Part shown: one piece after another, positions 1 to 64,000 of the stretch | Numbering within the stretch: the first letter of the stretch is position 1 | How the letters are laid out: every line of letters starts with the position of its first letter | Source: a virus | Strand: one strand, 5' to 3' | Virus record (IMG/VR): IMGVR_UViG_3300025598_000021 | DNA: 64,000 nt | Program-made: the position numbers and the translations under genes | The notes under the pieces: generated by a model | What the model was told of the DNA's origin: nothing | Databases searched by the model: none | The model's input: the letters and a program-made list of their open reading frames with translations, nothing else

Positions 1-402
1 ATGGTTCCTTACTATATGGCGCTGCAACACGTTCAGTTCTTAGAGCAGATGCTGGTCGGTCAGCAGCCGCTCAGATACAATCGATACATCAACCGCTGCT
101 ACATCGACATGGACTGGTCTATAGTCAACGCAGGCGACTACATCATCCTTGAAGCTTATCAGGTAGTAGATCCAGTCATATACACTAAGGTGTGGACAGA
201 TCGCTGGCTACAGAGATACGCGACTTGCCTGATTAAACAGCAGTATGGTACCAATCTCAAGAAGTACGGGTCGATGCCGCTTCCTGGTGGACTCGTGTTT
301 AACGGTCAGAAGATATACGACGAGGCTACGGAAGAGCGCAAAGAACTAGAAGACGAGATGATCAATTCGTATTCACTTCCCGTTACGGACATGATCGGTT
401 GA
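1..402 (+). CDS. gp13: Neck protein gp13, C-terminal part (truncated by window start)
   Basis: Motifs WLQRYATCLIKQQYGTNLKKY and LPGGLVFNGQKIYDEA; lies immediately before gp14. Confidence 0.9.
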   Translation: MVPYYMALQHVQFLEQMLVGQQPLRYNRYINRCYIDMDWSIVNAGDYIILEAYQVVDPVIYTKVWTDRWLQRYATCLIKQQYGTNLKKYGSMPLPGGLVFNGQKIYDEATEERKELEDEMINSYSLPVTDMIG

Positions 403-406
403 TCTG

Positions 407-1132
407 ATGCCAGGAACGTCAGTATTCTTCAACAACTTTGGGGCATCTGCAGAGCAGGAAATGCTCACAGATCTTATCATAGAAGCGATAAGCATCTATG
501 GTCAAGACATGTACTACATCCCACGTCAGTTGAACAACTACGACAACGTCTATGGAGCGGACGACCAGAGCAGCTACACGTATGCAGTACTAGTTCCAAT
601 CTACATCGAGTCGTTTGATGGGTTCGGCGGTGACGGTAACTTCATGTCAAAGTTCGGCGTTGAGATTCGCGATCAGGTAACGTTCACGATAGCGCAGAGA
701 ATATTCGATCAAGAAGTAAGTGTCAACACGACACAGCCTAGACCGAACGAAGGCGATCTCATATACTTTCCATTAAACAATAAGTGTTTTCAGATCAAGT
801 ATGTAGACAAGTTCCAGATGTTCTATCCATTGGGATCTCTATATACTTGGAAGATGACGTGCGAGCTCTTCGAATACTCTAACGAGAGAATAAGCACAGG
901 CATTCCACAGATAGATGCGCTGCAGAAGAAATTTGATATTAACGTTATAGACTGGACGATTAAAGACACTAGAGGCAATATACTTCTAACTGAAGATGGC
1001 GATTACATAGTATTAGAAAATTCAAGCACGAGCGATCTGGTACCAGGCGATGACGCCAATGAGATTCAGAAAGAATCAAACACGTTTGTTGACTTCTCAA
1101 TAACTGATCCATTCAGCTTGGGCAACATATAA
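407..1132 (+). CDS. gp14: Neck / head-closure protein gp14
   Basis: EAISIYGQDMYYIPR, SKFGVEIRD, RPNEGDLIYFPL, CELFEYS; synteny. Confidence 0.92.
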   Translation: MPGTSVFFNNFGASAEQEMLTDLIIEAISIYGQDMYYIPRQLNNYDNVYGADDQSSYTYAVLVPIYIESFDGFGGDGNFMSKFGVEIRDQVTFTIAQRIFDQEVSVNTTQPRPNEGDLIYFPLNNKCFQIKYVDKFQMFYPLGSLYTWKMTCELFEYSNERISTGIPQIDALQKKFDINVIDWTIKDTRGNILLTEDGDYIVLENSSTSDLVPGDDANEIQKESNTFVDFSITDPFSLGNI

Positions 1133-1135
1133 ATA
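1128..1135 (+). promoter_or_regulatory. T4-type late promoter (gp55)
   Basis: TATAAATA upstream of gp15. Confidence 0.75.
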
Positions 1136-1170
1136 TCTCTTTAACATAAAGATAAAGTGGAGTATACCGC

Positions 1171-2022
1171 TTGTTCGGCCAGACATTCTATTTCAGCTCC
1201 ATACGCAAGTATGTCATTCTTGTCGGTACGCTATTCAACGATATTCGCGTAGTAAAGACAGATCCAAAATCCAACAATGAGATCTCTCTAGTTCGCGTTC
1301 CAATCACGTACGCGCCAAAAGACAAGATGCTCGCACGCGTGTTTCAGGACCCGAACATCGATCGTCCTTCTGCTACGATGCCTCTTCCTATGATCTCCTT
1401 TGAGATGGGTAAGATGACGTATGACGGTACTAGAAAATTGCATACTACCGGCAGGACGGCCGTGCAGAGCAACACAAATCCTAGTAACTTCAACTATCAA
1501 TATAATCCAGTACCGTATAACATAGACTTTAAAGTCCACGTATATACTAAGAACGTCGAAGACGGCACTAAGATCGTAGAGCAGATACTCCCATTCTTCA
1601 CTCCTGACTGGACTACTAGAGTAAATCTAATTCCAGAGATGAACATCATCATGGATATTCCTGTCGTTCTTAACAACATAGAATATGCTGACAACTACGA
1701 GGGTGAGTTTAAAGACAGAAGAGAGATAGTGTGGACGATGGACTTAACCGTGAAGGGTTATCTATACGGTCCTGTTAAGACTTCTGGAATCATTAAGTTC
1801 GTCAACGTCGATTTCTACATACCTGAAGTTCCAGACGGACAGCTCGCCTCAGCAGTCGGAAACACTAGCATAGACTACAAGTTTACTGTTCAACCCGGTC
1901 TGACTGCCAACGGTCAACCTACTTCTAATGCTCAACAGACTATACCATATCAACAGATTCAAGCCTCAGACGACTATGGATTTATTACACAGATTTATGA
2001 TATAGCAACACATGGTGAATAA
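1171..2022 (+). CDS. gp15: Tail terminator / sheath stabiliser gp15 (TTG start)
   Basis: YFSSIRKYVILVGTLFNDI, VPITYAPKDK, QYNPVPYNI, VEQILPFFTP; GGAG RBS upstream. Confidence 0.92.
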   Translation: MFGQTFYFSSIRKYVILVGTLFNDIRVVKTDPKSNNEISLVRVPITYAPKDKMLARVFQDPNIDRPSATMPLPMISFEMGKMTYDGTRKLHTTGRTAVQSNTNPSNFNYQYNPVPYNIDFKVHVYTKNVEDGTKIVEQILPFFTPDWTTRVNLIPEMNIIMDIPVVLNNIEYADNYEGEFKDRREIVWTMDLTVKGYLYGPVKTSGIIKFVNVDFYIPEVPDGQLASAVGNTSIDYKFTVQPGLTANGQPTSNAQQTIPYQQIQASDDYGFITQIYDIATHGE

Positions 2023-2445
2023 ATGGATGATGATAATGATCCTATTGGTAAGGCCTTAGGTATTAATCTAAGTCCAATAGAGAATAAGATTGACGTTATA
2101 GACAAGATGATAGTCGATAGTCATAACGACTCAGCCTCCAAAGACTTTGAGACCGCTCGCGCCAACCTTCATGAGATGATTCAAGACGGTAAAGACGCCA
2201 TGTTCAAGCTAGCTGAAATAGCTGCGTCGAGTCAGCACCCGCGGGCGTTCGAGGTGTATGCTAAACTCATGGACACGCTGATAAGCGCCAATGAAAAGCT
2301 ATTAGATTTTCAGACAAAGATACGGGACATTCAGCACGCAGAATCTCCGATGAACGAGCAAGCGAAGAACGTGACTAATAACCTTTTTGTCGGTTCGACC
2401 GCCGAGCTGCAGAAGGTATTAAAAGAGATGAAGAAAGATGAATGA
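2023..2445 (+). CDS. gp16: Terminase small subunit gp16
   Basis: DFETARANL, HPRAFEV, TNNLFVGSTAELQK; directly before TerL. Confidence 0.9.
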   Translation: MDDDNDPIGKALGINLSPIENKIDVIDKMIVDSHNDSASKDFETARANLHEMIQDGKDAMFKLAEIAASSQHPRAFEVYAKLMDTLISANEKLLDFQTKIRDIQHAESPMNEQAKNVTNNLFVGSTAELQKVLKEMKKDE

Positions 2446-4078
2446 TAAACCAATCGGCGGCTATAAGGGTAACGTACTCCTTAAGAAGTCTAATCAAAAC
2501 ATAGAGTGGACGCCAGAACTAGTTCAAGAGTATGTGAAGTGTCAAGAAGATCCAGTATACTTCACAGAGAACTATATGAAGATCATCACGCTCAACGATG
2601 GTCTTAAGAACTTTAATCTATATCCATATCAGAAGAATATGGTTAGGTCGTTTGAGGACAACAGGTACACGATCGTCACCACGGCCCGTCAGGCTGGTAA
2701 GTCTACCACTACATGCGCCTTCATCCTCTGGTACATTATATTTCACGCAGATAAGACCGTCGCGCTTCTAGCCAACAAGGGCGATACCGCCAGAGAAATT
2801 CTATCGCGCGTCCAGCTCGCGTATCAACATCTTCCTAAATGGTTGCAGCAGGGTGTATTAGAATGGAACAAGGGCTCGTTCGTTCTAGAAAACAACTCGC
2901 GTGTTCTTGCGGCCGCGACGTCCGCATCGGCAATTCGCGGTTATACCATCAACCTACTGTTCATCGACGAGGCCGCGCACATCGAGAACTGGGACGAGTT
3001 CTTCACGTCGGTCTATCCTACTATTTCGTCTGGTCAAGACTCTAAGATCATCCTTGTCTCTACGCCAAACGGTCTAAACCACTTCTATTCTACGTGGGTA
3101 AACGCTCTAGAGAAAAGAAACGGCTATGAGGCTATACTCGTAAACTGGAAAGAAGTACCAGGCAGGGACGAGAAGTGGAAGCAAGACACTCTAGCCGGTA
3201 TGAACTTTGACGTTGAGAAGTTCAATCAGGAAATGGAGTGCGAATTCTTAGGTTCGTCCGGTACTCTTATCTCCGGTTGGAAGCTAAAGGAGCTCGTCCA
3301 TCAGGCTCCTATGATCGAGAAAGAAGGTCTGATCCAGTATTTTCAACCGATCAAAGATCATATCTATATGGCGGTGTGCGACGTGTCTCGAGGCAAGGGT
3401 CTCGACTACTCTGCATTCCAGCTAGTAGACGTGACGAGCATGCCTTATCAACAGACGTGCGTCTATAGAAATAACTCAGTGACTCCTGTAGACTACGCCG
3501 AAGTCATTCACAGGGTGGCGAAGGCGTACAACAACGCTTCAGTTCTGGTAGAAGTAAACGACATCGGCGAGCAGGTGTCTCACTCGCTACACTACGACTT
3601 CGGCTATGAGCACGTGTTGTTCACAGAGAACGCTGGTCGATCAGGCAAGCGCATCACCGCTGGATTTGGTGGTGGCAGCGTTGACAAGGGCATTAGGACT
3701 ACTAAGGTCGTTAAGTCTGTTGGATGCTCTATACTAAAGCTACTGATTGAACAGAATCAGTTTGTCGTAAATGACTTTCATACCATCAACGAACTTTCTA
3801 CATTCTCTAAGAAGGGAAATTCATACGAGGCAGAACCTGGAAAACACGACGATCTTGTGATGTGCTTGGTGCTGTTCGCTTGGTTGTCTGAGCAGCAGTA
3901 CTTTAAAGATTATACGAATATAAATACCCTCCAATCACTCAGGGACAAGTCTGAAGAAGATATGGAGCAAGACATGGCGCCTTTCGGATTCATGGAAGAC
4001 GGCAGAGATACTATAGATGAAGAGTATGAGATATACAATCCTGACGCTTGGATGTGGTCTACACAGCCAGACTTTTGA
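2438..4078 (+). CDS. gp17: Terminase large subunit gp17
   Basis: Walker A ARQAGKST, Walker B LLFIDE, VSTPNG, nuclease motifs CDVSRG and HDDLVM. Confidence 0.97.
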   Translation: MNDKPIGGYKGNVLLKKSNQNIEWTPELVQEYVKCQEDPVYFTENYMKIITLNDGLKNFNLYPYQKNMVRSFEDNRYTIVTTARQAGKSTTTCAFILWYIIFHADKTVALLANKGDTAREILSRVQLAYQHLPKWLQQGVLEWNKGSFVLENNSRVLAAATSASAIRGYTINLLFIDEAAHIENWDEFFTSVYPTISSGQDSKIILVSTPNGLNHFYSTWVNALEKRNGYEAILVNWKEVPGRDEKWKQDTLAGMNFDVEKFNQEMECEFLGSSGTLISGWKLKELVHQAPMIEKEGLIQYFQPIKDHIYMAVCDVSRGKGLDYSAFQLVDVTSMPYQQTCVYRNNSVTPVDYAEVIHRVAKAYNNASVLVEVNDIGEQVSHSLHYDFGYEHVLFTENAGRSGKRITAGFGGGSVDKGIRTTKVVKSVGCSILKLLIEQNQFVVNDFHTINELSTFSKKGNSYEAEPGKHDDLVMCLVLFAWLSEQQYFKDYTNINTLQSLRDKSEEDMEQDMAPFGFMEDGRDTIDEEYEIYNPDAWMWSTQPDF

Positions 4079-4147
4079 GTAAAAGATGAGATTTGATAAA
4101 TAAATTTAAATTTGGATTATTAATTTCTTGTCTAAAAGGAGAAAATA

Positions 4148-6493
4148 ATGGCTACTTTACTTAGTCCAGGCGTAAACGTTACAGAAATCGACCTAACTAC
4201 GATCGTCCCTTCGGTATCTACTTCGGTCGGTGCTATCGCAGGTCTATTTCGTTGGGGTCCAGTTGGCCAGAGAGCTCTCATCAATTCAGAAACTACTCTA
4301 GTTCAGCAGTTCGGTTCACCAACTAGCTACAACGCAGAGACGTTCTTCACCGCTGCTAACTTCCTATCATATACAAACTCTCTATACGTCGTCCGTGCGG
4401 CCAACACTACTGGCGGCACCGGCAACGCTACTTTCTATTCAGTCGGTGCAAACACGCTCAACCCAAACACTATCCTAACTCTAGCTGGCGGCGGTGTCAC
4501 AAACCTACTATCTTCCAGCATCGTTTCTGGAATGTACGTCACTCAGTCGACTAATACTTCGATCGTTTCAACTAACACTGTAGTGACTGTTATCAACTCT
4601 ACTGCCATAAGCGTCAACGCTAACGTTACTAGTAACTCTCAGCTGACTCTATACATGGGTTACGCTCAGACTAGCTACTCAGCTCTTGCAGTAAAGCCAG
4701 GCACTAACTACGTAAGTAACCTCGTCAACCAGATCGTCACCGGCGACGTAAGCTACAGTAATAAAGTCGCTAACTCAGCTCTCAACTTCGATACTAACGT
4801 CTACTGGGTAGCTAAGTATCCTGGTGAGATGGGTAACTCGTTGAAAATTTCAGTAGTTGATACGGCTAACGCGTTTAGCTCAAACGTCAATCTTTCTGGT
4901 ACGCTAACTGGTAACACCATTGCTGGTAGCATCTCAATTAATACTGGTAACACTTCAGCTACTGTGGTACTAACCGGTGACGGTATTAGTGGTACAGCCG
5001 GCGCTTTCGCAAACGTCGTTCTAGGTAACTTTGGTGTTGGTGACCAGATCCTATTTGGTAATACTACTATCAACCAGCAGTATATGCAGCTTAGCTCGGT
5101 CAGCAACGTTACTACTAACTCTTCTGCTAGTACTTTCACGCTAAACTTTGGTACGCCATACAGACTATCGACTGCATACTCTGCGAACAGCTTCCAGAGA
5201 CAGTGGCAGTATTACATATCAGTAGGAACTGCTCCTGGTCAGTCTAGCTGGCAGCTATACAACGGTAACACTTCGGCTCAAGACGAGCTACACATCGTAG
5301 TAGTCGACGAAGACGGTAAGTTCACCGGTACTCCTGGCACTATTCTTGAGACCTTTAAAGGTCTATCAAGAGCTACAGACGCCATGAACCAAGGTGGTAC
5401 TACCAACTACTACGCTACTGTGATCAACAAGAACTCTAAGTATATCTGGTTCGCAAATGATAGAACTCTTGCTACATCTAACACCGGCGTAAATCTTGCA
5501 TCTTCGCTAAATCCTGCGCCATTGAGTGTAAGTCTATCGCTAGGTCACGACGGTAACAACGAAGCTAATATCGATCTTGCCACTATCACGAACGGCTATG
5601 GCATGTTCGTTTCTAAAGAAGACGTTACTATCGACATTCTTCTACAAGGTAAACCAATCGGTGGTTCTACTGCCGGCGTCAACGTTGGTTCGGTAAACAA
5701 CTATCTACTCGCCAACTACCTTATTGAGAACGTCGTCAACGTAAGAAAAGACTGCGTACTCTGCGTATCACCAGATTCAAGCTTAACGTTGAATGGTTAC
5801 GGTCAGCAGGCTCTCGGTCTTATCGACTGGAGAAACGTTATCGATTCCAGCTCATATACTATCATGGATACTGGTTATAAGTATCAGTACGATCGCTATA
5901 ACGACGTCTATCGTTGGATCCCAATGAACGGCGACATCGGCGGCGTGCTAGCTAGAACCGATCACACAAACGCTCCTTGGTGGTCGCCTGCAGGTTATAA
6001 CCGCGGTCAGATCAACAACGTCGTTAAGTTGGCTTACAATCCTAACCAGTCTGATAGAGATCTTCTCTACTCAAACGGTATTGACCCTGTAGTTACTTTC
6101 CCAGGTCAAGGAACTATCCTATTTGGTGATAAGACCCTACAGACTAAGCCTTCAGCATTCGACAGAATTAACGTTCGCAGACTGTTCTTGGTTCTTGAAA
6201 GAGCCATCTCAATTGCGGCTAAATATTCACTGTTCGAGTTCAACGATACCTTCACTCAGACACAGTTTAAGAATATGATCAACCCATATCTAAGAACTGT
6301 TCAGGGTGCTCGCGGTATCACTGACTTCCTAGTCGTTTGTGACGGCACTAACAACACTCCTCAGATTGTTGATTCTAACCAGTTTGTTGGCGATATCTAC
6401 ATTAAGCCTGCAAGAAGCATCAACTTCATCCAGCTTAACTTCGTCGCTGTTGCTACTGGCGTTCAGTTCTCAACAGTTGTTGGACAGTTTTAA
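4148..6493 (+). CDS. gp18: Tail sheath protein gp18
   Basis: N-terminal LSPGVNVTEIDLT; PWWSPAGYNRG; AFDRINVRRLF; IKPARSINFIQLNF. Confidence 0.97.
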   Translation: MATLLSPGVNVTEIDLTTIVPSVSTSVGAIAGLFRWGPVGQRALINSETTLVQQFGSPTSYNAETFFTAANFLSYTNSLYVVRAANTTGGTGNATFYSVGANTLNPNTILTLAGGGVTNLLSSSIVSGMYVTQSTNTSIVSTNTVVTVINSTAISVNANVTSNSQLTLYMGYAQTSYSALAVKPGTNYVSNLVNQIVTGDVSYSNKVANSALNFDTNVYWVAKYPGEMGNSLKISVVDTANAFSSNVNLSGTLTGNTIAGSISINTGNTSATVVLTGDGISGTAGAFANVVLGNFGVGDQILFGNTTINQQYMQLSSVSNVTTNSSASTFTLNFGTPYRLSTAYSANSFQRQWQYYISVGTAPGQSSWQLYNGNTSAQDELHIVVVDEDGKFTGTPGTILETFKGLSRATDAMNQGGTTNYYATVINKNSKYIWFANDRTLATSNTGVNLASSLNPAPLSVSLSLGHDGNNEANIDLATITNGYGMFVSKEDVTIDILLQGKPIGGSTAGVNVGSVNNYLLANYLIENVVNVRKDCVLCVSPDSSLTLNGYGQQALGLIDWRNVIDSSSYTIMDTGYKYQYDRYNDVYRWIPMNGDIGGVLARTDHTNAPWWSPAGYNRGQINNVVKLAYNPNQSDRDLLYSNGIDPVVTFPGQGTILFGDKTLQTKPSAFDRINVRRLFLVLERAISIAAKYSLFEFNDTFTQTQFKNMINPYLRTVQGARGITDFLVVCDGTNNTPQIVDSNQFVGDIYIKPARSINFIQLNFVAVATGVQFSTVVGQF

Positions 6494-6527
6494 TAAATAA
6501 AAATAAAACTCTAAAGGAGTAAAGTAG

Positions 6528-7142
6528 ATGCCATTTAATATTAACGCATTCAAACAACAGGGTCTGGTGTACGGTGGCGCCAGACCATCACTGTTCAACG
6601 TATATTTGACAGTACCAGCCGGTATTGGTATTAACAATATTTCAGTTCAGAAGTTCAGCTTCGTGGCTCGCGCCGCGGAGCTACCAGCCTCAGAAGTCGC
6701 TTCTTTCGACGTTCCATACTTTGGAAGAAAGATCAAGGTCGCTGGTGATAGAACTTTCGCTGACTGGCGTGTCACCATCATGAACGACGAAGACTTCGCT
6801 GTTCGCTCGATGCTCGAAGCTTGGTCAAACGCTATTAACCGTATGGTCGCTAACGTTCGCGATCCTGCTCTTGACTCAGAGCTATATAAAGCAGATCTCC
6901 AGGTAATTCAGTACGGTAAAGACGGCGTGCCACTAAGATCATACGCTATCGTCGGCGCTTTCCCAACTGTGATCGACGCTATCGCTCTAGACTGGAATCA
7001 GACTAACGCGATCGAAGAATTCGCAGTAACGTTCGCATACGACTACTGGATCCCTGTAGTTGAGACTTCAACTTTCGAGGCCGGCGGCGTTAACACCTAC
7101 GGATCTCGCGCGGTCACTAACGGCCCAATGGGTCCAAATTAA
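6528..7142 (+). CDS. gp19: Tail tube protein gp19
   Basis: GGARPSLF, GRKIKVAGDRTFADW, IEEFAVTFAYDYW. Confidence 0.95.
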   Translation: MPFNINAFKQQGLVYGGARPSLFNVYLTVPAGIGINNISVQKFSFVARAAELPASEVASFDVPYFGRKIKVAGDRTFADWRVTIMNDEDFAVRSMLEAWSNAINRMVANVRDPALDSELYKADLQVIQYGKDGVPLRSYAIVGAFPTVIDAIALDWNQTNAIEEFAVTFAYDYWIPVVETSTFEAGGVNTYGSRAVTNGPMGPN

Positions 7143-7145
7143 TAT

Positions 7146-7153
7146 TATAAATA
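7146..7153 (+). promoter_or_regulatory. Late promoter
   Basis: TATAAATA between gp19 and gp20. Confidence 0.7.
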
Positions 7154-7169
7154 TTCTATACTTTGACAA

Positions 7170-7196
7170 GAGGGGAGTAGATCTCCCCTCATTTTT
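7170..7196 (+). terminator. Intrinsic terminator after the sheath/tube operon
   Basis: GAGGGGAG-TAGAT-CTCCCCTC followed by ATTTTT. Confidence 0.75.
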
Positions 7197-7206
7197 GGAG
7201 ATTTAA

Positions 7207-9015
7207 ATGGCTGTTAAACTTTTCGGGTTTGAATTCAAACGTAAAACCCAAGATCAAGATCCAATCCCATCATTCACACCAAAAGAATCAGATGATGGTG
7301 CAGTAACAATTGCTGCCGGTGGTGCGTATGGCACTTACGTAGATCTTGATGGTACTGTAAGAACAGAAGCTGAGTTAGTCACTAAGTATCGCGAGATGTC
7401 GCTCCATCCAGAGTGTGACGCCGCGGTAGATGAGATAGTCAATGAGTCTATATCTATCGACGAAGAAGACATAGTAACCATCGATCTAGACGATACCGAA
7501 TTATCAGATCCAGTCAAAAAAGCCATCACAGAAGAGTTTGATAATTGTCTAAAGATCTTAGACTTTAAAAATCACGCTTATGATATCTATCGCCGCTGGT
7601 ATGTCGATGGTAGACTATACTATCACGTCATCGTAGATCCTAATGATCCTAAGGCTGGTATCAAAGAAGTAAGATACATCGATCCTCGCAAGATTCGCAA
7701 AGTCAGAGAGATATCAAAGAAGAGAGTAGCGTCAGAGAATCCAGGTGACGCTTCTATCGCTAAGGTAGTCAACGAATACTTCATCTTTAACGATAAAGGA
7801 TTTAACTACGGCAATAAAGTAGTTGGTCCGTCGACGTCTGGATTGAAGATCTCTAGAGACTCTATACTACACATCGTATCTGGTCTCACTGACAACCAGG
7901 GAACGATGGTCTTATCGTATCTTCATAAAGCAATTAAGGCGCTAAATCAGCTCCGCACGCTAGAAGACGCGCTTGTGATCTACAGACTATCGCGCGCTCC
8001 TGAACGACGTATCTGGTACATCGACGTCGGCAACCTACCAAAGATGAAGGCTGAGCAGTACGTTCGCGACATCATGGTCAAGCACAAGAACAGACTTATC
8101 TACGACGGCAACACAGGTGAAGTAAGAGACGATCGCAAGTTCATGACCATGCTCGAGGACTACTGGCTACCTCGTCGTGAGGGTGGAAGAGGAACTGAAG
8201 TCACGACACTTCCTGGTGGTCAGACGCTAGGTCAGATGGATGACGTTCTATACTTCCAAAAGAAATTCTTAAACTGTCTAAACGTTCCAATCTCACGCTT
8301 AAATTCAGACGCACTCTTTTCAATGGGTCGCGCAACTGAGATCACGCGCGACGAACTAAAGTTTGCTAGATTCGTTATCAGACTACGTCATAAGTTCACT
8401 ATGCTGTTCCTAAAGATGCTAGAGAAGCAGGTCGTTCTAAAAGGCGTGATGACAATCGAAGACTGGCAGAACGTATGGACAGACATCAAGTTCGACTACG
8501 CTAAAGATAACTACTTCACCGAGTTAAAGAACGCAGAGATCGCTCAGAATCGCGTGCAGCTGGTGCAGACGTTCGATCAGGCAGGTATCATCGGCAAGTA
8601 CGTGTCGCATGAGTATATTCGCAAGAGCGTGATGCAACAGACCGATGAGGATATATCTGAGCAGGATAAGTTAATCAAGAAAGAAAATAATTCTGGCGAC
8701 AGCAGGTGGATCAATCCCGCGATCGAACAGAACATCGACATGATGAATCAGATGCAAGTTCAGAACGCGCAGCAGCAGCAACAGATGCAAGGCGACGCTG
8801 ACAAGGGTCAAGGTGATCAAGATCAAGATCAAGATCCGGAACAGTCTAAAAAGATGGAGGCCCTTCGCCAGGCAATGGTGTTGATCGATCAAATGAAACA
8901 AAAAGGAAAGTCCGGAAGATCTATTCAGGACGAAGCTAGATATAAGTCTGCACTGCAGCTTGTAGCTCAGAACAAAGATATGCTTAGTCAGATGGGTCAA
9001 CCAACTAATAAATGA
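7207..9015 (+). CDS. gp20: Portal protein gp20 with Q/D-rich C-terminal extension
   Basis: RRWYVDGRLYYH, NQLRTLEDALVIYRLSRAPERR, EDYWLPRREGGRGTEVTTLPGG. Confidence 0.97.
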   Translation: MAVKLFGFEFKRKTQDQDPIPSFTPKESDDGAVTIAAGGAYGTYVDLDGTVRTEAELVTKYREMSLHPECDAAVDEIVNESISIDEEDIVTIDLDDTELSDPVKKAITEEFDNCLKILDFKNHAYDIYRRWYVDGRLYYHVIVDPNDPKAGIKEVRYIDPRKIRKVREISKKRVASENPGDASIAKVVNEYFIFNDKGFNYGNKVVGPSTSGLKISRDSILHIVSGLTDNQGTMVLSYLHKAIKALNQLRTLEDALVIYRLSRAPERRIWYIDVGNLPKMKAEQYVRDIMVKHKNRLIYDGNTGEVRDDRKFMTMLEDYWLPRREGGRGTEVTTLPGGQTLGQMDDVLYFQKKFLNCLNVPISRLNSDALFSMGRATEITRDELKFARFVIRLRHKFTMLFLKMLEKQVVLKGVMTIEDWQNVWTDIKFDYAKDNYFTELKNAEIAQNRVQLVQTFDQAGIIGKYVSHEYIRKSVMQQTDEDISEQDKLIKKENNSGDSRWINPAIEQNIDMMNQMQVQNAQQQQQMQGDADKGQGDQDQDQDPEQSKKMEALRQAMVLIDQMKQKGKSGRSIQDEARYKSALQLVAQNKDMLSQMGQPTNK

Positions 9016-9028
9016 CAGGAGTTTATAA

Positions 9029-9220
9029 ATGTTAGAAGATGATAAATATAGTGTAGATGATTTAATCTCTAACGCCGCCGATCAAAAGCCAACAGAGTTC
9101 GAAAACACATTCAGCTCACTAGTGATGGATAGAATCAGGACTGCAGTAGAGACAAAGAAACAAGAAATCGCAGCTCAGATGTATAACTACAATCCTGAGA
9201 CTGAAGCATCAGGAGAATAA
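9029..9220 (+). CDS. Small prohead core protein (gp67-like position)
   Basis: Small acidic ORF right after the portal gene; GGAG RBS. Confidence 0.6.
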   Translation: MLEDDKYSVDDLISNAADQKPTEFENTFSSLVMDRIRTAVETKKQEIAAQMYNYNPETEASGE

Positions 9221-9225
9221 AAGTA

Positions 9226-10269
9226 ATGGCAAAATTTCTTAAGTCCATTTTAGAAGATAAACGTCTAGAAGGCGTTAAGAAATCAACGACTGTTCCTGGT
9301 CATACCGGAGACGTTCCAGGTGTAGATTACGACCCAAAAGCTCCTGAAGATCAGAAATTCGTAGCCATTCACGATACAGAAAAGCATGCTAGCCGTGCAG
9401 GCAACGGTCCCGACGTTTTCGCCGGCGCTAAGCAGAAACCAGCTCTATCGACTCCACAAGCTAAGCATATGGGACGTAAGAATCTCAAAGACGCTATGAA
9501 GGTAAATGAAGAAGAGATCGAAGAAAAGTATCTAGGTTTTGGTAAATTAAAGGCCGCTCTATCGCACAAGAGCGGCATTAAAGATCCAGGAGCTCTTGCA
9601 GCCTCTATCGGTCGCGAGAAGTATGGAAAGGCTAAGTTTCAAAAAGCTGCAGCCGCAGATCACAAGATGAAAGAAGACGTCGAAGTCGATGAGGCTGCTG
9701 AGTGTAATCACACTCCTGCTGGAACTAAATGTCCGATGCACTACCTTGCCGACTGCTCAGGTATGACAGGCAAGAGCAAGCATCTGCTCGTAGACAAGAA
9801 AGTAAACGAAGACGTTGCTATTGACGAATCTATCGCTGATCGTAAAGCGCACAGCGACCATATGCATCTTATAGCTAAGACAGGTAAGACTAATACCGGC
9901 GCTACTGCTAGCAAAGCTCTAAGAGACAAAGCTCATGCGTTCATAAAGCAGAAACAAAGCAATAAGACAGTAGCAAAAGAAGACGTTCAGATCGACGAGG
10001 TATTGACTGCTAAAGATCCAGCGTCAAAGTGGATACACGACTTCATTCACTCCGACAATCCTAAGTTTGCAGGCAAGTCAAAGAAAGAGCGTCAGCAGCA
10101 GGCACTAGCTGCTTACTACTCTAAGAAGCGTTCAGTAAAAGAAGACGCTGCAGAGCCTATGCTCGAGGGTGGAAAGAAAAAGAAATTAAAGAAAGAATCA
10201 GGACCAGACTCACAGATGGTTCCAAACGGTTATACGAATGTTAAAGCAGACACGGGATATTCAATATGA
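9226..10269 (+). CDS. Putative internal head protein (modular, repeated acidic linkers)
   Basis: Between portal and protease; recurring KE(D/E)VxxDE linkers separate basic segments. Confidence 0.6.
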   Translation: MAKFLKSILEDKRLEGVKKSTTVPGHTGDVPGVDYDPKAPEDQKFVAIHDTEKHASRAGNGPDVFAGAKQKPALSTPQAKHMGRKNLKDAMKVNEEEIEEKYLGFGKLKAALSHKSGIKDPGALAASIGREKYGKAKFQKAAAADHKMKEDVEVDEAAECNHTPAGTKCPMHYLADCSGMTGKSKHLLVDKKVNEDVAIDESIADRKAHSDHMHLIAKTGKTNTGATASKALRDKAHAFIKQKQSNKTVAKEDVQIDEVLTAKDPASKWIHDFIHSDNPKFAGKSKKERQQQALAAYYSKKRSVKEDAAEPMLEGGKKKKLKKESGPDSQMVPNGYTNVKADTGYSI

Positions 10270-10508
10270 TCATTAAACCACTAGGCGCAGAAGTCTCTAT
10301 CGCATCTGCAAACTCAGTAGCTAATTCTATGCTCGTAAGAGTAATTAACACCGGTGCAGCTGCTGTTTTACATATAGCTTCAAATACTGGAACAGAGTAT
10401 GCAAACCTGACTGTTTCGAATGCACAGTATGTCGTCATACAGAAAAACACCACAGACACACTTACTGGAGCTAATATGTTAGCCGTTCCAGTAGCATACA
10501 AATACTAA
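10266..10508 (+). CDS. Hypothetical protein, probably virion-associated
   Basis: Overlaps upstream stop; located in the head operon. Confidence 0.65.
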   Translation: MIIKPLGAEVSIASANSVANSMLVRVINTGAAAVLHIASNTGTEYANLTVSNAQYVVIQKNTTDTLTGANMLAVPVAYKY

Positions 10509-10517
10509 GGAAAAGAA

Positions 10518-11189
10518 ATGAAGCTAATATCGGAACTAGTAGAAGAAACAAGTGTTATTACCGAATTAAACGAAAACGGTAAGAAAGACTATTATATTAC
10601 CGGCCGCTTCATGACTGCCGATGAGCCTAATAAGAACGGAAGACTCTACGAGAAGAAGATTCTAGAAAATGAAGTCTCCAGATATGTTAGAGAGATGGTC
10701 AATACTAAAAGAGCGCTAGGCGAGCTCAACCATCCACAGGGTCCGACTATCAATCTTGACAGAGTATCACACATGATAACTGAATTATCGTGGGATAGAA
10801 ACTATGTCAATGGTAAGGCTAAGATCACAGATACTCCTATGGGTCAGATCGTTAAGGGTCTATTAGAAGGTGGATGGAAGGGCGGCGTCTCTACTCGCGG
10901 CATGGGTTCGCTAAAAGAGTCAAATGGTATAATGGTAGTTCAGTCAGACTTTAAGCTTTCAACAGTAGACATCGTCTCTGATCCATCAGGTCCAGGCTGC
11001 TTCGTCAATGGTATCATGGAAAACGTAGAATGGATATATGATCCAGTCAAAGGTACTTGGCATGAAGAACAGCTTCATACGATGAAGGAAGAGATTCATA
11101 AGATGTCTATCAAAGAGATAGAAGAGAAGAAATTGGAGCTATTTGAAAACTATATTGCTTCTCTGACAGTAAAAAACCACTTAATATAA
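10518..11189 (+). CDS. gp21: Prohead protease gp21
   Basis: NKNGRLY, RALGELNHP, GVSTRGMGSL, VDIVSDPS. Confidence 0.95.
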   Translation: MKLISELVEETSVITELNENGKKDYYITGRFMTADEPNKNGRLYEKKILENEVSRYVREMVNTKRALGELNHPQGPTINLDRVSHMITELSWDRNYVNGKAKITDTPMGQIVKGLLEGGWKGGVSTRGMGSLKESNGIMVVQSDFKLSTVDIVSDPSGPGCFVNGIMENVEWIYDPVKGTWHEEQLHTMKEEIHKMSIKEIEEKKLELFENYIASLTVKNHLI

Positions 11190-11192
11190 ATA
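11185..11192 (+). promoter_or_regulatory. Late promoter
   Basis: TATAAATA upstream of gp22. Confidence 0.75.
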
Positions 11193-11222
11193 ATTATAAA
11201 TTTTTAAAAGGAGACTATTCTA

Positions 11223-12437
11223 ATGGCTAACTTAGAAAACGAAACAGACTTCGAAGACGTTGCTGATAACAGCGCTGAAGTTGTTGAGGAAGAGGTAGAG
11301 AACGTAGACGAAGCCGAAGAAGGATGGTCTGCTTCTAACAAGAAAGACGCTAAATTGACAAAGAAACAAGAAAAAGCAGAGAACAAGGGTGCCGCCGTTA
11401 AAGAAGACACTGTAGCTGCTGAAACTATCAAAGCTCATAAGTCAGCTGACAAGTCAAACGCCGGCAGCGATGACAAGGCTCTTACTTGTTCAAAAGTTTC
11501 AATGATGCAGCACATGGTCAACGCTATGGCCGGCATGACTAAGACAGACGCCGTTGAGTGGTTCAACAAAGCCATGGCTGTCTACGGTCCTGGCAAGTCA
11601 CACGGTGTTGGCGACGTTTCTAAATCAAACGAAGCTTCAATCGACACTACTCTAGGTAAGGGTCCAAAGACTGCATACCCAATGCCTAAGCTCGATTCAA
11701 AGAATCACTGGGCTGAAGACGTTGAGGGAATGTTCGACGATCAAGAGAACCTCTCTGAAGACTTCAAAGAAAAAGCAACTACTATATTCGAAGCAGCTGT
11801 TGGCGCTCGTGTCACTACTGAAATCGCTCGTCTCGAAGAAGAGTTCGAGACTAAGCTCGATGAGCAGGTCGAAGTAATTAGAGAAGAGCTATCATCAAAG
11901 CTCGACACTTATCTAGACTACGTCGTTGAGAACTGGATGAAAGAAAACGAAGTTGCTATCGAGTCAACTCTCCGTAACGAGATCATGGAAGAGTTCATCG
12001 AAGGTCTTAAAGGTCTATTCGCTGAGCACTACATCAACGTTCCTGAGACTAAGGTCGATGTTCTAGAAGCTCTCGCTGACAAGGTAGAGTCACTAGAGGC
12101 AAAACTCGACGAGCAGATCACTAAGAATGCTGAGCTCGAGGAAGTACTAATTGAAGAAGCTAAGAAAGACATCTTCGAAGAGATCTCTTCCGATCTTGCT
12201 CTCACGCAGCAGGAAAAGTTTGCTTCACTAGCCGAAGGCATTGAGTTCAATGGCGATCTCGAGACTTACACTAAGAAACTAAAGATCGTTAAGGAAAACT
12301 ATTTCAAGGCTCCAACCACTCACTCTTCAAACATCACTGAAGAGACTTTTGAGGGTGACGTCACTGACACTGTTGTTTCTGTCGATCCAAGCGTAAATCG
12401 TTACGTTCAAGCAATCGCAAGAACTGTTAAGAAATAA
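11223..12437 (+). CDS. gp22: Prohead scaffolding protein gp22
   Basis: LSEDFKEKATTIFEAAV, YLDYVVENWMKENEVAIE; acidic coiled coil before the capsid gene. Confidence 0.93.
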   Translation: MANLENETDFEDVADNSAEVVEEEVENVDEAEEGWSASNKKDAKLTKKQEKAENKGAAVKEDTVAAETIKAHKSADKSNAGSDDKALTCSKVSMMQHMVNAMAGMTKTDAVEWFNKAMAVYGPGKSHGVGDVSKSNEASIDTTLGKGPKTAYPMPKLDSKNHWAEDVEGMFDDQENLSEDFKEKATTIFEAAVGARVTTEIARLEEEFETKLDEQVEVIREELSSKLDTYLDYVVENWMKENEVAIESTLRNEIMEEFIEGLKGLFAEHYINVPETKVDVLEALADKVESLEAKLDEQITKNAELEEVLIEEAKKDIFEEISSDLALTQQEKFASLAEGIEFNGDLETYTKKLKIVKENYFKAPTTHSSNITEETFEGDVTDTVVSVDPSVNRYVQAIARTVKK

Positions 12438-12442
12438 TTAGT

Positions 12443-12450
12443 TATAAATA
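12443..12450 (+). promoter_or_regulatory. Late promoter for the major capsid gene
   Basis: TATAAATA upstream of gp23. Confidence 0.8.
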
Positions 12451-12482
12451 ATTAATAAACCTTAGTAAAGAAAGGAAAATAA

Positions 12483-13886
12483 ATGTATCTAGCTGAGGAA
12501 ATTCAAAACAAGTGGGCACCAGTGCTCGACCATGACGCTCTTGGAGAAATCAAAGACGCTCATCGTCGTTCGGTCACTGCCCTTATGCTCGAGAACACTG
12601 AGAATGCTCTTCGCGAGTCAGCAGCTCATGGCAGCTACCAGACTCTAACTGAGACTTCTTCTGCTCTCCCTGCAAACTTCATGGGCTCTTCAAGCTCAAC
12701 TGCTGGTGCAGGCGGTATCGATACTTTCGATCCTGTTCTTATCAGCCTAGTTCGTCGCGCAATGCCTAACCTCATTGCATACGACATCTGCGGCGTTCAG
12801 CCAATGACTGGCCCAACTGGTCTTATCTTTGCTATGCGTTCGCGCTACGCAAACCAGACTGGTGCAAACGGTCTTGCAAACGGTGCAGTTCAAGACAACG
12901 AAACCTTCTACAACGAAGTCAACACTGCGTTCACTGGTCTCGGCGGTCTTACTGGCGTCAATCCAAACACCTACGGTCAGGGCTTCACCGGCACTATCCC
13001 AGGTGCGACTAACACCACACCACTAACTGCCACCAACACCTATAACACTGGTTTTGGTATGTCAACTGCACAGGGCGAAGCTCTCGGCGTTGATTCCGGC
13101 AACACCTTCCCTCAGATGGCTTTCACTATCGAGAAGGTTACTGTTACTGCTAACACTCGCGCCCTAAAGGCAGAGTACACTATGGAACTCGCTCAAGATC
13201 TTAAAGCCATTCACGGCCTAGACGCTGAGACTGAACTCTCCAACATCCTTTCAGCAGAAATTCTTGCTGAAATCAACCGTGAAATCGTTCGCACGATCAA
13301 CATCACTGCAGTTCCTGGTGCTCAGCTGAACACTACTACTGCCGGCGTGTTCGATCTCGACACTGATTCAAACGGTCGTTGGTCGGTTGAGAAGTTCAAA
13401 GGTCTTATGTTCCAGCTCGAAAGAGAAGCTAACCAGATCGCTAAGCAGACTCGTAGAGGGAAAGGTAACATCGTTATCTGTTCTTCGGATGTTGCATCCG
13501 CTCTACAGATGGCCGGCGTTCTCGACTACGCTCCAGCTCTTAACAGCAACAAACTAGAAGTTGACGATACTGGCAACACTTTCGCTGGTGTTCTCAATGG
13601 TCGCCTAAAAGTCTATATCGACCCATACGCTATCGGTGGTAACTACATCACTGTCGGCTATAAGGGTTCTTCGGCTTTCGATGCTGGCCTATTCTACTGC
13701 CCATACGTTCCACTTCAGATGGTTCGTGCAGTTGATCAGTCAACTTTCCAGCCAAAGATTGGCTTCAAGACTCGTTACGGCGTTGTCGCGAATCCTTTCG
13801 CTCAGGGCCTCACTAAGGGTTCTGGTGCACTTGCTATCAGCACTAACGTCTACTATCGTAGAGTTATTGTTAACAACCTTATGTAA
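12483..13886 (+). CDS. gp23: Major capsid protein gp23
   Basis: LVRRAMPNLIAYDICGVQPMTGPTGLIFAMR, ELAQDLKAIHGLDAE, FQPKIGFKTRYG. Confidence 0.98.
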   Translation: MYLAEEIQNKWAPVLDHDALGEIKDAHRRSVTALMLENTENALRESAAHGSYQTLTETSSALPANFMGSSSSTAGAGGIDTFDPVLISLVRRAMPNLIAYDICGVQPMTGPTGLIFAMRSRYANQTGANGLANGAVQDNETFYNEVNTAFTGLGGLTGVNPNTYGQGFTGTIPGATNTTPLTATNTYNTGFGMSTAQGEALGVDSGNTFPQMAFTIEKVTVTANTRALKAEYTMELAQDLKAIHGLDAETELSNILSAEILAEINREIVRTINITAVPGAQLNTTTAGVFDLDTDSNGRWSVEKFKGLMFQLEREANQIAKQTRRGKGNIVICSSDVASALQMAGVLDYAPALNSNKLEVDDTGNTFAGVLNGRLKVYIDPYAIGGNYITVGYKGSSAFDAGLFYCPYVPLQMVRAVDQSTFQPKIGFKTRYGVVANPFAQGLTKGSGALAISTNVYYRRVIVNNLM

Positions 13887-13929
13887 TATAAGGCTAAGTA
13901 GACCCCGTAAACAAGGGGGCGAGAAACTT

Positions 13930-13954
13930 GGGGAGTCTTCGGACTCCCCTTTTT
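13930..13954 (+). terminator. Intrinsic terminator after gp23 with C(UUCG)G tetraloop
   Basis: GGGGAGTC-TTCG-GACTCCCC followed by TTTTT. Confidence 0.92.
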
Positions 13955-13958
13955 CATA

Positions 13959-13966
13959 TATAAATA
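13959..13966 (+). promoter_or_regulatory. Late promoter
   Basis: TATAAATA followed by AAGGAG RBS of gp3. Confidence 0.8.
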
Positions 13967-13983
13967 CATAAAAGGAGTGTGGC

Positions 13984-14508
13984 ATGACGGCGATTGATGA
14001 TACCCCAACTAATCTTAATTATCTTACACCGTTAAACTTTAAGTTCGCTATCAAGAGAGCTCCACACGTAGAATTCTTTATTCAAAAGATCAGTATTCCA
14101 AGCATAGTGCTCGTTGAGGTAGACGCTCCGAGTCCACTCGTTAAGATTCCGTATCCAGGTGATCATATCAACTATGGTAATCTAGAGATAACGTTTAAGG
14201 TAGACGAGAAGCTTCAGAACTATCTAGAGATTCATAACTGGCTGAGAGCGCTAGGTAAACCAACTAGTACAGACGAGTACGCCGCTATAGAGGCTAATCC
14301 ATCTTGGACTGGTAAGGGTATATATTCCGATATAACTCTGTCTATTCTCAGTAATATTAAAACTATAAACTACGACGTCACCTTTGTCGATGCTTTCCCC
14401 ATTGGTGTATCTAGTGTCACCTTTAATACTACCGATGAGGACGTACAATACGTAGAGGCTTCAGCTACATTCAAATATAGCTACTATAATATATCTCAAA
14501 GCGTCTAA
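13984..14508 (+). CDS. gp3: Tail tube terminator / completion protein gp3
   Basis: NYLTPLNFKF, PGDHINYGNLEITFKVDEKLQNYLEIHNW, FVDAFP. Confidence 0.88.
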   Translation: MTAIDDTPTNLNYLTPLNFKFAIKRAPHVEFFIQKISIPSIVLVEVDAPSPLVKIPYPGDHINYGNLEITFKVDEKLQNYLEIHNWLRALGKPTSTDEYAAIEANPSWTGKGIYSDITLSILSNIKTINYDVTFVDAFPIGVSSVTFNTTDEDVQYVEASATFKYSYYNISQSV

Positions 14509-14534
14509 TAGATAACTCTGTTTGGATAAGATCT

Positions 14535-14563
14535 ATTATAACCAAATCTTCCACATGTGTCAA
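14535..14563 (-). promoter_or_regulatory. Consensus sigma70 promoter pointing antisense into gp3
   Basis: Minus strand TTGACA-N17-TATAAT. Confidence 0.7.
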
Positions 14564-14571
14564 CTTTTTTA

Positions 14572-14600
14572 TGTACAATCGTAGTATTTTTGTTATAATA
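14572..14600 (+). promoter_or_regulatory. sigma70-type promoter for uvsY
   Basis: TGTACA-N17-TATAAT. Confidence 0.7.
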
Positions 14601-14625
14601 TAAAAAATGACAGCTGGAGATATGT

Positions 14626-15060
14626 ATGAATATTGAAGACATCATGAAGTTATGGGAGTCTGATACTAAGATAGATAAGACAGAGTTGGGCGACGAGTCT
14701 TTAAATATACCGAAGCTTCATTCTAAATACTATAACGTACTACTCAAAGAAAGACTCCTTCTTAGAAAGTTAGAGTCTGAGATGAAGCAGCTCAAGCTAG
14801 ATAAGTACGAGTTCTTTACACAGGGTCCTAACGAAGAGACCAAAGACAGAGGATGGAAGCTACCGCCTAAAGGTATGATATTAAAGTCTGATATTCCGAT
14901 GTACATGGACGCAGATCAAGACGTTATCAATCTGAGTCTAAAGATCGGCATGCAGCAGGAGAAGATTGAGTTTCTAGACTCAATAATTAAGACTATAATA
15001 AACAGAAATTTCTTGATAAAGAACGCTATTGATTTTATGAAATTTATTAATGGTCAATAG
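14626..15060 (+). CDS. uvsY: Recombination mediator UvsY
   Basis: WESDTKIDKTEL, ESLNIPKLHSKY, RNFLIKNAIDFMKF. Confidence 0.92.
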   Translation: MNIEDIMKLWESDTKIDKTELGDESLNIPKLHSKYYNVLLKERLLLRKLESEMKQLKLDKYEFFTQGPNEETKDRGWKLPPKGMILKSDIPMYMDADQDVINLSLKIGMQQEKIEFLDSIIKTIINRNFLIKNAIDFMKFINGQ

Positions 15061-15069
15061 CAGTCTTTA

Positions 15070-15105
15070 TATAAATAAAGTCATAGGAGGAACTAACTAT
15101 GACTT
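15070..15105 (+). promoter_or_regulatory. Late promoter plus hairpin covering the endonuclease start codon
   Basis: TATAAATA at 15070-15077; 9-bp stem AAGTCATAG/CTATGACTT spans the GGAGG RBS and the ATG. Confidence 0.8.
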
Positions 15106-15656
15106 ATCATATAATATATAAAACTACTAATATTATAAATGGTAATTATTATTATGGAATACATTCTACAGAAAATTTAAAAGATGATTATTTTGGTTCT
15201 GGATCTAAATTGCAAAATGCTATAAAAAAATATGGTATTGAAAATTTTAAAAAAGAAATTATTTGTTATTTTGATAGTAGAGAAGAAGCTTTAATTTATG
15301 AATCTAAAATAGTGAATGAAGAACTTGTTAATGATCCTATGTGTTATAATTTAACTATAGGAGGTGGTGCGCCACCAAGTCAAAAGGGAAAAGTTTCTGT
15401 TACTAATAAATTAAAAGGTGAAGAAAGAACAGAAAAACAAAAAGAAGCATCTAAAAGACATTCAGAAACAATGAGAGGAAGATTAGTTTGGAATAAAGGA
15501 AAAAGAGGTGTTCAAACTGGGTGGAATAAAGGTACTAAATATGAAAGTGGAAAAAAACAAGCCAAAATAAAATATATTTGCCCTCATTGTGAAAAAGAAG
15601 GATTTGGAAATCTTATGAAAAGATGGCACTTCGATAATTGTAAAATGAGAAAATAA
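15099..15656 (+). mobile_element. Free-standing GIY-YIG (Seg-like) homing endonuclease gene
   Basis: IIYKTTN..YYYGIH, YFGSG, YNLTIGG; NUMOD-like WNKG repeats; C-terminal CPHC..HFDNC; much more AT-rich than flanks. Confidence 0.88.
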
Positions 15657-17110
15657 TGGATATAGTTCAGGTCGAACGTTTCGACGAAGTTTATATTAAG
15701 ATCAAGGCCGATCCCGGCGTCATGATGGAGCTTAGCGAGTACTTTACGTTTGACGTGCCCGGCGCTAAATTCATGCCTGCATATAAGATGAAGGTTTGGG
15801 ACGGAAAGGTCAGACTGTTAAACGTGATGACCGGACTGTTGTTTGCCGGACTGTTGAGATATGTCGAGGAGTTCTGCAGATCTAGAGAGTATATCGTAGA
15901 GCATCTGTCTGACTTCTCTTCTGAGGAGTTCTCTCTTAAAGAGGCAGACGAGTTCGTATCAAAATTAAAACCAACGATGCAGCCGAGAGACTATCAGCTC
16001 GACGCGTTCGTTCACGCCGTGAGGGAGAGAAGAGCGCTGCTGCTATCACCGACGGCTTCAGGCAAGTCATTCATAATCTATCTATTAACGAGGTACTATG
16101 CGAGTCGCACTCTTATTATTGTTCCAACTACTTCTCTTGTTTCTCAGCTTGCCTCTGATTTTGCTGACTACGGGTTTGATTCTGATTGTTTCGTACATCG
16201 TGTATTTTCTGGACAGGATAAAGTATCAGATAAGCCGATTACCATCACGACCTGGCAGTCGATTTACAAACTACCTAAGACGTATTTCTCAAACTTTGAT
16301 GTAGTGATCGGCGATGAGGCGCATCTTTTTAAAGCAAAATCGCTTACTTCTATTCTTTCTAAGCTTGATAACTGTAAATATCGCTTTGGCTTTACCGGAA
16401 CTCTGGATGGAAGTGAAACAAACAAGCTCGTTCTTGAGGGACTGTTTGGTCCTGTTCGTAAAGTAATAACCACGTCTGAGCTTATTGAGAAGAAGCATCT
16501 AGCTGAGTTTCAGATTAAAGCTCTCGTGCTCAGCTACTCTGACGAGATCCGCAAGCACGTATCTACGCTCAAGTATCAAGATGAGATCGACTATATCGTA
16601 AGACTTCCAGAGCGTAACAACTTCGTAAAGAACCTAGCACTGTCGCTGAAGGGAAACACTCTACTGCTGTTCCAATTTGTTGACAAACACGGAAAAGTAT
16701 TGTATGATATAATCAAGAAAGAAGCTGGTGAGAGGAAGGTGTTCTATGTTTCTGGATCAGTTGATGGAGAAGAGCGGGAAGAGATTAGAAAGATTGTAGA
16801 GAGTGAAAGAGACGCGATTATTGTGGCTTCTTACGGGACTTTTAGCACTGGTGTCAACATACGCAATCTACACAATATTATTTTTAGCTCTCCTTCCAAG
16901 TCTCGGATACGCAATCTACAAAGTATAGGTAGAGGTCTAAGAAAGTCAGACACTAAAGACGCTGCGACACTATACGATATAGCAGACGATCTCACGTGGA
17001 AGAACAAGAAGAACTTTACGATACTACATTTCATGGAAAGAATTAAGATATACAATGAAGAGAAATTTAAATATAAACTCTATCAAGTAAAGATTAAGGT
17101 AAAACAATGA
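15656..17110 (+). CDS. uvsW: UvsW DNA helicase
   Basis: SPTASGKS, DEAH, GFTGTL, LQSIGRGLR. Confidence 0.96.
   Translation: MDIVQVERFDEVYIKIKADPGVMMELSEYFTFDVPGAKFMPAYKMKVWDGKVRLLNVMTGLLFAGLLRYVEEFCRSREYIVEHLSDFSSEEFSLKEADEFVSKLKPTMQPRDYQLDAFVHAVRERRALLLSPTASGKSFIIYLLTRYYASRTLIIVPTTSLVSQLASDFADYGFDSDCFVHRVFSGQDKVSDKPITITTWQSIYKLPKTYFSNFDVVIGDEAHLFKAKSLTSILSKLDNCKYRFGFTGTLDGSETNKLVLEGLFGPVRKVITTSELIEKKHLAEFQIKALVLSYSDEIRKHVSTLKYQDEIDYIVRLPERNNFVKNLALSLKGNTLLLFQFVDKHGKVLYDIIKKEAGERKVFYVSGSVDGEEREEIRKIVESERDAIIVASYGTFSTGVNIRNLHNIIFSSPSKSRIRNLQSIGRGLRKSDTKDAATLYDIADDLTWKNKKNFTILHFMERIKIYNEEKFKYKLYQVKIKVKQ
16680..16708 (+). promoter_or_regulatory. sigma70-type promoter inside uvsW, probably for gp55
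   Basis: TTGACA-N17-TATGAT. Confidence 0.55.
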
Positions 17111-17664
17111 AAACAGATGAGAAGAAGCCTAGAAAGAAAGTTAACTACATAAACAATAAGACTCTGTATGGCTCAATGATTCATCACAAGAATGAAGTTA
17201 CTGAGGCTAAACGTGAGAACAGACAGCCGCCGATCGTACCTAAGTATATCGGTGAGTCTATCTTATTGATCTGTAGCAACTTGGCTAAGAAACCAAACTT
17301 CTCCGGCTACACGTATAAGACCGACATGATCTCTGACGCTATAATGGACTGTGTGGCCGCTGTCGATAATTTTGATCCAGAAAAGACTAATAACCCATTC
17401 GCGTACTTTACTCAGATCGCTTGGAACGCTTTCATACGTCGTATCCAGAAAGAAAAGAAGCAGACGTATATTAAACATAAAAACTTTGAGAACAGCTTTA
17501 TCATGAACGAACTATGGTCTGACGCTGAGAACATTCACCTTAAGGCTAACGAATACTCATCTGAGATAGTCAGATCTTTTGAAGATAAGAATAAGTTGAC
17601 AAAGACTAAGAAAGCGAATAAAATGGTTGGAGTCGAGAAGTTCTCGGGAGAAGAAAATGAATAA
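17107..17664 (+). CDS. gp55: Late transcription sigma factor gp55
   Basis: NYINNK, KPNFSGYTYKTDMISDA, NPFAYFTQIAWNAFIRRIQKEKKQ. Confidence 0.95.
   Translation: MKTDEKKPRKKVNYINNKTLYGSMIHHKNEVTEAKRENRQPPIVPKYIGESILLICSNLAKKPNFSGYTYKTDMISDAIMDCVAAVDNFDPEKTNNPFAYFTQIAWNAFIRRIQKEKKQTYIKHKNFENSFIMNELWSDAENIHLKANEYSSEIVRSFEDKNKLTKTKKANKMVGVEKFSGEENE
17596..17624 (+). promoter_or_regulatory. sigma70-type promoter in the 3' end of gp55
   Basis: TTGACA-N17-TAAAAT. Confidence 0.6.
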
Positions 17665-17842
17665 GAACCTACATCTTGTGCCGATCAACGTCGTCGATAT
17701 CGTTGAGCGCCTTAACAGTAAAGACCTGAGAGACAACGAGCGACAGATCCTTCTTCAGAGACTAGAGACTATTCGCGACTACTGCGCGGCAGCGGTAGTT
17801 AAGATCAATGGTGGCTCACAGAACATTCGTAGAATCAAGTAA
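17657..17842 (+). CDS. Hypothetical protein
   Basis: ATG at 17657 with GGAG RBS; fills the gp55-gp47 gap. Confidence 0.65.
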   Translation: MNKNLHLVPINVVDIVERLNSKDLRDNERQILLQRLETIRDYCAAAVVKINGGSQNIRRIK

Positions 17843-18912
17843 TGAAGATAGCGCTAATAACGGACTCGCACGCTGGTGTCAGAAATGACTCTCTAGCGTT
17901 TCATGACTACATGAAAAAGTTCTATGACAACATATTTTTTAAATATCTCAGTGAACACAGTATACGCACCGTGGTCCATTGCGGCGACATCATCGATCGT
18001 CGTAAGTATATCAACATCAACACGGCGTATCGTCTACGCAGAGATCTTATCGAGCCGGCACTAAATCAAGGAATCGAGTGGCACCAGATCATCGGTAACC
18101 ACGATACATATCATAAGAACACCAACGAGGTGAGTTCTTTTACTGAACTTTTTGGTTCATACGAGAACTATACAACCCTAAATATATATGATACCACAAC
18201 AGAAGTCATGTTCGGTGACACTAAGATACTGTTGATTCCTTGGATTTGTGATGACAATAAAGAACATTCCTTCGATCTAATAAGGAACACAGATGCGCAA
18301 ATCGCGTTCGGTCACTTGGAACTCCAAGGCTTTGAGATGTTCAAGGGCTCAATTGTCTCACACGGATATGACCCAGAATCTTTTGGACGGTTTGATATTG
18401 TTTGCTCTGGGCATTATCATCATCGCTCAAACCGTGGCAATATTTACTATCTCGGTTCTCCTGCAGAGTATACTTGGTCTGATTACAATGATCCTAGAGG
18501 GTTTCATATATTTGACACAGAGACGAGACAGCTAGAGTTCATTGAAAATCCATACAAGATGTTCAAGAAGGTATGGTATAACGACGGGAGCGAAGAGTTC
18601 CTAGAGAGTGAGATGGACTATTCTCAGTTTGAGAACAGTATGGTCAAGGTGATCGTCCAAGAGAAGAACAATCCTTACTGGTTCGATAAGTTTATTGAGA
18701 ACATTGAGAAGCAGAACCCAGTAGACCTGCAGGTCGTAGAAGATCATCTCAACTTAGGTCTAGAAGAAGATCAAGACATCATCGACGAAGCTGAGTCTAC
18801 GCTTGATATATTTAAGAAGTATATTGGAACTGCCGAAATAAAAGGCGTGAATAAAGTAAAGTTAGAGAATAAGATAACTGAATTGTATCATGAGGCTTTG
18901 ACTATAGAATGA
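17842..18912 (+). CDS. gp47: Recombination endonuclease subunit gp47 (Mre11/SbcD-like)
   Basis: TDSHAG, GDIIDRR, GNHD, SGHYH metallophosphoesterase motifs. Confidence 0.95.
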   Translation: MKIALITDSHAGVRNDSLAFHDYMKKFYDNIFFKYLSEHSIRTVVHCGDIIDRRKYININTAYRLRRDLIEPALNQGIEWHQIIGNHDTYHKNTNEVSSFTELFGSYENYTTLNIYDTTTEVMFGDTKILLIPWICDDNKEHSFDLIRNTDAQIAFGHLELQGFEMFKGSIVSHGYDPESFGRFDIVCSGHYHHRSNRGNIYYLGSPAEYTWSDYNDPRGFHIFDTETRQLEFIENPYKMFKKVWYNDGSEEFLESEMDYSQFENSMVKVIVQEKNNPYWFDKFIENIEKQNPVDLQVVEDHLNLGLEEDQDIIDEAESTLDIFKKYIGTAEIKGVNKVKLENKITELYHEALTIE

Positions 18913-20615
18913 TATACTTTAAAAAGATTAGATGGAAGAACTTACTCTCTACTGGTAATGTCTTCACCGAGATAGACCTGTGCGGAAGAGACACAACACT
19001 TATTGTCGGTACTAACGGTGCCGGTAAGTCTACTCTATTAGACGCTCTATCTTTTGGTCTGTTTGGTAAACCATTTCGTAAGATCAACAAGCCACAACTT
19101 GTTAACTCTATCACAGAAAAGAACTGTGTCGTAGAGTTAGAGTTCTCTATTGGTTCGAACCAGTACAAGATCATCCGTGGTATTAAACCAAATATCTTTG
19201 AAGTATATCAGAATGATAATCTTCTCAATCAGTCTGCTGAGGTGAAAGACTATCAAGAGATACTTGAAAAGCAGATTCTAAAAGTAAATCATAAGACATT
19301 TAATCAGGTAGTCATACTAGGATCAGCTACATTTCAGCCGTTCATGCAGCTTCCCGGTGGTCAGCGCAGAGACGTAATTGAAGATCTTCTAGACCTTCAG
19401 ATATTCACGACGATGAATTCACTCCTTAAAGATAAGATACTCTTTAATAATGAGAATATAAATTCTGTTGTATCTGAAAAGAAATTAATCGAGTCTAAAA
19501 TCGAGATGACTAAAGAACATCTCAAAGAACTACAGACAAACAACGATAAACTTATAGAAGAGAAGCAGGAACTCTTAAAAGATACGTTTAATCAGTTAGC
19601 AGAGTTGAACGCAAAACACGTATTAATAGAAGAGGATATTGAAAAGCTTCAATCACAGATCGAAGATAACGACAGCATCTCTAAGAAGATAAGCAAGTTG
19701 TCTAAGCTCCGTCATCAGATCGAGGCGAAGGCGTCACTGTTGAATGACGACGTTAAGTTCTTTCACGATCATAAGAACTGTCCTACCTGCAAGCAGGACA
19801 TCGAAGAAGATTTTCGTGAGAACACTATCGCTAGCAAGATGATAGAGATCAGAGAGATAGATAATGGTCTAGAGCTCCTATCTAAAGAATATGAGGCCGC
19901 TAACGATAGACTAAAAGAGATAATGGAGATTAATAGTAAAATACAGTCTTTTCAGATGGAAAAGATCGAACTTAATACTAATATAAACTCTATGACTCGC
20001 TACTGCAAGCAGCTACAGAAAGATATCAGAGACATACATGAGAAGCATACTGCTGAAAAAGATATAAAGATTGTCGACTTTGAAAACACTCTTAAAGAGA
20101 TAGAAGACAAGTACAACGAGCTGTCTGAGGAGAAGAATGTTTTAGCCGTAGCTAGTTCTATGCTCAAAGATGGTGGTATTAAGGCTAAGATCATCAAACA
20201 GTATATTCCTGTGATAAATAAGCTCATCAATAAATATCTATCATCTATGGACTTCTTTGTATCATTTGAATTAAATGAAGAGTTTAATGAGAGTATTAAG
20301 TCCAGACATAGAGATGATTTTACGTATGCTTCCTTCTCTGAAGGAGAAAAACAAAAGATAGATCTTGCACTACTGTTTACGTGGAGAGCAGTCGCTAAAC
20401 TTAGAAACTCTATCAATACAAACTTATTAATCATGGATGAAGTATTTGACTCATCTCTAGATCAGAACGCGACAGACTATCTAATGAACATCATTAGAGA
20501 TATATCTAAAGACAGTAACATCTTTATTATATCTCACAAAGAACATATGAACGAAAAGTTCACTAACGTATTAAGATTTCAGAAACATAAGAATTTCTCG
20601 CAATTACAGGAGTAA
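18909..20615 (+). CDS. gp46: Recombination ATPase subunit gp46 (Rad50/SbcC-like)
   Basis: GTNGAGKST, zinc hook CPTC, FSEGEK, MDEVFDSSLD, ISH. Confidence 0.96.
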   Translation: MIYFKKIRWKNLLSTGNVFTEIDLCGRDTTLIVGTNGAGKSTLLDALSFGLFGKPFRKINKPQLVNSITEKNCVVELEFSIGSNQYKIIRGIKPNIFEVYQNDNLLNQSAEVKDYQEILEKQILKVNHKTFNQVVILGSATFQPFMQLPGGQRRDVIEDLLDLQIFTTMNSLLKDKILFNNENINSVVSEKKLIESKIEMTKEHLKELQTNNDKLIEEKQELLKDTFNQLAELNAKHVLIEEDIEKLQSQIEDNDSISKKISKLSKLRHQIEAKASLLNDDVKFFHDHKNCPTCKQDIEEDFRENTIASKMIEIREIDNGLELLSKEYEAANDRLKEIMEINSKIQSFQMEKIELNTNINSMTRYCKQLQKDIRDIHEKHTAEKDIKIVDFENTLKEIEDKYNELSEEKNVLAVASSMLKDGGIKAKIIKQYIPVINKLINKYLSSMDFFVSFELNEEFNESIKSRHRDDFTYASFSEGEKQKIDLALLFTWRAVAKLRNSINTNLLIMDEVFDSSLDQNATDYLMNIIRDISKDSNIFIISHKEHMNEKFTNVLRFQKHKNFSQLQE

Positions 20616-20618
20616 GAC

Positions 20619-21155
20619 ATGTTTAATTGGCTAAAGAAGATGTTCAATTTCAACGAATTTAATTTTAGTGCACAGCCGCTAACTCTATATTCTGCTCCAG
20701 ATTTTGATCCAAATACTCTCAAAGGAAAAGACCGACCTCTGTATGTAAAACAGGTTCTCATCGATCTTGGTTGGAAAGACTTTCAGGCCGCCGCTATGGT
20801 TGGTCAGTTCATGCAGGAGAGCTATACAGATCTTCGATGTGGAGTGTGGGGCGATAAACATACGGCTTTTGGACTGGCTCAGTGGAGAGGAGATAGGCTT
20901 GCAGATCTACAGAAGTTTGCTAATAATATCAACAGACCAATTGAAGATCTAGATACGCAGGCTCGTTTCGTACACTGGGAACTCACAAAGGGTTCTGAAA
21001 AGAGTGTAGGTTCGAAGCTCAAGAAGACTACTAATATTGACGACGCGCTGTTAATCGCTATCGCTTATGAGCGTCCACGCGGTTATACAGCTGCTCATCC
21101 TGAGAACGGTGATGGTTTTGCTAATCGCTGTAAGTATGCAAAGAGTCTAATGTGA
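20619..21155 (+). CDS. Phage tail-lysozyme-family muramidase
   Basis: AAAMVGQFMQES, FGLAQW, YERP. Confidence 0.75.
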   Translation: MFNWLKKMFNFNEFNFSAQPLTLYSAPDFDPNTLKGKDRPLYVKQVLIDLGWKDFQAAAMVGQFMQESYTDLRCGVWGDKHTAFGLAQWRGDRLADLQKFANNINRPIEDLDTQARFVHWELTKGSEKSVGSKLKKTTNIDDALLIAIAYERPRGYTAAHPENGDGFANRCKYAKSLM

Positions 21156-21162
21156 GGTCGAC

Positions 21163-21633
21163 ATGGAACTTAGTGATGTATACTTGAATAAAAAATGTGA
21201 AGAGTTCGACTTTAAAGAGCCGCCGTTCGATCCAATTGAGTTTGCTAAAGAGCTGATGGCGTTCATGTATGAAAAGAATGGTCTTGGTCTCGCTGCAAAT
21301 CAGGTAGGAGTTCCATATCGAATATTTGCCATGCGTGGCGCTCCTGAAAACTTCGTGTGCTTCAATCCTAAGATAGTGACGCACTCAAAAGATGATATCG
21401 TGCTAGAAGAGGGTTGTCTTAGCTATCCAGGATTACTCGTTAAAGTCAAGAGACCATCGATGATTCGTGTGAGATTCACTACACCTAACAGTGACACTAT
21501 CACGAGACAGTTTATTGGAATGTCTGCACGCGTATTTCAACACGAATACGACCACCTAGATGGTATTAAATTTATAGATCGTGCTAATAAATTCCATAGA
21601 GATCAGGCTATGCGAAAATGGAAAAGAAAATAA
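21163..21633 (+). CDS. def: Peptide deformylase
   Basis: GLGLAANQVG, EGCLS, QHEYDHLDG. Confidence 0.96.
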   Translation: MELSDVYLNKKCEEFDFKEPPFDPIEFAKELMAFMYEKNGLGLAANQVGVPYRIFAMRGAPENFVCFNPKIVTHSKDDIVLEEGCLSYPGLLVKVKRPSMIRVRFTTPNSDTITRQFIGMSARVFQHEYDHLDGIKFIDRANKFHRDQAMRKWKRK

Positions 21634-22061
21634 TCGTTCCAGCAAGGATCGCAGATACGGTCCTTTTAAAGAATATCGACGACGTTAGCTTCAATAAAGA
21701 GTTCCATGAAGACATATCTTACTATGAAGATTGTTTTAAAAATGGATACGACTGCTATCTGCTCATGGTAGACAGTCTACCCGCAGGAGAGCTCATTCTT
21801 AGATTCGACGAAGAAGATACTCTAGGTCTTGAGTCTTTTGCTATAGTCCCTCAGTATCGCGGTAGAGGTTATAGTAAGTTCTTATTAGACTTCGTGGATG
21901 CGTATGCCAAACAAAATTTTAAGAGAATCGTGCTAGAAGTTTCCACAGATAATAAGAAAGCTATTGACATTTACAAGAAACAAGGTTATAATATAAGTCA
22001 TACTATTATGGACTTCTATAAGTTTGGAATGAACGCTTATGTTATGGAGAAAATTCTGTGA
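21618..22061 (+). CDS. GNAT N-acetyltransferase (RimI-like)
   Basis: Acetyl-CoA motif AIVPQYRGRGYS, LEVSTDNKKAIDIYKKQGY, NAYVM. Confidence 0.85.
   Translation: MEKKIIVPARIADTVLLKNIDDVSFNKEFHEDISYYEDCFKNGYDCYLLMVDSLPAGELILRFDEEDTLGLESFAIVPQYRGRGYSKFLLDFVDAYAKQNFKRIVLEVSTDNKKAIDIYKKQGYNISHTIMDFYKFGMNAYVMEKIL
21964..21992 (+). promoter_or_regulatory. Consensus sigma70 promoter inside the GNAT gene
   Basis: TTGACA-N17-TATAAT. Confidence 0.75.
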
Positions 22062-22183
22062 AGTACTTTCCCTTTAATCAGCTAGAAGATAAACTTCAGT
22101 ACGTAGATGACTGGATCAATCTAATTCTAATTGTGTCTATTACTTATGTTTTAGTAAAGAAATTCTTAGAATGGGATAATTGA
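22058..22183 (+). CDS. Small membrane peptide (41 aa, absent from the ORF track)
   Basis: GTG start after GGAG; MKYFPFNQLEDKLQYVDDWINLILIVSITYVLVKKFLEWDN; overlaps both neighbours' stop/start codons. Confidence 0.55.
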   Translation: MKYFPFNQLEDKLQYVDDWINLILIVSITYVLVKKFLEWDN

Positions 22184-22722
22184 TGAATATATTTTATCTT
22201 AGTGAGAATCCTTTAGAAGCTGCGCAGTGGATGGTTGACAAACATGTTGTCAAGATGATCCTAGAGTCTGCGCAGCTTTTGTCTACCGCTCATCGCATAC
22301 TCGACGGTGATGAGCAAGTAGAACTATCTGAGACTGGAAGAAAAAAGAAAAGGTATAAACTCTATGACGCACGTGAACCAGTTATGTACTCAGCTACGCA
22401 CATTAATCACCCGAGTGCTGTATGGTGCAGGAGCAGCGTTGAAAATTATAATTGGCTTGTAGACCATTTCTTCGCACTCATGCAGGAATATACTTATCGC
22501 TATGACAAAGAGCATAAGTGTTATGGCGAACTGAGCTATCAGCTATCGTCTCCACCAAAGAATCTAGATAAATTTGATATGACTCCGATGCCGTCGTGTA
22601 TGGATGACAAGTATATTATATCTGCTAATCCTATCGATAACTATAGAAACTACTACAAGAACGGCAAGACGCATCTACATAAATGGAAAAGACGTGAGGC
22701 TCCTGCGTGGATTATCAACTAA
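22183..22722 (+). CDS. denV: Pyrimidine-dimer DNA glycosylase / endonuclease V family
   Basis: MNIFYL..DKHVVKMILESAQLLSTAH, THINHPSAVW, EYTYRYDKEH. Confidence 0.75.
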   Translation: MNIFYLSENPLEAAQWMVDKHVVKMILESAQLLSTAHRILDGDEQVELSETGRKKKRYKLYDAREPVMYSATHINHPSAVWCRSSVENYNWLVDHFFALMQEYTYRYDKEHKCYGELSYQLSSPPKNLDKFDMTPMPSCMDDKYIISANPIDNYRNYYKNGKTHLHKWKRREAPAWIIN

Positions 22723-23288
22723 AAGAAACTACAGTACTAGATAATATCATTCCAAAAGATCTACAAGATAAGTTTCATGATCTAGTCATGTCACAGTCTT
22801 TTAAGTTCTTAAAGGACATGTCTTATGCAGACGGCGATATTAAGTACCCGTCTTATGGTTTTAATTTGTTGTTTAAACACCCACAACATGGTATAATGTC
22901 TCCACTATATGAGACTGTCTGTGTTCCTATAGTAAACGCTCTTCTAGAAGAACTAGTTCTTAAAGTAAACGATATCTACTATACTAGAGCGTTTCTTCAG
23001 GTACCGCTCGCAGATAACTTCTACAAGGGACAAAACGGGGCCCACATAGATATTCCAGATCCGCACTACGCTTGTGTCTATTATATGAATGACTCAGATG
23101 GCGATACTATTATCTATGAACAGAATATACACGACACTCCACCAGGATCAAAACATATCGATCTAGTAGAACATAAGAGAGTAACCCCTAAGAAGGGAAG
23201 AATAGCAATATTTGATGGAGCAAGATATCACTGCTCTAGTCAGCCGAGAGAAAATTATCGTTGTATTATTAACTTTGTTCTTGTATGA
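22707..23288 (+). CDS. 2OG-Fe(II) oxygenase
   Basis: AHID..YYMNDSDGDT..FDGARYHCSS..R (HxD..H..R). Confidence 0.8.
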   Translation: MDYQLKETTVLDNIIPKDLQDKFHDLVMSQSFKFLKDMSYADGDIKYPSYGFNLLFKHPQHGIMSPLYETVCVPIVNALLEELVLKVNDIYYTRAFLQVPLADNFYKGQNGAHIDIPDPHYACVYYMNDSDGDTIIYEQNIHDTPPGSKHIDLVEHKRVTPKKGRIAIFDGARYHCSSQPRENYRCIINFVLV

Positions 23289-23500
23289 AAGGATTAAAGA
23301 TGGATGATAAGTTAGATGAAATTGCAAGACTGATGGCTCCAATCGATGAGCAGATTACTCTGTGTGAGAGCGGCAGTGAACAGATCATGCTTGCGTGTGG
23401 AATGATGCAGAGAGTAAAAGAGATATTGAACCACCACCTTGGAGTAGAAGGCGCGGCTAATATCTTAAAGGAATATGTTAACACTACAACTCTACAGTGA
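23285..23500 (+). CDS. Hypothetical protein
   Basis: Tightly packed ORF in the operon. Confidence 0.6.
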   Translation: MKGLKMDDKLDEIARLMAPIDEQITLCESGSEQIMLACGMMQRVKEILNHHLGVEGAANILKEYVNTTTLQ

Positions 23501-23507
23501 GGTTATA

Positions 23508-23912
23508 ATGAGTGCTAATTGGGTAGACGACATTTATAAGATGCACCTACACTATAAGGTACATCCAGTGATTAATGTTATGGACAAAGAGAAACTAGCA
23601 AAATTTCTAGAGTTTCGCGCTAACTTTCTACAAGAAGAGTTGAATGAGCTTAAAGAAGCCAAGTCTGCGGAAGACGTAGTAGACGCGCTTATCGATCTAT
23701 GCGTAGTGGCTATCGGCACGCTAGACGGATTTGGAGTAAACTCTTATAAAGCGTGGGACGAGGTTCTTAAGGCTAATATGAATAAGACTCCTGGAGTAAA
23801 GCCTTCACGACCTAACCCGCTTGGACTTCCAGATCTTATTAAGCCAGAGGGCTGGGTTGGACCTTCGCACGAAGGTAATCACGGACTTGTGAGTAAAATC
23901 TTCGAGGACTGA
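23508..23912 (+). CDS. MazG-like (all-alpha) NTP pyrophosphohydrolase
   Basis: FLQEELNEL..DVVDALIDL, WDEVLKANM, DLIKPEGW. Confidence 0.8.
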   Translation: MSANWVDDIYKMHLHYKVHPVINVMDKEKLAKFLEFRANFLQEELNELKEAKSAEDVVDALIDLCVVAIGTLDGFGVNSYKAWDEVLKANMNKTPGVKPSRPNPLGLPDLIKPEGWVGPSHEGNHGLVSKIFED

Positions 23913-23913
23913 G

Positions 23914-24357
23914 ATGACCGATATTCGTTATGAAATGGGTAATATAGGTGAGCTTGCAGTAGAAGAACACTTTGATTCACAGAGAACAGACGATTGGTAT
24001 GACTCTCGTAAGGATGGAATGATCAACAATATGTCCTACGAGGTCAAGACCTTTCGTCTAAATGGAAAGACTAAAGGATTTTGGATTGATAAGTCTCAAT
24101 GGAAGAAAGTAGATGGAGTAGACATTCTTATCTTTGTGAGAGTACCTGAGACTACCGATGAAAGAGCTAGAATATACGTATGTATAAATCATAAAAACTG
24201 TTGGCAAAAAGCTTATAGAAACGATGGAACCGGAGTAAGATCTTATCCATTGACAAATTGCATATATATTGGTACAATAGGTGAAGAAAGATCATTACAA
24301 CTATATGAGCATTCTGTAAAGATCTCTAAACATAAGAGGTTAATCAATGCCGCATGA
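23914..24357 (+). CDS. Hypothetical protein, PD-(D/E)xK nuclease-like
   Basis: GNIGELAV..D..YEVKT pattern. Confidence 0.5.
   Translation: MTDIRYEMGNIGELAVEEHFDSQRTDDWYDSRKDGMINNMSYEVKTFRLNGKTKGFWIDKSQWKKVDGVDILIFVRVPETTDERARIYVCINHKNCWQKAYRNDGTGVRSYPLTNCIYIGTIGEERSLQLYEHSVKISKHKRLINAA
24250..24278 (+). promoter_or_regulatory. sigma70-type promoter upstream of the modification genes
   Basis: TTGACA-N17-TACAAT. Confidence 0.65.
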
Positions 24358-24754
24358 ACGTTACTCAGTCCAAGTTCTACAAGAGTGCATAGACCTCCAG
24401 AACAAGAAGTCTAACGACTATCAGAACCCAAACTCTACTATTAAGCAGGCTGACTATTATCCAAATGGTTGTCAGACTATCTTGGATACTATCCAAGCTA
24501 AAGTTCTTCGCATGCGTTCTGTTATGGAAGCTATGCAGTATGATAAGAACTATAAACCAAACTTCGAATCACTTGAAGATTCAGCTAAAGATCTTATCAA
24601 CTACGCTTCTTTCTTTGTGACGTTCTCGCGTGGTAAGATGGAAGGTCAAGATCCTAATCGCGACTTTCTTAATAAACAAAAACAAGTAGTGTCATACACC
24701 AGCCATACTATCACGGTAACAGCTAGTAATGAGGTAGAAGATGCAGGTTGCTAG
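24347..24754 (+). CDS. Nucleotide-modification-associated all-alpha protein (DUF1599-like)
   Basis: KKSNDY..KVLRM..ESLEDSAKDLINYA. Confidence 0.65.
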   Translation: MPHERYSVQVLQECIDLQNKKSNDYQNPNSTIKQADYYPNGCQTILDTIQAKVLRMRSVMEAMQYDKNYKPNFESLEDSAKDLINYASFFVTFSRGKMEGQDPNRDFLNKQKQVVSYTSHTITVTASNEVEDAGC

Positions 24755-25391
24755 AGTCCAAGACATCAGAGAGTACTTCTACGATCAGTTAAAGAAACAA
24801 AACTTTGTAACTGATAAGACTGGTGTTAAGACTATCGAACTCATTGGCGCTAACTTCATTGCCAATGAGCCTACTATCTTTGGAGAAGTAAACGAAGATT
24901 ATATCCGTAAAGAATTGGCTTGGTATAAGTCGATGTCTCTAAACGTTAATGATCTAGAAGACACGCCTGCTATATGGAAGAAAGTAGCAGACGAAGATGG
25001 TTATATCAACTCAAACTACGGCTGGTGTATCTGGTCGCACGATAATCACTATCAATATCATAACGCGTTGAATGAGCTTAATAAGAATCCAGACTCACGC
25101 CGCGCTATCATGATCTATACAAGACCATCGATGTGGCACGACTATGACTATCACGGCATGTCAGATTTTATGTGTACTAACACCGTGCAGTATTTGATCC
25201 GTGATAATAGACTTAACGCTGTAGTTCAGATGAGATCTAACGACGTAGTCTATGGCTATCGCAATGACTACGCTTGGCAGGACTACGTATTAGACAAGAT
25301 GGCAAATGAGTTAAAAGTTGCTCGCGGCGATATTTATTGGAATGTAGGATCTCTTCATGTCTATGAAAGACACTTCGACTTGGTCATCTAA
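24741..25391 (+). CDS. gp42: dCMP hydroxymethylase (T4 gp42 type)
   Basis: INSNYGW, DFMCTNTVQYLIRD, MRSNDVVYGYRND (Asp at the dCMP/dUMP specificity position), GSLHVYERHF. Confidence 0.92.
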   Translation: MQVARVQDIREYFYDQLKKQNFVTDKTGVKTIELIGANFIANEPTIFGEVNEDYIRKELAWYKSMSLNVNDLEDTPAIWKKVADEDGYINSNYGWCIWSHDNHYQYHNALNELNKNPDSRRAIMIYTRPSMWHDYDYHGMSDFMCTNTVQYLIRDNRLNAVVQMRSNDVVYGYRNDYAWQDYVLDKMANELKVARGDIYWNVGSLHVYERHFDLVI

Positions 25392-25833
25392 GTATTTAAA
25401 TCTAGCAAAACACGTAGCGACTTGGTCTAAAGATCCATCCACTAAAATCGGCGCTGTAGCTGTAGGAGAACGCGGCCAGATACTAAGTACTGGCTATAAT
25501 GGTTTTCCTAGAAATATTGAAGACAGACCGGACAGGCTAAACGATAGAGAGTCAAAGTATAAGTACGTAGTTCACGGTGAGATGAACTGCATATATAATG
25601 CGACACTCAATGGTGTGAGTTTAAATGAAGCAGACTTATACGTGTATGGATTGCCTATATGCTCTGAGTGCGCTAAGGGTGTAATACAGGTCGGCATCAA
25701 GCGCGCTTTCATGTGCTATCCTGAGAATACAAGAGACAAGTGGAAAGACTCTTATAAGATTACTTCTGAGATGTTTAATGAAGTCGGAATATATCATGAG
25801 GTCGTGTATGAGAGCGATAGTGGTAGGAATTAA
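25357..25833 (+). CDS. cd: dCMP deaminase
   Basis: WSKDPSTKIGAV, TGYNGFPR, VVHGEMN, PICSEC. Confidence 0.9.
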   Translation: MSMKDTSTWSSKYLNLAKHVATWSKDPSTKIGAVAVGERGQILSTGYNGFPRNIEDRPDRLNDRESKYKYVVHGEMNCIYNATLNGVSLNEADLYVYGLPICSECAKGVIQVGIKRAFMCYPENTRDKWKDSYKITSEMFNEVGIYHEVVYESDSGRN

Positions 25834-26170
25834 TCCTTCTAATCATAAGACTGTCGATAAGCACTGTATTACCATAAAGCGTCTATTCAAATGGATGGAC
25901 GACTTGAATATCAAGTATTTCTCGTTCGTAAACTGTATACCAAGTCCAGGAAGATATAATAAATCTGACATCGACTACGATATGATAGACGTCTGCACGA
26001 GAGACTATAAAGTAGTACTGGCGCTTGGTAACTTTCCATCTGAAGCTTTAAACAAAATTAACGTAAAGCACTTTAAATTGCCACATCCTTCTGGGCTAAA
26101 TAGACAATTAAATGACGTCAAATATGAATTAGACATGTTGAGACAGTGCAGGAACTATATCTATGGCTAA
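25808..26170 (+). CDS. Uracil-DNA-glycosylase-fold protein
   Basis: VVGINPS, LALGN, LPHPSGLNR. Confidence 0.7.
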   Translation: MRAIVVGINPSNHKTVDKHCITIKRLFKWMDDLNIKYFSFVNCIPSPGRYNKSDIDYDMIDVCTRDYKVVLALGNFPSEALNKINVKHFKLPHPSGLNRQLNDVKYELDMLRQCRNYIYG

Positions 26171-27257
26171 AAAGATTTTAATAACTGGTTTTAATAAAGA
26201 GCAGTGCACACGCGACTACTTTCTTACCAAAGAACTTAGAATTTTAAACTCACACTACTCTCTAATTCGATGTCTAGAAGACATGGGATTCGAGGTAGAG
26301 CAGCGACCTGTAGACATCGGCGAAGACCTATCCGGATACGATCGCGTAATCATATATCTACATTCTATACAGTCGTTCTGCCAATTCTTGTATGACGGTC
26401 TATACGCTATTAAGGCTCGTCCGGACGCGATTCTAGCGTTTGATGACTGGCAGGTAGATCAGGTCATGGCGTGTTTTCCACAGTTTAAGCGTAACTTACT
26501 CGACGAAGAGAAGTATAATCCATTTAGACAATATCTACTAGATCTCTATTATGGATCTTCAGACGAAGCCACTATTCGCGCTCACAAGCAAGACTATCTA
26601 GAAAGTATAGAGCAGGTACTATCTTATCAAAACAAGTTGATGATCTGTGCCTACTCAGGCGGTGACCTAAGCAAGTTTAAACTCGGATGGTCAAGCGACA
26701 AGTTGTTCAGCTTTAATCCTAACCCCTACAATCTTAATCGTGGACCGCATAACAACTTTGGCGAAGAATCTACAGGTCTAAACGCTTTCTTTGAGGAGGA
26801 CACTCCTAAAGAGAAGATCAGGGCTTGGGTGTTCTCATCGCTGAATCACAAGAAAAACGATGCAGTTGTTAAGAAGAATAATTTTACGTGGGACGTCGCC
26901 ATGTATGGTCCACGACGTGGTGAATATAAAGCGCAGCGTCTAAAAGAACCTGATATGTGCAGAGAGTATGTAAAGCACTGGGGTTGTCTATTACCAAAAT
27001 ACTATCACGCCGGCTCAGGATGGTGGCGATCTAGAGTACAGCAGGTGGCAGACGCCGGCTCTATTCTACTATGTGACGACGTTGAAGGCGTAATCTATGG
27101 CGACGCGTATGTCGGTCTAAACATTGCAGATATAGAAAGCATGGACAACACGCAGCTAGAAAAGCTGGCTAAATATCAGCACGACTGTTTGTATGATAAT
27201 CATCCGCTAGACAAGAAAGTGCAGCGCGATGAATTGACTAAGATCTTGGAGATTTAA
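26163..27257 (+). CDS. Putative DNA glycosyltransferase (GT-B, distantly BGT-like)
   Basis: Size similar to T4 beta-glucosyltransferase; WWRSRVQQVADAGSILLCD resembles the GT-B C-terminal segment; located in the gp42 cluster. Confidence 0.55.
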   Translation: MAKKILITGFNKEQCTRDYFLTKELRILNSHYSLIRCLEDMGFEVEQRPVDIGEDLSGYDRVIIYLHSIQSFCQFLYDGLYAIKARPDAILAFDDWQVDQVMACFPQFKRNLLDEEKYNPFRQYLLDLYYGSSDEATIRAHKQDYLESIEQVLSYQNKLMICAYSGGDLSKFKLGWSSDKLFSFNPNPYNLNRGPHNNFGEESTGLNAFFEEDTPKEKIRAWVFSSLNHKKNDAVVKKNNFTWDVAMYGPRRGEYKAQRLKEPDMCREYVKHWGCLLPKYYHAGSGWWRSRVQQVADAGSILLCDDVEGVIYGDAYVGLNIADIESMDNTQLEKLAKYQHDCLYDNHPLDKKVQRDELTKILEI

Positions 27258-28457
27258 ATGAAGCACGCCGCAATCATTCCACTCATCGGTGGAGAAGCGC
27301 TAGCATCAGCGGCCGTATTTGGTAGTAGACCAGACTATATTTTAAGTTATACGCCATTTAAAAATCACGATGCGCACCTGCTTAATTATTGGGACCACGA
27401 AGTTCCATACTATCTACTAGACGAAGGTGGAAGGCATCCTCATAAAGTAGACGTCGTGTCTAGCGTGTGTCCGTGCGCCGGCCTGTCAATGTTGTCTACC
27501 GGCTATGGCGAACACAATCCAAATAATAAATGGATGTTAGAATCTGCAGAATACGTATTAGGTGAGATGCAGCCTAAAGTATTCTGGGGTGAGAACGCTC
27601 CTGCGCTCGCTGGAAAGATCGGAGAACCTATTAGAAACCAACTAATTGATATTGGTAATAAACACGGTTATACGATGACTCTCTATCGCACTAAGAGTCT
27701 TCTACACGGCGTGCCACAAGTTAGAGAGCGAACGTTCTACTTCTTCTGGAAAGGTGATAAGACACCAATTCTTAACTACTACAACGTTCCATACGATAAG
27801 ATCGAAGACGTAATATTGAGAATCAAAGCTAATTCTCAGATGGAACCTATCAATAAGAATAAGCCGAGCGAAGACCCGTATTATAAGTATCTCCTAGAAG
27901 TAGTCTATGGTGGTATCACTCATCGCGAACATTTTGATAAAATCGATCCTAATAACATATCCGTGAGAAGCTATGATTCGAAAAGTCTTATCGAAACTTT
28001 TGGCCATGATTATAGGCAAGTCGGCGCGTGGATGGAAGCAAATGGATATGAAAGAGAAGTCAGTAAGTGTGATCGTATGTTTAACAAGCTCGCATCGGGT
28101 AAAAACATCATGCGTCGCGGTACTATCGTACCGAAAGAATACATCGGTGCTTTTGTCGGTCACTACCCTACCATGCTTACGCACCCGCACGAAGACAGAT
28201 ACATAACATACAGAGAGGCGATGTCTATCATGGGTCTGCCTGAAGACTTTGAACTTCTAGACCCAAAGAAAAACTACAACCATATCTGTCAAAACGTTCC
28301 ATTTCGCACTGCAGTAGACATGGCTAAAGAAGTCAAGGCAGTACTAGAAGGTGAGAGAGAATTTGTTGACAATCGCTTAGTTTATCAGTATAATAGTAAT
28401 AGGAAACACGTGTTAGCTGATAAAAGACAGAACAGTCTAGCTGAATTTTTTAATTGA
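27258..28457 (+). CDS. C5-cytosine DNA methyltransferase-like protein with atypical motif I
   Basis: CPCAGLS (IV), GENAP (VI), GVPQVRERTF (VIII), RYITYREAMSIMGLP (IX), CQNVP (X); motif I reads IPLIGG. Confidence 0.85.
   Translation: MKHAAIIPLIGGEALASAAVFGSRPDYILSYTPFKNHDAHLLNYWDHEVPYYLLDEGGRHPHKVDVVSSVCPCAGLSMLSTGYGEHNPNNKWMLESAEYVLGEMQPKVFWGENAPALAGKIGEPIRNQLIDIGNKHGYTMTLYRTKSLLHGVPQVRERTFYFFWKGDKTPILNYYNVPYDKIEDVILRIKANSQMEPINKNKPSEDPYYKYLLEVVYGGITHREHFDKIDPNNISVRSYDSKSLIETFGHDYRQVGAWMEANGYEREVSKCDRMFNKLASGKNIMRRGTIVPKEYIGAFVGHYPTMLTHPHEDRYITYREAMSIMGLPEDFELLDPKKNYNHICQNVPFRTAVDMAKEVKAVLEGEREFVDNRLVYQYNSNRKHVLADKRQNSLAEFFN
28366..28394 (+). promoter_or_regulatory. Consensus sigma70 promoter in the methyltransferase 3' end
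   Basis: TTGACA-N17-TATAAT. Confidence 0.75.
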
Positions 28458-28464
28458 TGGAGGA

Positions 28465-28884
28465 GTGATGAGCGTCTTTAAGAATAACCCTACTATGGTA
28501 AACGGCGGAGGAACCATGATTGGATCTATAACCGCCGATGATTTATACAAGTTCGAGAACGGCAAGACATATCATGCTAGCGTTAGTTCTTCGGCTTCAG
28601 TACCAAATATCCAGTATAAATACAACGAAGGTCGTATCATTGACGACTTTCGCGCCTATATCGATAAGACATATGGGCAGCACTATATGACCGAAGACCA
28701 AAATATAGAATGTTTTGACGTGTGGCTAGCTCTCGGCGATTCAATGCCTACCTTCAGAAACACAGCTATTAAGTATCTCTGGCGCTATGGAAAGAAAAAT
28801 GGCACCAATAGAGACGACTTGATGAAAGTATTGCATTATACTCTAATGATGTTGTATGTAGACCATTACAAGAAAGGTGAATAA
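28465..28884 (+). CDS. DUF3310-like conserved phage protein
   Basis: YIDKTYGQHY, IKYLWRYGKKNG..DLMKVLHY. Confidence 0.7.
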   Translation: MMSVFKNNPTMVNGGGTMIGSITADDLYKFENGKTYHASVSSSASVPNIQYKYNEGRIIDDFRAYIDKTYGQHYMTEDQNIECFDVWLALGDSMPTFRNTAIKYLWRYGKKNGTNRDDLMKVLHYTLMMLYVDHYKKGE

Positions 28885-28887
28885 AAT

Positions 28888-29745
28888 ATGGAAATTCAGA
28901 TCCCAGTTGAAAAGTTGCGCGAACGAGGTCTCTTTGTAGCAACTCCAATGTATGGCGGACAGTGCGCCGGTATGTTTGCACGATCCGTTGCAGATCTATC
29001 TGCTCTATGTACAAAGTATGGTATTCCTCTACAGTTCTACTTCCTGTTTAATGAGTCATTGATCACGCGCGCTAGAAACTATTGCTGCGATGAATTCATG
29101 CGCTCACAGACGCAGCACATGATGTTTATTGACTCCGACATCGGCTTTAATCCACAAGACGTTATCGCTCTTATGGCGCTGCAGGCCAATGATGAAGATA
29201 AGTATGATATCATCGGCGGTCCATATCCTAAGAAGTGTATCTCTTGGGAAAAGATCAAGCACGCTGTCGATAAGGGTGTCGCTGACGAAGATCCTAACGT
29301 ACTTGAGAAGTTCGTTGGTGACTACGTCTTTAATCCTAAGGGCGATCAGCAGAGTATCCCACTCAGCGAGCCAGTCGAGGTTCTCGAGATCGGAACGGGC
29401 TTCATGATGGTCACTAAGAAAGCCATGCAGAAGTTCTACGACAGCTACAAGGACCAGTACTCATACAAGCCAGATCACGTTCGCACAGAGCACTTCGACG
29501 GCTCACGTGAGATTCTAATGTTCTTCCAGGCTGAAGTAGATCCAGCGTCTAAGCGCTATCTCTCAGAAGACTATTGGTTCTGTCAGAAAGCTCAGCAGAT
29601 CGGTCTTAAGACTTGGTTCTGTCCGTGGATGGTTCTACAACACGTTGGTACGTATATCTTCGGCGGTTCACTTGCTGATATTGCTTCTGTCGGTGCAGCT
29701 GCAACCGCTGATCCATCAAAAATTGGTGGTAAAAAGAAGAAGTAA
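28888..29745 (+). CDS. GT-A fold (GT2-like) glycosyltransferase
   Basis: ATPMYGG, ESLITRARN, MFIDSD (DxD), GTGFMM, LSEDYWFC, HVG. Confidence 0.8.
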   Translation: MEIQIPVEKLRERGLFVATPMYGGQCAGMFARSVADLSALCTKYGIPLQFYFLFNESLITRARNYCCDEFMRSQTQHMMFIDSDIGFNPQDVIALMALQANDEDKYDIIGGPYPKKCISWEKIKHAVDKGVADEDPNVLEKFVGDYVFNPKGDQQSIPLSEPVEVLEIGTGFMMVTKKAMQKFYDSYKDQYSYKPDHVRTEHFDGSREILMFFQAEVDPASKRYLSEDYWFCQKAQQIGLKTWFCPWMVLQHVGTYIFGGSLADIASVGAAATADPSKIGGKKKK

Positions 29746-29762
29746 GTGAAAGGAACTATATA

Positions 29763-30419
29763 ATGCAGATAAGTGTTAATACAATAAACGTATTAAAGAA
29801 TTTCTCATCTATCAATCCTTCAATTATCATCAACGAAGGTAACGTTATTGAGACTATCTCTAATATGAAGACAGTCAAGGCAAAGGCGAAGGTCGATACG
29901 ACCTTCCCACGCCGCTTTGCGATGTATAACCTCAATAAGCTGATCTCTATTCTCAGCCTATATGACAACGCAGACGTGCGATTTGAAGATAACAATCTAG
30001 TTATCTCAGACGGTGATAATAAGATCACCAACTTGACATACTCTGACGAGTCTACTATCATCAAACCACCAAAGACGATCAATCTACCAAGCGTAGATGT
30101 TTCAGTGTCTGTGACCAATGAAAATATCAAGGACGTCGAGAAGGCTCTTGGAGTCCTATCAGTTCGTAATATTATAATCTCAGGTGATGGTGAGTTCGTA
30201 TATCTCCAGGCCGCTGACGGTGGTAACCCATCTGGCGATGTTTATTCCATCAAGCTTGGTATGTCAGAAAAGAAGTTCAAGGCCGTGTTTAAGGCTGAGA
30301 ACATTAAAGTACTTCCTGGTAACTACACGATTGAAATTAGTTCTAAAGGAATTTCAAGGTTCTACAACGACGACGTCGAATACTTCATCGCCGTTGAGTC
30401 TGAGCTTTCGAAATTCTAA
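29763..30419 (+). CDS. gp45: Sliding clamp gp45
   Basis: LKNFSSINPSI, ENIKVLPGNY, YFIAVE; synteny with gp44/62. Confidence 0.93.
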   Translation: MQISVNTINVLKNFSSINPSIIINEGNVIETISNMKTVKAKAKVDTTFPRRFAMYNLNKLISILSLYDNADVRFEDNNLVISDGDNKITNLTYSDESTIIKPPKTINLPSVDVSVSVTNENIKDVEKALGVLSVRNIIISGDGEFVYLQAADGGNPSGDVYSIKLGMSEKKFKAVFKAENIKVLPGNYTIEISSKGISRFYNDDVEYFIAVESELSKF

Positions 30420-30425
30420 CTTGAA

Positions 30426-30453
30426 GGGGGACCCAGTGTCCCCCACTTTTTTT
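30426..30453 (+). terminator. Intrinsic terminator between gp45 and gp44
   Basis: GGGGGAC-CCAGT-GTCCCCC followed by ACTTTTTTT. Confidence 0.85.
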
Positions 30454-30469
30454 ATTATGATGAGGTGTT

Positions 30470-31411
30470 ATGATGAATGAACAGTTCTTGTGGGTCGAGA
30501 AGTATCGTCCAAAGACTATTGAAGAGACAGTTCTACCGTGTGACTTAAAATCAGTATTTCAACAGTTCGTCGATCAAAAGAGTATTCCGAATTTGATATT
30601 GACCGGCAGCGCCGGTGTCGGAAAGACGACCGTAGCTAAAGCAATGCTCGAAGAGCTGGAATGTGACTATATCGTAATCAATGGATCTATGAATGGCAAT
30701 ATCGATACCCTACGAAACGAAATCCACAATTTTGCATCAGCCGTCTCATTATCGGGTGGACGCAAATACGTTATCCTTGATGAGGCAGACTACCTTAATG
30801 CCAACAGCACTCAACCTGCACTTCGCAACTTCATGGAAGAATTTTCCAGAAACTGTGGATTTATTCTCACATGTAACTTCAAAAATAGAATTATCGAACC
30901 GTTACATTCTCGGTGCTCTGTCATAGATTTTAAGATCAACAAGAAAGCGACAGCGAAGCTAGCAGCTCAGTTCTTTAAGCGCTGCTGCACAATACTCGAA
31001 CAGGAAGGAATAACATATGACAAAGCGGTCGTTGCAGAAGTTATCAACAAACATTTTCCAGACTGGCGCCGGGTACTTAACGAGCTGCAAAGATATTCTG
31101 CTACTGGCAGCATTGATTCTGGTATTCTTGCCAATCTTAAAGAGACTTCCATCAAGCAGCTCATTGAGCTTCTAAAGGATAAAAACTTCACAGAGGTTCG
31201 TAAGTGGGTCGTAGAGAATCTAGACTACAACGTCAATGAGCTTTTTCGTAAGTTGTATGACACGTCTTCAGAATATCTAAAGCCAAACGAGGTTCCTGCA
31301 TTTATCCTTCTTATCAGCCGGTATCAGTATCAGGCCGCGTTTGTCGCAGATCAAGAGATCAACCTGATGGCGTTCTTCGCTCAGGTGATGCTTGAAGGAT
31401 TCTACGCATGA
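30470..31411 (+). CDS. gp44: Clamp loader large subunit gp44
   Basis: LWVEKYRP, GSAGVGKTT, ILDEAD, PLHSRC. Confidence 0.96.
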   Translation: MMNEQFLWVEKYRPKTIEETVLPCDLKSVFQQFVDQKSIPNLILTGSAGVGKTTVAKAMLEELECDYIVINGSMNGNIDTLRNEIHNFASAVSLSGGRKYVILDEADYLNANSTQPALRNFMEEFSRNCGFILTCNFKNRIIEPLHSRCSVIDFKINKKATAKLAAQFFKRCCTILEQEGITYDKAVVAEVINKHFPDWRRVLNELQRYSATGSIDSGILANLKETSIKQLIELLKDKNFTEVRKWVVENLDYNVNELFRKLYDTSSEYLKPNEVPAFILLISRYQYQAAFVADQEINLMAFFAQVMLEGFYA

Positions 31412-31770
31412 ACCCGTTCGACATAATTAACGATATATCATACGCTAAGAGATACATACTAGAAGATGATAAAGATTATATACCATATATAGTCAATAAC
31501 CACTTCTCATACTTTGGTGATTCCATATTCTTTGCAAACCAGATGAATATGAAATCAAATCTTGATAAGAGGCTGCAGCACGATTACTACTTTCACTCGC
31601 TCCGTAAGAGTAAGAGAAAGACAAAGTGGGCAAAGAAAGAAAAGTCTGATATCTTAGAGTGTGTGCAGAAATACTATAACTATGGACCTGATCAGGCCAA
31701 AGAGGCAATTAGGCTGTTAACTAAGAAACAGATAGACTATATTGTAGACAAAGTAACTCCAAAGGATTAA
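31408..31770 (+). CDS. gp62: Clamp loader small subunit gp62
   Basis: MNPFD, YIPYIVN, FANQMN; synteny. Confidence 0.9.
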   Translation: MNPFDIINDISYAKRYILEDDKDYIPYIVNNHFSYFGDSIFFANQMNMKSNLDKRLQHDYYFHSLRKSKRKTKWAKKEKSDILECVQKYYNYGPDQAKEAIRLLTKKQIDYIVDKVTPKD

Positions 31771-31781
31771 TTCTTATGAAT

Positions 31782-31789
31782 TATAAATA
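31782..31789 (+). promoter_or_regulatory. Late promoter before regA
   Basis: TATAAATA. Confidence 0.7.
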
Positions 31790-31821
31790 ATCAGTGCATA
31801 ATAATAAGAAAAGGTTTAACT

Positions 31822-32226
31822 ATGAACAATATTTTAGAATCTCTAGTAGAGGTAAAGATCGATGGAGAAGAGTCCTTCTTAAAGATCAAAGAGACCCTCA
31901 CTAGAATTGGCGTGGCTTCTCGGAAAGAGAATAAACTCTATCAATCTTGCCATATCTTCCATAAACAAGGACACTATTACATAGTACACTTTAAGGAAAT
32001 GTTTATCATCGACGGAAAGCCGTCAAACTTCTCAGAAGAAGATATGGGTCGTAGAAATAAGATCGCAGAACTACTTCAGGACTGGGGCCTATTAACGGTG
32101 CTAGACGAAGAAAAGATCAAGTCTCCACTGGCTCCTATGAATCAGATTAAAGTATTAAACTATAAAGAAAAGAATGAATGGACTCTAGAAGCTAAGTATC
32201 AAATAGGTCGTAAACGAGTGAACTAA
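31822..32226 (+). CDS. regA: Translational repressor RegA
   Basis: FLKIKETLTRIGVAS, LYQSCHI, YYIVHFKE, RRNKIAELLQDWGL. Confidence 0.96.
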   Translation: MNNILESLVEVKIDGEESFLKIKETLTRIGVASRKENKLYQSCHIFHKQGHYYIVHFKEMFIIDGKPSNFSEEDMGRRNKIAELLQDWGLLTVLDEEKIKSPLAPMNQIKVLNYKEKNEWTLEAKYQIGRKRVN

Positions 32227-32241
32227 TGGAGAAACTATATT

Positions 32242-32604
32242 ATGTTTGGATTTACAGTGAAGAAGAAAGTAGAGACTCCTGCGGAGCAGAAGCTCGAAGA
32301 AATTAAGAATATCCTGTTTCCACCTTCTGAGACAAAAGAAGTACCAGATAAAGAATCAGGTGAGATGTTGAAGTATCAGGTGGACTACACCATCGATATG
32401 AATCTAGATTCAGCCTTGTATGATATCAGAGAGGGTTACGCAGACGCCCCGGTTCAGAATACTATCCAAGACGCGATAGACAGACTAATTAAGATTAGAA
32501 AGATTCTTGAAGCCGATATGGAGCTAGACCCAGAAGCCAACTACATCATAGTAGACAACAAGTACCAAGAACACGATATCCAAGCCTCGGAAGATAATAG
32601 TTGA
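32242..32604 (+). CDS. Hypothetical protein
   Basis: GGAG RBS; clean ORF. Confidence 0.7.
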   Translation: MFGFTVKKKVETPAEQKLEEIKNILFPPSETKEVPDKESGEMLKYQVDYTIDMNLDSALYDIREGYADAPVQNTIQDAIDRLIKIRKILEADMELDPEANYIIVDNKYQEHDIQASEDNS

Positions 32605-32641
32605 CAAAATCTATAGATATGGTATAATATATCTATAGATT
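32601..32641 (+). promoter_or_regulatory. sigma70 promoter whose -10 box is enclosed by a 13-bp inverted repeat
   Basis: TTGACA-N16-TATAAT; AATCTATAGATAT (32608-32620) and ATATCTATAGATT (32629-32641). Confidence 0.7.
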
Positions 32642-32651
32642 GGAGATCGAC

Positions 32652-33068
32652 ATGTCTATGCACCTCTTAGGTCCTTGGTATACCACCACAAATACTAAGA
32701 AACGCGGCAAGAAATCTAACACGTCTAAAGCTCTAGTATCTAAGCACGACCAGTGGCTTCTTAAGAACGGCGTGCACCCAGAGCAAATCAAATTAAAAAA
32801 ATCAGTTGACAAGAACTGGAAAACAGATTATAATGAATCTATGAAGGTTGATCGTAGCGGTTATGTTTCCGCAGGTCTGTCAGGTTCTAAGTCTGCCTGC
32901 GCCAAGCGTGGCGTTATGGCCAACCTTCATAAAGAAAAGCCTGAAGTCAGAGAGGCTATATTAGAGAAAGCGTCACGCGTGATGCCGCTCTATAACAAAG
33001 GTGGTTTGCAGCTACTATCACCTTCTGACGATCTAACTAAAATTGGTACCCTATCTCGTAGGGGTTGA
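32652..33068 (+). CDS. Hypothetical basic protein
   Basis: ATG at 32652 with GGAG RBS; C-terminal PLYNKGGLQ. Confidence 0.7.
   Translation: MSMHLLGPWYTTTNTKKRGKKSNTSKALVSKHDQWLLKNGVHPEQIKLKKSVDKNWKTDYNESMKVDRSGYVSAGLSGSKSACAKRGVMANLHKEKPEVREAILEKASRVMPLYNKGGLQLLSPSDDLTKIGTLSRRG
32806..32834 (+). promoter_or_regulatory. Consensus sigma70 promoter inside a CDS
   Basis: TTGACA-N17-TATAAT. Confidence 0.7.
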
Positions 33069-33087
33069 ATATAAGATGGAGAAATGA

Positions 33088-33342
33088 ATGACGACTAAGA
33101 CTAATGCACTAGTTAATGCACTCAAGAATGGTGAAGAACTTACTTCGGCTCAGATTCGTTCGCGCTTTGGTATCGCTAACGTAACTGCGGCTATTCACTA
33201 TATTCGTTCGAACCTAGGTTACGCCGTGTATCTAAACGAACGCAAGAACTCAAAGGGTGAGACGCTTACTAAGTATCGCATTGGTACGCCTTCACGCAAG
33301 GTCGTTGCGGCTGGTTATCGCGCTCTGACTGCTGGTTTCTAA
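33088..33342 (+). CDS. Small winged-HTH DNA-binding protein
   Basis: LKNGEELTSAQIRSRFGIAN..YRIGTPSR; basic; followed by a hairpin. Confidence 0.7.
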   Translation: MTTKTNALVNALKNGEELTSAQIRSRFGIANVTAAIHYIRSNLGYAVYLNERKNSKGETLTKYRIGTPSRKVVAAGYRALTAGF

Positions 33343-33353
33343 TAATATATATA

Positions 33354-33379
33354 GTTGAGGCAGCTTCGGTTGCCTCAAC
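33354..33379 (+). terminator. Stable UUCG hairpin, probable terminator
   Basis: GTTGAGGCAGC-TTCG-GTTGCCTCAAC; weak U tract. Confidence 0.7.
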
Positions 33380-33408
33380 ATACTTTAAATATTTTTTAAG
33401 AGATTATT

Positions 33409-33603
33409 ATGGGTTGGCCTACAAGGTATAGATGTAGAAAATGCACGAGATCTACTAGCAACTATCCAATATTTTGTGATAAAAAAGATTGCCCAGTAAA
33501 GCATGATTGGCTGCAAGATAATGTGTTTGGTTTGGTATTGTCAATTGTTTTGATAATCGGTTGGTTTGCTTTTTGGGGCTACGCCATGTTTGGCTCTAGA
33601 TAG
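33409..33603 (+). CDS. Small Cys-rich membrane protein
   Basis: CxxC..CxxxxC followed by one hydrophobic helix. Confidence 0.55.
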   Translation: MGWPTRYRCRKCTRSTSNYPIFCDKKDCPVKHDWLQDNVFGLVLSIVLIIGWFAFWGYAMFGSR

Positions 33604-33616
33604 CATGTTAGTTTAT

Positions 33617-33692
33617 TTCCCGATAGCTCAGTTGGTAGAGTAGGTGACTGTTAATCACTTGGTCCTTGGTTCGAGTCCAAGTCGGGGAGCCA
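33617..33692 (+). tRNA. tRNA-Asn(GTT)
   Basis: 76-nt cloverleaf; anticodon loop CTGTTAA; TTCGA T-loop; encoded CCA. Confidence 0.95.
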
Positions 33693-33704
33693 CTAAAAGA
33701 GTAA

Positions 33705-33732
33705 TTTACTTTTACTCAAGATGTTGTATAAT
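33705..33732 (+). promoter_or_regulatory. sigma70-type promoter
   Basis: TTTACT-N16-TATAAT. Confidence 0.55.
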
Positions 33733-33797
33733 AAGGTTAGTCGCTCAATAGACTCGCGTGAGTCCATGGTTAGCTCACAATTAACTGGAGAAAGACT

Positions 33798-34100
33798 ATG
33801 AAAAAGAAAGTTATCGCACTACTCACAGTCATTGGTATCTCAATCGCGGCGATCTCACCAGCTAGTGCTTGGTATCGCGGAGGCTGGGGTGGTGGCTACT
33901 ATGGCGGATACGGCTATGGCGGTTACGGTGCCGCACTAGGTATCGGCGCTGGTGCCGCACTGCTAGGTGGTATTATCGGCGGCGCGATCGCTAACGGTGG
34001 TGGCTACTATGGTGGTTACTATCCTTATGGCGGCAGTTACTACGGTCCTTATGGCCGTCCTATCTATGGTTATCCTTATGGTGGCTACTACGGGTGGTAA
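33798..34100 (+). CDS. Secreted Gly/Tyr-rich protein (glycine zipper)
   Basis: Signal peptide ending ASA; GGYY repeats; GAGAALLGGIIGGAI. Confidence 0.8.
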   Translation: MKKKVIALLTVIGISIAAISPASAWYRGGWGGGYYGGYGYGGYGAALGIGAGAALLGGIIGGAIANGGGYYGGYYPYGGSYYGPYGRPIYGYPYGGYYGW

Positions 34101-34101
34101 G

Positions 34102-34446
34102 ATGAAAAAGTTATTCTTGACTGCGTTCTCTATTCTAGCTCTGACCTCTGCGGCTAGCGCTAATGGAGATCTAATGATCGATCCAGATATTGGTCAATAC
34201 AACTACATCGACAATCGTCGAGTCGTAGAGCGTAAGACTATAGTTAAGAATAGGACAATCGTAAAACAAGTGCCGGTACCAGTTCCAGTACCACAACCTT
34301 ATCCAGTTCCGGCACCAGTCGTCGCAGTACCAGCATCAGCGATGCCAGGATATATTCCACGTTGTCGCATGCAGAGGGCGCAGCCTCTAGTAGATCCTGT
34401 GTATGGTACTGTAGTAGACTATATGTATGTAAGAGTTTGTTTTTAA
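34102..34446 (+). CDS. Secreted Pro/Val-rich protein
   Basis: True start MKKLFLTAFSILALTSAASA; PVPVPVP stretch; C-terminal C..RVCF. Confidence 0.75.
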   Translation: MKKLFLTAFSILALTSAASANGDLMIDPDIGQYNYIDNRRVVERKTIVKNRTIVKQVPVPVPVPQPYPVPAPVVAVPASAMPGYIPRCRMQRAQPLVDPVYGTVVDYMYVRVCF

Positions 34447-34452
34447 GAGTAA

Positions 34453-34528
34453 GCTGCTGTAGCTCAGCTGGCAGAGCAAGGCATTAGTAATGCCTAGGTC
34501 GGGAGTTCGAATCTCTCCAGCAGCACCA
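34453..34528 (+). tRNA. tRNA-Thr(AGT) with A34 anticodon
   Basis: Acceptor GCTGCTG/CAGCAGC, discriminator A, CCA; anticodon arm AGGCA-TTAGTAA-TGCCT; TTCGAAT T-loop. Confidence 0.93.
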
Positions 34529-34546
34529 CTCCTCAAAGGATATATC

Positions 34547-34663
34547 ATGAATGAAGATCTTCTACGCAGGCAGGCAATATTTCGAATGGTCGTGTTCGTT
34601 CTTTTAATGATGACGATTGGTTTTATCGCCGGTGATTTAAACATGCTAGATGGTGGTAATTAA
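34547..34663 (+). CDS. Small membrane peptide (38 aa, absent from the ORF track)
   Basis: AAGGA RBS; MNEDLLRRQAIFRMVVFVLLMMTIGFIAGDLNMLDGGN; TAATG overlap with next gene. Confidence 0.6.
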   Translation: MNEDLLRRQAIFRMVVFVLLMMTIGFIAGDLNMLDGGN

Positions 34664-35454
34664 TGGCGCAGCTGCTGATGTGCAGTCCGGACCTATTTGG
34701 TGTGGACTATGTGATTAACCCATGGATGGAAGATCAAATCGGAAACGTAAATTCTGATAAGGCCTTGTCACAGTGGACAGATCTATATAATGCACTCAGC
34801 AGGGTCGCCGTCGTTAGACTCATAGATCCGGTACCGGGTCTACCGGACATGGTGTTCACCGCCAACGCCGGTCTAGTAGTGAACAACAAGTTTTTTCTCT
34901 CTAGATTTGCGCACAGCCAGAGACAGAAAGAAGAGAAGTATTTTAGAGAATGGTTCCTGAAGAACGGCTGGAACGTAATAGAGCAGGGCAAACACAACTT
35001 CGAGGGTGAGGGAGACTGTCTAAGAGACAAAGAATATCCTTATCAATATATCTCACACGGCTTCAGAACTCGTCAAGAGTTTCACGGCGTGCTTAGTTCT
35101 TTTGATATAGACAACATGCCTCTAAAGCTAGTGGACCCGCGTTTCTATCATCTAGACACGTGTTTCTGCCCGCTGAATAACGGCGAAGTGCTGTATTATC
35201 CAGAAGCCTTCGATGAGAATAGCAGAAAATTTATCACGAATAACTTTGATACTGCTGTAGATGTCACTGAAGAAGAGGCATTGACTTTCTGCTGCAACGC
35301 GGTAGTAGTCGGTGAAAACATATTCATGCCTAAGTGTAAGCCTGTAGCAAATATACTAAGAAACACGCTGAACTATACCGTCCATGAGTTTGACATGTCA
35401 GAATTCATGAAGTCTGGCGGCGCATGTAAGTGCCTGGTACTGCATCTGGACTAA
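34663..35454 (+). CDS. Pentein-family guanidino hydrolase (DDAH/amidinotransferase; arginine dihydrolase-like)
   Basis: VDYVINPWM, PDMVFTANAG, FEGEGD, FYHLDTCFCPL, KSGGACKCL. Confidence 0.9.
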   Translation: MAQLLMCSPDLFGVDYVINPWMEDQIGNVNSDKALSQWTDLYNALSRVAVVRLIDPVPGLPDMVFTANAGLVVNNKFFLSRFAHSQRQKEEKYFREWFLKNGWNVIEQGKHNFEGEGDCLRDKEYPYQYISHGFRTRQEFHGVLSSFDIDNMPLKLVDPRFYHLDTCFCPLNNGEVLYYPEAFDENSRKFITNNFDTAVDVTEEEALTFCCNAVVVGENIFMPKCKPVANILRNTLNYTVHEFDMSEFMKSGGACKCLVLHLD

Positions 35455-35891
35455 TGATTACTTCCAAAGATAAGAAGCATATGGCCTTCGTAAGAAGACT
35501 AGCCATAGATAACGTCGACTCGCAGACTAGAGCAAAACTCGCTGCGTGCATAGTCGTTCGTAACGATATAATATCTATTGGCCAGAATTCTTATAAGTCT
35601 CACCCACTCCAGAAGAGATTCTCAAAGCACATAGAGTCTATATTTAAGCACGCGGAGGTAGACTGTATTATCAACGCTCTTAGACATGTCGATGCCGATA
35701 AGTTGTGTAAAGCTACTCTTTACGTTTATAGAGTTAAAAGACGTTCAAAAGACTCGATTGACTGGGTAGATGGTTACTCTGAGCCGTGTCCCGGCTGTAA
35801 GCAGGCCATAAGTCATTTTAAAATTAAAAAAGTAATATTTTCTACCGACGAGGATAGAAAATTTATTAGTATAAATAGCATATCCACGTGA
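35454..35891 (+). CDS. Zn-dependent nucleoside/nucleic-acid deaminase (CDA/TadA superfamily)
   Basis: HAE and PCPGC zinc motifs, IISIGQN; TAATG-coupled to the upstream gene. Confidence 0.85.
   Translation: MITSKDKKHMAFVRRLAIDNVDSQTRAKLAACIVVRNDIISIGQNSYKSHPLQKRFSKHIESIFKHAEVDCIINALRHVDADKLCKATLYVYRVKRRSKDSIDWVDGYSEPCPGCKQAISHFKIKKVIFSTDEDRKFISINSIST
35870..35877 (+). promoter_or_regulatory. Late promoter
   Basis: TATAAATA upstream of the holin-like gene. Confidence 0.7.
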
Positions 35892-35921
35892 AGTGGTTTT
35901 ATCATCTAAGGAGATAATATT

Positions 35922-36155
35922 ATGTTAAATGGTTATAAGACATATATTGTTGCCACACTAATCGCAGTTTTTGGTGTTCTTGCACAGTATGACTGGAATG
36001 GTTTTCTTAACGATCCAAAAGCCGGTTGGGTAGCTCTTGCGTCTGCCGTGATCATGGCAATCATGAGATCGATCACTCAGATCACCACTGTCAAAGAAGC
36101 GTTATATACCGACCCACCAAAGCCAAATCCAAAACCAGTTATAAAAAAGAAATAA
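35922..36155 (+). CDS. Two-TM membrane protein, holin-like
   Basis: MLNGYKTYI start, two hydrophobic helices, basic C-terminus, late promoter. Confidence 0.55.
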   Translation: MLNGYKTYIVATLIAVFGVLAQYDWNGFLNDPKAGWVALASAVIMAIMRSITQITTVKEALYTDPPKPNPKPVIKKK

Positions 36156-36509
36156 ATGACCCAATATATTGTAAACAATCTATCGGAGCATAAAGGTGCT
36201 CTTCATATTCCATCTGGCTCAGTAACAATGAGCCAGATCATTCAGGCGTTAGAACTTGTAAAAGATATTGATTGGTCTAGTTTAGTAAAAATAATCGAAA
36301 ATAAAGACGAACAGCTGGCTGTATTAACTACGGCAGAAGATGTAGCGAAGATTATCGCTCCATTTGTACCACAAGCCGCTTTAGCGGTTGGTGTTATAGA
36401 ATTTCTAATATTTTTATCTAAACACACGCATCCCGCTCAACCATACGATGTTCCTGGATATCATTGGGATATGCTATATGGTTGGGTTCCAAATAATCAA
36501 GGAGAATGA
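36156..36509 (+). CDS. Hypothetical protein with hydrophobic segment
   Basis: Abuts upstream stop codon. Confidence 0.6.
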   Translation: MTQYIVNNLSEHKGALHIPSGSVTMSQIIQALELVKDIDWSSLVKIIENKDEQLAVLTTAEDVAKIIAPFVPQAALAVGVIEFLIFLSKHTHPAQPYDVPGYHWDMLYGWVPNNQGE

Positions 36510-36510
36510 G

Positions 36511-36855
36511 ATGAGAAAATATATTGCACTACTAACAGCAGGTGCTTTAGGACTGGCAGTTGCTGGTTGTAATGCGCCCTCAACCGGCACAGTCATATCA
36601 ACGACCACAACTGTCGTTAATGACGTCGCCGCTGTCACAAAGACTGCTTGTGGATTTGTTCCTGCTGCAACTACGATCGCTCAAGTTCTAAATGCATCTT
36701 CAACAGTTCTAACTGCAGCTCAAATTGCACAGATAATCTGCCAGGCTGTTAATGCCACTCCAACTACCACGAAAGCAGCAAGTAAAGCAATTAGTCCTAT
36801 TCTACTAGAAGTAGATGGTAGAGTTGTTGTCGTGAATGGTTATTTCACAAAATAA
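36511..36855 (+). CDS. Lipoprotein
   Basis: MRKYIALLTAGALGLAVAGC lipobox; AAGGAG RBS. Confidence 0.75.
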   Translation: MRKYIALLTAGALGLAVAGCNAPSTGTVISTTTTVVNDVAAVTKTACGFVPAATTIAQVLNASSTVLTAAQIAQIICQAVNATPTTTKAASKAISPILLEVDGRVVVVNGYFTK

Positions 36856-36861
36856 TTTTTA

Positions 36862-36923
36862 TATAAATAGTATTAACAAGGCCGACTCCTCTGATCAAAA
36901 GATCAAGAGTCGGTTTTCTTTTT
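36862..36923 (+). terminator. Late promoter followed by a terminator-like hairpin
   Basis: TATAAATA at 36862-36869; CCGACTC..TGATC-AAAA-GATCA..GAGTCGG followed by TTTTCTTTTT. Confidence 0.65.
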
Positions 36924-36924
36924 G

Positions 36925-37000
36925 TATAAATAGTAGGCAGCGTGCGCCTTAAACTTGTCTCTGTTGAATAGATTATGCTCATTCAACAGAGAAAGGGAAG
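36925..37000 (+). promoter_or_regulatory. Late promoter and structured leader of the ATE-like gene
   Basis: TATAAATA at 36925-36932; 12-bp stem TCTCTGTTGAAT/ATTCAACAGAGA (36958-36992) abutting the RBS. Confidence 0.6.
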
Positions 37001-37717
37001 ATGAAAACTAAGATAAGCCATTTCTTCGGCAATCAAGAAGATCTAGACTTACAGATTATCAAACTATCGCTTGACCTAGAAACATCAAAAGAATCAGAAG
37101 CCCTTGATAAAGGCTGGCTGGTGTATGATAATGTATGGTATACTTGCAGATCGTCTAGAATAAATGTCGATGAATATATAAATCAGATTAATTCTTCTAG
37201 TTCAAAGAAGAAAGTAAAGAATTACTCTTTTGAATATAAAGATAAGTTTATAATAGATGATTCTGTTCTAAAAGTATATAATAGGTTTTTAGAGATTAAG
37301 AAGTTTAAAAAGTTCTATCCATTAGAAACAGATATGGAAAGAAGTTCTGGGGTATTCGTATATAATAAAGATAAAGAACTAGTGGCATACACCAAGATGG
37401 TAAAGTATGACGGTGGTATCGAGAGTCAATTTACTGTATGGGATTATTCTGAGCCAAAAGCTTCTATAGGCAAATATCTAGTAGACTATGAGATAGAAGC
37501 AACTAGAGCGCTTGGGCATAAATATCTTTATATCGGGCCGGTATATGGAATGAACTCTATCTATAAAATGAACTTTAGCGGGTTCGAATGGTGGGATGGA
37601 GAGAACTGGTCAAAAGATGAGCATGAGTTGTTTAGTATTTTAGAAAGAGATTCTAACATTAATACATTAGAAGAGTTGAGTAATGCATTCATTCAAGATT
37701 CACAAGTATGTAAATGA
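37001..37717 (+). CDS. Aminoacyl-tRNA-protein transferase (ATE1/Bpt family)
   Basis: LDKGW..RSSRI, ELVAY, WDYSEPKASIGKY..EIE..GHKYLYIG..YKMNF. Confidence 0.75.
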   Translation: MKTKISHFFGNQEDLDLQIIKLSLDLETSKESEALDKGWLVYDNVWYTCRSSRINVDEYINQINSSSSKKKVKNYSFEYKDKFIIDDSVLKVYNRFLEIKKFKKFYPLETDMERSSGVFVYNKDKELVAYTKMVKYDGGIESQFTVWDYSEPKASIGKYLVDYEIEATRALGHKYLYIGPVYGMNSIYKMNFSGFEWWDGENWSKDEHELFSILERDSNINTLEELSNAFIQDSQVCK

Positions 37718-38141
37718 TCCTAAGTTCAAGCAGCGTATGGCAGAAAAAGTCAACATAGATAGAAATCATGACGTGCCATACGTTGCTGGTTATTCAAAGG
37801 ATGGTAAGACTATCTTCGTGGATCGTCATCTATTAAAGATGAAAGACGAGCATGATATTGAGCCTTATCTCTTAGTTCATGAGAAGACAGAGAAAGCGCT
37901 TATAGATCTATTTGGATTAGACTATCAGCACGCCCATCATATAGCTATGGAGCAGGAAAAAGAAGCTGTAGCTAAAGGTGGGCTGGAGTGGAGTGCGTAC
38001 GAGAAGCACTATAATAAGTTCATAAAGGGATGTTCACACGAGAAACTTCAAAAGGTGTCATCCAGTCTTGACATGACACCTTATAAAGATGAGAAAGACT
38101 TTAATCTTCTCAGAGATATGGAAAAGCACGAAGTTAAGTAG
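37683..38141 (+). CDS. Hypothetical protein, possibly metal-binding
   Basis: VPYVAGYSKDG; HExxE..YxxAH..A..E motif. Confidence 0.65.
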   Translation: MHSFKIHKYVNDPKFKQRMAEKVNIDRNHDVPYVAGYSKDGKTIFVDRHLLKMKDEHDIEPYLLVHEKTEKALIDLFGLDYQHAHHIAMEQEKEAVAKGGLEWSAYEKHYNKFIKGCSHEKLQKVSSSLDMTPYKDEKDFNLLRDMEKHEVK

Positions 38142-38793
38142 TAAATATTTCTATTACTCTTGCGACATAATCAGATCTATTTTTAACAAACAGCTGTGGT
38201 TCTTCATGATCTACAGCTATCATTATTGCTATCTGTGGAATCGCAATCTTATACATCCATTCGAACATCATAGAATAGACGGTAGTCTGGAGAAAGTAGG
38301 ACTCGATCCACTCTTCTTTCTTTAGTTTGCGAGACGTCTTAAAGTCTATAACTGAAGGCACCCCGTCGAACTCTGCGATGAGATCGCACCTTCCCGCCGT
38401 CTTCAACACTTTAGAATACAGCGGTAGTTCTATACCGAGAAGGTTATCAACATGCTTATCAAGAAGATGTTTAATAGAATGGAAAGCGTCCACACCAGAA
38501 GGCATTCCTCCCTTGATATAATCTTCTTCATTGAGTACGTATCTCTCAGCCATGGAGTGGACTGAGGTACCACGTCTAGCCGCTTGTGTGGAAATCTTAT
38601 TAGCTTGCTCTTCTCCAACTCTCTTCCTCCATTCTAAAAGACCAGTCTTATCGAGCTTTTCACCTAAAACTGTAGTCACCGAACGAAATTTACTTCCGTC
38701 CGGTAACACATAGAATCTTCCATTATCAGTGTTCTCTGTAGTTAGACTTACTTCAGGAACTAAGTTATGCTTGAATATCTTTCTGGTACCCAT
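38134..38793 (-). CDS. PD-(D/E)xK exonuclease (Cas4/lambda-exo-like, conserved in T4-like phages)
   Basis: SVTTVL, RGTSVH, AGRCD, VIDFKTS, YFLQ. Confidence 0.88.
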   Translation of the reverse strand: MGTRKIFKHNLVPEVSLTTENTDNGRFYVLPDGSKFRSVTTVLGEKLDKTGLLEWRKRVGEEQANKISTQAARRGTSVHSMAERYVLNEEDYIKGGMPSGVDAFHSIKHLLDKHVDNLLGIELPLYSKVLKTAGRCDLIAEFDGVPSVIDFKTSRKLKKEEWIESYFLQTTVYSMMFEWMYKIAIPQIAIMIAVDHEEPQLFVKNRSDYVARVIEIFTT

Positions 38794-39415
38794 TAATCAC
38801 CGTATATTTCGCATCCATTCTAGCAGTGGTAATATAATTACCCGGTCTGCTTGGAGATGGTGCTACCCACTGAAGAGCAATAGGACCAATTCCTTTTGCC
38901 AAATAATATCTTGCGCCGGTCGTAGTCTTACCCCAAGATTGTTGATAGACTATAGTAAGAATGTCTAGGTATTTATCGCCGTTGCTCAGAGTGAGCTCAG
39001 GCAGCCAGGACTCCCATATCACCGTCTGCGTCCCAGTCTGAAAGGCCGGAGGATTACACGACAGCGGATCCATCTTAGGGCGATTCTGATAGAAGTTTCC
39101 TATAGTCGCCCACTCACCCCAACCTATAGGTGGGTTCATCACGACCTTTTTGCGGCCGCCAAATAGTCCACCCTTAGGATAATCGTCTCTCCATTCCATT
39201 ATACCCTGTCCTGGAGTATATCTCATATACCAAGTATCCTGCCACTGCATGACAGAATTGTACTCTACATACAGCATGTCTTTCTTATCATCTGATAATA
39301 AGAAGTATGCAACGATGTCGGACATTGATCCATCAACCGCTTTATATGTGAAAGTGCTGATCTTTCCATATTCGGGTGACGGCCAATAAGATGGAACAAA
39401 GTACGTGTTACTCAT
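38765..39415 (-). CDS. Hypothetical Trp-rich protein
   Basis: ORF coupled to phoH; YYLAKGIGPI motif. Confidence 0.7.
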   Translation of the reverse strand: MSNTYFVPSYWPSPEYGKISTFTYKAVDGSMSDIVAYFLLSDDKKDMLYVEYNSVMQWQDTWYMRYTPGQGIMEWRDDYPKGGLFGGRKKVVMNPPIGWGEWATIGNFYQNRPKMDPLSCNPPAFQTGTQTVIWESWLPELTLSNGDKYLDILTIVYQQSWGKTTTGARYYLAKGIGPIALQWVAPSPSRPGNYITTARMDAKYTVINGYQKDIQA

Positions 39416-40176
39416 GTTATGATCTTCATCTTATCTTTAAGAATGATGTACTCTTTAACAAGAGCAGATCTGACAATGTCATCTGCATCAAAATCTATTA
39501 ACTCAAAAGATCTCATTCTCTTTACCACGTGCATGAAGTCTGTTAGACCATTCTTCTCATGCTCTCTAGTAAAGTCAGTCTGTCTAAAGTCGCCACAGAA
39601 TATAATCTTACAGTTATGGCCAATACGCGTGATGACAGAGTCTAACTCGTGTAGTGTGGCGTTCTGCATCTCATCGACAATGACTATACAGTCATTCAGC
39701 GTAATACCTCTGATGAACGAGGTAGATATAAACTCAATTAAACCCTTACTCTTTAAATACTCATAAGAGTCTCCGCGGCCAAACAACTCAGTACATATAG
39801 CATAGTATGGGGCTTCATACACTTTGGTCTTCTCTTTAGTATTACCTGGAAGAAAACCCATGTCTCTAGTTGGAACAACAGTACGAACTATAACTATCTT
39901 TTTATAGAGTTCAGAACCGCTTAATATCTGTTTAAGAGAAAGGTACATAGATAAGAAAGATTTACCGGTACCAGCAATCCCATGTAGCATGAGATTCTTT
40001 TCGTCTTCAAACGCGTTAAACGTCAATCTTTGATTGTCAGTTAGCGGTTCTATGTTTTTAAGTCTATAGTTTAACTTTTCTTGATAGTTGTCTTTTTGTT
40101 GATGATGATCGTTTCCTTGTCTAAGAAGTCTCTTTTCCCTGCGCGTTAATCTTCTTGTTCTTGGTTCGTCTTCCAT
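39412..40176 (-). CDS. phoH: PhoH-family ATPase
   Basis: GIAGTGKS, MGFLPG, FIRGITL, VDEMQN, CGDFRQTD, DIVRSALV. Confidence 0.95.
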   Translation of the reverse strand: MEDEPRTRRLTRREKRLLRQGNDHHQQKDNYQEKLNYRLKNIEPLTDNQRLTFNAFEDEKNLMLHGIAGTGKSFLSMYLSLKQILSGSELYKKIVIVRTVVPTRDMGFLPGNTKEKTKVYEAPYYAICTELFGRGDSYEYLKSKGLIEFISTSFIRGITLNDCIVIVDEMQNATLHELDSVITRIGHNCKIIFCGDFRQTDFTREHEKNGLTDFMHVVKRMRSFELIDFDADDIVRSALVKEYIILKDKMKIIT

Positions 40177-40187
40177 TACTGCCCTTA

Positions 40188-40430
40188 CTAAAACGTATTC
40201 ACGGTGCTCCTTGTAAAACCTTTAGAATGCTCTTTCTTAATATTTTTAAGCAAGTCACGGAAACCCGCGTCGGGTTTTGCCATACCTCTGCCAGAAGAGA
40301 TCAAAGGAGCTCCGTTTACTAGTTGAGTGACATTTGGATTTTCATCCAAATACGTATCAAGTGCGGAGATCGACATGAACTCCTCATACTCTTCACCGGT
40401 GTCATTGTTTAGAAACTTGTAAGTAGGCAT
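40188..40430 (-). CDS. Conserved small phage protein (FmdB-like MPTY start)
   Basis: MPTYKFLNNDTGEEYEEFMSIS. Confidence 0.75.
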   Translation of the reverse strand: MPTYKFLNNDTGEEYEEFMSISALDTYLDENPNVTQLVNGAPLISSGRGMAKPDAGFRDLLKNIKKEHSKGFTRSTVNTF

Positions 40431-40658
40431 TTAAACGCTCGTCGAGTCTAGATATGGTTTCTTTATAGAAGTCGCGTCGAGCGGCTTCTTCTTAGCCATG
40501 TGAGAATTCTTTCCCATCGTGCCAACGACCATAGGTGCGCCGTTGATGAGAACTTGAACGTGAGGGTACTTCTCGATCTTTGCTTCCATCTCAGAGATCG
40601 TCATGAACTCTTCCCACTCTTCTTGTGTCTGTGTGTTAAGTAGTCTGTAAATAGGCAT
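40431..40658 (-). CDS. Tandem paralog of 40188-40430
   Basis: MPIYRLLNTQTQEEWEEFMTIS..LINGAP. Confidence 0.7.
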   Translation of the reverse strand: MPIYRLLNTQTQEEWEEFMTISEMEAKIEKYPHVQVLINGAPMVVGTMGKNSHMAKKKPLDATSIKKPYLDSTSV

Positions 40659-40858
40659 TACTTTTCAAACCAATCTTTGTCGTATTCTTCGTTGTAATCG
40701 TCTTCAGCTTCTAGAAGCTCATCGATGTTCTTAGTGCGAAGAGCGTGCTCTACTCTTTTTTCTTTTCTCTTTACGAGATACGCACTCGTCGAATGATTAA
40801 ACTCTTCATTCTCGCTGAAGTCATTCTTTCTAAATTTCTTCAAAGTCGATTTACTCAT
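40658..40858 (-). CDS. Hypothetical protein
   Basis: Overlaps both neighbours; ALRTKNIDEL. Confidence 0.65.
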   Translation of the reverse strand: MSKSTLKKFRKNDFSENEEFNHSTSAYLVKRKEKRVEHALRTKNIDELLEAEDDYNEEYDKDWFEK

Positions 40859-41267
40859 TGATTAACCCCGGTAGTCCTTCTTTTACATGTTGAAGTGTGA
40901 TACCGTTGAACGGCATCTTCTTGTCTTTAATAGCACATAATAGTTTTGCGTCGTTTGGATCTACTCTCTCAAGTAGCTCGATAAACATAGTCTCACGCTT
41001 GTTCTGGTTGAGCGTGTCATGAAAGCCTTTAATATAGTAGCGAAGTTTTTCACACTCTTTGATTAGAACGTGTTGCTGGTCTACGAGGTCGTTTGGCTTG
41101 TATGGAGGCTCACCGGGAGGAAGAAGCCACTCGACACTTGGATCGAACGCGCCCTGTAGAATAATACGTAAGGGTAAACTATCATTGTGTTTAATCGCGT
41201 CGATCTTCTCTTGTGTTCTTTTTAATTTTGACACTTTCTCGAGAAATTCATATAGACTAATTACCAT
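40851..41267 (-). CDS. Conserved T4-like hypothetical protein
   Basis: WLLPPGEPPYKPN, KRETMFIELLE, AIKDK; downstream of rnh. Confidence 0.8.
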   Translation of the reverse strand: MVISLYEFLEKVSKLKRTQEKIDAIKHNDSLPLRIILQGAFDPSVEWLLPPGEPPYKPNDLVDQQHVLIKECEKLRYYIKGFHDTLNQNKRETMFIELLERVDPNDAKLLCAIKDKKMPFNGITLQHVKEGLPGLINE

Positions 41268-41277
41268 CTAACTCTCC

Positions 41278-42138
41278 TTAAAATTCACTGATGTATTCAG
41301 CTAGGTTCTTTAGCTTGTTGACTATAAAATAATTCATTAGTTTTGAGCGATCTTTACCGACCTGCTCATTGTACTGATTCAATACTTTTTCTTTGATTTC
41401 GTTTGGGATGTAACTTAGATCGATAAGTTGTCTATTACGACAGAAGTTGCGATATGTTTTCTCGTCGTAGTCTTTTCCCGGAATACTATTTAATAGCTGC
41501 TCCATCTTTTTAGCGGTCATTGGTTTCTGCCTCGTACCGACGACAAAACAGTTATCGTCTGAGAGTACGTTTGGAACACCATCGCCAGCATCACCCTTCA
41601 TGATATGCTCACTTAAGAACCTATCCGGATCATTATGGCTAATGACTTTCTTTCTGACTGGATCATATTGACTAACATTAGCAAACTTATGAAGCTGTAT
41701 AAAATCTTTATCTCCTGATAGGATGAGGATCTTCATACCGGTATTTATATTCTGACCAAATTCAGCCACGAGAGTGCCAATAATGTCGTCAGCCTCAGCA
41801 GACTCAACGTCTATTACCCTATAAGGAAAGAACTCTTTGAGCTCAGCCCTGATCTTGTTCATGCACTCGAAGATATCTTTCCAGTTTAATTCTGACTCGG
41901 CTATGGCTTTCTTACGGTTAGCCTTGTAGTATGGAAACAGCTGCTTGCGCCAGTAGTTGGTGTTGTCACACGCTATTACCAGTTCTCCATACTCTGCTGA
42001 GAACTTCTGCTTATACGAGCGTATGGAGTTTAGTACCATATGTCTAACCATCGCCTCTTCCACGTGGGCATTTAGATGGTTACCAAGCTGAACCATAAGA
42101 TTGGACAGCATCACCTGATTCAAATCGACGATAATCAC
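41278..42138 (-). CDS. rnh: RNase H / 5'-3' exonuclease (T4 rnh)
   Basis: YWRKQLFPYYKANR, EADDIIG, SGDKDFIQL, GDAGDGVPN. Confidence 0.95.
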   Translation of the reverse strand: MIIVDLNQVMLSNLMVQLGNHLNAHVEEAMVRHMVLNSIRSYKQKFSAEYGELVIACDNTNYWRKQLFPYYKANRKKAIAESELNWKDIFECMNKIRAELKEFFPYRVIDVESAEADDIIGTLVAEFGQNINTGMKILILSGDKDFIQLHKFANVSQYDPVRKKVISHNDPDRFLSEHIMKGDAGDGVPNVLSDDNCFVVGTRQKPMTAKKMEQLLNSIPGKDYDEKTYRNFCRNRQLIDLSYIPNEIKEKVLNQYNEQVGKDRSKLMNYFIVNKLKNLAEYISEF

Positions 42139-42139
42139 T

Positions 42140-42520
42140 TTATTCCTCGCTTTTGTGTTCTTTCAGATCTATAGTTATACTATCTGCTATCTTAAGAGCA
42201 CCCTCTTCATCCGCATCGTCTAAGAATATATTTTCAGTTATTTTCTGAAACGGATGATATATATCATAGTGTTTACACAACATCGATCGTAGAGCCTCTA
42301 CGAAGAAAGCCCCGTCCTTGATATCTGTCTCTAGATCTTCTTCGTCTGGATAAAACCCAGCGATGTCCAGATGAGTAAAGATAATTGGAATGATGGTGGC
42401 GATGGTCTCTTGAATGTGATAGAGATTCATCTGCTCGACGTTGTGGTCGATCTCATCTATAGAGATCATCCTACTTAGATTCTTATTTTCTTTTGGAAAG
42501 AGGATTACATTGTTGCTCAT
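42140..42520 (-). CDS. Hypothetical protein
   Basis: MSNNVILFP start; HPFQ motif. Confidence 0.7.
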   Translation of the reverse strand: MSNNVILFPKENKNLSRMISIDEIDHNVEQMNLYHIQETIATIIPIIFTHLDIAGFYPDEEDLETDIKDGAFFVEALRSMLCKHYDIYHPFQKITENIFLDDADEEGALKIADSITIDLKEHKSEE

Positions 42521-42526
42521 GATTAT

Positions 42527-42555
42527 ATTATACCATATTTTCCATTAATTGTAAA
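42527..42555 (-). promoter_or_regulatory. sigma70-type promoter, possibly giving a leaderless mRNA
   Basis: TTTACA-N17-TATAAT, with the ATG only 6 nt after the -10 box. Confidence 0.65.
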
Positions 42556-42561
42556 TTATAT

Positions 42562-43203
42562 TTATAGTCTTTCATAGTTTCTTACGTCGTCTACGACTTT
42601 GATATTAGTTACTAGTGCTAGTAGATCTGTGTGAGAGAAGTTTAACTCTGTAGTGTGAAATACATATGCTGGGTGTATAATAAAAGTACCAGCATATGGT
42701 CTTATAGCGTGTAACATGTTGTGATTAAGATATCTACTACGCTGTGGTATAGGATCTAAGAGATGGAGACGGTTTCCTGCCATCTTTTGATGTGTTTTTT
42801 CACCTTCTTTAGTAAGGCATTCTCCTACTTGCACGAACAGAACTGCTACGTAGTCCACTGATCTATGTGTATGTGGTTTAGAATACTGTAAATGCTTAAA
42901 CTTTCTTAAATTAGTAATTGCTTCAAACACTATTTTTTCTGGATCAAAGAATCCTTCAGATTTAGCCATCTCTAGCATGCGATCTTTTAGCATCTTCTTA
43001 AATAGTTGACAAGAAGGACGAGGATCGGACAATAGATTATAAGAAGTTTCTGGATTTTTACGCATCTCTTTTGGTAGATGCGCCTCAGGGTGAAGAGATT
43101 CATACTCTTCGCCAATATCTATTATATCCTTTATAAATTCAGGTGTAACTTCTGCAGCGTATTTTTCGTAAAGAAGATTAGTTTCCCATAGATTTCTAAT
43201 CAT
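42562..43203 (-). CDS. Putative 2OG-Fe(II) oxygenase / cupin
   Basis: PHTH..YVAVLFV..GTFIIHPAYVFHTT; ATGA overlap with gmhA. Confidence 0.6.
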   Translation of the reverse strand: MIRNLWETNLLYEKYAAEVTPEFIKDIIDIGEEYESLHPEAHLPKEMRKNPETSYNLLSDPRPSCQLFKKMLKDRMLEMAKSEGFFDPEKIVFEAITNLRKFKHLQYSKPHTHRSVDYVAVLFVQVGECLTKEGEKTHQKMAGNRLHLLDPIPQRSRYLNHNMLHAIRPYAGTFIIHPAYVFHTTELNFSHTDLLALVTNIKVVDDVRNYERL

Positions 43204-43787
43204 AGTTTTAAGCTCTTTAAATCCTTTACTGTAAACTGCTTTCTCATATACTGAGCCATGGCATGCATTAGGATCTGATGACAGTCTTCAACGACGCCAT
43301 AGTTATTAGACTTAACATGAACTATATGATCTGCAAGATTTCTTCTTAGAATCTGACCGCCATCAAATCCGACGAACGCGATGGTGGTATACTCTTCATA
43401 CTTTGCCTGCTCTAGAGCTTTAATGATGTTCGGAGAGCTACCTGAAGAAGTAATAGCAACTACCGTGGCTAGGTCTGACTGGTGATACTCGATCTGCTTA
43501 GAGAACACCTGCTCATAACTCATATCGTTAGCGATCGCGGTCATTAGAGCCATGTTGCTTGCTAGATTAGTGACGTTTGGCCAGATGTACGTGTCTTCAC
43601 CGACGCCCTTAGTATGGTCGCACGACCAGTGTTCTGCGATAGCCGCTGATCCACCGTTACCGATTGTGAGGATTTGTTTTCTTTGTTTAGCGCATTCTAC
43701 GATGTGGTCTGTTACAGTTTTTAATACGACTTCATCGACCGTATCGAGAGCCTCGTCAATCATCTTCTGATATTCTTTAAACATCAA
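43200..43787 (-). CDS. gmhA: Sedoheptulose-7-phosphate isomerase (SIS)
   Basis: GNGGSAAIAEH, TAIAND, TSSGSSPNI, GFDGG, VEDCH. Confidence 0.9.
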   Translation of the reverse strand: MMFKEYQKMIDEALDTVDEVVLKTVTDHIVECAKQRKQILTIGNGGSAAIAEHWSCDHTKGVGEDTYIWPNVTNLASNMALMTAIANDMSYEQVFSKQIEYHQSDLATVVAITSSGSSPNIIKALEQAKYEEYTTIAFVGFDGGQILRRNLADHIVHVKSNNYGVVEDCHQILMHAMAQYMRKQFTVKDLKSLKL

Positions 43788-44758
43788 ATAGTCTCCAGAG
43801 TAGATCCATGTTTGGCAAACCTGAACTTAAATCTCTCGTGCTGCTTCATAGCTTCATTCACTCTATTCTTGTATTTATCAGGAACATAGACTAGCAAGTA
43901 TCCACCTCCACCTGCGCCTAGAATCTTTCCACCAAGCGCGCCGTTACGCATGGCTTTGTCATACATCTCATCGATATGCGGATTACTTACGTTATCTGAC
44001 AACTTCTTCTTTATCTGCCAGCCCTGATCAAGTAGACTTCCAAAGTCATCTATCTTCTTCTTTTGCAGCAGTTTAACAGACGTCTTAGCTAGTTCTACCA
44101 TAGACTTCGTCTGCTCTATATTGACGTTGTTCTTTAAGTTTTCAACCTGTTTTGTTAAAACAGAAGAAGCTTGTCTGTTTATGCCGGTGTTAAAAGCTAG
44201 TAGATTACTATCGAGCTCATACATGGCGCTTGGATCGATATCTACAGGCTTAATTCTAGTCTCATTGCCGTGGAAGTATATCGTATTAAACCCGCCATAA
44301 GCAGCCGCATACTGATCCTGCTTGCCGATTGGTTCATTGCATCTTACTATCTCGATGTACGAAGCAAGTTCAGCGAGCTCTTTGTGATCTATGTTCTTGT
44401 TGTGTATGATTCTATAGACAGCGTTTATTAGTCCTACAGTAAATGTGGACGAAGACCCTAGTCCCGTTCCTTTGGTGGGAACGTCTGAGAACGACGCTAT
44501 CTCAATGTTTGATGGGAATTCAAAATGTTTAAGAGTCTCTCTGACCCTGTCGTGTTTAACGTCTTCTAATTTATCGGTCTGCTCTAGTACCGAATAGATG
44601 ACCCTGATATGATTTGCGACACAGCGATTAACAGCCAGATATATGTAGCTATTAATCGCTGTAGATACGACCATTCCCTCGTTGTTCTCATAGAACTGTG
44701 GAATGTCAGAACCTCCTCCAAAGAAGGAGATTCTGAGTGGTGTTTTTGTTACGATCAT
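43784..44758 (-). CDS. hddA: D-glycero-D-manno-heptose-7-phosphate kinase (GHMP)
   Basis: TPLRISFFGGGSD, GTGLGSSS, GKQDQYAAAYGG, GGKILGAGGGG. Confidence 0.9.
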   Translation of the reverse strand: MIVTKTPLRISFFGGGSDIPQFYENNEGMVVSTAINSYIYLAVNRCVANHIRVIYSVLEQTDKLEDVKHDRVRETLKHFEFPSNIEIASFSDVPTKGTGLGSSSTFTVGLINAVYRIIHNKNIDHKELAELASYIEIVRCNEPIGKQDQYAAAYGGFNTIYFHGNETRIKPVDIDPSAMYELDSNLLAFNTGINRQASSVLTKQVENLKNNVNIEQTKSMVELAKTSVKLLQKKKIDDFGSLLDQGWQIKKKLSDNVSNPHIDEMYDKAMRNGALGGKILGAGGGGYLLVYVPDKYKNRVNEAMKQHERFKFRFAKHGSTLETI

Positions 44759-45747
44759 GTTCTATACGTAAACATCTCTGATGGGGTCTTTCTAGACTCT
44801 GCGGTAGGATACTGTTCTCTCAGCTCAAGCATGAGTGACTCCCACTGCGCGCTTATCTTCTTTAGATTGAATCGCGTATCAGCATATGCCTTAACAAACT
44901 TCATATAGTTCTGAAGATCAGGGTTATTCACCTCCTGAATAGCCTTGTCAAGGTACTTATAAAACGTCTGTGCGTGCTCTTCTGGCTTCTGACTAAACTG
45001 ATACATGAACGTCGTACCACCAGAAGTATCAGGAAGCGCGGCTAGGTTTGGATGAACTGCAAGTAGTCCAGCAGACATCGATTCAATTAGTACCCTACAA
45101 GACGTCTCAGGCCATACGCACGGGTAGGCAAGAATATGCGCTTTCTGAATATGCTCTTTAAGCTTCTCCTGCGGGGCAAAGCCGTGGTATGTCATATTTG
45201 GATGGTTGCGAATTTTGTCGTACAGGGGTTCAAAGTGCTGATCTGCCTCGTCCCAGCCGTAGATCTTAAAACTAGAGAACACGTCAAGATGAACGTTCTT
45301 GTGCTTCTGCGCTAGCGCGTCTACTACAGGAATCAACAGTTCTAGACCGCGTTGTGGGGTAGAGAAATAGATCAAATTTACTTTATCTGGATCTTTTGCT
45401 ACGAGCTCAATAGGTTCGACCGGGGTCTCAATGACCTGAACCTTTGAGTCTAGCGGGATACCGAGTCTATTATTAAACTCCTGAAGCTGCCAGTTAGAGC
45501 TGAACACCATCTTATGAAAACGATTTCTGCTGTTTTCTTCTTTAAAGTGCGCGCACTCAGGATCGTGAGCGAGGTCGTGAGCCCAATAGATTCTAATCTT
45601 ATCTTCTTCTAGATCTCTAATACGAGAAGGCACGATCTGAAATTCTTTTCCTAGCTCTTCAGGAATATACTTACCGATGCTTCTCTTTGTAATCTCAGTG
45701 CCGCCGTGAGACTTAGCAGAGATTTCATTTTCTTCAACGAACGCCAT
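44755..45747 (-). CDS. GT-B (GT4-like) glycosyltransferase
   Basis: HGGTE, WAHD, STPQRGL, AYPCVWPETSCRVLIESMSAG (E-x7-E); GGAG RBS before the ATG at 45747. Confidence 0.88.
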   Translation of the reverse strand: MAFVEENEISAKSHGGTEITKRSIGKYIPEELGKEFQIVPSRIRDLEEDKIRIYWAHDLAHDPECAHFKEENSRNRFHKMVFSSNWQLQEFNNRLGIPLDSKVQVIETPVEPIELVAKDPDKVNLIYFSTPQRGLELLIPVVDALAQKHKNVHLDVFSSFKIYGWDEADQHFEPLYDKIRNHPNMTYHGFAPQEKLKEHIQKAHILAYPCVWPETSCRVLIESMSAGLLAVHPNLAALPDTSGGTTFMYQFSQKPEEHAQTFYKYLDKAIQEVNNPDLQNYMKFVKAYADTRFNLKKISAQWESLMLELREQYPTAESRKTPSEMFTYRT

Positions 45748-46294
45748 TCTTAAACTCCATTTCAATTATAGCAACTGCGGCGGCTAAATCCGACGCGACA
45801 TGATAAGGTTCACTCATATCTATATATTCTTCTGGTGGATCATACGCGTGTTCGTTACCGACTAGTATTGTCGTCAGCATACACTTGTTTCCTGGAACGA
45901 TGTCTTTCCATCTATCACCGATCATATAACTACCCTGAGAATTGATCTCATAGATGCGCATGAGTGAGTCGATCATACCCGTGTTTGGCTTATAAAGATT
46001 AGTATCTTTCTTAAGCGCGTATAACACGTGATTCACACCTAGTTCTTCTTCAAGATATTCGCAGATAGAGTCAAGCTCTACTATAAACATCTCACCGTCT
46101 AATACGCCAGGCTGATTTGTCACTACGAACACAGAAAAGCCCATGTCTTTTAATCGTGTAATCGATTCTTTGACATGTGGATATAGTCTATCTTTAAATT
46201 CAGCGAGCGTCCATGGTGAAGTCATTCTGCCGTCTGATCTTAGCACTAGACTATTGATTACACCATCTTTATCTAAAAATACGGCTTTGCACAT
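45734..46294 (-). CDS. gmhB: Heptose-1,7-bisphosphate phosphatase (HAD)
   Basis: FLDKDGVIN, VVTNQPG, YKPNTGM, MIGDRWKD. Confidence 0.88.
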   Translation of the reverse strand: MCKAVFLDKDGVINSLVLRSDGRMTSPWTLAEFKDRLYPHVKESITRLKDMGFSVFVVTNQPGVLDGEMFIVELDSICEYLEEELGVNHVLYALKKDTNLYKPNTGMIDSLMRIYEINSQGSYMIGDRWKDIVPGNKCMLTTILVGNEHAYDPPEEYIDMSEPYHVASDLAAAVAIIEMEFKNGVR

Positions 46295-46695
46295 CTGTTT
46301 CTCAGTTCTGTAGTTGAATAGCTGTGGTATCTGTCTAAGAATACTATATCGATATTTCTAATTTTACAGATATCTATGCCAGTTATTGGTTTATTCCTAT
46401 CAGAATAGTCAGCGCCAATAAACCTCTTTTGAAGATCTAGCAAAGATAATATATTGACTAGATCTTTTTCTGTGTCATATGGGATAATATTATCCACACA
46501 CTTGAGTGCGCTAAGCTGAACATATCTCTCAAATACAGTCTGAGAGGGCTTGTTCTTTGAGTAGGGTCTATCTACAGTCGGATCAGTATGTAGACCAACA
46601 TTAAGCCAGTCACAATTATCTCTTGCTTCTGTAAGCATGGCGATGTGACCTACGTGTAGAAGATCAAACGCCCCAAAAGTTATACCTACTATCAT
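46273..46695 (-). CDS. HIGH-motif nucleotidyltransferase (TagD/HldC-like)
   Basis: GAFDLLHVGH, GLHTD, GADY, YSTTELR. Confidence 0.88.
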   Translation of the reverse strand: MIVGITFGAFDLLHVGHIAMLTEARDNCDWLNVGLHTDPTVDRPYSKNKPSQTVFERYVQLSALKCVDNIIPYDTEKDLVNILSLLDLQKRFIGADYSDRNKPITGIDICKIRNIDIVFLDRYHSYSTTELRNRCAKPYF

Positions 46696-46705
46696 GTTTA
46701 TCTTT

Positions 46706-46984
46706 CTAGTAGTTATCTATCACCTGTACGTATTCTACAGAATCGACGCGAAACGATCTCCAACCTGCGTTCTGCAGATCCCATACCGCAAGTACGTCTT
46801 TATTCTGCGTATGAAAATCTTTCACCTTTGGCGCTTCTGAGTTCGTATAAGACTCAGGAAGCACGTCCGGACGAAGCGAGCATCTCATAGCTCTCTTCTC
46901 ACCATTCACTTTAGTAAAATAGACCTCACACACGTTTTCAGTGAGATCGTTTAAGAGTACGTCGCGATCATATTTAACAGTCAT
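46706..46984 (-). CDS. WYL_2 / Sm-like beta-barrel conserved phage protein
   Basis: FTKVNGEKRAMRCSL, VWDLQNAGWRSFR; GGAG RBS. Confidence 0.75.
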   Translation of the reverse strand: MTVKYDRDVLLNDLTENVCEVYFTKVNGEKRAMRCSLRPDVLPESYTNSEAPKVKDFHTQNKDVLAVWDLQNAGWRSFRVDSVEYVQVIDNY

Positions 46985-46985
46985 T

Positions 46986-47258
46986 TTAAGCTCCAAAATA
47001 GTCTTCAACTAGAAGCTTGCGATTGTCTAGTCTCTCTTCGGTGATGCACTTGAACAGCTGCTCATAGCCACCGATATTCATACCATCGATGACGATCACC
47101 GGGAAAGTCTTAGCTTCTGGAAACTTTGATAGAAGAATCTCTCGAGTAAAGTCTTCATTAAGCTTGTACTCAAAGAAATCTTTACCGTGTGTGTTTAACA
47201 GCTGCTTAGCCTTCACACAGTTAGGACAACCGTCTTTTGAATAGATCTCAATAGCCAT
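46986..47258 (-). CDS. Glutaredoxin
   Basis: CPNC, TFPVI, IGGY. Confidence 0.92.
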   Translation of the reverse strand: MAIEIYSKDGCPNCVKAKQLLNTHGKDFFEYKLNEDFTREILLSKFPEAKTFPVIVIDGMNIGGYEQLFKCITEERLDNRKLLVEDYFGA

Positions 47259-47364
47259 TGAAATACGCCTCCCAATACTCTCTAATGGACGTGATCAACT
47301 TAGGATCATATCCCTTCGAAGCCATATCATTCTCTACTAAAATTTCTAGATCACTCTTCCACAT
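47248..47364 (-). CDS. Small hypothetical protein (38 aa, absent from the ORF track)
   Basis: GGAG RBS; MWKSDLEILVENDMASKGYDPKLITSIREYWEAYFNGY. Confidence 0.6.
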   Translation of the reverse strand: MWKSDLEILVENDMASKGYDPKLITSIREYWEAYFNGY

Positions 47365-47387
47365 ATATTTCTCCATATTTAGACCTG

Positions 47388-47421
47388 TATTTATATTATC
47401 ACACTCGATATCAGATGTCAA
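47388..47421 (-). promoter_or_regulatory. Overlapping sigma70 and late promoters heading the glutaredoxin/heptose operon
   Basis: Minus strand TTGACA-N17-TAATAT overlapping TATAAATA (47388-47395). Confidence 0.65.
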
Positions 47422-47656
47422 CAAAAAAATACTTGATTATTCCGATCCCATATATTATAGTTATGAATATCTGAATTACTATAAGAGACCACTTTTTCCA
47501 GTGCACGCCCATGATAAACCACAGTAGGTTTCCAACCAGGCTGATATAGATGTTGAGCGGAAAGATATTAAAAGACGTAAGAGCTACGCCGGCGACTAGT
47601 GTTACAGTCGCCAGCCATTCTATAACGACAAATATCTTACTTGATCTTTCTGACAT
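47411..47656 (-). CDS. Small multi-TM membrane protein
   Basis: Three hydrophobic segments. Confidence 0.7.
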   Translation of the reverse strand: MSERSSKIFVVIEWLATVTLVAGVALTSFNIFPLNIYISLVGNLLWFIMGVHWKKWSLIVIQIFITIIYGIGIIKYFFVDI

Positions 47657-48353
47657 AAGATGCCTTCACATTTCCTTTTCGAAGGGTCTCAAATCCATTA
47701 ATGAAGAGATAGTCTCTCTCAATCATATCGTGGTCGTACATCCAGATATCGTCAAACACATAGACTGACCCTACCGGTGACTTTGGCAAGAAATAATTTA
47801 GCTCATCGATCACAGCCTGATTGGTGTGGGGACCGTCATAGAAGACGAACGCGAACTTATCTTCTAACTTCTTTTCTTCGTCATACACTGGAACACCGTC
47901 CGGATAGCGAGCAAAAAACTCAGTATCTTCAAGACAGAAGAAAGTAAAGTTAAGTCCTTTAGAGAAACCATAGTAGTATAGAGATGGAATTACTCTATTT
48001 CGCATCGTGTTTGTGTAATCAAACTTCGTTGAAAATGAAACATCTTTAGACATCGGATCACCTTCTACCTGATGTTTACCAGGATAGTGAATAGATGCAT
48101 TGATGTTTGTGATCTCGAGATCGATGTTTCCATATGGATCGATACAGAACATCGATCGGTTAGTATCACCGCTGTGCTCTAAACAGTCCATGACCATTCT
48201 GGCCGATCCGCCGCGGCGAGTACCGATCTCAACTACAGCGCCCTCAACACCTTTGATAACAGGAACTGCGTCTACTAGAATCTCATACTCGGTACTGTCA
48301 GTATTAAAAACTTCATCAGGATTAAATCTAATCACGGTCATTTTGTTCTCCAC
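47637..48353 (-). CDS. Class I SAM-dependent methyltransferase (TylF/Methyltransf_24-like)
   Basis: VVEIGTRRGGS, CIDPYG, FVFYDGPH, VFDD. Confidence 0.8.
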   Translation of the reverse strand: MENKMTVIRFNPDEVFNTDSTEYEILVDAVPVIKGVEGAVVEIGTRRGGSARMVMDCLEHSGDTNRSMFCIDPYGNIDLEITNINASIHYPGKHQVEGDPMSKDVSFSTKFDYTNTMRNRVIPSLYYYGFSKGLNFTFFCLEDTEFFARYPDGVPVYDEEKKLEDKFAFVFYDGPHTNQAVIDELNYFLPKSPVGSVYVFDDIWMYDHDMIERDYLFINGFETLRKGNVKASYVRKIK

Positions 48354-48920
48354 TTAGTAAAAATCAACGATCTCGTCAGCTATTCCAAACTTGATTGCTT
48401 CTTTTGGTGTTAACCAGACGTCTTCTGCTGGCAGTAAATATTTCTTTATATTAGCTTCTGTCTGACCAGTACAACGCTTATAGTGTTCTACAATCCTTTG
48501 ACTGGTATTATTGAACTCTTTAACTTGAGCCATTAATTCGTGTTCTTTGCCAATAGAACCCCAAGAAAACTGGTGCGATAAGATCGCAGTGTTTCTTGTA
48601 ATATATCTATGTCCTTTAGCGCCGGCTATGAACGTCAACAGACCGCACGACGCGATCTCACCTAGTCCATATGTGTATATAGGTATTCTAGAACCCTTCA
48701 TCGTATCGATGAGTGCGAACGCAGAAGGAACTTCACCGCCAGGAGAATTGATGATCATTTTAATCTGTTTTGGTCTATCTTTTCTCATCAAATTTCTAGC
48801 AAGTATATATTTTAAAGCGTCTCCAGTTGAAGAAGCGTCAAACGTAGAATTAAAAAGATAGTAATGAAAGTCTTCGATGTCTGGAATTTCTGATTTTTCT
48901 TTTTCTTTGTCTAGACTCAC
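48354..48920 (-). CDS. clpP: ClpP-family serine protease
   Basis: INSPGG, IASCG (Ser), LSHQ (His), EDVWLTPKEA (Asp), GIADEI. Confidence 0.9.
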   Translation of the reverse strand: MSLDKEKEKSEIPDIEDFHYYLFNSTFDASSTGDALKYILARNLMRKDRPKQIKMIINSPGGEVPSAFALIDTMKGSRIPIYTYGLGEIASCGLLTFIAGAKGHRYITRNTAILSHQFSWGSIGKEHELMAQVKEFNNTSQRIVEHYKRCTGQTEANIKKYLLPAEDVWLTPKEAIKFGIADEIVDFY

Positions 48921-48942
48921 GTATCTTCTCCATTGTCGGGTG

Positions 48943-48970
48943 AAAAGGGAGGCACGGACATTGCCTCCCT
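48943..48970 (-). terminator. Intrinsic terminator
   Basis: Minus strand AGGGAGGCA..TGCCTCCC followed by TTTT. Confidence 0.8.
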
Positions 48971-48976
48971 AGTTGT

Positions 48977-49519
48977 TTATTTCTGAATATGAATGTGGTC
49001 GTAATGACCAGGCACTCTCCAGAGAACCGTGTAACCAGCAGCTCTTGCTTCAGCCGCTAGCTGATCAAATCTATGCGCATATTGTGAACTGGCTTCACGC
49101 ACGCCACGGCCGACATTAATATCGATCGCATTACCGGAGTAGTGCGCCGAATGATGTGCGTGTACGTGATGAACTCCACCAAAAGACGGATGTTCAGATA
49201 CGCGGAAGCCTCTATGCTGCAGTTCGTATCCGTATGCTACAAGCGAACCTGAAGCATGTCCGAAACCATACTGCTCTTCTTCGTGTTGTTGATAAGCACG
49301 TGCTTGTTTTCTTGTGCGAAATTTAACACGTGGACTAACGGACCACTCTTCTCCATTCGATGAAGTGCCACCGAGTAGCTCGGCGAACGGGTTCTCATAA
49401 GTCTCTTCTAAGTTTGTTGAATACTGAGTATTCTTGCTGTGACTGACTCTTGCTTCTGCAGTTTCGCTTATCGCGAAAACCATAGTAGCTACAGTCGCAG
49501 CTAGGATAATCTTCTTCAT
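48977..49519 (-). CDS. Secreted M15/LAS-type zinc peptidase (peptidoglycan hydrolase)
   Basis: Signal peptide ending AEA; SAHYSGNAID and HYDHIH. Confidence 0.75.
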   Translation of the reverse strand: MKKIILAATVATMVFAISETAEARVSHSKNTQYSTNLEETYENPFAELLGGTSSNGEEWSVSPRVKFRTRKQARAYQQHEEEQYGFGHASGSLVAYGYELQHRGFRVSEHPSFGGVHHVHAHHSAHYSGNAIDINVGRGVREASSQYAHRFDQLAAEARAAGYTVLWRVPGHYDHIHIQK

Positions 49520-49553
49520 ATATTTACCTTTCTTTTATGCGTAACCGACTAAG

Positions 49554-49967
49554 TCACTGCACTTGCATATGTAATCGTGCTGTTCCATGGGATTTAAAGC
49601 CGAGAGCATTGGCTACGTTTTGATTTACGTCGAGTGTTCTACCTCTGACGAATGGCCCTCTATCGGTTACGACGGCTGTTACTGTCCTTCCGTTGGCGGG
49701 ATTGGTAATCAATACCCTAGTACCAAACGGAAGAGTTCTATGAGCTACACCATAGGTGGCTCTCATACCCGAAGCTGTCCGTCCACTTCGGTCATTATAC
49801 CACGAGGCGTTATGACGCCCAGTGGAATAGATATTTATATGTTTAGAGTGTTTACCTTGACTCACCTGTTCTATCTGAGATCCTCCAAATAGATCATCTA
49901 CAAATCCGGCCTGAGCGGTATTCCACGTACCAAACACAAGCGCCATTATAAAAATCACGTATTTCAT
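49554..49967 (-). CDS. rlpA: Secreted RlpA-like lytic transglycosylase (DPBB)
   Basis: Signal peptide; ASWY, TASG, AHRTLPFGT, DRGPF..LDV. Confidence 0.88.
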   Translation of the reverse strand: MKYVIFIMALVFGTWNTAQAGFVDDLFGGSQIEQVSQGKHSKHINIYSTGRHNASWYNDRSGRTASGMRATYGVAHRTLPFGTRVLITNPANGRTVTAVVTDRGPFVRGRTLDVNQNVANALGFKSHGTARLHMQVQ

Positions 49968-49986
49968 ATTATAGCCTTTCAGATAT

Positions 49987-50063
49987 TGGTACTCCTGACA
50001 GGACTCGAACCTGTAACCGCGCTGTTATGAGCAGCGAGAACTGACCAATTGTTCTACAGGAGT
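49987..50063 (-). tRNA. tRNA with CAT anticodon, probably Ile2 (lysidine) or elongator Met
   Basis: Acceptor ACTCCTG/CAGGAGT plus A-CCA; CGCTG-CTCATAA-CAGCG; C4-G69 and C5-G68 as in TilS substrates. Confidence 0.88.
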
Positions 50064-50064
50064 A

Positions 50065-50640
50065 TTAGATGAAGTTAAAGTTTAACACCACTTTTCTGTT
50101 GGTGTAGGTCGGTGAGCTACTAGAATGATACTGATGCCCATTAAAGAAGATTGAAGAGTTTTCTTTTGGTGATACCCTAGTAAACTCTGTGACATTATTT
50201 TTTAATACTTCTTGTAGGTAGAAATCAGCCGGCTGACCGTCGTCCGGATTATAAAACTCATTATACAGTATGGTATCACCATCATTGTTGTTAAAATATA
50301 GCAGCCCAGTCATATGTCTATCATCCATGTCTACGTGTGGTGGATGAATATGGCCAATAGGATTAATCTGCAGCATAGTCAATCTAATTCTAAGAATAGC
50401 GTTGACTTTATATCCGGCGGTATCAGCCAGATGCAGAATACACGCTTCCGCTAAGTTTGTAATTTGAGAATTACTTCTTCCATCAAAGTAAGCTAGGTGA
50501 TAGAAGCTGTAGCTAAACTTATCCTCATTAGACCTATACGTGGTCTCATTATAAAACCAAGGAAAGTTTCTATCAAATACTTCATTCTTGAATCTGTCAA
50601 ATAGCTGTCTTGGCAGAGCGTTTTCACGTTGAATCATCAT
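50065..50640 (-). CDS. 2OG-Fe(II) oxygenase (paralog of 22707-23288)
   Basis: PHVD..LYFNNNDGDT..FNGHQYHSSSSP..R..NFNF. Confidence 0.8.
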   Translation of the reverse strand: MMIQRENALPRQLFDRFKNEVFDRNFPWFYNETTYRSNEDKFSYSFYHLAYFDGRSNSQITNLAEACILHLADTAGYKVNAILRIRLTMLQINPIGHIHPPHVDMDDRHMTGLLYFNNNDGDTILYNEFYNPDDGQPADFYLQEVLKNNVTEFTRVSPKENSSIFFNGHQYHSSSSPTYTNRKVVLNFNFI

Positions 50641-50666
50641 ATAACCTATTAATTGACTATTTGCGT

Positions 50667-50695
50667 ATTATACACTACTTCTTTAGAAATGTCAA
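50667..50695 (-). promoter_or_regulatory. Consensus sigma70 promoter
   Basis: Minus strand TTGACA-N17-TATAAT. Confidence 0.75.
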
Positions 50696-51079
50696 ATGAT
50701 TCTTTCTCACTTTACACATTATCCAAGAGTTATACCAGTCATCTGACTCTAACACGCTATTTTCGAACTGGTATTTTGCCTCGAAGTATGTCATCTCACC
50801 CTTAGAAGAGCAGAACCTTATAATTTCTCTACTAAAATTATGTTTTCCTAGTAGGTTGACGTCTTCATTTAATTTATCGTTAGAGCCGTAGTATTCTTTC
50901 CAGTCAGACTCTACCTTGTACCTCTTCTTCTTGCCTTTTATCTGTTTAGTCTTGGCGAAGTAGAAGTTCTTTTTGCCGATATATTTGCGTTTGGTGCGGA
51001 GATTTTCTATTATATAGACGAATCCAATAAACTTTTCGGGTATATTCTCCAATACTTTTTCTTCATAAAACCAAGTCAT
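50675..51079 (-). CDS. denA: GIY-YIG nuclease, endonuclease II (DenA)-like
   Basis: GFVYII..KYIGKK, ESDWKEYYGS, FSREI, YFEAK, WYN. Confidence 0.75.
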   Translation of the reverse strand: MTWFYEEKVLENIPEKFIGFVYIIENLRTKRKYIGKKNFYFAKTKQIKGKKKRYKVESDWKEYYGSNDKLNEDVNLLGKHNFSREIIRFCSSKGEMTYFEAKYQFENSVLESDDWYNSWIMCKVRKNHLTFLKK

Positions 51080-51093
51080 AAGATATCCTAAAA

Positions 51094-51174
51094 TATAAAT
51101 AAAACGTAGATCGCAGAGCGGGAACTCTCATCTACTCTAACCCTGCATGGAGGATCAGCATATGATTATTTATA
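51094..51174. promoter_or_regulatory. Face-to-face late promoters with a structured leader between them
   Basis: TATAAATA on + (51094-51101) and on - (51167-51174); stem GTAGAT..ATCTAC (51106-51135). Confidence 0.6.
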
Positions 51175-51722
51175 TTCCATATACCTATCTTATTGGATGG
51201 TCAAAATACAATATATGGTATTATGGCGTAAGATACGCCAAAGGATGTCAACCCTCAGATTTATGGACATCTTATTTCACTTCTTCAAAACTTGTTAAAA
51301 AGGCTCGATCAGAATATGGCGAGCCTGATATTATCCAAATCCGTAAAACTTTTACAAACGAAAACAACGCCAGAATATGGGAAACTAAAGTTCTTCGAAG
51401 ATTGAAAGTTGTTTTAAGAGAAGATTTTATAAATCAAACAGATAATATCGCAATTTCCATACAATCTGCTTCAGTTCCAAAACCTGGAACTTCTACCGCC
51501 ATGATCGGGAATCATAATGCTTCTGGTAACAAAGGCAAAAAACAATCAAAAGATCATATAATAAAAAGGACCAGTAAATTAAAAGGAAGAATTTTCTCTC
51601 AAGAAACTATAGAAAAAATGAGATTAGCCAAAATTGGCAAAAAACAATCTATAGAAAGTAATTTAAAAAGATCAAAAGCTCTAACTGGTAAAAAACGTGG
51701 CCCTTATAAGAAAAAGGATTAA
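51162..51722 (+). mobile_element. Free-standing GIY-YIG homing endonuclease with NUMOD3 repeats, inverted relative to neighbours
   Basis: PYTYLIGW..WYYGVRY, YFTSS; GKKQS and FSQETIEKMR repeats; AT-rich; GGAGG RBS. Confidence 0.85.
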
Positions 51723-51756
51723 TCCATGACATCCCGAATCTCCTTCGGGATATTTA

Positions 51757-51942
51757 TCACTCATCAAAGTCGAGTTCTTCTTGGTCGATGTCTTCGTAGT
51801 AACCTACCAACCCACATATGTTCGAAATAAATTCATGGATGTCTGATATGTCTATACCATCTAGCTCGTCATCGTCTTCTGTGATCTTATTATCTCTAAT
51901 AAATTCTCTACAGAGATCAAACAGTTCTGCGTCTACCTTCAT
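51757..51942 (-). CDS. Small acidic hypothetical protein
   Basis: ATGA overlap with upstream gene; AAGGAG RBS. Confidence 0.65.
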   Translation of the reverse strand: MKVDAELFDLCREFIRDNKITEDDDELDGIDISDIHEFISNICGLVGYYEDIDQEELDFDE

Positions 51943-52451
51943 TTGTTCTTCTCCTTATTAAGATAGTCCGAGCACTGTTCTTCCATGTCGTCAAACTTTC
52001 CACAATACGTCTTGATCCAGTCTGTCTTAATCATTTCTTGTGCTTCGTCTACAGTGATGATACCGTCACAGATCTCACGATGCAGTCTATTCTCTAGCTT
52101 ATCTTTAACGTGGGCGTTCCACGGCTTGGTCTCATAAGACTGCGGCCATAGATTCTTAATATCGTTAGAACCGCCGAGTTCTAGCGAGATGAGATGATCA
52201 ATCTCAAACTTCTCTCTAGTGCGATCTAGATGATACAAGTCGAAAGCCTGCTGCTTAGTTCTACTCGAAACGTTTCTTACAGATCCAGAATAGCCAGAAA
52301 GACAGATGTTCTCTCTAGTTCCTCTTGGATCCGCAACTCCAGGAGTCATCACTGGATTAGGTAGAATAGGCGATACTACTATTGGATCGCCAAAAGCAGT
52401 ACCACACGATAAGAAAGCAAATAAGACTGCGAATTTAAATCTATTAATCAT
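51939..52451 (-). CDS. Secreted HNH-like nuclease
   Basis: N-terminal signal peptide; EIDHLISLELGGSN..NLWPQ..KDKLEN. Confidence 0.75.
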   Translation of the reverse strand: MINRFKFAVLFAFLSCGTAFGDPIVVSPILPNPVMTPGVADPRGTRENICLSGYSGSVRNVSSRTKQQAFDLYHLDRTREKFEIDHLISLELGGSNDIKNLWPQSYETKPWNAHVKDKLENRLHREICDGIITVDEAQEMIKTDWIKTYCGKFDDMEEQCSDYLNKEKNK

Positions 52452-52665
52452 TCTTTTTCTCTTCTATTAATTGTTTTATATCCACCACCATTTCATTCTC
52501 TATAAGGTTGATACAAATCGTTGTTATTTCAATATCTTTTCTTATAAAGAACATCTTTTGATTTAGGATCTCCAGCTGTTCTTTATAATATGCTAGCTCT
52601 TTTTCTTTTCTAGCCTTAGTCTCATAGATATCAGTGAGTAGGATTATCTTACTATTCCCTGTCAT
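52444..52665 (-). CDS. Hypothetical coiled-coil protein
   Basis: Overlaps both neighbours. Confidence 0.65.
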   Translation of the reverse strand: MTGNSKIILLTDIYETKARKEKELAYYKEQLEILNQKMFFIRKDIEITTICINLIENEMVVDIKQLIEEKKND

Positions 52666-52843
52666 GTTCCTTTTTCATTTTCCTATAGACAGCAGCGCCA
52701 TACGCCTCTTCATAGAAGTCTTCTAGGCAGCCTGGATCTTGTATCTTAACTTCTTTAGAAGAGGCGATCTTAATGTCGGACACAGCTGTTCTATACCCTT
52801 CTTCGTATCCAGCTTTATAGCCGTTGTTCCAGTCGTCGTTCAT
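52652..52843 (-). CDS. Hypothetical protein
   Basis: GYKAGYEEGY repeat; ATGA overlap with nrdJ. Confidence 0.6.
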   Translation of the reverse strand: MNDDWNNGYKAGYEEGYRTAVSDIKIASSKEVKIQDPGCLEDFYEEAYGAAVYRKMKKEHDRE

Positions 52844-54723
52844 ATCTCACAACTCCCAGCTGTGCACGCTAGCGTCTGCGCCCCTTCAACTTGATCAGTC
52901 AACTCGATTAGAGAGTCCCAGTCGACCGTTGTTGGGATATTTATAATAGCAGCTTCGTATTCTTCTTTAGTGATAGTCTCGTATGGAGCCTGTCTATAAG
53001 TGCCGCCGTCGTATGGAAGGAACGACACGCCAGACATCTCCTCAAAGTGATCGTATACCCAAGCGCCGACTCTTGGCCACTCTTCCTCTTTCACGTTGAT
53101 GGTGACGGAAGGCTTGTGCTCACACCAGTGACGCTGGTACTTCAACCAGAGCTCTAGATGCTTAATGGCGTCTACTTCTTCTCTTACTATTGAGCCTTCT
53201 GGTAGTTTCATTGGAAACGAAAAGACAGTAGTAGAGTGAGGCTTAGTAACATCAGGCTCATGAGGAACGCCAGCATCGATAAGATGTTTAGTAAGGGGAT
53301 CTTTGTTGTCAGACCGTACGCGACGAATATAATAGCGGTCGTGACCTGGATGAATACCGGAAGGACTAAGAACAAGTTGGCTAACAGTTCCGGATGGTTT
53401 AACACAGGTGATAGCAGTTGACTGATTGATTCCAAGTTTCTCACTCCATTCTTTATTCGCGTCGATAGCGACCTGCTTCAACTTCTCAAGACGAGCCGGT
53501 AGATCCGGATCTTCAGGATCGTTCATAAGAGGTGAGTCGTAGATGCCTGTAAACGACACGCCTAACAGTCTCTCTTCTTCAGTATTCTTCTGCCATATCT
53601 TGCGAAGATACGGAAAGTCGGTCATCGTCGATTGAAACGTTCCCAATACTGCCGCGACTCTAATCTTTCTTGCAAGAGTTCTTTCAGTGTCATCAGCTCT
53701 GATAACGACTTCCGTGAGATTGCAGAATTGATAAGGTCTGAGGATAATCTCTGAACAGGGGTTAGTTCCGAATTCAAACGATGGATCTCTGCGGCCGTTC
53801 TTTTTAGCGACACGTTGCGATGCAGCACGGCTAAATATGCCTCTTTCTCCTGACTTGGACTCGTAGATTGATAGCCACTCTTGCATGAACTGTCCGACTT
53901 CGGGCTTCTCTGTGTAAACTGCTGAATTATTTGAAAGAGCTCTTTGAACATTTGCTTCCCACCATTGACCTGCTTTTGCATGACGCATTCTATCGTCAGA
54001 AAGATTAGAGAGTGAAATCATGGCGGAACGACGCACGCCACCGACGACTACCACCTCGCCGATCTTACACATGATATCGTGACACTCTAGCGAAGTCAAC
54101 TTGCGGCCATGAGCGTTCTTAAATATGCGAACGATAAACTTGAACAGCTCGTTAAGTGGTTCTGGACCAGAAGAGCGTCCGCCGAACGTCTTAAGAACGG
54201 ACCCGGCAGGACGAAGTTTAGACACGTCCCACTTTGGGATCTCACCGGTATACAACAGTGCGATCAACATACGCAGCGCCTTTGCCCAACCCTCTTTAGA
54301 GTCTCTAACTGTGATTAGTGTGTCACAGTCGTATAGTTGTTCTGGAATTTCCGGTAATTTATTAACGTACTGACGCTCAACTGAGAAGCCAACACCGGTG
54401 CCGTTCATAAGAATACACATGGCCTCATCGAACGCTTTAGGGTCGTCAATAGGTAGGTATGAACAGTTGTAGCCGGCGACATTGTCGCGATCTAGAGCCT
54501 TACCCGCCGTCATAAGTGCGCGCATAGACGGCATCACTTCAAGATTAAAAATAGCGTTGAATACTTCTTTCTTTAGAGACGCGTCGTCGACACCTACCTT
54601 GTCGAACATGTAGTCGACGTAGCGCTGGACTGTCTCTTGCCAATGTTCTCTACGATTTAATTCTGGAAGATATCTTGCGTATCTGGACTTGTGAATATAT
54701 TGCTGGTAAACGTTCATTGACAT
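52840..54723 (-). CDS. nrdJ: Class II (adenosylcobalamin-dependent) ribonucleotide reductase
   Basis: GYNCSY, GTGVGFS, GGVRRSA, GTNPCSEI, TCVKPSGTVSQL, C-terminal CTAGSCEI; no adjacent beta subunit. Confidence 0.93.
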   Translation of the reverse strand: MSMNVYQQYIHKSRYARYLPELNRREHWQETVQRYVDYMFDKVGVDDASLKKEVFNAIFNLEVMPSMRALMTAGKALDRDNVAGYNCSYLPIDDPKAFDEAMCILMNGTGVGFSVERQYVNKLPEIPEQLYDCDTLITVRDSKEGWAKALRMLIALLYTGEIPKWDVSKLRPAGSVLKTFGGRSSGPEPLNELFKFIVRIFKNAHGRKLTSLECHDIMCKIGEVVVVGGVRRSAMISLSNLSDDRMRHAKAGQWWEANVQRALSNNSAVYTEKPEVGQFMQEWLSIYESKSGERGIFSRAASQRVAKKNGRRDPSFEFGTNPCSEIILRPYQFCNLTEVVIRADDTERTLARKIRVAAVLGTFQSTMTDFPYLRKIWQKNTEEERLLGVSFTGIYDSPLMNDPEDPDLPARLEKLKQVAIDANKEWSEKLGINQSTAITCVKPSGTVSQLVLSPSGIHPGHDRYYIRRVRSDNKDPLTKHLIDAGVPHEPDVTKPHSTTVFSFPMKLPEGSIVREEVDAIKHLELWLKYQRHWCEHKPSVTINVKEEEWPRVGAWVYDHFEEMSGVSFLPYDGGTYRQAPYETITKEEYEAAIINIPTTVDWDSLIELTDQVEGAQTLACTAGSCEI

Positions 54724-54755
54724 TCTTCTATCCTTCGTACTTAAATTCGTTGTAA

Positions 54756-55448
54756 TTATTTCTTCACATCTTTTAATGACGGAAATTCTTTAACTAATTG
54801 ACTCCAAGCGCTACTAGCTACTTCGCGATGTTCTTTCTGAGTTCCTTCTGACATTCTTATATCGCAGTAGTGTATCCAAGATCTAAGCGTGCCATTCATA
54901 TACATTCTAGAAATAGTCAAACCTTCTGGTAATACCGCTCTTGCCTGTTCTTTTGCAATACCGTTTGCTATTGCCCACTTATAGCCAAGAATACATTCGT
55001 GAATCAACTGCTCTTGTTTTACCTTCCAGTCTCTATGTAACTCTTTATCTCCAGTTTCAATAGAATTTTGTCTATTCTTTGTATCTTGCAGACGCGCTTC
55101 TCTAATACCAAAACCTAAATCTGAAGTTGGATCGGCGTAGCGCTGACTGAATTCTTGAAATGTAAATGAGCGATGTCTGAGAATCTGGCGAGCGATGTCG
55201 CGTGTGGTATTTATCTCCATGACTATATTGACCATCTCAAATGGAGACCAGTGCTTATTTTTAACAAGATACTTTAGTAGCTTATCAGCAGTGAGATGGT
55301 TGTTCTGGTTAGACGGGTTAGACACCCTAGCGACGTATGCGACGAACTCATCGACCGTCAGGGCTCTCTGTCTATTGTAGAACCATTTAGAATACTCTGT
55401 CTCATATAACTTAGGCTGTGTAACAGCGACGATCTTAGCGTCATTCAT
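54756..55448 (-). CDS. thyX: Flavin-dependent thymidylate synthase
   Basis: HWSPFE, RQILRHRSFTFQEFSQRY, EQARAVLP, QKEHR. Confidence 0.96.
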   Translation of the reverse strand: MNDAKIVAVTQPKLYETEYSKWFYNRQRALTVDEFVAYVARVSNPSNQNNHLTADKLLKYLVKNKHWSPFEMVNIVMEINTTRDIARQILRHRSFTFQEFSQRYADPTSDLGFGIREARLQDTKNRQNSIETGDKELHRDWKVKQEQLIHECILGYKWAIANGIAKEQARAVLPEGLTISRMYMNGTLRSWIHYCDIRMSEGTQKEHREVASSAWSQLVKEFPSLKDVKK

Positions 55449-55459
55449 GCGATGTTCCT

Positions 55460-56242
55460 TTATAATTTAAATATGTCTAGCTCGGCCGTATCTTTATCTA
55501 TAAGGAAAGAGACCATAGAGTATCTCACAGTATGCTCAGGCCACTCGTCTGGATAGAAGTTCGGCGCGTGAAAGTTTCTACCACAGTACACCACTGCGCT
55601 GTTGTACTCACTCGGCAGAGCCCCGTATCGCTCCCAGTGTTCGCTGTCTCTTATGCCGGTCCACGGCACGTCGGTAAACTGGTCGTACTTTAGCAGCTTG
55701 TGAAGCAGCGTGTAGTCGTCTTCAGGAATGCTAGCCGAGTCAAAGTACTCTCTGTCTTCTACCTTAAATTTATACAGTCCTGTACCGCAGTCCGGCATGT
55801 CTTTAGTCAACCATAGATTGGCCACGTAGTGCAGCGGGTCGTAGTGCGGCATGTCCTTGGCTAGCATTCCCTTATAGAATATGTTCGTGCTGTTTATCCA
55901 CTCATAGGACTTAATGACCGAGGTGTCTCCGGTCATCACTCGATAGGCTCTAGTCCACAGCGCAGTCAGAAGACTAAAGTCAAAGAAGTTTAAATTCTGT
56001 CTAAACCCTGGATTCATGAAGCGAACTGAGCCGCCGTACGCGGGATATCGCTTGAGGATGTTGATGAACATCTCTGGATTCTGAAGTACGTTCTTGATGA
56101 CGCAGTACTTCATCCTACTGACTGGATGCTCCATATATGAGAAGTGTATGTTAGGACTTATCTTAAACGCCTCCACCATGCTCATCCTGTCGATGGCTGC
56201 GGAGAAACCGTTTAGATTAAGTAGGTCTAACTCATTCATCAA
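55460..56242 (-). CDS. Oxygenase-like protein (DUF6445 / 2OG-Fe(II)-like)
   Basis: IKNVLQNPE, PHYD, CGTGLY, YNSAVVY..FHAP..R. Confidence 0.6.
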   Translation of the reverse strand: MMNELDLLNLNGFSAAIDRMSMVEAFKISPNIHFSYMEHPVSRMKYCVIKNVLQNPEMFINILKRYPAYGGSVRFMNPGFRQNLNFFDFSLLTALWTRAYRVMTGDTSVIKSYEWINSTNIFYKGMLAKDMPHYDPLHYVANLWLTKDMPDCGTGLYKFKVEDREYFDSASIPEDDYTLLHKLLKYDQFTDVPWTGIRDSEHWERYGALPSEYNSAVVYCGRNFHAPNFYPDEWPEHTVRYSMVSFLIDKDTAELDIFKL

Positions 56243-56486
56243 TTATCTCATAGGTCTGATCGAATATCGCAGGAGCGCACGGATAGAACTCGCCGGCTAC
56301 ACCCTTGATTATGTAGTCGTGGAGTCGCGCGGTCATGACTCCCTCTAGCGTCATAATCTGTATATATGGCTCAAAGTTATCGTCGCGCTTGATGAGCAGA
56401 CCCTTACACCACTTTGCTACAAAATCATAGTTCTCTATAGTGAGTCTATGAGCCTCGATCTCTACCGGTTTCTTTCGCGCCCTCAT
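56232..56486 (-). CDS. Conserved small phage protein
   Basis: RKKPVEIEA, TLEGVM, DYIIKGVAGEFYPC..IF..TYE. Confidence 0.8.
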   Translation of the reverse strand: MRARKKPVEIEAHRLTIENYDFVAKWCKGLLIKRDDNFEPYIQIMTLEGVMTARLHDYIIKGVAGEFYPCAPAIFDQTYEIIDE

Positions 56487-57508
56487 GCCTTACTCCACTT
56501 CTGCAGCGCCAACTTGGCTGCCAAATCGCTGTACGTGTTCTGTTTAATTATATGACCGATAAAGTCGGTGCTTAGACCGGCTAGAACCATGTCGTTGACG
56601 TCTTTGTGCTCCATGTTATCCGGCCATATGACCACCTTATACCCGTTCATGATCGCCTTGTCTATCTTCTTAAACGTCTCTCTAGATCTAGGCTCGTTGT
56701 CATAAACTATCACCAGCTGAGATCGATCAAACCCGCGAACTGCAGATATAAGATCGCCACCTGCAGTTGCAATACTATTGTCAACAAACATAGAGTCGAT
56801 CGGACCTTCCAAGACAGGAATGAGTCTTGCACGATCAACATTGTCGAGACCGAAGACTTTAGGTACGTCATCGCGCAGTACAATTGTAATGTACTTAACG
56901 TGTGAGTTCTTTTTAAGAGATCTTCCTTGGAAGGCATGCACGGTCTTATTAACGTCCAGAAAAGGTATAAGAAGACGCGTCTCATCGTGAGCCAGAGACT
57001 CAGCTGAAAACTTGTCGGGAAGAAGAGTATTGACATAGTGCATAAAATTAGGACAGCAGAAAAGTCTTGCATGGTAGGCATTAGGTATCTTTCTAGATTC
57101 AACAAACTTTTTCATCGGATGATCAGCGGAAAGCTGAGACACCTTCTTTAAACCCTTCAAAGGACCCGATGACATGAACACCGGTTTCTTCATCTTTTCT
57201 ACAAACTTCTCGTACTCGTCCTGCTCTTTAGTCTTAGTGCCGGCCAGTCGCTCGAGTCTAAAGTCGTTGTACAGGACCTGATCTACCGCCTTGATGAAAT
57301 TCGGCACAGACAGGGTTATAGAGCAGTTGTGGCAGTAGTATACGGACTTTCCCTGTTTCTCGATTATGAAACCACGAGCCTTACTGCTTACCCTCTTTGA
57401 GTCTCCGCAGATAGGACATGAAAAGTTATACATACTTCCGGACTTCCTCTTGAAGTTCCGTAAGCGACTGCTCAACAACCCTATGTACTTATGTTCTAAC
57501 CAATCCAT
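56483..57508 (-). CDS. gp61: DNA primase gp61
   Basis: CPICGDS..CHNC zinc ribbon; EGPIDSMF; YDNEPR; KDVNDM. Confidence 0.95.
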   Translation of the reverse strand: MDWLEHKYIGLLSSRLRNFKRKSGSMYNFSCPICGDSKRVSSKARGFIIEKQGKSVYYCHNCSITLSVPNFIKAVDQVLYNDFRLERLAGTKTKEQDEYEKFVEKMKKPVFMSSGPLKGLKKVSQLSADHPMKKFVESRKIPNAYHARLFCCPNFMHYVNTLLPDKFSAESLAHDETRLLIPFLDVNKTVHAFQGRSLKKNSHVKYITIVLRDDVPKVFGLDNVDRARLIPVLEGPIDSMFVDNSIATAGGDLISAVRGFDRSQLVIVYDNEPRSRETFKKIDKAIMNGYKVVIWPDNMEHKDVNDMVLAGLSTDFIGHIIKQNTYSDLAAKLALQKWSKA

Positions 57509-57513
57509 AATAT

Positions 57514-57568
57514 ATCCTAGTATTAATGTGTCATAGACTATTATACTAGGATTTTATAAATCTGTAAA
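57514..57568 (-). promoter_or_regulatory. sigma70 promoter for primase with an inverted repeat pairing the -10 region to the RBS
   Basis: TTTACA-N17-TATAAT (57540-57568); 10-bp inverted repeat at 57514-57523 and 57543-57552. Confidence 0.7.
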
Positions 57569-57574
57569 CAAAAA

Positions 57575-57949
57575 TTAATGTAAGTTGAGGATTCTTAGTA
57601 TGCTAGGACCATAAGCCATTATAAACGCAACGACTGCCAGACCACCACCGTACTTCCACATGATCTTTTCCATGTCGGCTATCTTCTCAGATAGGCGCTC
57701 GGTCTGCTCTACGTTCTGCTGCTTTATGGTCTCTAATTTGTCGTTGATTGTTTCGAAGCGAAGTTCTAACTCTTCCCTTCTTCTCTCAGCTGATATCTCT
57801 ACGTTATTCAGCTGCTTTTCTTGGTGATTGAGCCTCTGGTCGTGGACTGCAATCATCTTGCTGAGATCTGAAGATATGCTCGTGAGTCGATCTACGACTT
57901 CCTCGAGTCTATCCTGTCTTCTCTCGTAAGTAGAATAATTCTCTGGCAT
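57575..57949 (-). CDS. Coiled-coil protein with C-terminal TM helix
   Basis: MIAVHDQRL coiled coil; WKYGGGLAVVAF hydrophobic tail. Confidence 0.7.
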   Translation of the reverse strand: MPENYSTYERRQDRLEEVVDRLTSISSDLSKMIAVHDQRLNHQEKQLNNVEISAERRREELELRFETINDKLETIKQQNVEQTERLSEKIADMEKIMWKYGGGLAVVAFIMAYGPSILRILNLH

Positions 57950-57955
57950 TAGTGA

Positions 57956-58486
57956 CTACCTCTTGTCTGATTTTCTGTCGTTCTTATAGTCACTACCTAT
58001 AATGTCTCTCAGACCCTTTACTTTATTTATAATAGGCTTTCTCTTTAACATTGGTTTTAATAGTGGATCAAATCCTTGTATAGGACCGGAACTAGACGCG
58101 CCCATACCTCCAGCACCGACAGCGTTGGCCGCCATGCCGTCTTCCATCATATTCGCCTTAACGGCTTTATCTTTAAAAACATGTGGATATTTAATATCAA
58201 ACTTTCTCATCAGTCTTCCTGCCATTTCATTGGCATTATCTTCTTTCCATTTATCGCTTCCAGATTTTTGACCACAGTGGATTAGCTCGTGGGCGATGGT
58301 TCTCATGATATCTATTGGATGTCTATCGGTCACTCTAACGTATATATCTTTCTTATTAGTGTGGCCAAACGCATCCATCTTGTTCTCAGAACTACCTACA
58401 AAATGAATCTTAGGAAGCGCTTTGATGCCGAGCTCTTTAGCTGCAAACTTTATGAATAGATTTAAATGATCCATATTTGCCGGCAT
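57956..58486 (-). CDS. HExxH zincin-like protein
   Basis: RHPIDIMRTIAHELIH..EDNAN. Confidence 0.65.
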   Translation of the reverse strand: MPANMDHLNLFIKFAAKELGIKALPKIHFVGSSENKMDAFGHTNKKDIYVRVTDRHPIDIMRTIAHELIHCGQKSGSDKWKEDNANEMAGRLMRKFDIKYPHVFKDKAVKANMMEDGMAANAVGAGGMGASSSGPIQGFDPLLKPMLKRKPIINKVKGLRDIIGSDYKNDRKSDKR

Positions 58487-58878
58487 CAGACTTTCCTTAG
58501 TTTGTCTATTATTACAGAATCCATTTCTATGGCGTCAGTGACAACGACTTCTTCTTCGCCGACGTCGTATATCTTTTCTGCCATTATATTTAATAAGACT
58601 AAAAATGGTTTTATATACTTCATCTGCTTGCTGAGCTTTAGGTATAAAATCTTATTTAGTACTTCAGGCCCAAAACAATTATTGAGAACGATGATATGAT
58701 TCAGGATCAAGCGCTCCTTCAGATCATCGTTCTCAATATATCTAGTTATCAATTTTTTAATATATTTTACTCTGTTTAGATCTTCAACAAACTCTTCAGT
58801 GGTATAGTATCTCTTACCATTATAGTGTTGAGCACAGAATACAAGATAGTTATCATTAGTCAACTTTTCATTGTTCAT
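58486..58878 (-). CDS. Conserved T4-like hypothetical protein
   Basis: EFVEDLNRVKYIKKL, LKERLILNHII. Confidence 0.8.
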   Translation of the reverse strand: MNNEKLTNDNYLVFCAQHYNGKRYYTTEEFVEDLNRVKYIKKLITRYIENDDLKERLILNHIIVLNNCFGPEVLNKILYLKLSKQMKYIKPFLVLLNIMAEKIYDVGEEEVVVTDAIEMDSVIIDKLRKV

Positions 58879-58897
58879 TATATTTTCTTATTTGTTA

Positions 58898-60148
58898 TTA
58901 AATACCAATAGCCATCCAGTTCACAGCGGTGTTTGTCGTACTATTAGCCACAAGAGTAATGGCAGTAGAGTTAGCGGTCGTGACTGCAATCGAAGAAGCT
59001 GTCGTGTTCGTCGTAGCAGTTACAGAAAACACGTTAGTCGTAAATGCCGCGCCGGTAGCAGTTGCAAACGTCGTAACGTTAGCCGTTGAGTTAACGGCTG
59101 CTATGGTTCCCCACTGTAGCATTAGACCGTTTGGAAGTCTTGAGTAACCGTTAGCGAGAGCTGCAGTATGACCCGCTACGTTCGCCGTACCAAGATTGAA
59201 CGTGTTTGTGGTAATAGTGGCGTTAGCCGCGCTGATCGTGCCGATACCTAAAGACGTACACGCGCTGGAGTTACCAACTACTATCGTTCCTGAACTTCCA
59301 GCTGCGACGTTCACGGTGAATGAAGTCGCTGTCATTGTCGAGTTGCCAGTAGGTGAAACTATAGATTCTGCTGTATTATTACCAACTCCGTAGTATGTTG
59401 AGTTGCCAGAGTAGAAGTGACTTGAGTTTGAGAACGAATTAACTGTCGTATTACCAATTGTTATCACAGAAGAGTTAACAGTGACACCACCCGTGGCAGA
59501 ACCGCCGCCGGCACCTGTCTGGATATTAGTATTAACGGATAACGCAGTAGCGTTTAACTGCATCATCTGAGTGACACCGACACCACCGGTGTAGAACGTC
59601 ATAGTATCACCTGAACCAGCGCTAACACGACCGTTGTTGGTGACATAGTCGACTACGATACCGTCTGTATATGTGCCGTTGAACTGACCAACTGAGTATA
59701 CGCCGTTCGTGGTCTGAACTAGACCATTAGTGATGAACGTGTTAGTAGTAGTGTTACCAAAATACGCGCTGTTAGCGAGTAGGTTAGCAGAGTGTGTATA
59801 CACACCGGTGATAGTATAGTTACCGGTAGTAGAAACTACGTTGGCAGCAGGAGTAGAGCCAACGTAGTTAGTGTTGTTAGAGGTGAGCGTTAACACGTTT
59901 GCAGTTATAGTAGTCAGCGATATGTAATTCGCTAGATTAGCTGCTAACTGCGTGTTATTAGGATAAGTCGCGTTAATATCTTGATTTATTACCATCAAAG
60001 CGGCATTAACGAAACTATTGACAGTAATAGTACAAACAGAGGCGTTGACAGTAGTACACGCCGCGTTGTATAATACCATTATTCGATCTGTATTCGCAAC
60101 AGTCGTCGTAACTGGTAGTTGTGATACTTTAAGACTATTATCTGTCAT
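58898..60148 (-). CDS. Tail-fibre-like virion protein
   Basis: T/N/G-rich beta repeats; C-terminal GYSRLPNGLMLQWG..WMAIG domain. Confidence 0.75.
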   Translation of the reverse strand: MTDNSLKVSQLPVTTTVANTDRIMVLYNAACTTVNASVCTITVNSFVNAALMVINQDINATYPNNTQLAANLANYISLTTITANVLTLTSNNTNYVGSTPAANVVSTTGNYTITGVYTHSANLLANSAYFGNTTTNTFITNGLVQTTNGVYSVGQFNGTYTDGIVVDYVTNNGRVSAGSGDTMTFYTGGVGVTQMMQLNATALSVNTNIQTGAGGGSATGGVTVNSSVITIGNTTVNSFSNSSHFYSGNSTYYGVGNNTAESIVSPTGNSTMTATSFTVNVAAGSSGTIVVGNSSACTSLGIGTISAANATITTNTFNLGTANVAGHTAALANGYSRLPNGLMLQWGTIAAVNSTANVTTFATATGAAFTTNVFSVTATTNTTASSIAVTTANSTAITLVANSTTNTAVNWMAIGI

Positions 60149-60159
60149 TTATATACGCC

Positions 60160-60906
60160 TTATACGCCTGGGAATAGTGTATTATCAGAAGTAGCATCTG
60201 CTACAGTAGCTGGAGTACCATAAGCGGCAGTCTGAGCACCGAGCGAACCGAATGCAACTAGTGTTTCATGGTGAACGCGACCTGCGCGACCACCTGCAGT
60301 AACAGTAAAGTAAGTAGTCACAGTATTACCAGCAGCAGTACCGCCGGTAGCATTTGTTACGAACAGGTTTGTTGTTGGAATCGTTGCTAAGTTGAATCCA
60401 AAGCCAGGAGTCGTTAGAGTCAAAGAAACGTTACCGCCAGTAGCGTTTGTTGAGATGCTGAACTGCGCATTACCACCTGCGACTGGTGATTTTGCGACTA
60501 GAACGTCGTTGTTGTTATAACCAGTTCCTGTGTTTGTATAAACGCCAGAAACAATTGGACCTGTACCAGCGCGGCGTAGGTTCCAACCGCAGTGGGCTCC
60601 GTGCTCGACTGAGTTATTTAAGTTGTTGTTTGCCTGCTCTGTAGCTGATACACCAAATACGCCAACAGCCACGCCAGGAATAAATGCGCTTGGTGTTGTG
60701 TTGTTGAACATAGCGACGTCTACGTTTGCTCTAGAACCGGCTGACGTGTTACCAAAATGCGCATTAGCTCCATTAACACGAACAGAGGCGACTTCGCCGC
60801 CGCCTTTAATCAAAGCCCAAGTTCCAATTGGTGCTCCGTTTGATGATTCAGTCGTAGTAGTGCTATTAGCAGTTACTGACTGATCGTTTCTACCCCATTG
60901 TGCCAT
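60160..60906 (-). CDS. Virion structural protein
   Basis: MAQWG start, T/G/N-rich, GRVHHETLVA motif; AAGGAG RBS. Confidence 0.7.
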   Translation of the reverse strand: MAQWGRNDQSVTANSTTTTESSNGAPIGTWALIKGGGEVASVRVNGANAHFGNTSAGSRANVDVAMFNNTTPSAFIPGVAVGVFGVSATEQANNNLNNSVEHGAHCGWNLRRAGTGPIVSGVYTNTGTGYNNNDVLVAKSPVAGGNAQFSISTNATGGNVSLTLTTPGFGFNLATIPTTNLFVTNATGGTAAGNTVTTYFTVTAGGRAGRVHHETLVAFGSLGAQTAAYGTPATVADATSDNTLFPGV

Positions 60907-60941
60907 AATTGTTTTCTCCTTTGAAGTCTTTTTATTCTTAT

Positions 60942-61154
60942 TTATTCATTATCCAAAGTCAGCATGTCGAGTATGTACTGCGACTGCCTAGAAATCTTCT
61001 TCTCTTTGCCATCAACGATCAATATGCCTTCACTGACCTTATCTAATTTCGTCTTTGGCACTTGAGAGACCTGTTCAAGTGGTATCAATGGTGGTAGTTC
61101 TGGCTCTACAGACTTATTACCACTCGATATAACAGTATTAGCAATTATAGGCAT
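60942..61154 (-). CDS. Hypothetical protein
   Basis: TAATG-coupled to the upstream gene. Confidence 0.6.
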   Translation of the reverse strand: MPIIANTVISSGNKSVEPELPPLIPLEQVSQVPKTKLDKVSEGILIVDGKEKKISRQSQYILDMLTLDNE

Positions 61155-63259
61155 TAGAGCTTCATTCCCTTTGCACTGTCATGCATCTTGTTTACAGCTG
61201 AATGTCTTTCAGCCGGCTTAAGCGAATTCAAATGAGCCACGATTTTTCTTCCATGATCTGGCGTGATAGTCGTCTTTGATCCATCGTTGTGATGGAATTC
61301 GATATGTCTACCAGCCGCGGCCTGACCTGCAACTACTTGAATGTGCTGCTTAGGATCGCGACCGGAGTGTGTTGGAGCGTCGTCATCGGCTTTCTTCGGA
61401 CGACCACGAGCCTCATCAATATTTTCTTCTTTCACATTTTTCTGCATCTCTTTTGCTTTTTTGAAATGCCATCCACTACCAGGAACACCGGCTTTCTTCA
61501 ATCTTCGTCCAATCTCTTTGTGCTGTTCGGGTGTAGGATTTTCGATTCTACCTTTGACGAATTCATCGTAAGATAGTTTCTTATACTCTTTCTTTTCAGT
61601 TTCTTCAATCACGCTATCAGTAAGATCGCGATCTGGAACTGTAGGTCTTACTGGGTCGCCGTTTGTAGTTGTTGACCCTGCCTTCTTAAAAGAACCTTTT
61701 TGAGTAGCGTCCTTTGACTGTCCGAGCGCTTCTACGACTGAATCAAAGTGTGCTAGTTCCTCTGCTGAGAACTCAACGTCTTCTGTAGCAGGAACTTTAG
61801 CAGTTCCTGATAATTTCTTAACAGCTAACTTCTGCATAGCTCCACGACTAGCAGTCGGGCTATGAAGTTTTCTATCGATAGGAGTACCAAAATGCATACC
61901 TGTTTCTTTACGTAGCTGATCACGAACTTCGATGCCTTTATCTCGTCGAGCAGTCTCGTCTTTCTTTGACGCTACCATATATGAACCGAGTTTAGCGCCA
62001 GAGATCTCATCTACCTGCTCTACTTCTTCTTCAACTTTCTTACCGGCGCGAAGAGCGGCGAAGTCAGCAGCGTCTATCTCGTCTTTGTCACCTGCCACTG
62101 CGGCTATCTTCTTCTGCTTAGCAGACAGCTTCTTTGCGGCTTCAAAGATGTTACCTGTCTTGTCGCCCTGCAGCGCCAAGAACGAATCTATAAGTGGGTT
62201 CTTGACTTCGTCCGTCATCTCTTCTTCTTCCTTTGCTACTAGTTTTGTTCCGAATTTCTTTTGTCTTGCTTTCTCGTCTTCGTCTTTATTCACTGCGGTG
62301 GACTTGAAAGCAGTTGGCATCATGTTCAGCGCGCGACTCGTAGGATTAGCGTATGTCATCGCTGTCGTGATGGCGTGTCCAGGATCTTGGCTTATCGCTA
62401 CGTTTCCGGCGTCGTATACCTTACCAGCGTGAGCGCCTAGAGCTCCAACGACTGAAGCTACCTTTGCGATATCTTTAATCTTTCCTTCTTCGACGTGTTC
62501 TACAGACTCGGGAAGTGAATCTTTATCATTAGCTGCGCTCTTGATAGTTGGATTCCACTCTACACCAGTCTTGCCCTTTGGGTTCTTTACTTTGTCTTTA
62601 TCGTCTGTGTCTTTAATAGTCTTCTTGACCTTGGGCATCTCATCTGCTGAAGGATCGTTATTCTCGTCGTCTGCTCTCTTAGCGTCCTCGTCGATTATCT
62701 TAGTCATGATCTGACCGGTCTTATTGAGAGTAGATCCAGATGATTTAGGTCCGAAGTCTTTAAAACGCGCCATGCTCTTCACCTTGCGGCGCTCTTCAGT
62801 TCCCTTAGATACGCCATCGACGTCTGCGTATTCTGCTTCTTCCTTCATCTTCTTCTTACCAGATTCAGTAGCAGATAGAGAGCCGCAATCACCTGAAGAC
62901 ATAGCGCCGTCTGTCGATAGATCGCCTTCTTTAATCTTCTTCTTGCCGCTCTCAGTATTAAGTTGAGCGCTTACACCACTCATATCAGATGGTGCGCATT
63001 CTAGTTTAATATCGTCTGCCTGCTTCATGTTTGTGTGTGCGCCCTTGCCGGCCGCGACGTGTCCGCCGTTCTGAGACTTATACTTTCTAGTCATAAATGT
63101 AGTAGGGGTGCCCTTTGGCTTGTCGTCACCGATAGTTCCAATTCCCTCAGCGACGTTTCTGATAGCGTGCTCTAGAGAGATCTTTGGCTCGTCAGAAGGA
63201 GTAAACTTACCCTCTGCGATGTTTCTGATCAGGTGTTCTAGTGATAGTCTCTTATCCAT
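61154..63259 (-). CDS. Large modular K/E-rich protein, putative processed internal head protein
   Basis: Repeated acidic linkers (EEVEQVDE, ESVEHVEE, EENIDE), internal duplications, AT-hook-like RGRPKK. Confidence 0.65.
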   Translation of the reverse strand: MDKRLSLEHLIRNIAEGKFTPSDEPKISLEHAIRNVAEGIGTIGDDKPKGTPTTFMTRKYKSQNGGHVAAGKGAHTNMKQADDIKLECAPSDMSGVSAQLNTESGKKKIKEGDLSTDGAMSSGDCGSLSATESGKKKMKEEAEYADVDGVSKGTEERRKVKSMARFKDFGPKSSGSTLNKTGQIMTKIIDEDAKRADDENNDPSADEMPKVKKTIKDTDDKDKVKNPKGKTGVEWNPTIKSAANDKDSLPESVEHVEEGKIKDIAKVASVVGALGAHAGKVYDAGNVAISQDPGHAITTAMTYANPTSRALNMMPTAFKSTAVNKDEDEKARQKKFGTKLVAKEEEEMTDEVKNPLIDSFLALQGDKTGNIFEAAKKLSAKQKKIAAVAGDKDEIDAADFAALRAGKKVEEEVEQVDEISGAKLGSYMVASKKDETARRDKGIEVRDQLRKETGMHFGTPIDRKLHSPTASRGAMQKLAVKKLSGTAKVPATEDVEFSAEELAHFDSVVEALGQSKDATQKGSFKKAGSTTTNGDPVRPTVPDRDLTDSVIEETEKKEYKKLSYDEFVKGRIENPTPEQHKEIGRRLKKAGVPGSGWHFKKAKEMQKNVKEENIDEARGRPKKADDDAPTHSGRDPKQHIQVVAGQAAAGRHIEFHHNDGSKTTITPDHGRKIVAHLNSLKPAERHSAVNKMHDSAKGMKL

Positions 63260-63262
63260 CTA

Positions 63263-63709
63263 TTATGCCTTTGTGAAAGATCTGAGCATCCATCCGTGTT
63301 TTTGATGGGCAGTTATACGATCTTGAAGAATGTTAGAAATTCCATAGTGCTTATACTTCTCACACAACTCATATGCGTGAGTAAGAGACGCTAGTACTCT
63401 CTCGTTGTCTGCTGCTAGCTTGCTGATCATGACCAGACCGTCTGGAATGTTCTTAGCTTCTTCGATAGTAGTAAGCTCTAAGAATCTAGCCATCGATCCT
63501 GGAGAGAACGCCCCTAGAGTCCTGATATTTTCTGCAATGATATCGATGCCGTCGTTTACTTCTTCATAAAGCTCGCCAAAGAACTTATGATACTCTGAAA
63601 AGTGTGGACCAGTAACATTCCAATGGTAGTGCTGTGTCTTCACGGCGAACACGTAGCTGTCCGCAAGGGCAGCCTTCAACGCGTCTACTGGTTGAATCAG
63701 TGGAAGCAT
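63263..63709 (-). CDS. dps: Dps / mini-ferritin
   Basis: HYHWNVTGPHFSEYHKFFGELY, DIIAENIR, HQKHGWML. Confidence 0.93.
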   Translation of the reverse strand: MLPLIQPVDALKAALADSYVFAVKTQHYHWNVTGPHFSEYHKFFGELYEEVNDGIDIIAENIRTLGAFSPGSMARFLELTTIEEAKNIPDGLVMISKLAADNERVLASLTHAYELCEKYKHYGISNILQDRITAHQKHGWMLRSFTKA

Positions 63710-63999
63710 TACTTACCACCCCCGCCTGAGCTACCGCTCTTTCCTGGAGGTAGACTCTTTATAGTACCATCTGCCATTCTTATTGGAACGTTCTTGATCT
63801 TGATGTCTTTGTTTGCGGCGGCGTGGACGGTGACCTCTGAGACTTCTGTCTCTTCACAGTTCCACGCTTTTCTAGACCAGTAGTTTGCACTTGTCTTTTT
63901 ACCTAGGTTACCCTGTCCAGAAGATCTAGCGCAGTATGACTTCTTACGGGCCGGCTGATCTTTCTTGATAGACATGTTTGGATCGCCAAAGTTTACTTT
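63709..63999 (-). CDS. C-terminal part of a conserved T4-like protein (start lies beyond the window)
   Basis: Frame is open to the window edge: KVNFGDPNMSIKKDQPARKKSYCAR..ANYWS; ends GKSGSSGGGGK. Confidence 0.7.
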   Translation of the reverse strand, partial: KVNFGDPNMSIKKDQPARKKSYCARSSGQGNLGKKTSANYWSRKAWNCEETEVSEVTVHAAANKDIKIKNVPIRMADGTIKSLPPGKSGSSGGGGK

Positions 64000-64000
64000 C

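Follow-up and report, generated by a model that had tools for sequence, protein, structure and literature searches.

The interval between gp46 and gp45 of an uncultured T4-like water phage carries ten open reading frames on the + strand, packed tightly or overlapping, and raises the question of whether they encode a single multi-step pathway of cytosine modification or a smaller cassette lying beside genes of the phage backbone. The window considered here is the whole 64,000-nucleotide stretch of IMG/VR record IMGVR_UViG_3300025598_000021, the contig being 74% complete. Six genes separate gp46 from the first gene of the cluster, and a strong terminator (30426-30444) follows gp45. The initial annotation had described ten co-directional genes between these landmarks, which are present, and its family or fold assignments were borne out in nine cases out of ten, the exception (PD-(D/E)xK) being a lead only. 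About 200 related loci served as the comparison set. The features are as follows.

18909..20615, + strand: gp46 (SbcC-like), marking the left side of the island (phrog_77, 6e-177)
23475..23912, + strand: MazG/PRA-PH-type all-alpha NTP pyrophosphatase (Pfam 2.6e-8, above cut-off)
23914..24357, + strand: small PD-(D/E)xK-like protein, accessory (motif D34...E43-x-K45, ESM Atlas leads)
24250..24278, + strand: sigma-70-like promoter ahead of the DUF1599 and gp42 genes (11/12 plus extended TG; consensus scan, pattern match only)
24347..24754, + strand: DUF1599-like (nucleotide modification associated domain 1) protein (phrog_18404, 2.6e-11)
24741..25391, + strand: predicted T4 gp42-type dCMP hydroxymethylase (PDB 1b49, E 1.1e-88; 62% identity to T4 gp42)
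25357..25833, + strand: dCMP deaminase, T4 cd-like (PF00383, 6.3e-17; phrog_174, 1e-37)
25778..26170, + strand: very small accessory protein of the UDG superfamily, its motifs resembling those of SMUG1/MUG (PF03167, 6e-4)
26163..27257, + strand: GT-B fold glycosyltransferase, closest to T4 beta-glucosyltransferase (BGT) in shape and size
27258..28457, + strand: homologue of C5-cytosine DNA methyltransferases whose motif I is non-canonical, closing the cassette on its 3' side (PF00145, 1.3e-18)
28366-28394, + strand: sigma-70-like promoter ahead of the DUF3310 gene (12/12 match; consensus scan, pattern match only)
28465..28884, + strand: DUF3310 protein (PF11753, 6e-5; phrog_480, 4e-25)
28888..29745, + strand: GT-A fold glycosyltransferase-like protein, just upstream of gp45 (phrog_1574, 7e-58)
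29763..30419, + strand: gp45 sliding clamp, right landmark of the island (phrog_223, 3.5e-60)
54756..55448, - strand: ThyX flavin-dependent thymidylate synthase (PF02511, 1.6e-40)

We suggest that the hydroxymethylcytosine cassette comprises eight genes only (23475/23508-28457, from the MazG gene to the C5-methyltransferase-like gene), and that it would convert cytosine to 5-hydroxymethylcytosine before replication and then glycosylate it on the DNA. To this reading, together with the roles proposed below for the methyltransferase homologue and the UDG-like protein, we assign a probability of roughly 0.6. As a cytosine-modification cluster the locus stands, on the T4-type dCMP hydroxymethylase and the BGT-fold transferase; as a single pathway of ten genes it does not.

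The two genes in dispute lie directly downstream of the other eight in the same orientation, and the initial annotation counted both as part of one pathway, possibly leading to a disaccharide. In such a pathway the GT-A protein (its "GT2") would add the second sugar and the DUF3310 protein would act as a dedicated hydroxymethyl-dCMP kinase. The GT-A model (AlphaFold2, pLDDT 67) retrieves STIV A197 as its top Foldseek match (2e-6, probability 1.0), followed by RmlT, TarP and hyaluronan synthase, and the protein has a DxD motif (DSD in FIDSDIGF), its Pfam matches (Anp1, GT21) being sub-threshold only. GT-A DNA glycosyltransferases near thymidylate synthase (TS) homologues and gp45 are also described in one preprint (bioRxiv 10.1101/2023.12.21.572611). 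The T7 gp1.7 nucleotide kinase has DUF3310 as its conserved domain (residues 122-184, E 4.5e-23), no gp1-type kinase was found, and in one relative whose locus has no DUF3310 gene a Tmk-like kinase adjoins gp42. The window protein itself scores 23.5 bits against a PF11753 cut-off of 24, and direct BLASTP to gp1.7 (E 0.059) covers the domain only, leaving the N-terminal half of gp1.7 unmatched. Against a ten-gene pathway, however, both genes are also found where gp42 is missing: among the 14 of 21 environmental loci that lack gp42, the GT-A gene is present in all 14 and DUF3310 in 10, and the GT-A protein is 68% identical in Stenotrophomonas phage DLP6 and 57% identical in Caulobacter phage Cr30, both without gp42. 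In addition, a perfect promoter consensus separates the methyltransferase-like gene from the DUF3310/GT-A pair. A pathway of ten genes is therefore unlikely, and DUF3310 and GT-A are best regarded, from their distribution, as phage backbone genes outside the cassette; since GT-A is a backbone gene, the disaccharide idea is left without its second transferase.

The methyltransferase-like gene behaves differently from this pair. All 40 seeded loci contain gp42, and among environmental loci the methyltransferase-like gene occurs in six of seven with gp42 and in none of 14 without (table 6/1/0/14; Fisher p 1.3e-4), counts that were taken from related phages in which loci are non-independent events; a single gp42 cassette, L184, lacks it. 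It is genuinely coupled to gp42 and appears to be inherited with it as one unit. The PF00145 match (68 bits; cut-off 22) extends over residues 61-359 only, with the N-terminal 60 residues outside the model. Motifs IV (Pro-Cys), VI (ENV), VIII (QxRxR), IX and X of C5-methyltransferases are present in the family, and CPCAGLS, GENAP, PQVRxR, RYIxYREA..MGLPxDF and CQNVP are invariant in 14 sequences. Motif I, however, reads IPLIGG as opposed to the canonical FxGxGG (F-A-G-x-G-G in Dcm and a phage HhaI-like methylase), and the family shows no conserved Glu after strand 2 at the position of the motif II acid. With these two departures, S-adenosylmethionine is no more than a putative cofactor.

In vitro, C5-methyltransferases can attach groups to the 5-position of hydroxymethylcytosine or take them off. 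An alternative is that this protein, instead of methylating plain cytosine, attacks C6 of (decorated) hydroxymethylcytosine in DNA and by covalent catalysis swaps or processes the substituent at C5, or that it works with some cofactor different from S-adenosylmethionine. The tie to gp42 regardless of which decoration enzyme is present, the retention of catalytic Cys, ENx and QxRxR alongside the altered motif I and lost motif II acid, and the fact that, in two phages that are unrelated (Pseudoalteromonas XG4 and cyanophage S-TIM54), homologues adjoin dCMP-specific TS homologues all favor it. On the other hand, members of the IPLIGG subfamily in locus L137 and in a gut-phage-like contig, in the latter next to an N6/N4 DNA methylase, come without a TS homologue and resemble an ordinary orphan methylase; moreover, L184 manages without the gene, as do the T-even and Aeromonas hydroxymethylcytosine phages. 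We regard this alternative as improbable. Methylated hydroxymethylcytosine is chemically unlikely given that C5 is already occupied; the initial annotation had put forward a methylated hypermodification as a possibility. The homologue would most probably methylate cytosines that escaped replacement, a role proposed because this lineage is without the nucleases by which T4 degrades DNA that contains cytosine. Against this role, fully substituted DNA offers no substrate for a C5-methyltransferase.

Searches of the contig (74% complete) for homologues of T4 DenA, DenB, Alc and gp1 found none, and gp1 is likewise absent from four relatives that are each 91-100% complete. The DenA-like nuclease of the earlier description was not confirmed: the T4 DenA query matches nothing on the contig, and the sole GIY-YIG gene there (15099-15656) is of the homing-endonuclease type (phrog_314, 5e-42).

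The sugar-transferring step would fall to the GT-B protein. Its predicted structure, which the initial annotation had proposed to compare with T4 BGT, has the two-Rossmann GT-B fold of about 350 residues, is superposable on BGT, and retrieves T4 BGT as the top Foldseek match, with the longest aligned stretch and equal length. By sequence the relationship to the BGT family (GT63, Pfam T4-Gluco-transf) is not visible: there is no Pfam match, a profile search of the PDB does not return BGT, hhalign against T4 BGT gives a probability of 2.7%, and among the best 120 of 663 relatives none has a Pfam domain. The invariant AFDDWQVDQ (92-100) and R259..E262, which occupy similar positions, are candidate counterparts of BGT Asp100 and the UDP-binding Arg/Glu. 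Gene order is that of T4, with 42 followed by b-gt. The GT-B gene sits in a variable inner decoration slot of the cassette, which in 59 related loci holds T4 alpha-glucosyltransferase homologues (PF11440, 2.6e-79), in some cases together with a dehydrogenase or epimerase for sugars, or else kinase/PLP-enzyme (5-hmdU-DNA-kinase-like) sets; these slot-filling enzymes are all predicted to act on a 5-hydroxymethyl pyrimidine in DNA. A target among proteins, lipids or small molecules, which would leave the phage DNA with bare hydroxymethylcytosine, is hardly probable: the gene lies within the cassette, where relatives have true alpha-glucosyltransferase homologues in the same slot, BGT leads the structural matches at equal length, and the same GT-B family accompanies D169-type gp42 in cultured Aeromonas T4-like phages.

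The substrate of this transferase depends on the gp42 homologue. Its thymidylate-synthase fold (PF00303, 2.1e-21) aligns with T4 deoxycytidylate hydroxymethylase (1b49) over residues 6-215, and MSDFMC, with the catalytic Cys, and MRSNDvvyGyRND are identical to T4 in register, YRND aligning with the T4 residues. dCMP hydroxymethylases are recognized by the catalytic Cys, an Asp at ThyA N177 that confers dCMP specificity and an acidic residue at ThyA L143 that admits water, while at ThyA 169 Asp marks the hydroxymethylases and Asn the 5-hydroxy-dCMP (5-hydroxycytosine) synthases (PMC13326640). Asp is kept at positions 143, 169 and 177 in 77 of 77 gp42 homologues of related loci, and the window protein has the Asp at 169 (MRSND), as in T4. 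The product of 24741..25391 is accordingly classed, on these residues, as a T4-type dCMP hydroxymethylase predicted to make 5-hydroxymethyl-dCMP. Although many Straboviridae gp42-like genes have lately been re-assigned to 5-hydroxy-dCMP synthesis of the RB69/DLP3 type, with the sugar joined by an ether bond (PMC13326640), such an activity is very improbable here: the window protein, like each of the 77 relatives, has retained Asp where the diagnostic Asn would stand, and putative HY126-type structures match at just 2e-10 as against 1e-88 for T4. ThyX, located elsewhere in the window as initially annotated, leaves the thymidylate-synthase-fold gene free for modification.

The remaining genes are small. 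The MazG-type pyrophosphatase that heads the cluster was borne out by its Pfam PRA-PH/MazG match and acidic metal-binding motifs; its probable start is 23508, the second Met of the 23475 frame, which agrees with where homologues begin. It is a candidate dCTP/dUTP sink, dCTP specificity being a guess because relatives devoid of gp42 (DLP6, Cr30, TET cassettes) have MazG-like genes as well. It was rejected as an orthologue of the T4 gp56 dCTPase (BLASTP E 0.07; gp56 belongs to dUTPase_2). The DUF1599-like gene is part of the cassette core (34 of 40 loci); its Pfam score is weak (0.05, below cut-off), and phrog_18404 is a family in which MazG and DUF1599 domains are fused. The PD-(D/E)xK-like gene is found in 19 of the 40 loci, its product having no Pfam or PHROG match and ESM Atlas leads to PDDEXK_16 by features (0.93) and PDDEXK_14 by structure (TM 0.60). 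The deaminase has HGE and PICSEC zinc motifs and 30% identity to T4 cd. The UDG-like protein falls below the PF03167 cut-off (20.4 bits against 24.3), with nine of 12 family members matching this model (best 5e-6); G-x-N-P and H-P-S-x-x-N-R are invariant in the family (GINPS and HPSGLNR in the window protein). At 118-130 aa these proteins are below the length of known UDGs; a PDB sequence search gave no match, and the gene is missing from the closest relatives.

From the families, folds, active-site signature and distribution observed, we infer the following enzymatic steps of the eight-gene cassette. The MazG-type pyrophosphatase would lower dCTP (and dUTP) to the monophosphate, and the gp42 homologue would use methylene-tetrahydrofolate to turn dCMP into 5-hydroxymethyl-dCMP, while the deaminase (through dUMP) and ThyX would supply dTMP. 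Some kinase would then lift hydroxymethyl-dCMP to the diphosphate, although searches found no hydroxymethyl-dCMP kinase, and the phage polymerase would incorporate the nucleotide. On the DNA, the BGT-fold GT-B would move a sugar from a nucleotide-sugar, most likely host-supplied, to the hydroxymethyl group. For the small UDG-like protein, a probable role is to clear uracil or hydroxymethyluracil arising next to the deaminase. In one study, MazG/PRA-PH, a TS homologue and dCMP deaminase co-occur on contigs with experimentally shown modified cytosine (PMC8670742).

The T4 pathway consists of the gp56 dCTPase, gp42, the gp1 kinase, cd, and alpha- and beta-glucosyltransferases. The window phage shares the gp42 orthologue with the same active site, a cd homologue, an all-alpha pyrophosphatase and a GT-B transferase downstream of gene 42, and relatives have true alpha-glucosyltransferase homologues. 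In contrast to T4, it has these genes together in a single cassette, its pyrophosphatase belongs to the PRA-PH/MazG type, the GT-B has no detectable sequence homology to BGT, ThyX replaces Td, and no gp1, Alc, DenA, DenB, Arn or IPI was found; C5-methyltransferase-like, UDG-like, DUF1599 and PD-(D/E)xK-like genes are added. The RB69/DLP3 arabinosyl-5-hydroxycytosine clusters of T4-like phages likewise combine a TS homologue, nucleotide-metabolism genes and GT-B DNA glycosyltransferases, but differ in D169N and the 5-hydroxycytosine product, in their own NDP-arabinose pathway and Tmk-like kinase, and in having no C5-methyltransferase-like gene (PMC13326640). Phage clusters with a C5-methyltransferase, TET/JBP and glycosyltransferase resemble the present locus in that a methyltransferase homologue adjoins DNA glycosyltransferases in a cytosine hypermodification locus, and in some of their methyltransferase clades the motifs are degenerate and activity could not be detected; there, however, the methyltransferase makes 5-methylcytosine for TET, whereas here hydroxymethylcytosine would come from gp42 (PMC8256090). 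The window cassette has no Tet_JBP gene, and the TET cassettes of relatives have no methyltransferase.

What exceeds the T4 model in the enzyme set, as the initial annotation claimed, is the DUF1599 gene together with the UDG-like and methyltransferase-like ones. The combination of MazG, gp42, deaminase and transferase does not, being a metaviromic pattern already published in the MetaGPA study (PMC8670742) and by Pyle et al. (bioRxiv 10.1101/2023.12.21.572611), where the trio of TS homologue, PRA-PH pyrophosphatase and dCMP deaminase appears with a decorating enzyme, GT-B proteins of BGT-like architecture accompany TS homologues, and glycosyltransferases lie near gp45/clamp genes in IMG/VR contigs. 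Three features are not described in these surveys, as far as they were consulted: a C5-methyltransferase-like gene that constantly accompanies a pre-replicative pathway, an inner slot of variable content, and whole cassettes being swapped at a single place in the genome. Among relatives the gp46-gp45 interval holds hydroxymethylcytosine cassettes, TET/JBP with a glycosyltransferase or with an amino-acid:DNA transferase, or is nearly empty, and the loci compared suggest that it is an island of exchangeable DNA-modification cassettes.

Sixteen genes, all on the plus strand, lie between gp47/gp46 and gp45/gp44/gp62 in the window, which comes from a T4-like phage contig of 125.5 kb in IMG/VR (completeness estimate 74%); no near relative was found in a nucleotide search of the phage collection. 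The first six encode, in order, a tail-lysozyme-like protein, a peptide deformylase, an acetyltransferase, a DenV-like pyrimidine-dimer glycosylase, a 2OG-Fe(II) oxygenase and a 71-aa protein. The remaining ten make up the cluster under study, and we infer the functions of its genes from sequence, fold and context. The initial annotation had read these ten genes as a multi-step pathway to a possibly disaccharide or methylated cytosine, aided by a DenA-like nuclease. The ten-gene observation itself was confirmed, along with the labels MazG/PRA-PH, thymidylate-synthase fold, dCMP deaminase, UDG-like, GT-B, C5-methylase homologue, DUF3310 and GT-A and the position of ThyX. The PD-(D/E)xK label, with a readable D...ExK motif and ESM Atlas leads, is weakly borne out and serves as a lead; weakly borne out too is DUF1599, a weak match to what was reportedly defined by Iyer et al. 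in 2013 as a nucleotide-modification domain. A predicted hydroxymethylcytosine-plus-sugar system with extra enzymes stands, but the ten-gene border, the disaccharide and DenA do not: going by the relatives, the hydroxymethylcytosine cassette of the window runs from MazG to the methyltransferase homologue and holds eight genes.

Features of the window
15099-15656, homing-endonuclease-type GIY-YIG gene (phrog_314, 5e-42); local GC low, 35% vs ~42%
17842-20615, gp47/gp46, left flank of the interval
21964-21992, sigma-70 consensus promoter inside the gene row, 12/12 (pattern match)
23475-28457, plus, predicted hydroxymethylcytosine cassette
24250-24278, sigma-70 consensus promoter ahead of DUF1599/gp42, 11/12 (pattern match)
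24741-25391, plus, gp42, T4-type dCMP hydroxymethylase gene
26163-27257, plus, GT-B
27258-28457, plus, C5-methyltransferase homologue
28366-28394, sigma-70 consensus promoter ahead of DUF3310, 12/12 (pattern match)
28465-28884, plus, DUF3310
28888-29745, plus, GT-A
29763-31770, gp45/gp44/gp62, right flank of the interval
30426-30444, strong terminator directly after gp45 (pattern match)

The promoter and terminator patterns suggest three or more early transcription units. Among the first six genes, Pfam places Pyr_excise (1.9e-4) on the DenV-like glycosylase, followed by the 2OG-Fe(II) oxygenase with its HxD...H motif (22180-23288), and the PHROG names for this stretch, 'DNA binding protein' and 'DNA endonuclease V', look one gene off relative to Pfam. 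The oxygenase (22707-23288) was considered as a TET/JBP partner of the methyltransferase and rejected, as its weak match is to 2OG-FeII_Oxy_3, not Tet_JBP, and it is retained in the closest relatives only.

Loci of relatives were collected from three seeds: the GT-B gave 35 IMG/VR loci, with 80 more seeded with the methyltransferase homologue together with 15 contigs from metagenome bins, and 80 seeded with the GT-A. Down to ~45% identity the gene order is kept as MazG, DUF1599, gp42, (dCMP deaminase), (UDG-like), a variable slot, methyltransferase-like, DUF3310, GT-A and gp45, and an alignment scan of the genome contigs recovered the gp42-to-methyltransferase layout of the window in 10/15 metagenome-bin contigs. 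Contigs L126-L139 had been binned into metagenome-assembled genomes of widely differing bacteria (Rhodobacteraceae, Planctomycetaceae, Flavobacteriaceae, Aquiluna and others), yet they come from T4-like phages and carry this cassette, so that their bin labels are unreliable as host assignments.

The borders of the cassette become visible in the 21 environmental loci with a complete gp46-to-GT-A interval, 14 of which are without gp42. Those 14 all retain the GT-A, and ten retain DUF3310; the GT-A just upstream of gp45 also has counterparts in Stenotrophomonas phage DLP6 (68% identity) and Caulobacter phage Cr30 (57%), from both of which gp42 is absent. The GT-A and DUF3310 are thus outside the hydroxymethylcytosine unit, and the disaccharide idea is left without a second transferase. 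Profile searches of PDB sequences returned nothing useful for the GT-A.

In the gp42-less relatives the site is mostly not empty. Two of them (L146, L157) carry a PRA-PH pyrophosphatase, a Tet_JBP dioxygenase (2.3e-24) and a TET-associated glycosyltransferase (6e-13), while in L167, matched by L151 and L152, the PRA-PH pyrophosphatase and Tet_JBP dioxygenase are joined by an amidotransferase, a GNAT protein, an amino-acid:DNA transferase (2.6e-23) and a P-loop nucleotide kinase, the established toolset of thymidine hypermodification. In two others (L155, L211) the site is nearly empty, with very little additional DNA.

Cassettes at the same site in gp42-less relatives
L146:4217-7335, TET/JBP and glycosyltransferase cassette
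L167:2357-7874, TET/JBP and amino-acid:DNA transferase cassette

Given these other cassettes at the same site, the stretch from gp46 to gp45 serves this lineage as an island for exchangeable DNA-modification cassettes, of which the window holds the hydroxymethylcytosine one.

As to the chemistry of this cassette, a 2026 paper (PMC13326640) showed 5-hydroxy-dCMP to be the product of many gp42-like enzymes in T4 relatives, and those enzymes have Asn where E. coli ThyA has Asp169. The window gp42 aligns with the structure of the T4 hydroxymethylase at E 1e-88, and its MSDFMC and MRSNDvvyGyRND motifs, with the catalytic Cys and Asp at 143, 169 and 177, are identical to those of T4; the same active-site signature is present in 77/77 gp42 homologues of related loci. 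Because of this signature, the expected product is hydroxymethyl-dCMP rather than hydroxy-dCMP. The MazG-like gene encodes the acidic motifs that active enzymes share, and PRA-PH domains, thymidylate-synthase homologues and dCMP deaminases co-occur on contigs experimentally shown to carry modified cytosine (PMC8670742). Since MazG-like genes occur in gp42-less relatives too, a dCTP-sink role for this protein is tentative. The UDG-like protein, a probable miniature member of the UDG superfamily encoded after the deaminase, has the SMUG1/MUG-like motifs G-I-N-P and H-P-S-G-L-N-R and might, as a guess, remove uracil or hydroxymethyluracil; its gene is absent from the closest relatives, and a profile search of the family against PDB sequences gave nothing useful.

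BLAST found no hit on the 125 kb contig for T4 gp56, gp1, Alc, DenA, DenB, alpha-gt, beta-gt, Arn, IPI, Dam, Frd or NrdA. The proposed DenA-like nuclease is rejected, the sole GIY-YIG gene being of the homing-endonuclease type and probably a mobile insertion. For a hydroxymethyl-dCMP kinase, T4 gp1 was without a match also in four relatives that are 91-100% complete, and no kinase of the thymidylate-kinase (Tmk) family was found on the contig. The T7 gp1.7 nucleotide kinase has DUF3310 as its conserved domain, and the DUF3310 protein of the window could act as a general phage kinase, though its gene belongs to the backbone. In one 100% complete relative, DUF3310 is missing from its usual place and a Tmk-like P-loop kinase (L113:5758-6318) lies directly upstream of gp42, where one kinase may be standing in for another.

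A second level of variation lies inside the cassette, in the slot before the methyltransferase homologue. Across the 59 loci with both gp42 and the methyltransferase homologue, this slot holds a GT-B of the window type (6 loci), a clear homologue of the T4 alpha-glucosyltransferase (PF11440, 2.6e-79; 20 loci, in three of them beside a sugar epimerase or UDP-glucose dehydrogenase), a four-gene set (three-gene in one locus) with a PLP-enzyme-like protein (21 loci), or a set with a 5-hmdU-DNA-kinase helical domain (10 loci); the remaining two have no recognisable slot content. Examples of slot content are at L051:4906-9004, L083:4961-9004, L094:1317-2570, L110:4429-5277 and L112:5260-6051. The PLP protein is 'threonine dehydratase'-like, and the kinase-domain protein is partnered by an inositol-phosphate-synthase-like protein; both sets may produce non-sugar hydroxymethylcytosine derivatives.

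That the slot is filled elsewhere by enzymes acting on 5-hydroxymethyl pyrimidine in DNA is the best contextual evidence for the target of the GT-B. Its top Foldseek hit is the T4 beta-glucosyltransferase (BGT), and a sequence-level relation to BGT was found neither by a profile search of PDB sequences nor by hhalign against T4 BGT; we file it as BGT-like in working and keep it outside the BGT family. By hhalign its profile also showed no relation to a 363-aa slot protein of relatives. The GT-B family corresponds to the unannotated phrog_14998, which is also found in cultured Aeromonas, Stenotrophomonas and Erwinia T4-like phages, and none of the best 120 of its 663 sequence clusters has a Pfam domain or name. 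Among its cultured carriers are Aeromonas phages 25, Aes508, phiAS4 and 60AhydR15PP and Stenotrophomonas phage IME13. Phage C48C1 (OQ984149, Kyanoviridae) has a 36% GT-B homologue (L001:7995-9029) with a DUF3310 gene nearby, and a gp42 match was not found in its genome.

With respect to the sugar donor, BGT-like enzymes have been reported to give heptosyl-hydroxymethylcytosine (bioRxiv 10.1101/2023.12.21.572611). The phage has its own heptose-nucleotide pathway (42562-48353), one gene of which also occurs in one other GT-B-bearing relative; that gene is missing from a further GT-B-bearing relative (91% complete) and from three relatives whose slots are filled otherwise (98-100% complete). This pattern shows no dependence of the GT-B on the pathway and makes a host nucleotide-sugar the default donor, heptose being a possible one in the window phage.

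The methyltransferase homologue goes with gp42: in the 21 loci both occur together in six, gp42 alone in one, the homologue alone in none and neither in 14 (Fisher p 1.3e-4, for loci that are kin and so not independent events). Motif IV Pro-Cys, GENAP (motif VI), PQVRxR (VIII), RYIxYREA..MGLPxDF (IX) and CQNVP (X) are invariant, so that covalent C6 catalysis and base flipping are probably kept. Motif I reads IPLIGG against FAGxGG in Dcm and a phage HhaI-like methylase, the conserved acidic residue after strand 2 is missing, and the Pfam match begins at residue 61. Homologues of ~30% identity, also with IPLIGG, occur in two unrelated phages. One ends a cluster of gp42, a nucleotidyltransferase/kinase and two GT-B genes in Pseudoalteromonas phage vB_Psh_XG4; as a single query it found no IMG/VR relatives. 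The XG4 record (PP712099, unannotated; L042:100-6580) includes a 50% gp42 homologue with Asp169 kept, a small HAD-like protein and a fused nucleotidyltransferase/APH-type kinase besides the two GT-B-like proteins and the IPLIGG protein. The other (33%; L041:6986-8203, plus strand) lies in cyanophage S-TIM54, ~2 kb from an annotated 'ThyA' (L041:4114-4956, minus strand), in which Asp stands in place of ThyA N177 and Cys in place of L143, so that it probably modifies dCMP instead of making thymidylate.

The best reading of the methyltransferase homologue, to which we give a probability of about one half, is an ordinary sequence-specific methylase covering cytosines that escape replacement. In T4, Alc, DenA and DenB enforce full cytosine replacement, and this reading is plausible because no homologue of the three was found on the contig. 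The re-modelled cofactor pocket with its IPLIGG motif would also fit a working part of pre-replicative hydroxymethylcytosine systems, one that acts on hydroxymethylcytosine-type DNA through covalent C6 catalysis or uses a non-S-adenosylmethionine cofactor. We regard this as improbable: the IPLIGG subfamily also adjoins an N6/N4 DNA methylase in a gut-derived contig with no thymidylate-synthase homologue within 9 kb, one gp42 cassette is without the homologue, and the T-even and Aeromonas hydroxymethylcytosine phages have none. If true, it would add a new DNA hypermodification step common to the abundant aquatic T4-like lineage, Pseudoalteromonas XG4 and S-TIM5-type cyanophages.

The system in the window is the T4 paradigm in kind, and is of the metaviromic clustered form previously surveyed by others. 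New are a BGT-fold family without annotation, a constant, atypical C5-methyltransferase partner, and a two-level modularity in which whole cassettes are swapped at gp46-gp45 and a second slot varies inside the hydroxymethylcytosine cassette. The methyltransferase-like protein falls into >2,500 sequence clusters and the GT-B into >600, and the work provides a concrete gene set for cytosine hypermodification in very abundant uncultured aquatic T4-like phages. It gives phrog_14998 a likely function, a prediction that the cultured Aeromonas, Stenotrophomonas and Erwinia carriers make testable at the bench, and raises the puzzle of why a C5-methyltransferase homologue accompanies a pathway that takes away the substrate it would normally use. 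The layout is what one would expect of phages in an arms race with restriction systems and with defences that depend on modification, and the gp46-gp45 site is a good hunting ground for new DNA chemistries.

Follow-up and report, generated by a model that had tools for sequence, protein, structure and literature searches.

Does the deaminase gene that lies about 0.9 kb downstream of an unusual tRNA gene in a freshwater T4-like phage edit the wobble base of that tRNA? The window, a 64,000-nt stretch of the DNA of this phage, carries a tRNA-Thr gene with the anticodon AGU, that is, with an encoded A34, and further along the same strand a gene for a small zinc deaminase. The preliminary description had taken the two as a candidate pair, in which the phage brings along its own tRNA for reading ACU codons, either left unmodified or edited by the phage's deaminase. 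Such an editing pair would extend the reading of threonine codons to ACU, ACC and ACA, with the deaminase making I34 in Thr(AGU) and also in the Arg(ACG) of larger arrays.

The tRNA-Thr(AGU) gene and its spread among phages

The tRNA-Thr(AGU) gene occupies positions 34453-34528 on the plus strand and comprises 76 nt with an encoded CCA. ARAGORN called it as tRNA-Thr(agt), and it scored 68.5 bits against the Rfam tRNA model RF00005, whose gathering score is 29. The anticodon loop reads U32 U33 A34 G35 U36 A37 A38, with A34 at base 34486 of the window, and the discriminator A73 directly precedes the CCA. E. coli ThrRS recognizes its tRNA through G1-C72, C2-G71, G35, and U36, and the complete set can be read in this gene. 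The well-formed tRNA with a TT-AGT-AA loop and threonine identity elements was thereby confirmed.

A sequence pattern scan of IMG/VR recovered a group of at least 78 distinct Thr(AGU) sequences in at least 116 contigs, and nine distinct sequences adjoin the deaminase. The related phages retain AGT despite many compensatory stem changes. In an alignment of 67 related AGT tRNAs, standard pairs fill 97.4% of the cells, 16 of the 21 stem pairs have changed on both sides, and the covariation score is 0.642 vs 0.162 in shuffles; G1-C72 is kept in 65 and C2-G71 in 66 of these tRNAs. Together, the gene calls, the unchanged base in further sequencing runs, the many distinct sequences, and the covariation indicate at the sequence level that tRNA-Thr(AGU) is a real and selected phage tRNA. 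Among named phages, the nearest tRNA-Thr genes have TGT or CGT anticodons rather than AGT, a literature search for Thr-AGT tRNA in phage returned nothing useful, and the class of tRNAs with ANN anticodons has been stated to be absent from bacteriophages (bioRxiv 10.64898/2026.05.15.725136).

A sequencing error or a private mutation at A34 had been named as an outcome that would undo the proposal. This was ruled out, as contigs from three further freshwater runs carry the tRNA with no differences and the relatives keep AGT. On the separate suggestion that the tRNA might also evade anticodon nucleases, most phage Thr(AGU) tRNAs retain the described nuclease site unaltered, the window tRNA has G40 and C41, and A34 is absent from the described determinants.

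Threonine codon choice in late genes

Genome-wide, ACT is the commonest threonine codon (41%). Its share rises to 64% in gp18, 83% in gp22, and 80% in gp23, the major capsid gene at 12483..13886 on the plus strand, where it accounts for 37 of the 46 threonine codons. The computed usage therefore agrees with what had been judged by eye for gp18 and gp23.

A natural experiment is provided by the complete genome of a related phage, G001 (168.6 kb), which encodes Thr(UGU). Over the core of the tRNA (positions 8-65), this gene differs from the AGT tRNAs of two related loci (L009 and L027) at two positions, one of which is position 34, with U in G001 and A in the AGT relatives. The codon counts summed over gp18, gp22, and gp23 are 78 ACA and 38 ACT in G001, 115 ACT and 13 ACA in the window, and 99 ACT and 32 ACA in G002, another genome with an AGT tRNA, with no shift in the Ala, Ser, Pro, and Val boxes between G001 and the AGT genomes. 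These results, which cover one independent TGT-only lineage, support that, among orthologous late genes, threonine codon choice tracks the anticodon of the tRNA that the phage encodes, and with the ACT enrichment they mark tRNA-Thr(AGU) as functional.

The state of the wobble base

In the late genes of the AGT genomes, ACC/(ACC+ACT) is 0.04-0.15, so that ACT is used almost alone, and the corresponding ratio in the Arg CGY box, which the host reads with I34, is 0.22-0.37. The large excess of ACT over ACC gives a hint about whether position 34 is A or I. A34 is probably left unmodified and pairs with U. The main alternative to an unmodified A34 is that the host TadA converts it to I34 with no involvement of the phage deaminase, which we consider unlikely. 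TadA requires C35 and G36 in its substrate, and the loop of the phage tRNA has G35 and U36 instead. The strong avoidance of ACC in late genes also argues against editing by the host, as does an engineered Thr-tRNA(AGU) that was detected unmodified in E. coli, where the unmodified tRNA is tolerated and used (bioRxiv 10.64898/2026.05.15.725136). On the other hand, Thr(AGU) occurs independently of any phage deaminase, and some bacterial TadA enzymes edit substrates beyond tRNA-Arg, such as tRNA-Leu(AAG) in some Firmicutes (PMC8266599, PMC11472039).

The deaminase at 35454

The gene at 35454-35891 on the plus strand encodes a 145-aa zinc deaminase with a CDA fold (Pfam dCMP_cyt_deam_1, 4.7e-13) that belongs to a phage-only family, and its ATG start is common to the relatives. 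Its zinc-site motifs are HAE (residues 66-68) and PCPGC (residues 111-115). Across 37 family members, no change occurs at H66, A67, E68, P111, C112, or C115; the zinc and catalytic motifs of the TadA/ADAT2 type are thus present. Two further hallmarks are K(S/T)HPLQ at residues 48-53 and an arginine at residue 93, which is invariant across the broad family. As originally described, the gene lies downstream of the tRNA on the same strand and is distinct from a second CDA-fold deaminase gene in the window (29% identity over 93 aa). The latter, at 25357..25833 on the plus strand, has HGE and ICSEC motifs (Pfam 6.3e-17), with TS/gp42-like and UDG-like genes beside it.

Profile searches left TadA and dCMP deaminase unseparated, with E values of 1e-8 to 1e-6 for both. 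The protein scored 14.9 bits against the TadA equivalog NF008113, below the cut-off of 150; the TadA model gave weak matches in 23 of the 37 family members (best E value 2.3e-6) and the ComEB model matched five (best 7.7e-7). The phrog_174 family, annotated as dCMP deaminase, matched the window protein at 1.2e-16, and the S-TIM5 dCMP deaminase (4p9c) was the top PDB profile match at 1.7e-8, while a single-sequence search of the PDB returned no significant match. At the positions of the dCMP deaminase motifs GYNG, HAExNA, and PCxxCA, the protein reads GQNS, HAEVDC, and PCPGCKQA, and family members carry either D or N at position +2 relative to the catalytic Glu. Tetrameric cytidine deaminases have Cys-Ala-Glu with the first zinc ligand and PCGxCRQ, whose counterparts in this family are HAE and PCxGC.

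Beyond C115 of the PCxxC motif, the chain continues for only 30 residues. In the AF2 model (pLDDT 86), these form a β-hairpin of strands 126-130 and 137-141 with no helix 4/5, and some family members terminate directly after strand 4. As modeled, the protein lacks helix 4, strand 5, and the C-terminal helix, the RNA-binding face of TadA. The VIA Z-score is 15.5 against the small deaminase 5jfy (rmsd 2.6, 114 aligned), approximately 13 against tetrameric cytidine deaminases (118-122 residues aligned) and the S-TIM5 enzyme, and 11.3-11.6 against TadA and ADAT2. The model is thus closer to small cytidine/dCMP deaminases than to TadA, with modest differences in Z-score between the classes. A search of the literature on structure 5JFY returned nothing useful.

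The family is basic, with a median pI of 9.2; this property, like the invariant Arg close to the active site, would also fit a protein that binds RNA. The protein could be a new minimal tRNA/RNA adenosine deaminase that dispenses with the C-terminal helices of TadA and edits A34 of phage Thr(AGU) and Arg(ACG), as well as host tRNA-Arg in phages with no A34 tRNAs. If so, T4-like phages would bring their own wobble-inosine system, but we regard this as improbable.

The family comprises 308 representative clusters at E≤1e-30, and its clusters in the ESM Atlas are 94-100% viral. Longer members of 166-238 aa have no additional Pfam domain and no informative fusions, and four diverse representatives on contigs of up to 4.6 kb have no informative neighbors.

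Organization of the locus

A tRNA-Asn(GUU) gene lies upstream of tRNA-Thr(AGU) at 33617..33692 on the plus strand (ARAGORN; Rfam, 62.7 bits) in what is a reduced array, and the Asn-Thr order is conserved at eight related loci. Between tRNA-Thr(AGU) and the next gene, a small hydrophobic ORF of 38 aa was read by eye at 34548..34663 on the plus strand, and similar peptides, too short for tblastn, were seen by eye at the same place in two related loci. The next gene, at 34663..35454 on the plus strand between the tRNA and the deaminase, encodes a protein with a DDAH/arginine dihydrolase-like (guanidino-modifying) fold, scoring 285 bits against NCBIfam Arg_dihydro (below the cut-off of 450) and 4e-15 against Pfam DDAH_eukar. 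Its stop codon overlaps the start of the deaminase in TAATG. The DDAH-like gene is found in only 2 of 48 related loci, both times immediately before the deaminase gene. The spacing of about 0.9 kb in the window results from this inserted gene; the closest relatives have 131 nt between the end of the tRNA and the deaminase.

Across the related loci, the gene order is gp45-gp44-gp62-regA-[tRNAs]-deaminase. tRNAs lie within 6 kb of the deaminase at 43 of 47 loci and an ANN tRNA at 26 of 47, so the adjacency of tRNAs and deaminase is consistent within the lineage. It can be traced to a tRNA array of variable size between regA and the fixed slot of the deaminase. Outside the Cr30-like clade, the assessment of adjacency covers the jumbo phages RsoM2USA, Atu_ph07, and Xoo-sp13, in which the distant homologues have hypothetical neighbors and no annotated tRNA nearby.

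Co-occurrence of the deaminase and A34 tRNAs

A lack of co-occurrence between the deaminase and ANN tRNAs, named in the preliminary description among the outcomes that would refute the pair, was largely borne out. The family is kept intact with no ANN tRNA in two complete genomes, G001 and Caulobacter phage Cr30, where host tRNA-Arg(ACG) could conceivably serve as the substrate. Conversely, Thr(AGU) is widespread in the family's absence: two complete phage genomes of 412 kb and 382 kb encode it and have no PF00383 gene at all, four other genomes encode it and have a classic GYNG/HAExNA dCMP deaminase as their only such gene, and the family was found in only 12 of the 116 Thr(AGU) loci, among the matches listed.

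These distributions, together with the low TadA score and the missing helices, speak against a functional pair, and we consider wobble editing by the phage deaminase very unlikely. The position of the gene directly 3′ of the tRNA array at 43 of 47 related loci, the intact HAE/PCxxC site, the weak TadA profile matches, and the basic pI are all consistent with it, and the other CDA-fold gene of the window could cover nucleotide metabolism. Against it also stand the lower structural Z-score to TadA, the almost exclusive use of ACT in late genes, and the location of the distant jumbo phage homologues away from tRNAs. Accordingly, of the original proposal, the supply of an ACU decoder by the phage stands, as the late-gene threonine codons track the tRNA anticodon, whereas its editing by the phage's own deaminase is not supported.

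Discussion

The best explanation overall, to which we assign a probability of roughly 0.55, is that the tRNA and the deaminase are two independent features side by side. tRNA-Thr(AGU) would act as a Watson-Crick reader of ACU, the dominant threonine codon in the most highly expressed late genes, a function that would require no phage-encoded deaminase. The same tRNA body appears to have switched between A34 and U34 within the lineage, and the late-gene codons appear to have followed (ACU vs ACA). The deaminase would represent a phage-specific minimal CDA-fold family whose gene keeps one set place downstream of gp45-gp44-gp62-regA; the adjacency would stem from a tRNA array, differing in size among relatives, that probably grew just upstream of it.

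The substrate of the deaminase may be a pyrimidine nucleotide or nucleoside, with somewhat less than even odds; for example, a dCMP/deoxycytidine deaminase could feed dUMP to ThyX. ThyX, the flavin-dependent thymidylate synthase, consumes dUMP and is encoded in the window at 54756..55448 on the minus strand (PF02511, 135 bits). The deaminase is the sole PF00383 gene in G001, G002, and two further genomes, all four of which encode ThyX. Cr30, however, carries a classic dCMP deaminase beside the family member and the window also has its second CDA-fold gene, so the link to ThyX is circumstantial and dCMP deaminase redundancy makes no clean story.

Action on another nucleic acid or base is rather doubtful, whether in DNA base modification, in the salvage of modified nucleosides, or in counter-defence, perhaps coupled to the DDAH-like protein. 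The family is phage-only, large, and has no characterized member; it coexists with the second CDA-fold gene of the window genome and, in Cr30, with a classic dCMP deaminase; K(S/T)HPLQ and R93 are missing from known families; and a second lineage also has the DDAH-like gene (48% identity) immediately before the deaminase. This partner, however, is restricted to 3 of approximately 48 lineages, and neither informative domain fusions nor a conserved neighbor suggesting a pathway was found at the related loci or in the three jumbo phages.

Bacteria seldom have A34 tRNAs for any box other than arginine, yet such tRNAs occur commonly in large uncultivated phages, in at least 116 contigs. The change between A34 and U34 on one tRNA body accompanies a switch between ACU and ACA in capsid, scaffold, and sheath genes. 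The genomes thereby offer direct evidence that phage tRNAs either shape codon choice in late genes or follow it, and the lineage is a tractable system for studying how unmodified A34 decodes. The reading as a phage inosine system, attractive as it is, was unsupported and has been removed. The analysis also brings to notice a large, apparently phage-only deaminase family, with a tentative substrate assignment.

Comparison with known systems

The closest parallel to the tRNA is the tRNA-Thr(AGU) found in Mycoplasma capricolum and in certain Firmicutes (Andachi 1987; Inagaki 1995; both as cited in bioRxiv 10.64898/2026.05.15.725136), which is likewise of bacterial type, with an encoded A34 in a four-fold box of an ACU-favoring genome. 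Unlike that case, the present tRNA is phage-encoded in a T4-like array, often beside Thr(UGU), and its body interconverts with U34, as known here from the gene sequence. The compensating tRNA arrays of T4-like and T5-like phages are alike in matching the codons of late structural genes and in their variable size among relatives. The array described here differs from them by its ANN anticodon and in that the anticodon and the late-gene codons change together with unusual clarity from one close relative to another.

The deaminase shares with TadA/ADAT2 the CDA fold, the HAE...PCxxC zinc site, a weak profile similarity, and a tRNA-adjacent gene; unlike them, it has no predicted C-terminal helices, scores far below the TadA cut-off, and is present without A34 tRNAs, and it has K(S/T)HPLQ and RVK-hairpin insertions in addition. 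It resembles the S-TIM5 dCMP deaminase and tetrameric cytidine deaminases in size and Z-score (~13), and the former also in profile (1.7e-8), and its D or N two places beyond the catalytic Glu recalls HAExNA of dCMP deaminases. The family nevertheless differs from dCMP deaminases in having no GYNG, helix 4, or strand 5, and from cytidine deaminases in that its first zinc ligand is His where theirs is Cys.

A conserved phage tRNA-Thr gene with an encoded A34

The whole 125.5-kb viral contig of the window (74% completeness by CheckV) encodes only three tRNAs according to ARAGORN: Asn(GTT) at 33617-33692, Thr(AGT) at 34453-34528 and Met(CAT) at 49987-50063 on the minus strand. The Thr(AGT) gene scores 68.5 bits against the Rfam tRNA model (gathering score, 29), has the anticodon stem AGGCA/UGCCU, and carries G1-C72, C2-G71, G35, U36 and A73 together with an encoded CCA. 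Because the anticodon loop reads UUAGUAA, A34 is window base 34486. The gene is as well formed as the preliminary description held, and the A34 base was confirmed in assemblies of three additional freshwater metagenome runs, whose contigs show zero differences in this tRNA.

Relatives of the downstream deaminase occupy 48 IMG/VR loci at 58–79% identity, plus one distant locus. The Thr(AGT) genes at these loci comprise nine distinct sequences, and compensatory changes distinguish their anticodon stems. An IMG/VR pattern scan with the D-arm and the UUAGUAA loop matched at least 117 stretches, and the 116 loci scanned among these matches contain at least 78 distinct Thr(AGT) genes. The pattern fixed the anticodon and D-arm and left the acceptor, anticodon and T stems free. 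In an alignment of 67 of them, standard pairs fill 97.4% of cells, both-sided changes occur in 16 of 21 pairs, and the covariation score is 0.642, compared with 0.162 after shuffling and no more than 0.109 when the partners are slid. These data show that the tRNA-Thr(AGT) gene of the window is intact, conserved and under selection.

Other tRNAs whose anticodon starts with A (ANN tRNAs) in the 116 loci among the matches listed are Arg(ACG), 40 times, Ser(AGA), six times, and Leu(AAG) and Ile(AAT), once each. In relatives, the position flanked by the Thr and Gly tRNAs can be filled by a tRNA whose anticodon loop has 8 nt (L021:5642-5715; called 'ctcg' by ARAGORN) or by a degenerate tRNA-like element that has a CAU loop and scores 26.4 bits, below the Rfam threshold (L018:5641-5705). 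The PARIS nuclease AriB cleaves three tRNA species in E. coli, and the reduced array of the window keeps two of them, Asn(GUU) and Thr; the AriB cleavage site reads G40 C41 in the window Thr tRNA versus C40 A41 in most relatives.

Late-gene codon use follows the phage Thr anticodon

ACT is the commonest Thr codon genome-wide (ACT 41%, ACA 21%, ACG 21%, ACC 16%; 43% G+C), and its share reaches 64% for gp18, 83% for the scaffold gene gp22 and 80% for gp23, in agreement with the dominance first noted by eye in gp18 and gp23. A complete 168.6-kb relative, G001, has Thr(TGT) as its only Thr tRNA, the core of which (positions 8-65) shows two differences from the AGT tRNAs of two loci (L009 and L027), and one of these falls on position 34. 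Over gp18, gp22 and gp23, G001 uses ACT, ACC, ACA and ACG 38, 21, 78 and 10 times, compared with 115, 20, 13 and 11 times in the window and 99, 4, 32 and 2 times in a second relative, G002, both of which have Thr AGT only. The same genomes, in this order, give ACT/ACA counts of 8/29, 37/1 and 39/5 when gp23 is taken by itself. The boxes for Ala, Ser, Pro and Val show no shift among the three genomes, so the covariation of anticodon and late-gene codon choice is specific. With one independent TGT-only lineage, the contrast is a single one, although three genes display it. The natural experiment is the strongest evidence for a functional ACU decoder supplied by the phage, as had been proposed, and shows that the phage tRNA-Thr(AGU) is co-adapted with late-gene ACU.

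We infer that A34 would stay unmodified and read ACU by Watson-Crick pairing, because an engineered Thr-tRNA(AGU) is used unmodified by E. coli (bioRxiv 10.64898/2026.05.15.725136), U is the best partner of unmodified A34 (PMC11066159), and ACC/(ACC+ACT) in late genes is low, at 0.04–0.15. The corresponding fraction in the Arg CGY box, which is read by I34, is 0.22–0.37. Editing of A34 by host TadA is unlikely.

The deaminase and the tRNA are not an obligate pair

The preliminary description also considered that A34 might be edited by the zinc deaminase encoded at 35454-35891 (145 aa; Pfam dCMP_cyt_deam_1, 4.7e-13). The distribution of the two genes makes this reading more improbable still. 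G001 encodes a family member and, by whole-genome ARAGORN, no ANN tRNA (only Gln UUG, Arg UCU, Asn GUU, Thr UGU, Gly UCC, Met CAU and Leu UAA). Caulobacter phage Cr30, the closest cultured relative (46% identity), likewise has no ANN tRNA (its tRNAs are limited to Asn, Gly, Arg UCU, Pro and Met), and the catalytic motifs are intact in both phages. Among ten large Thr(AGT) contigs searched with PF00383, two jumbo genomes that CheckV rates as complete (412 kb and 382 kb) gave zero matches, four had a classic GYNG/HAExNA dCMP deaminase as their sole match, one had the family, and the other three, 25–72% complete, had no match. The survey did find the two genes together, in just 12 of the 116 Thr(AGT) loci among the matches listed (median length 10 kb), but they are no obligate pair, and these results show that tRNA-Thr(AGU) is independent of any phage deaminase.

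Their adjacency is synteny. The conserved order is gp45, gp44, gp62, regA, a few small genes, an array of 1-24 tRNA genes and the deaminase, and the array grows and shrinks within one slot; distant homologues of the deaminase in named jumbo phages have no adjoining tRNAs. The spacing of about 0.9 kb is true of the window but reflects an inserted gene, as only 131 nt separate the tRNA end from the deaminase in the closest relatives. The window gap holds a 38-aa hydrophobic ORF and the insertion, a 263-aa DDAH/arginine dihydrolase-like gene directly upstream of the deaminase (34663-35454). In the window, the stop codon of this gene and the start codon of the deaminase overlap (TAATG). A DDAH-like gene also directly precedes the deaminase at L012:1255-2052 and L013:4986-5783; for a second lineage, where the DDAH-like gene has only 48% identity, the gap is 5 nt, and the gene pair is thus recurrent. 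Several relatives retain the small ORF (about 33-38 aa, motif IGFIAGDL; window 34548-34663, L004:5884-6000, L018:5727-5828), which there, too, separates the last tRNA from the deaminase. An ATE_C/arginyl-transferase-like ORF at 37001-37717 (Pfam 5.8e-7), which would use aminoacyl-tRNA, is conserved in the seven closest related loci; two genes related to arginine thus lie within 3 kb of the window.

A phage-only deaminase family with a proposed pyrimidine substrate

The deaminase starts at the ATG used by all relatives, carries HAE at residues 66-68 and PCPGC at residues 111-115, and is distinct from the CDA-fold gene at 25357-25833, as first described (29% identity over 93 aa). Its family is large and phage-only (50%-identity clusters number 308 at E≤1e-30 and 2665 at E≤1e-10; matching ESM Atlas clusters 94–100% viral), is basic (median pI 9.2) and has no characterised members. 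H66, E68, R93, P111, C112 and C115 are invariant in 65 diverse members, and G43, H50, P51 and G114 nearly so. The best PDB profile matches are the S-TIM5 cyanophage dCMP deaminase (1.7e-8), TadA (2e-7) and guanine/guanosine deaminases; the NCBIfam TadA model matches 23 of 37 members weakly, far under its cut-off, while the anti-phage dCTP deaminase and ComEB models match 14 and 5. Sequence profiles thus fail to place the family.

An AF2 model (pLDDT 86, pTM 0.82) predicts a CDA core that ends 30 residues past PCxxC. With strands 126-130 and 137-141 only six residues apart and this early end, the model has no helix 4 and no C-terminal helix; some family members end directly after strand 4. VIA-align ranked the small deaminase 5jfy first (Z 15.5; rmsd 2.6 over 114 residues), followed by tetrameric cytidine deaminases (Z about 13), the S-TIM5 dCMP deaminase (Z 13.0) and TadA/ADAT2 (Z 11.2–11.6), and the top Foldseek match was human dCMP deaminase. 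The family supplies the sole PF00383 gene in four phage genomes (G001-G004; 86–100% complete), all four of which encode ThyX, and in a further ThyX-encoding genome (G010), whereas in other Thr(AGT) phages a classic dCMP deaminase accompanies ThyX instead. This distribution suggests, circumstantially, a pyrimidine nucleotide/nucleoside deaminase supplying dUMP. Some other substrate altogether is less likely.

Cr30 and the genome of the window carry a second CDA-fold gene. In the window, three consecutive genes at 24741-26170 may form a base-modification module: a short TS/gp42-like gene, a CDA-fold deaminase that has HGE and ICSEC where HAE and PCxxC would stand, and a UDG-like gene. ThyX is also encoded, at 54756-55448 on the minus strand.

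Overall, the initial observation is confirmed and the decoder reading supported, and the editing-pair reading is unsupported. A tadA-annotated gene is known in the tRNA region of Sphingobium phage Lacusarx (PMC5648845). Mycoplasma capricolum and some Firmicutes are known to encode A34 Thr tRNAs, according to work cited in bioRxiv 10.64898/2026.05.15.725136. The same preprint asserts that phages lack ANN tRNAs of four-fold boxes, which is untrue for IMG/VR phages. The present case adds an A34/U34 switch accompanied by a codon shift.
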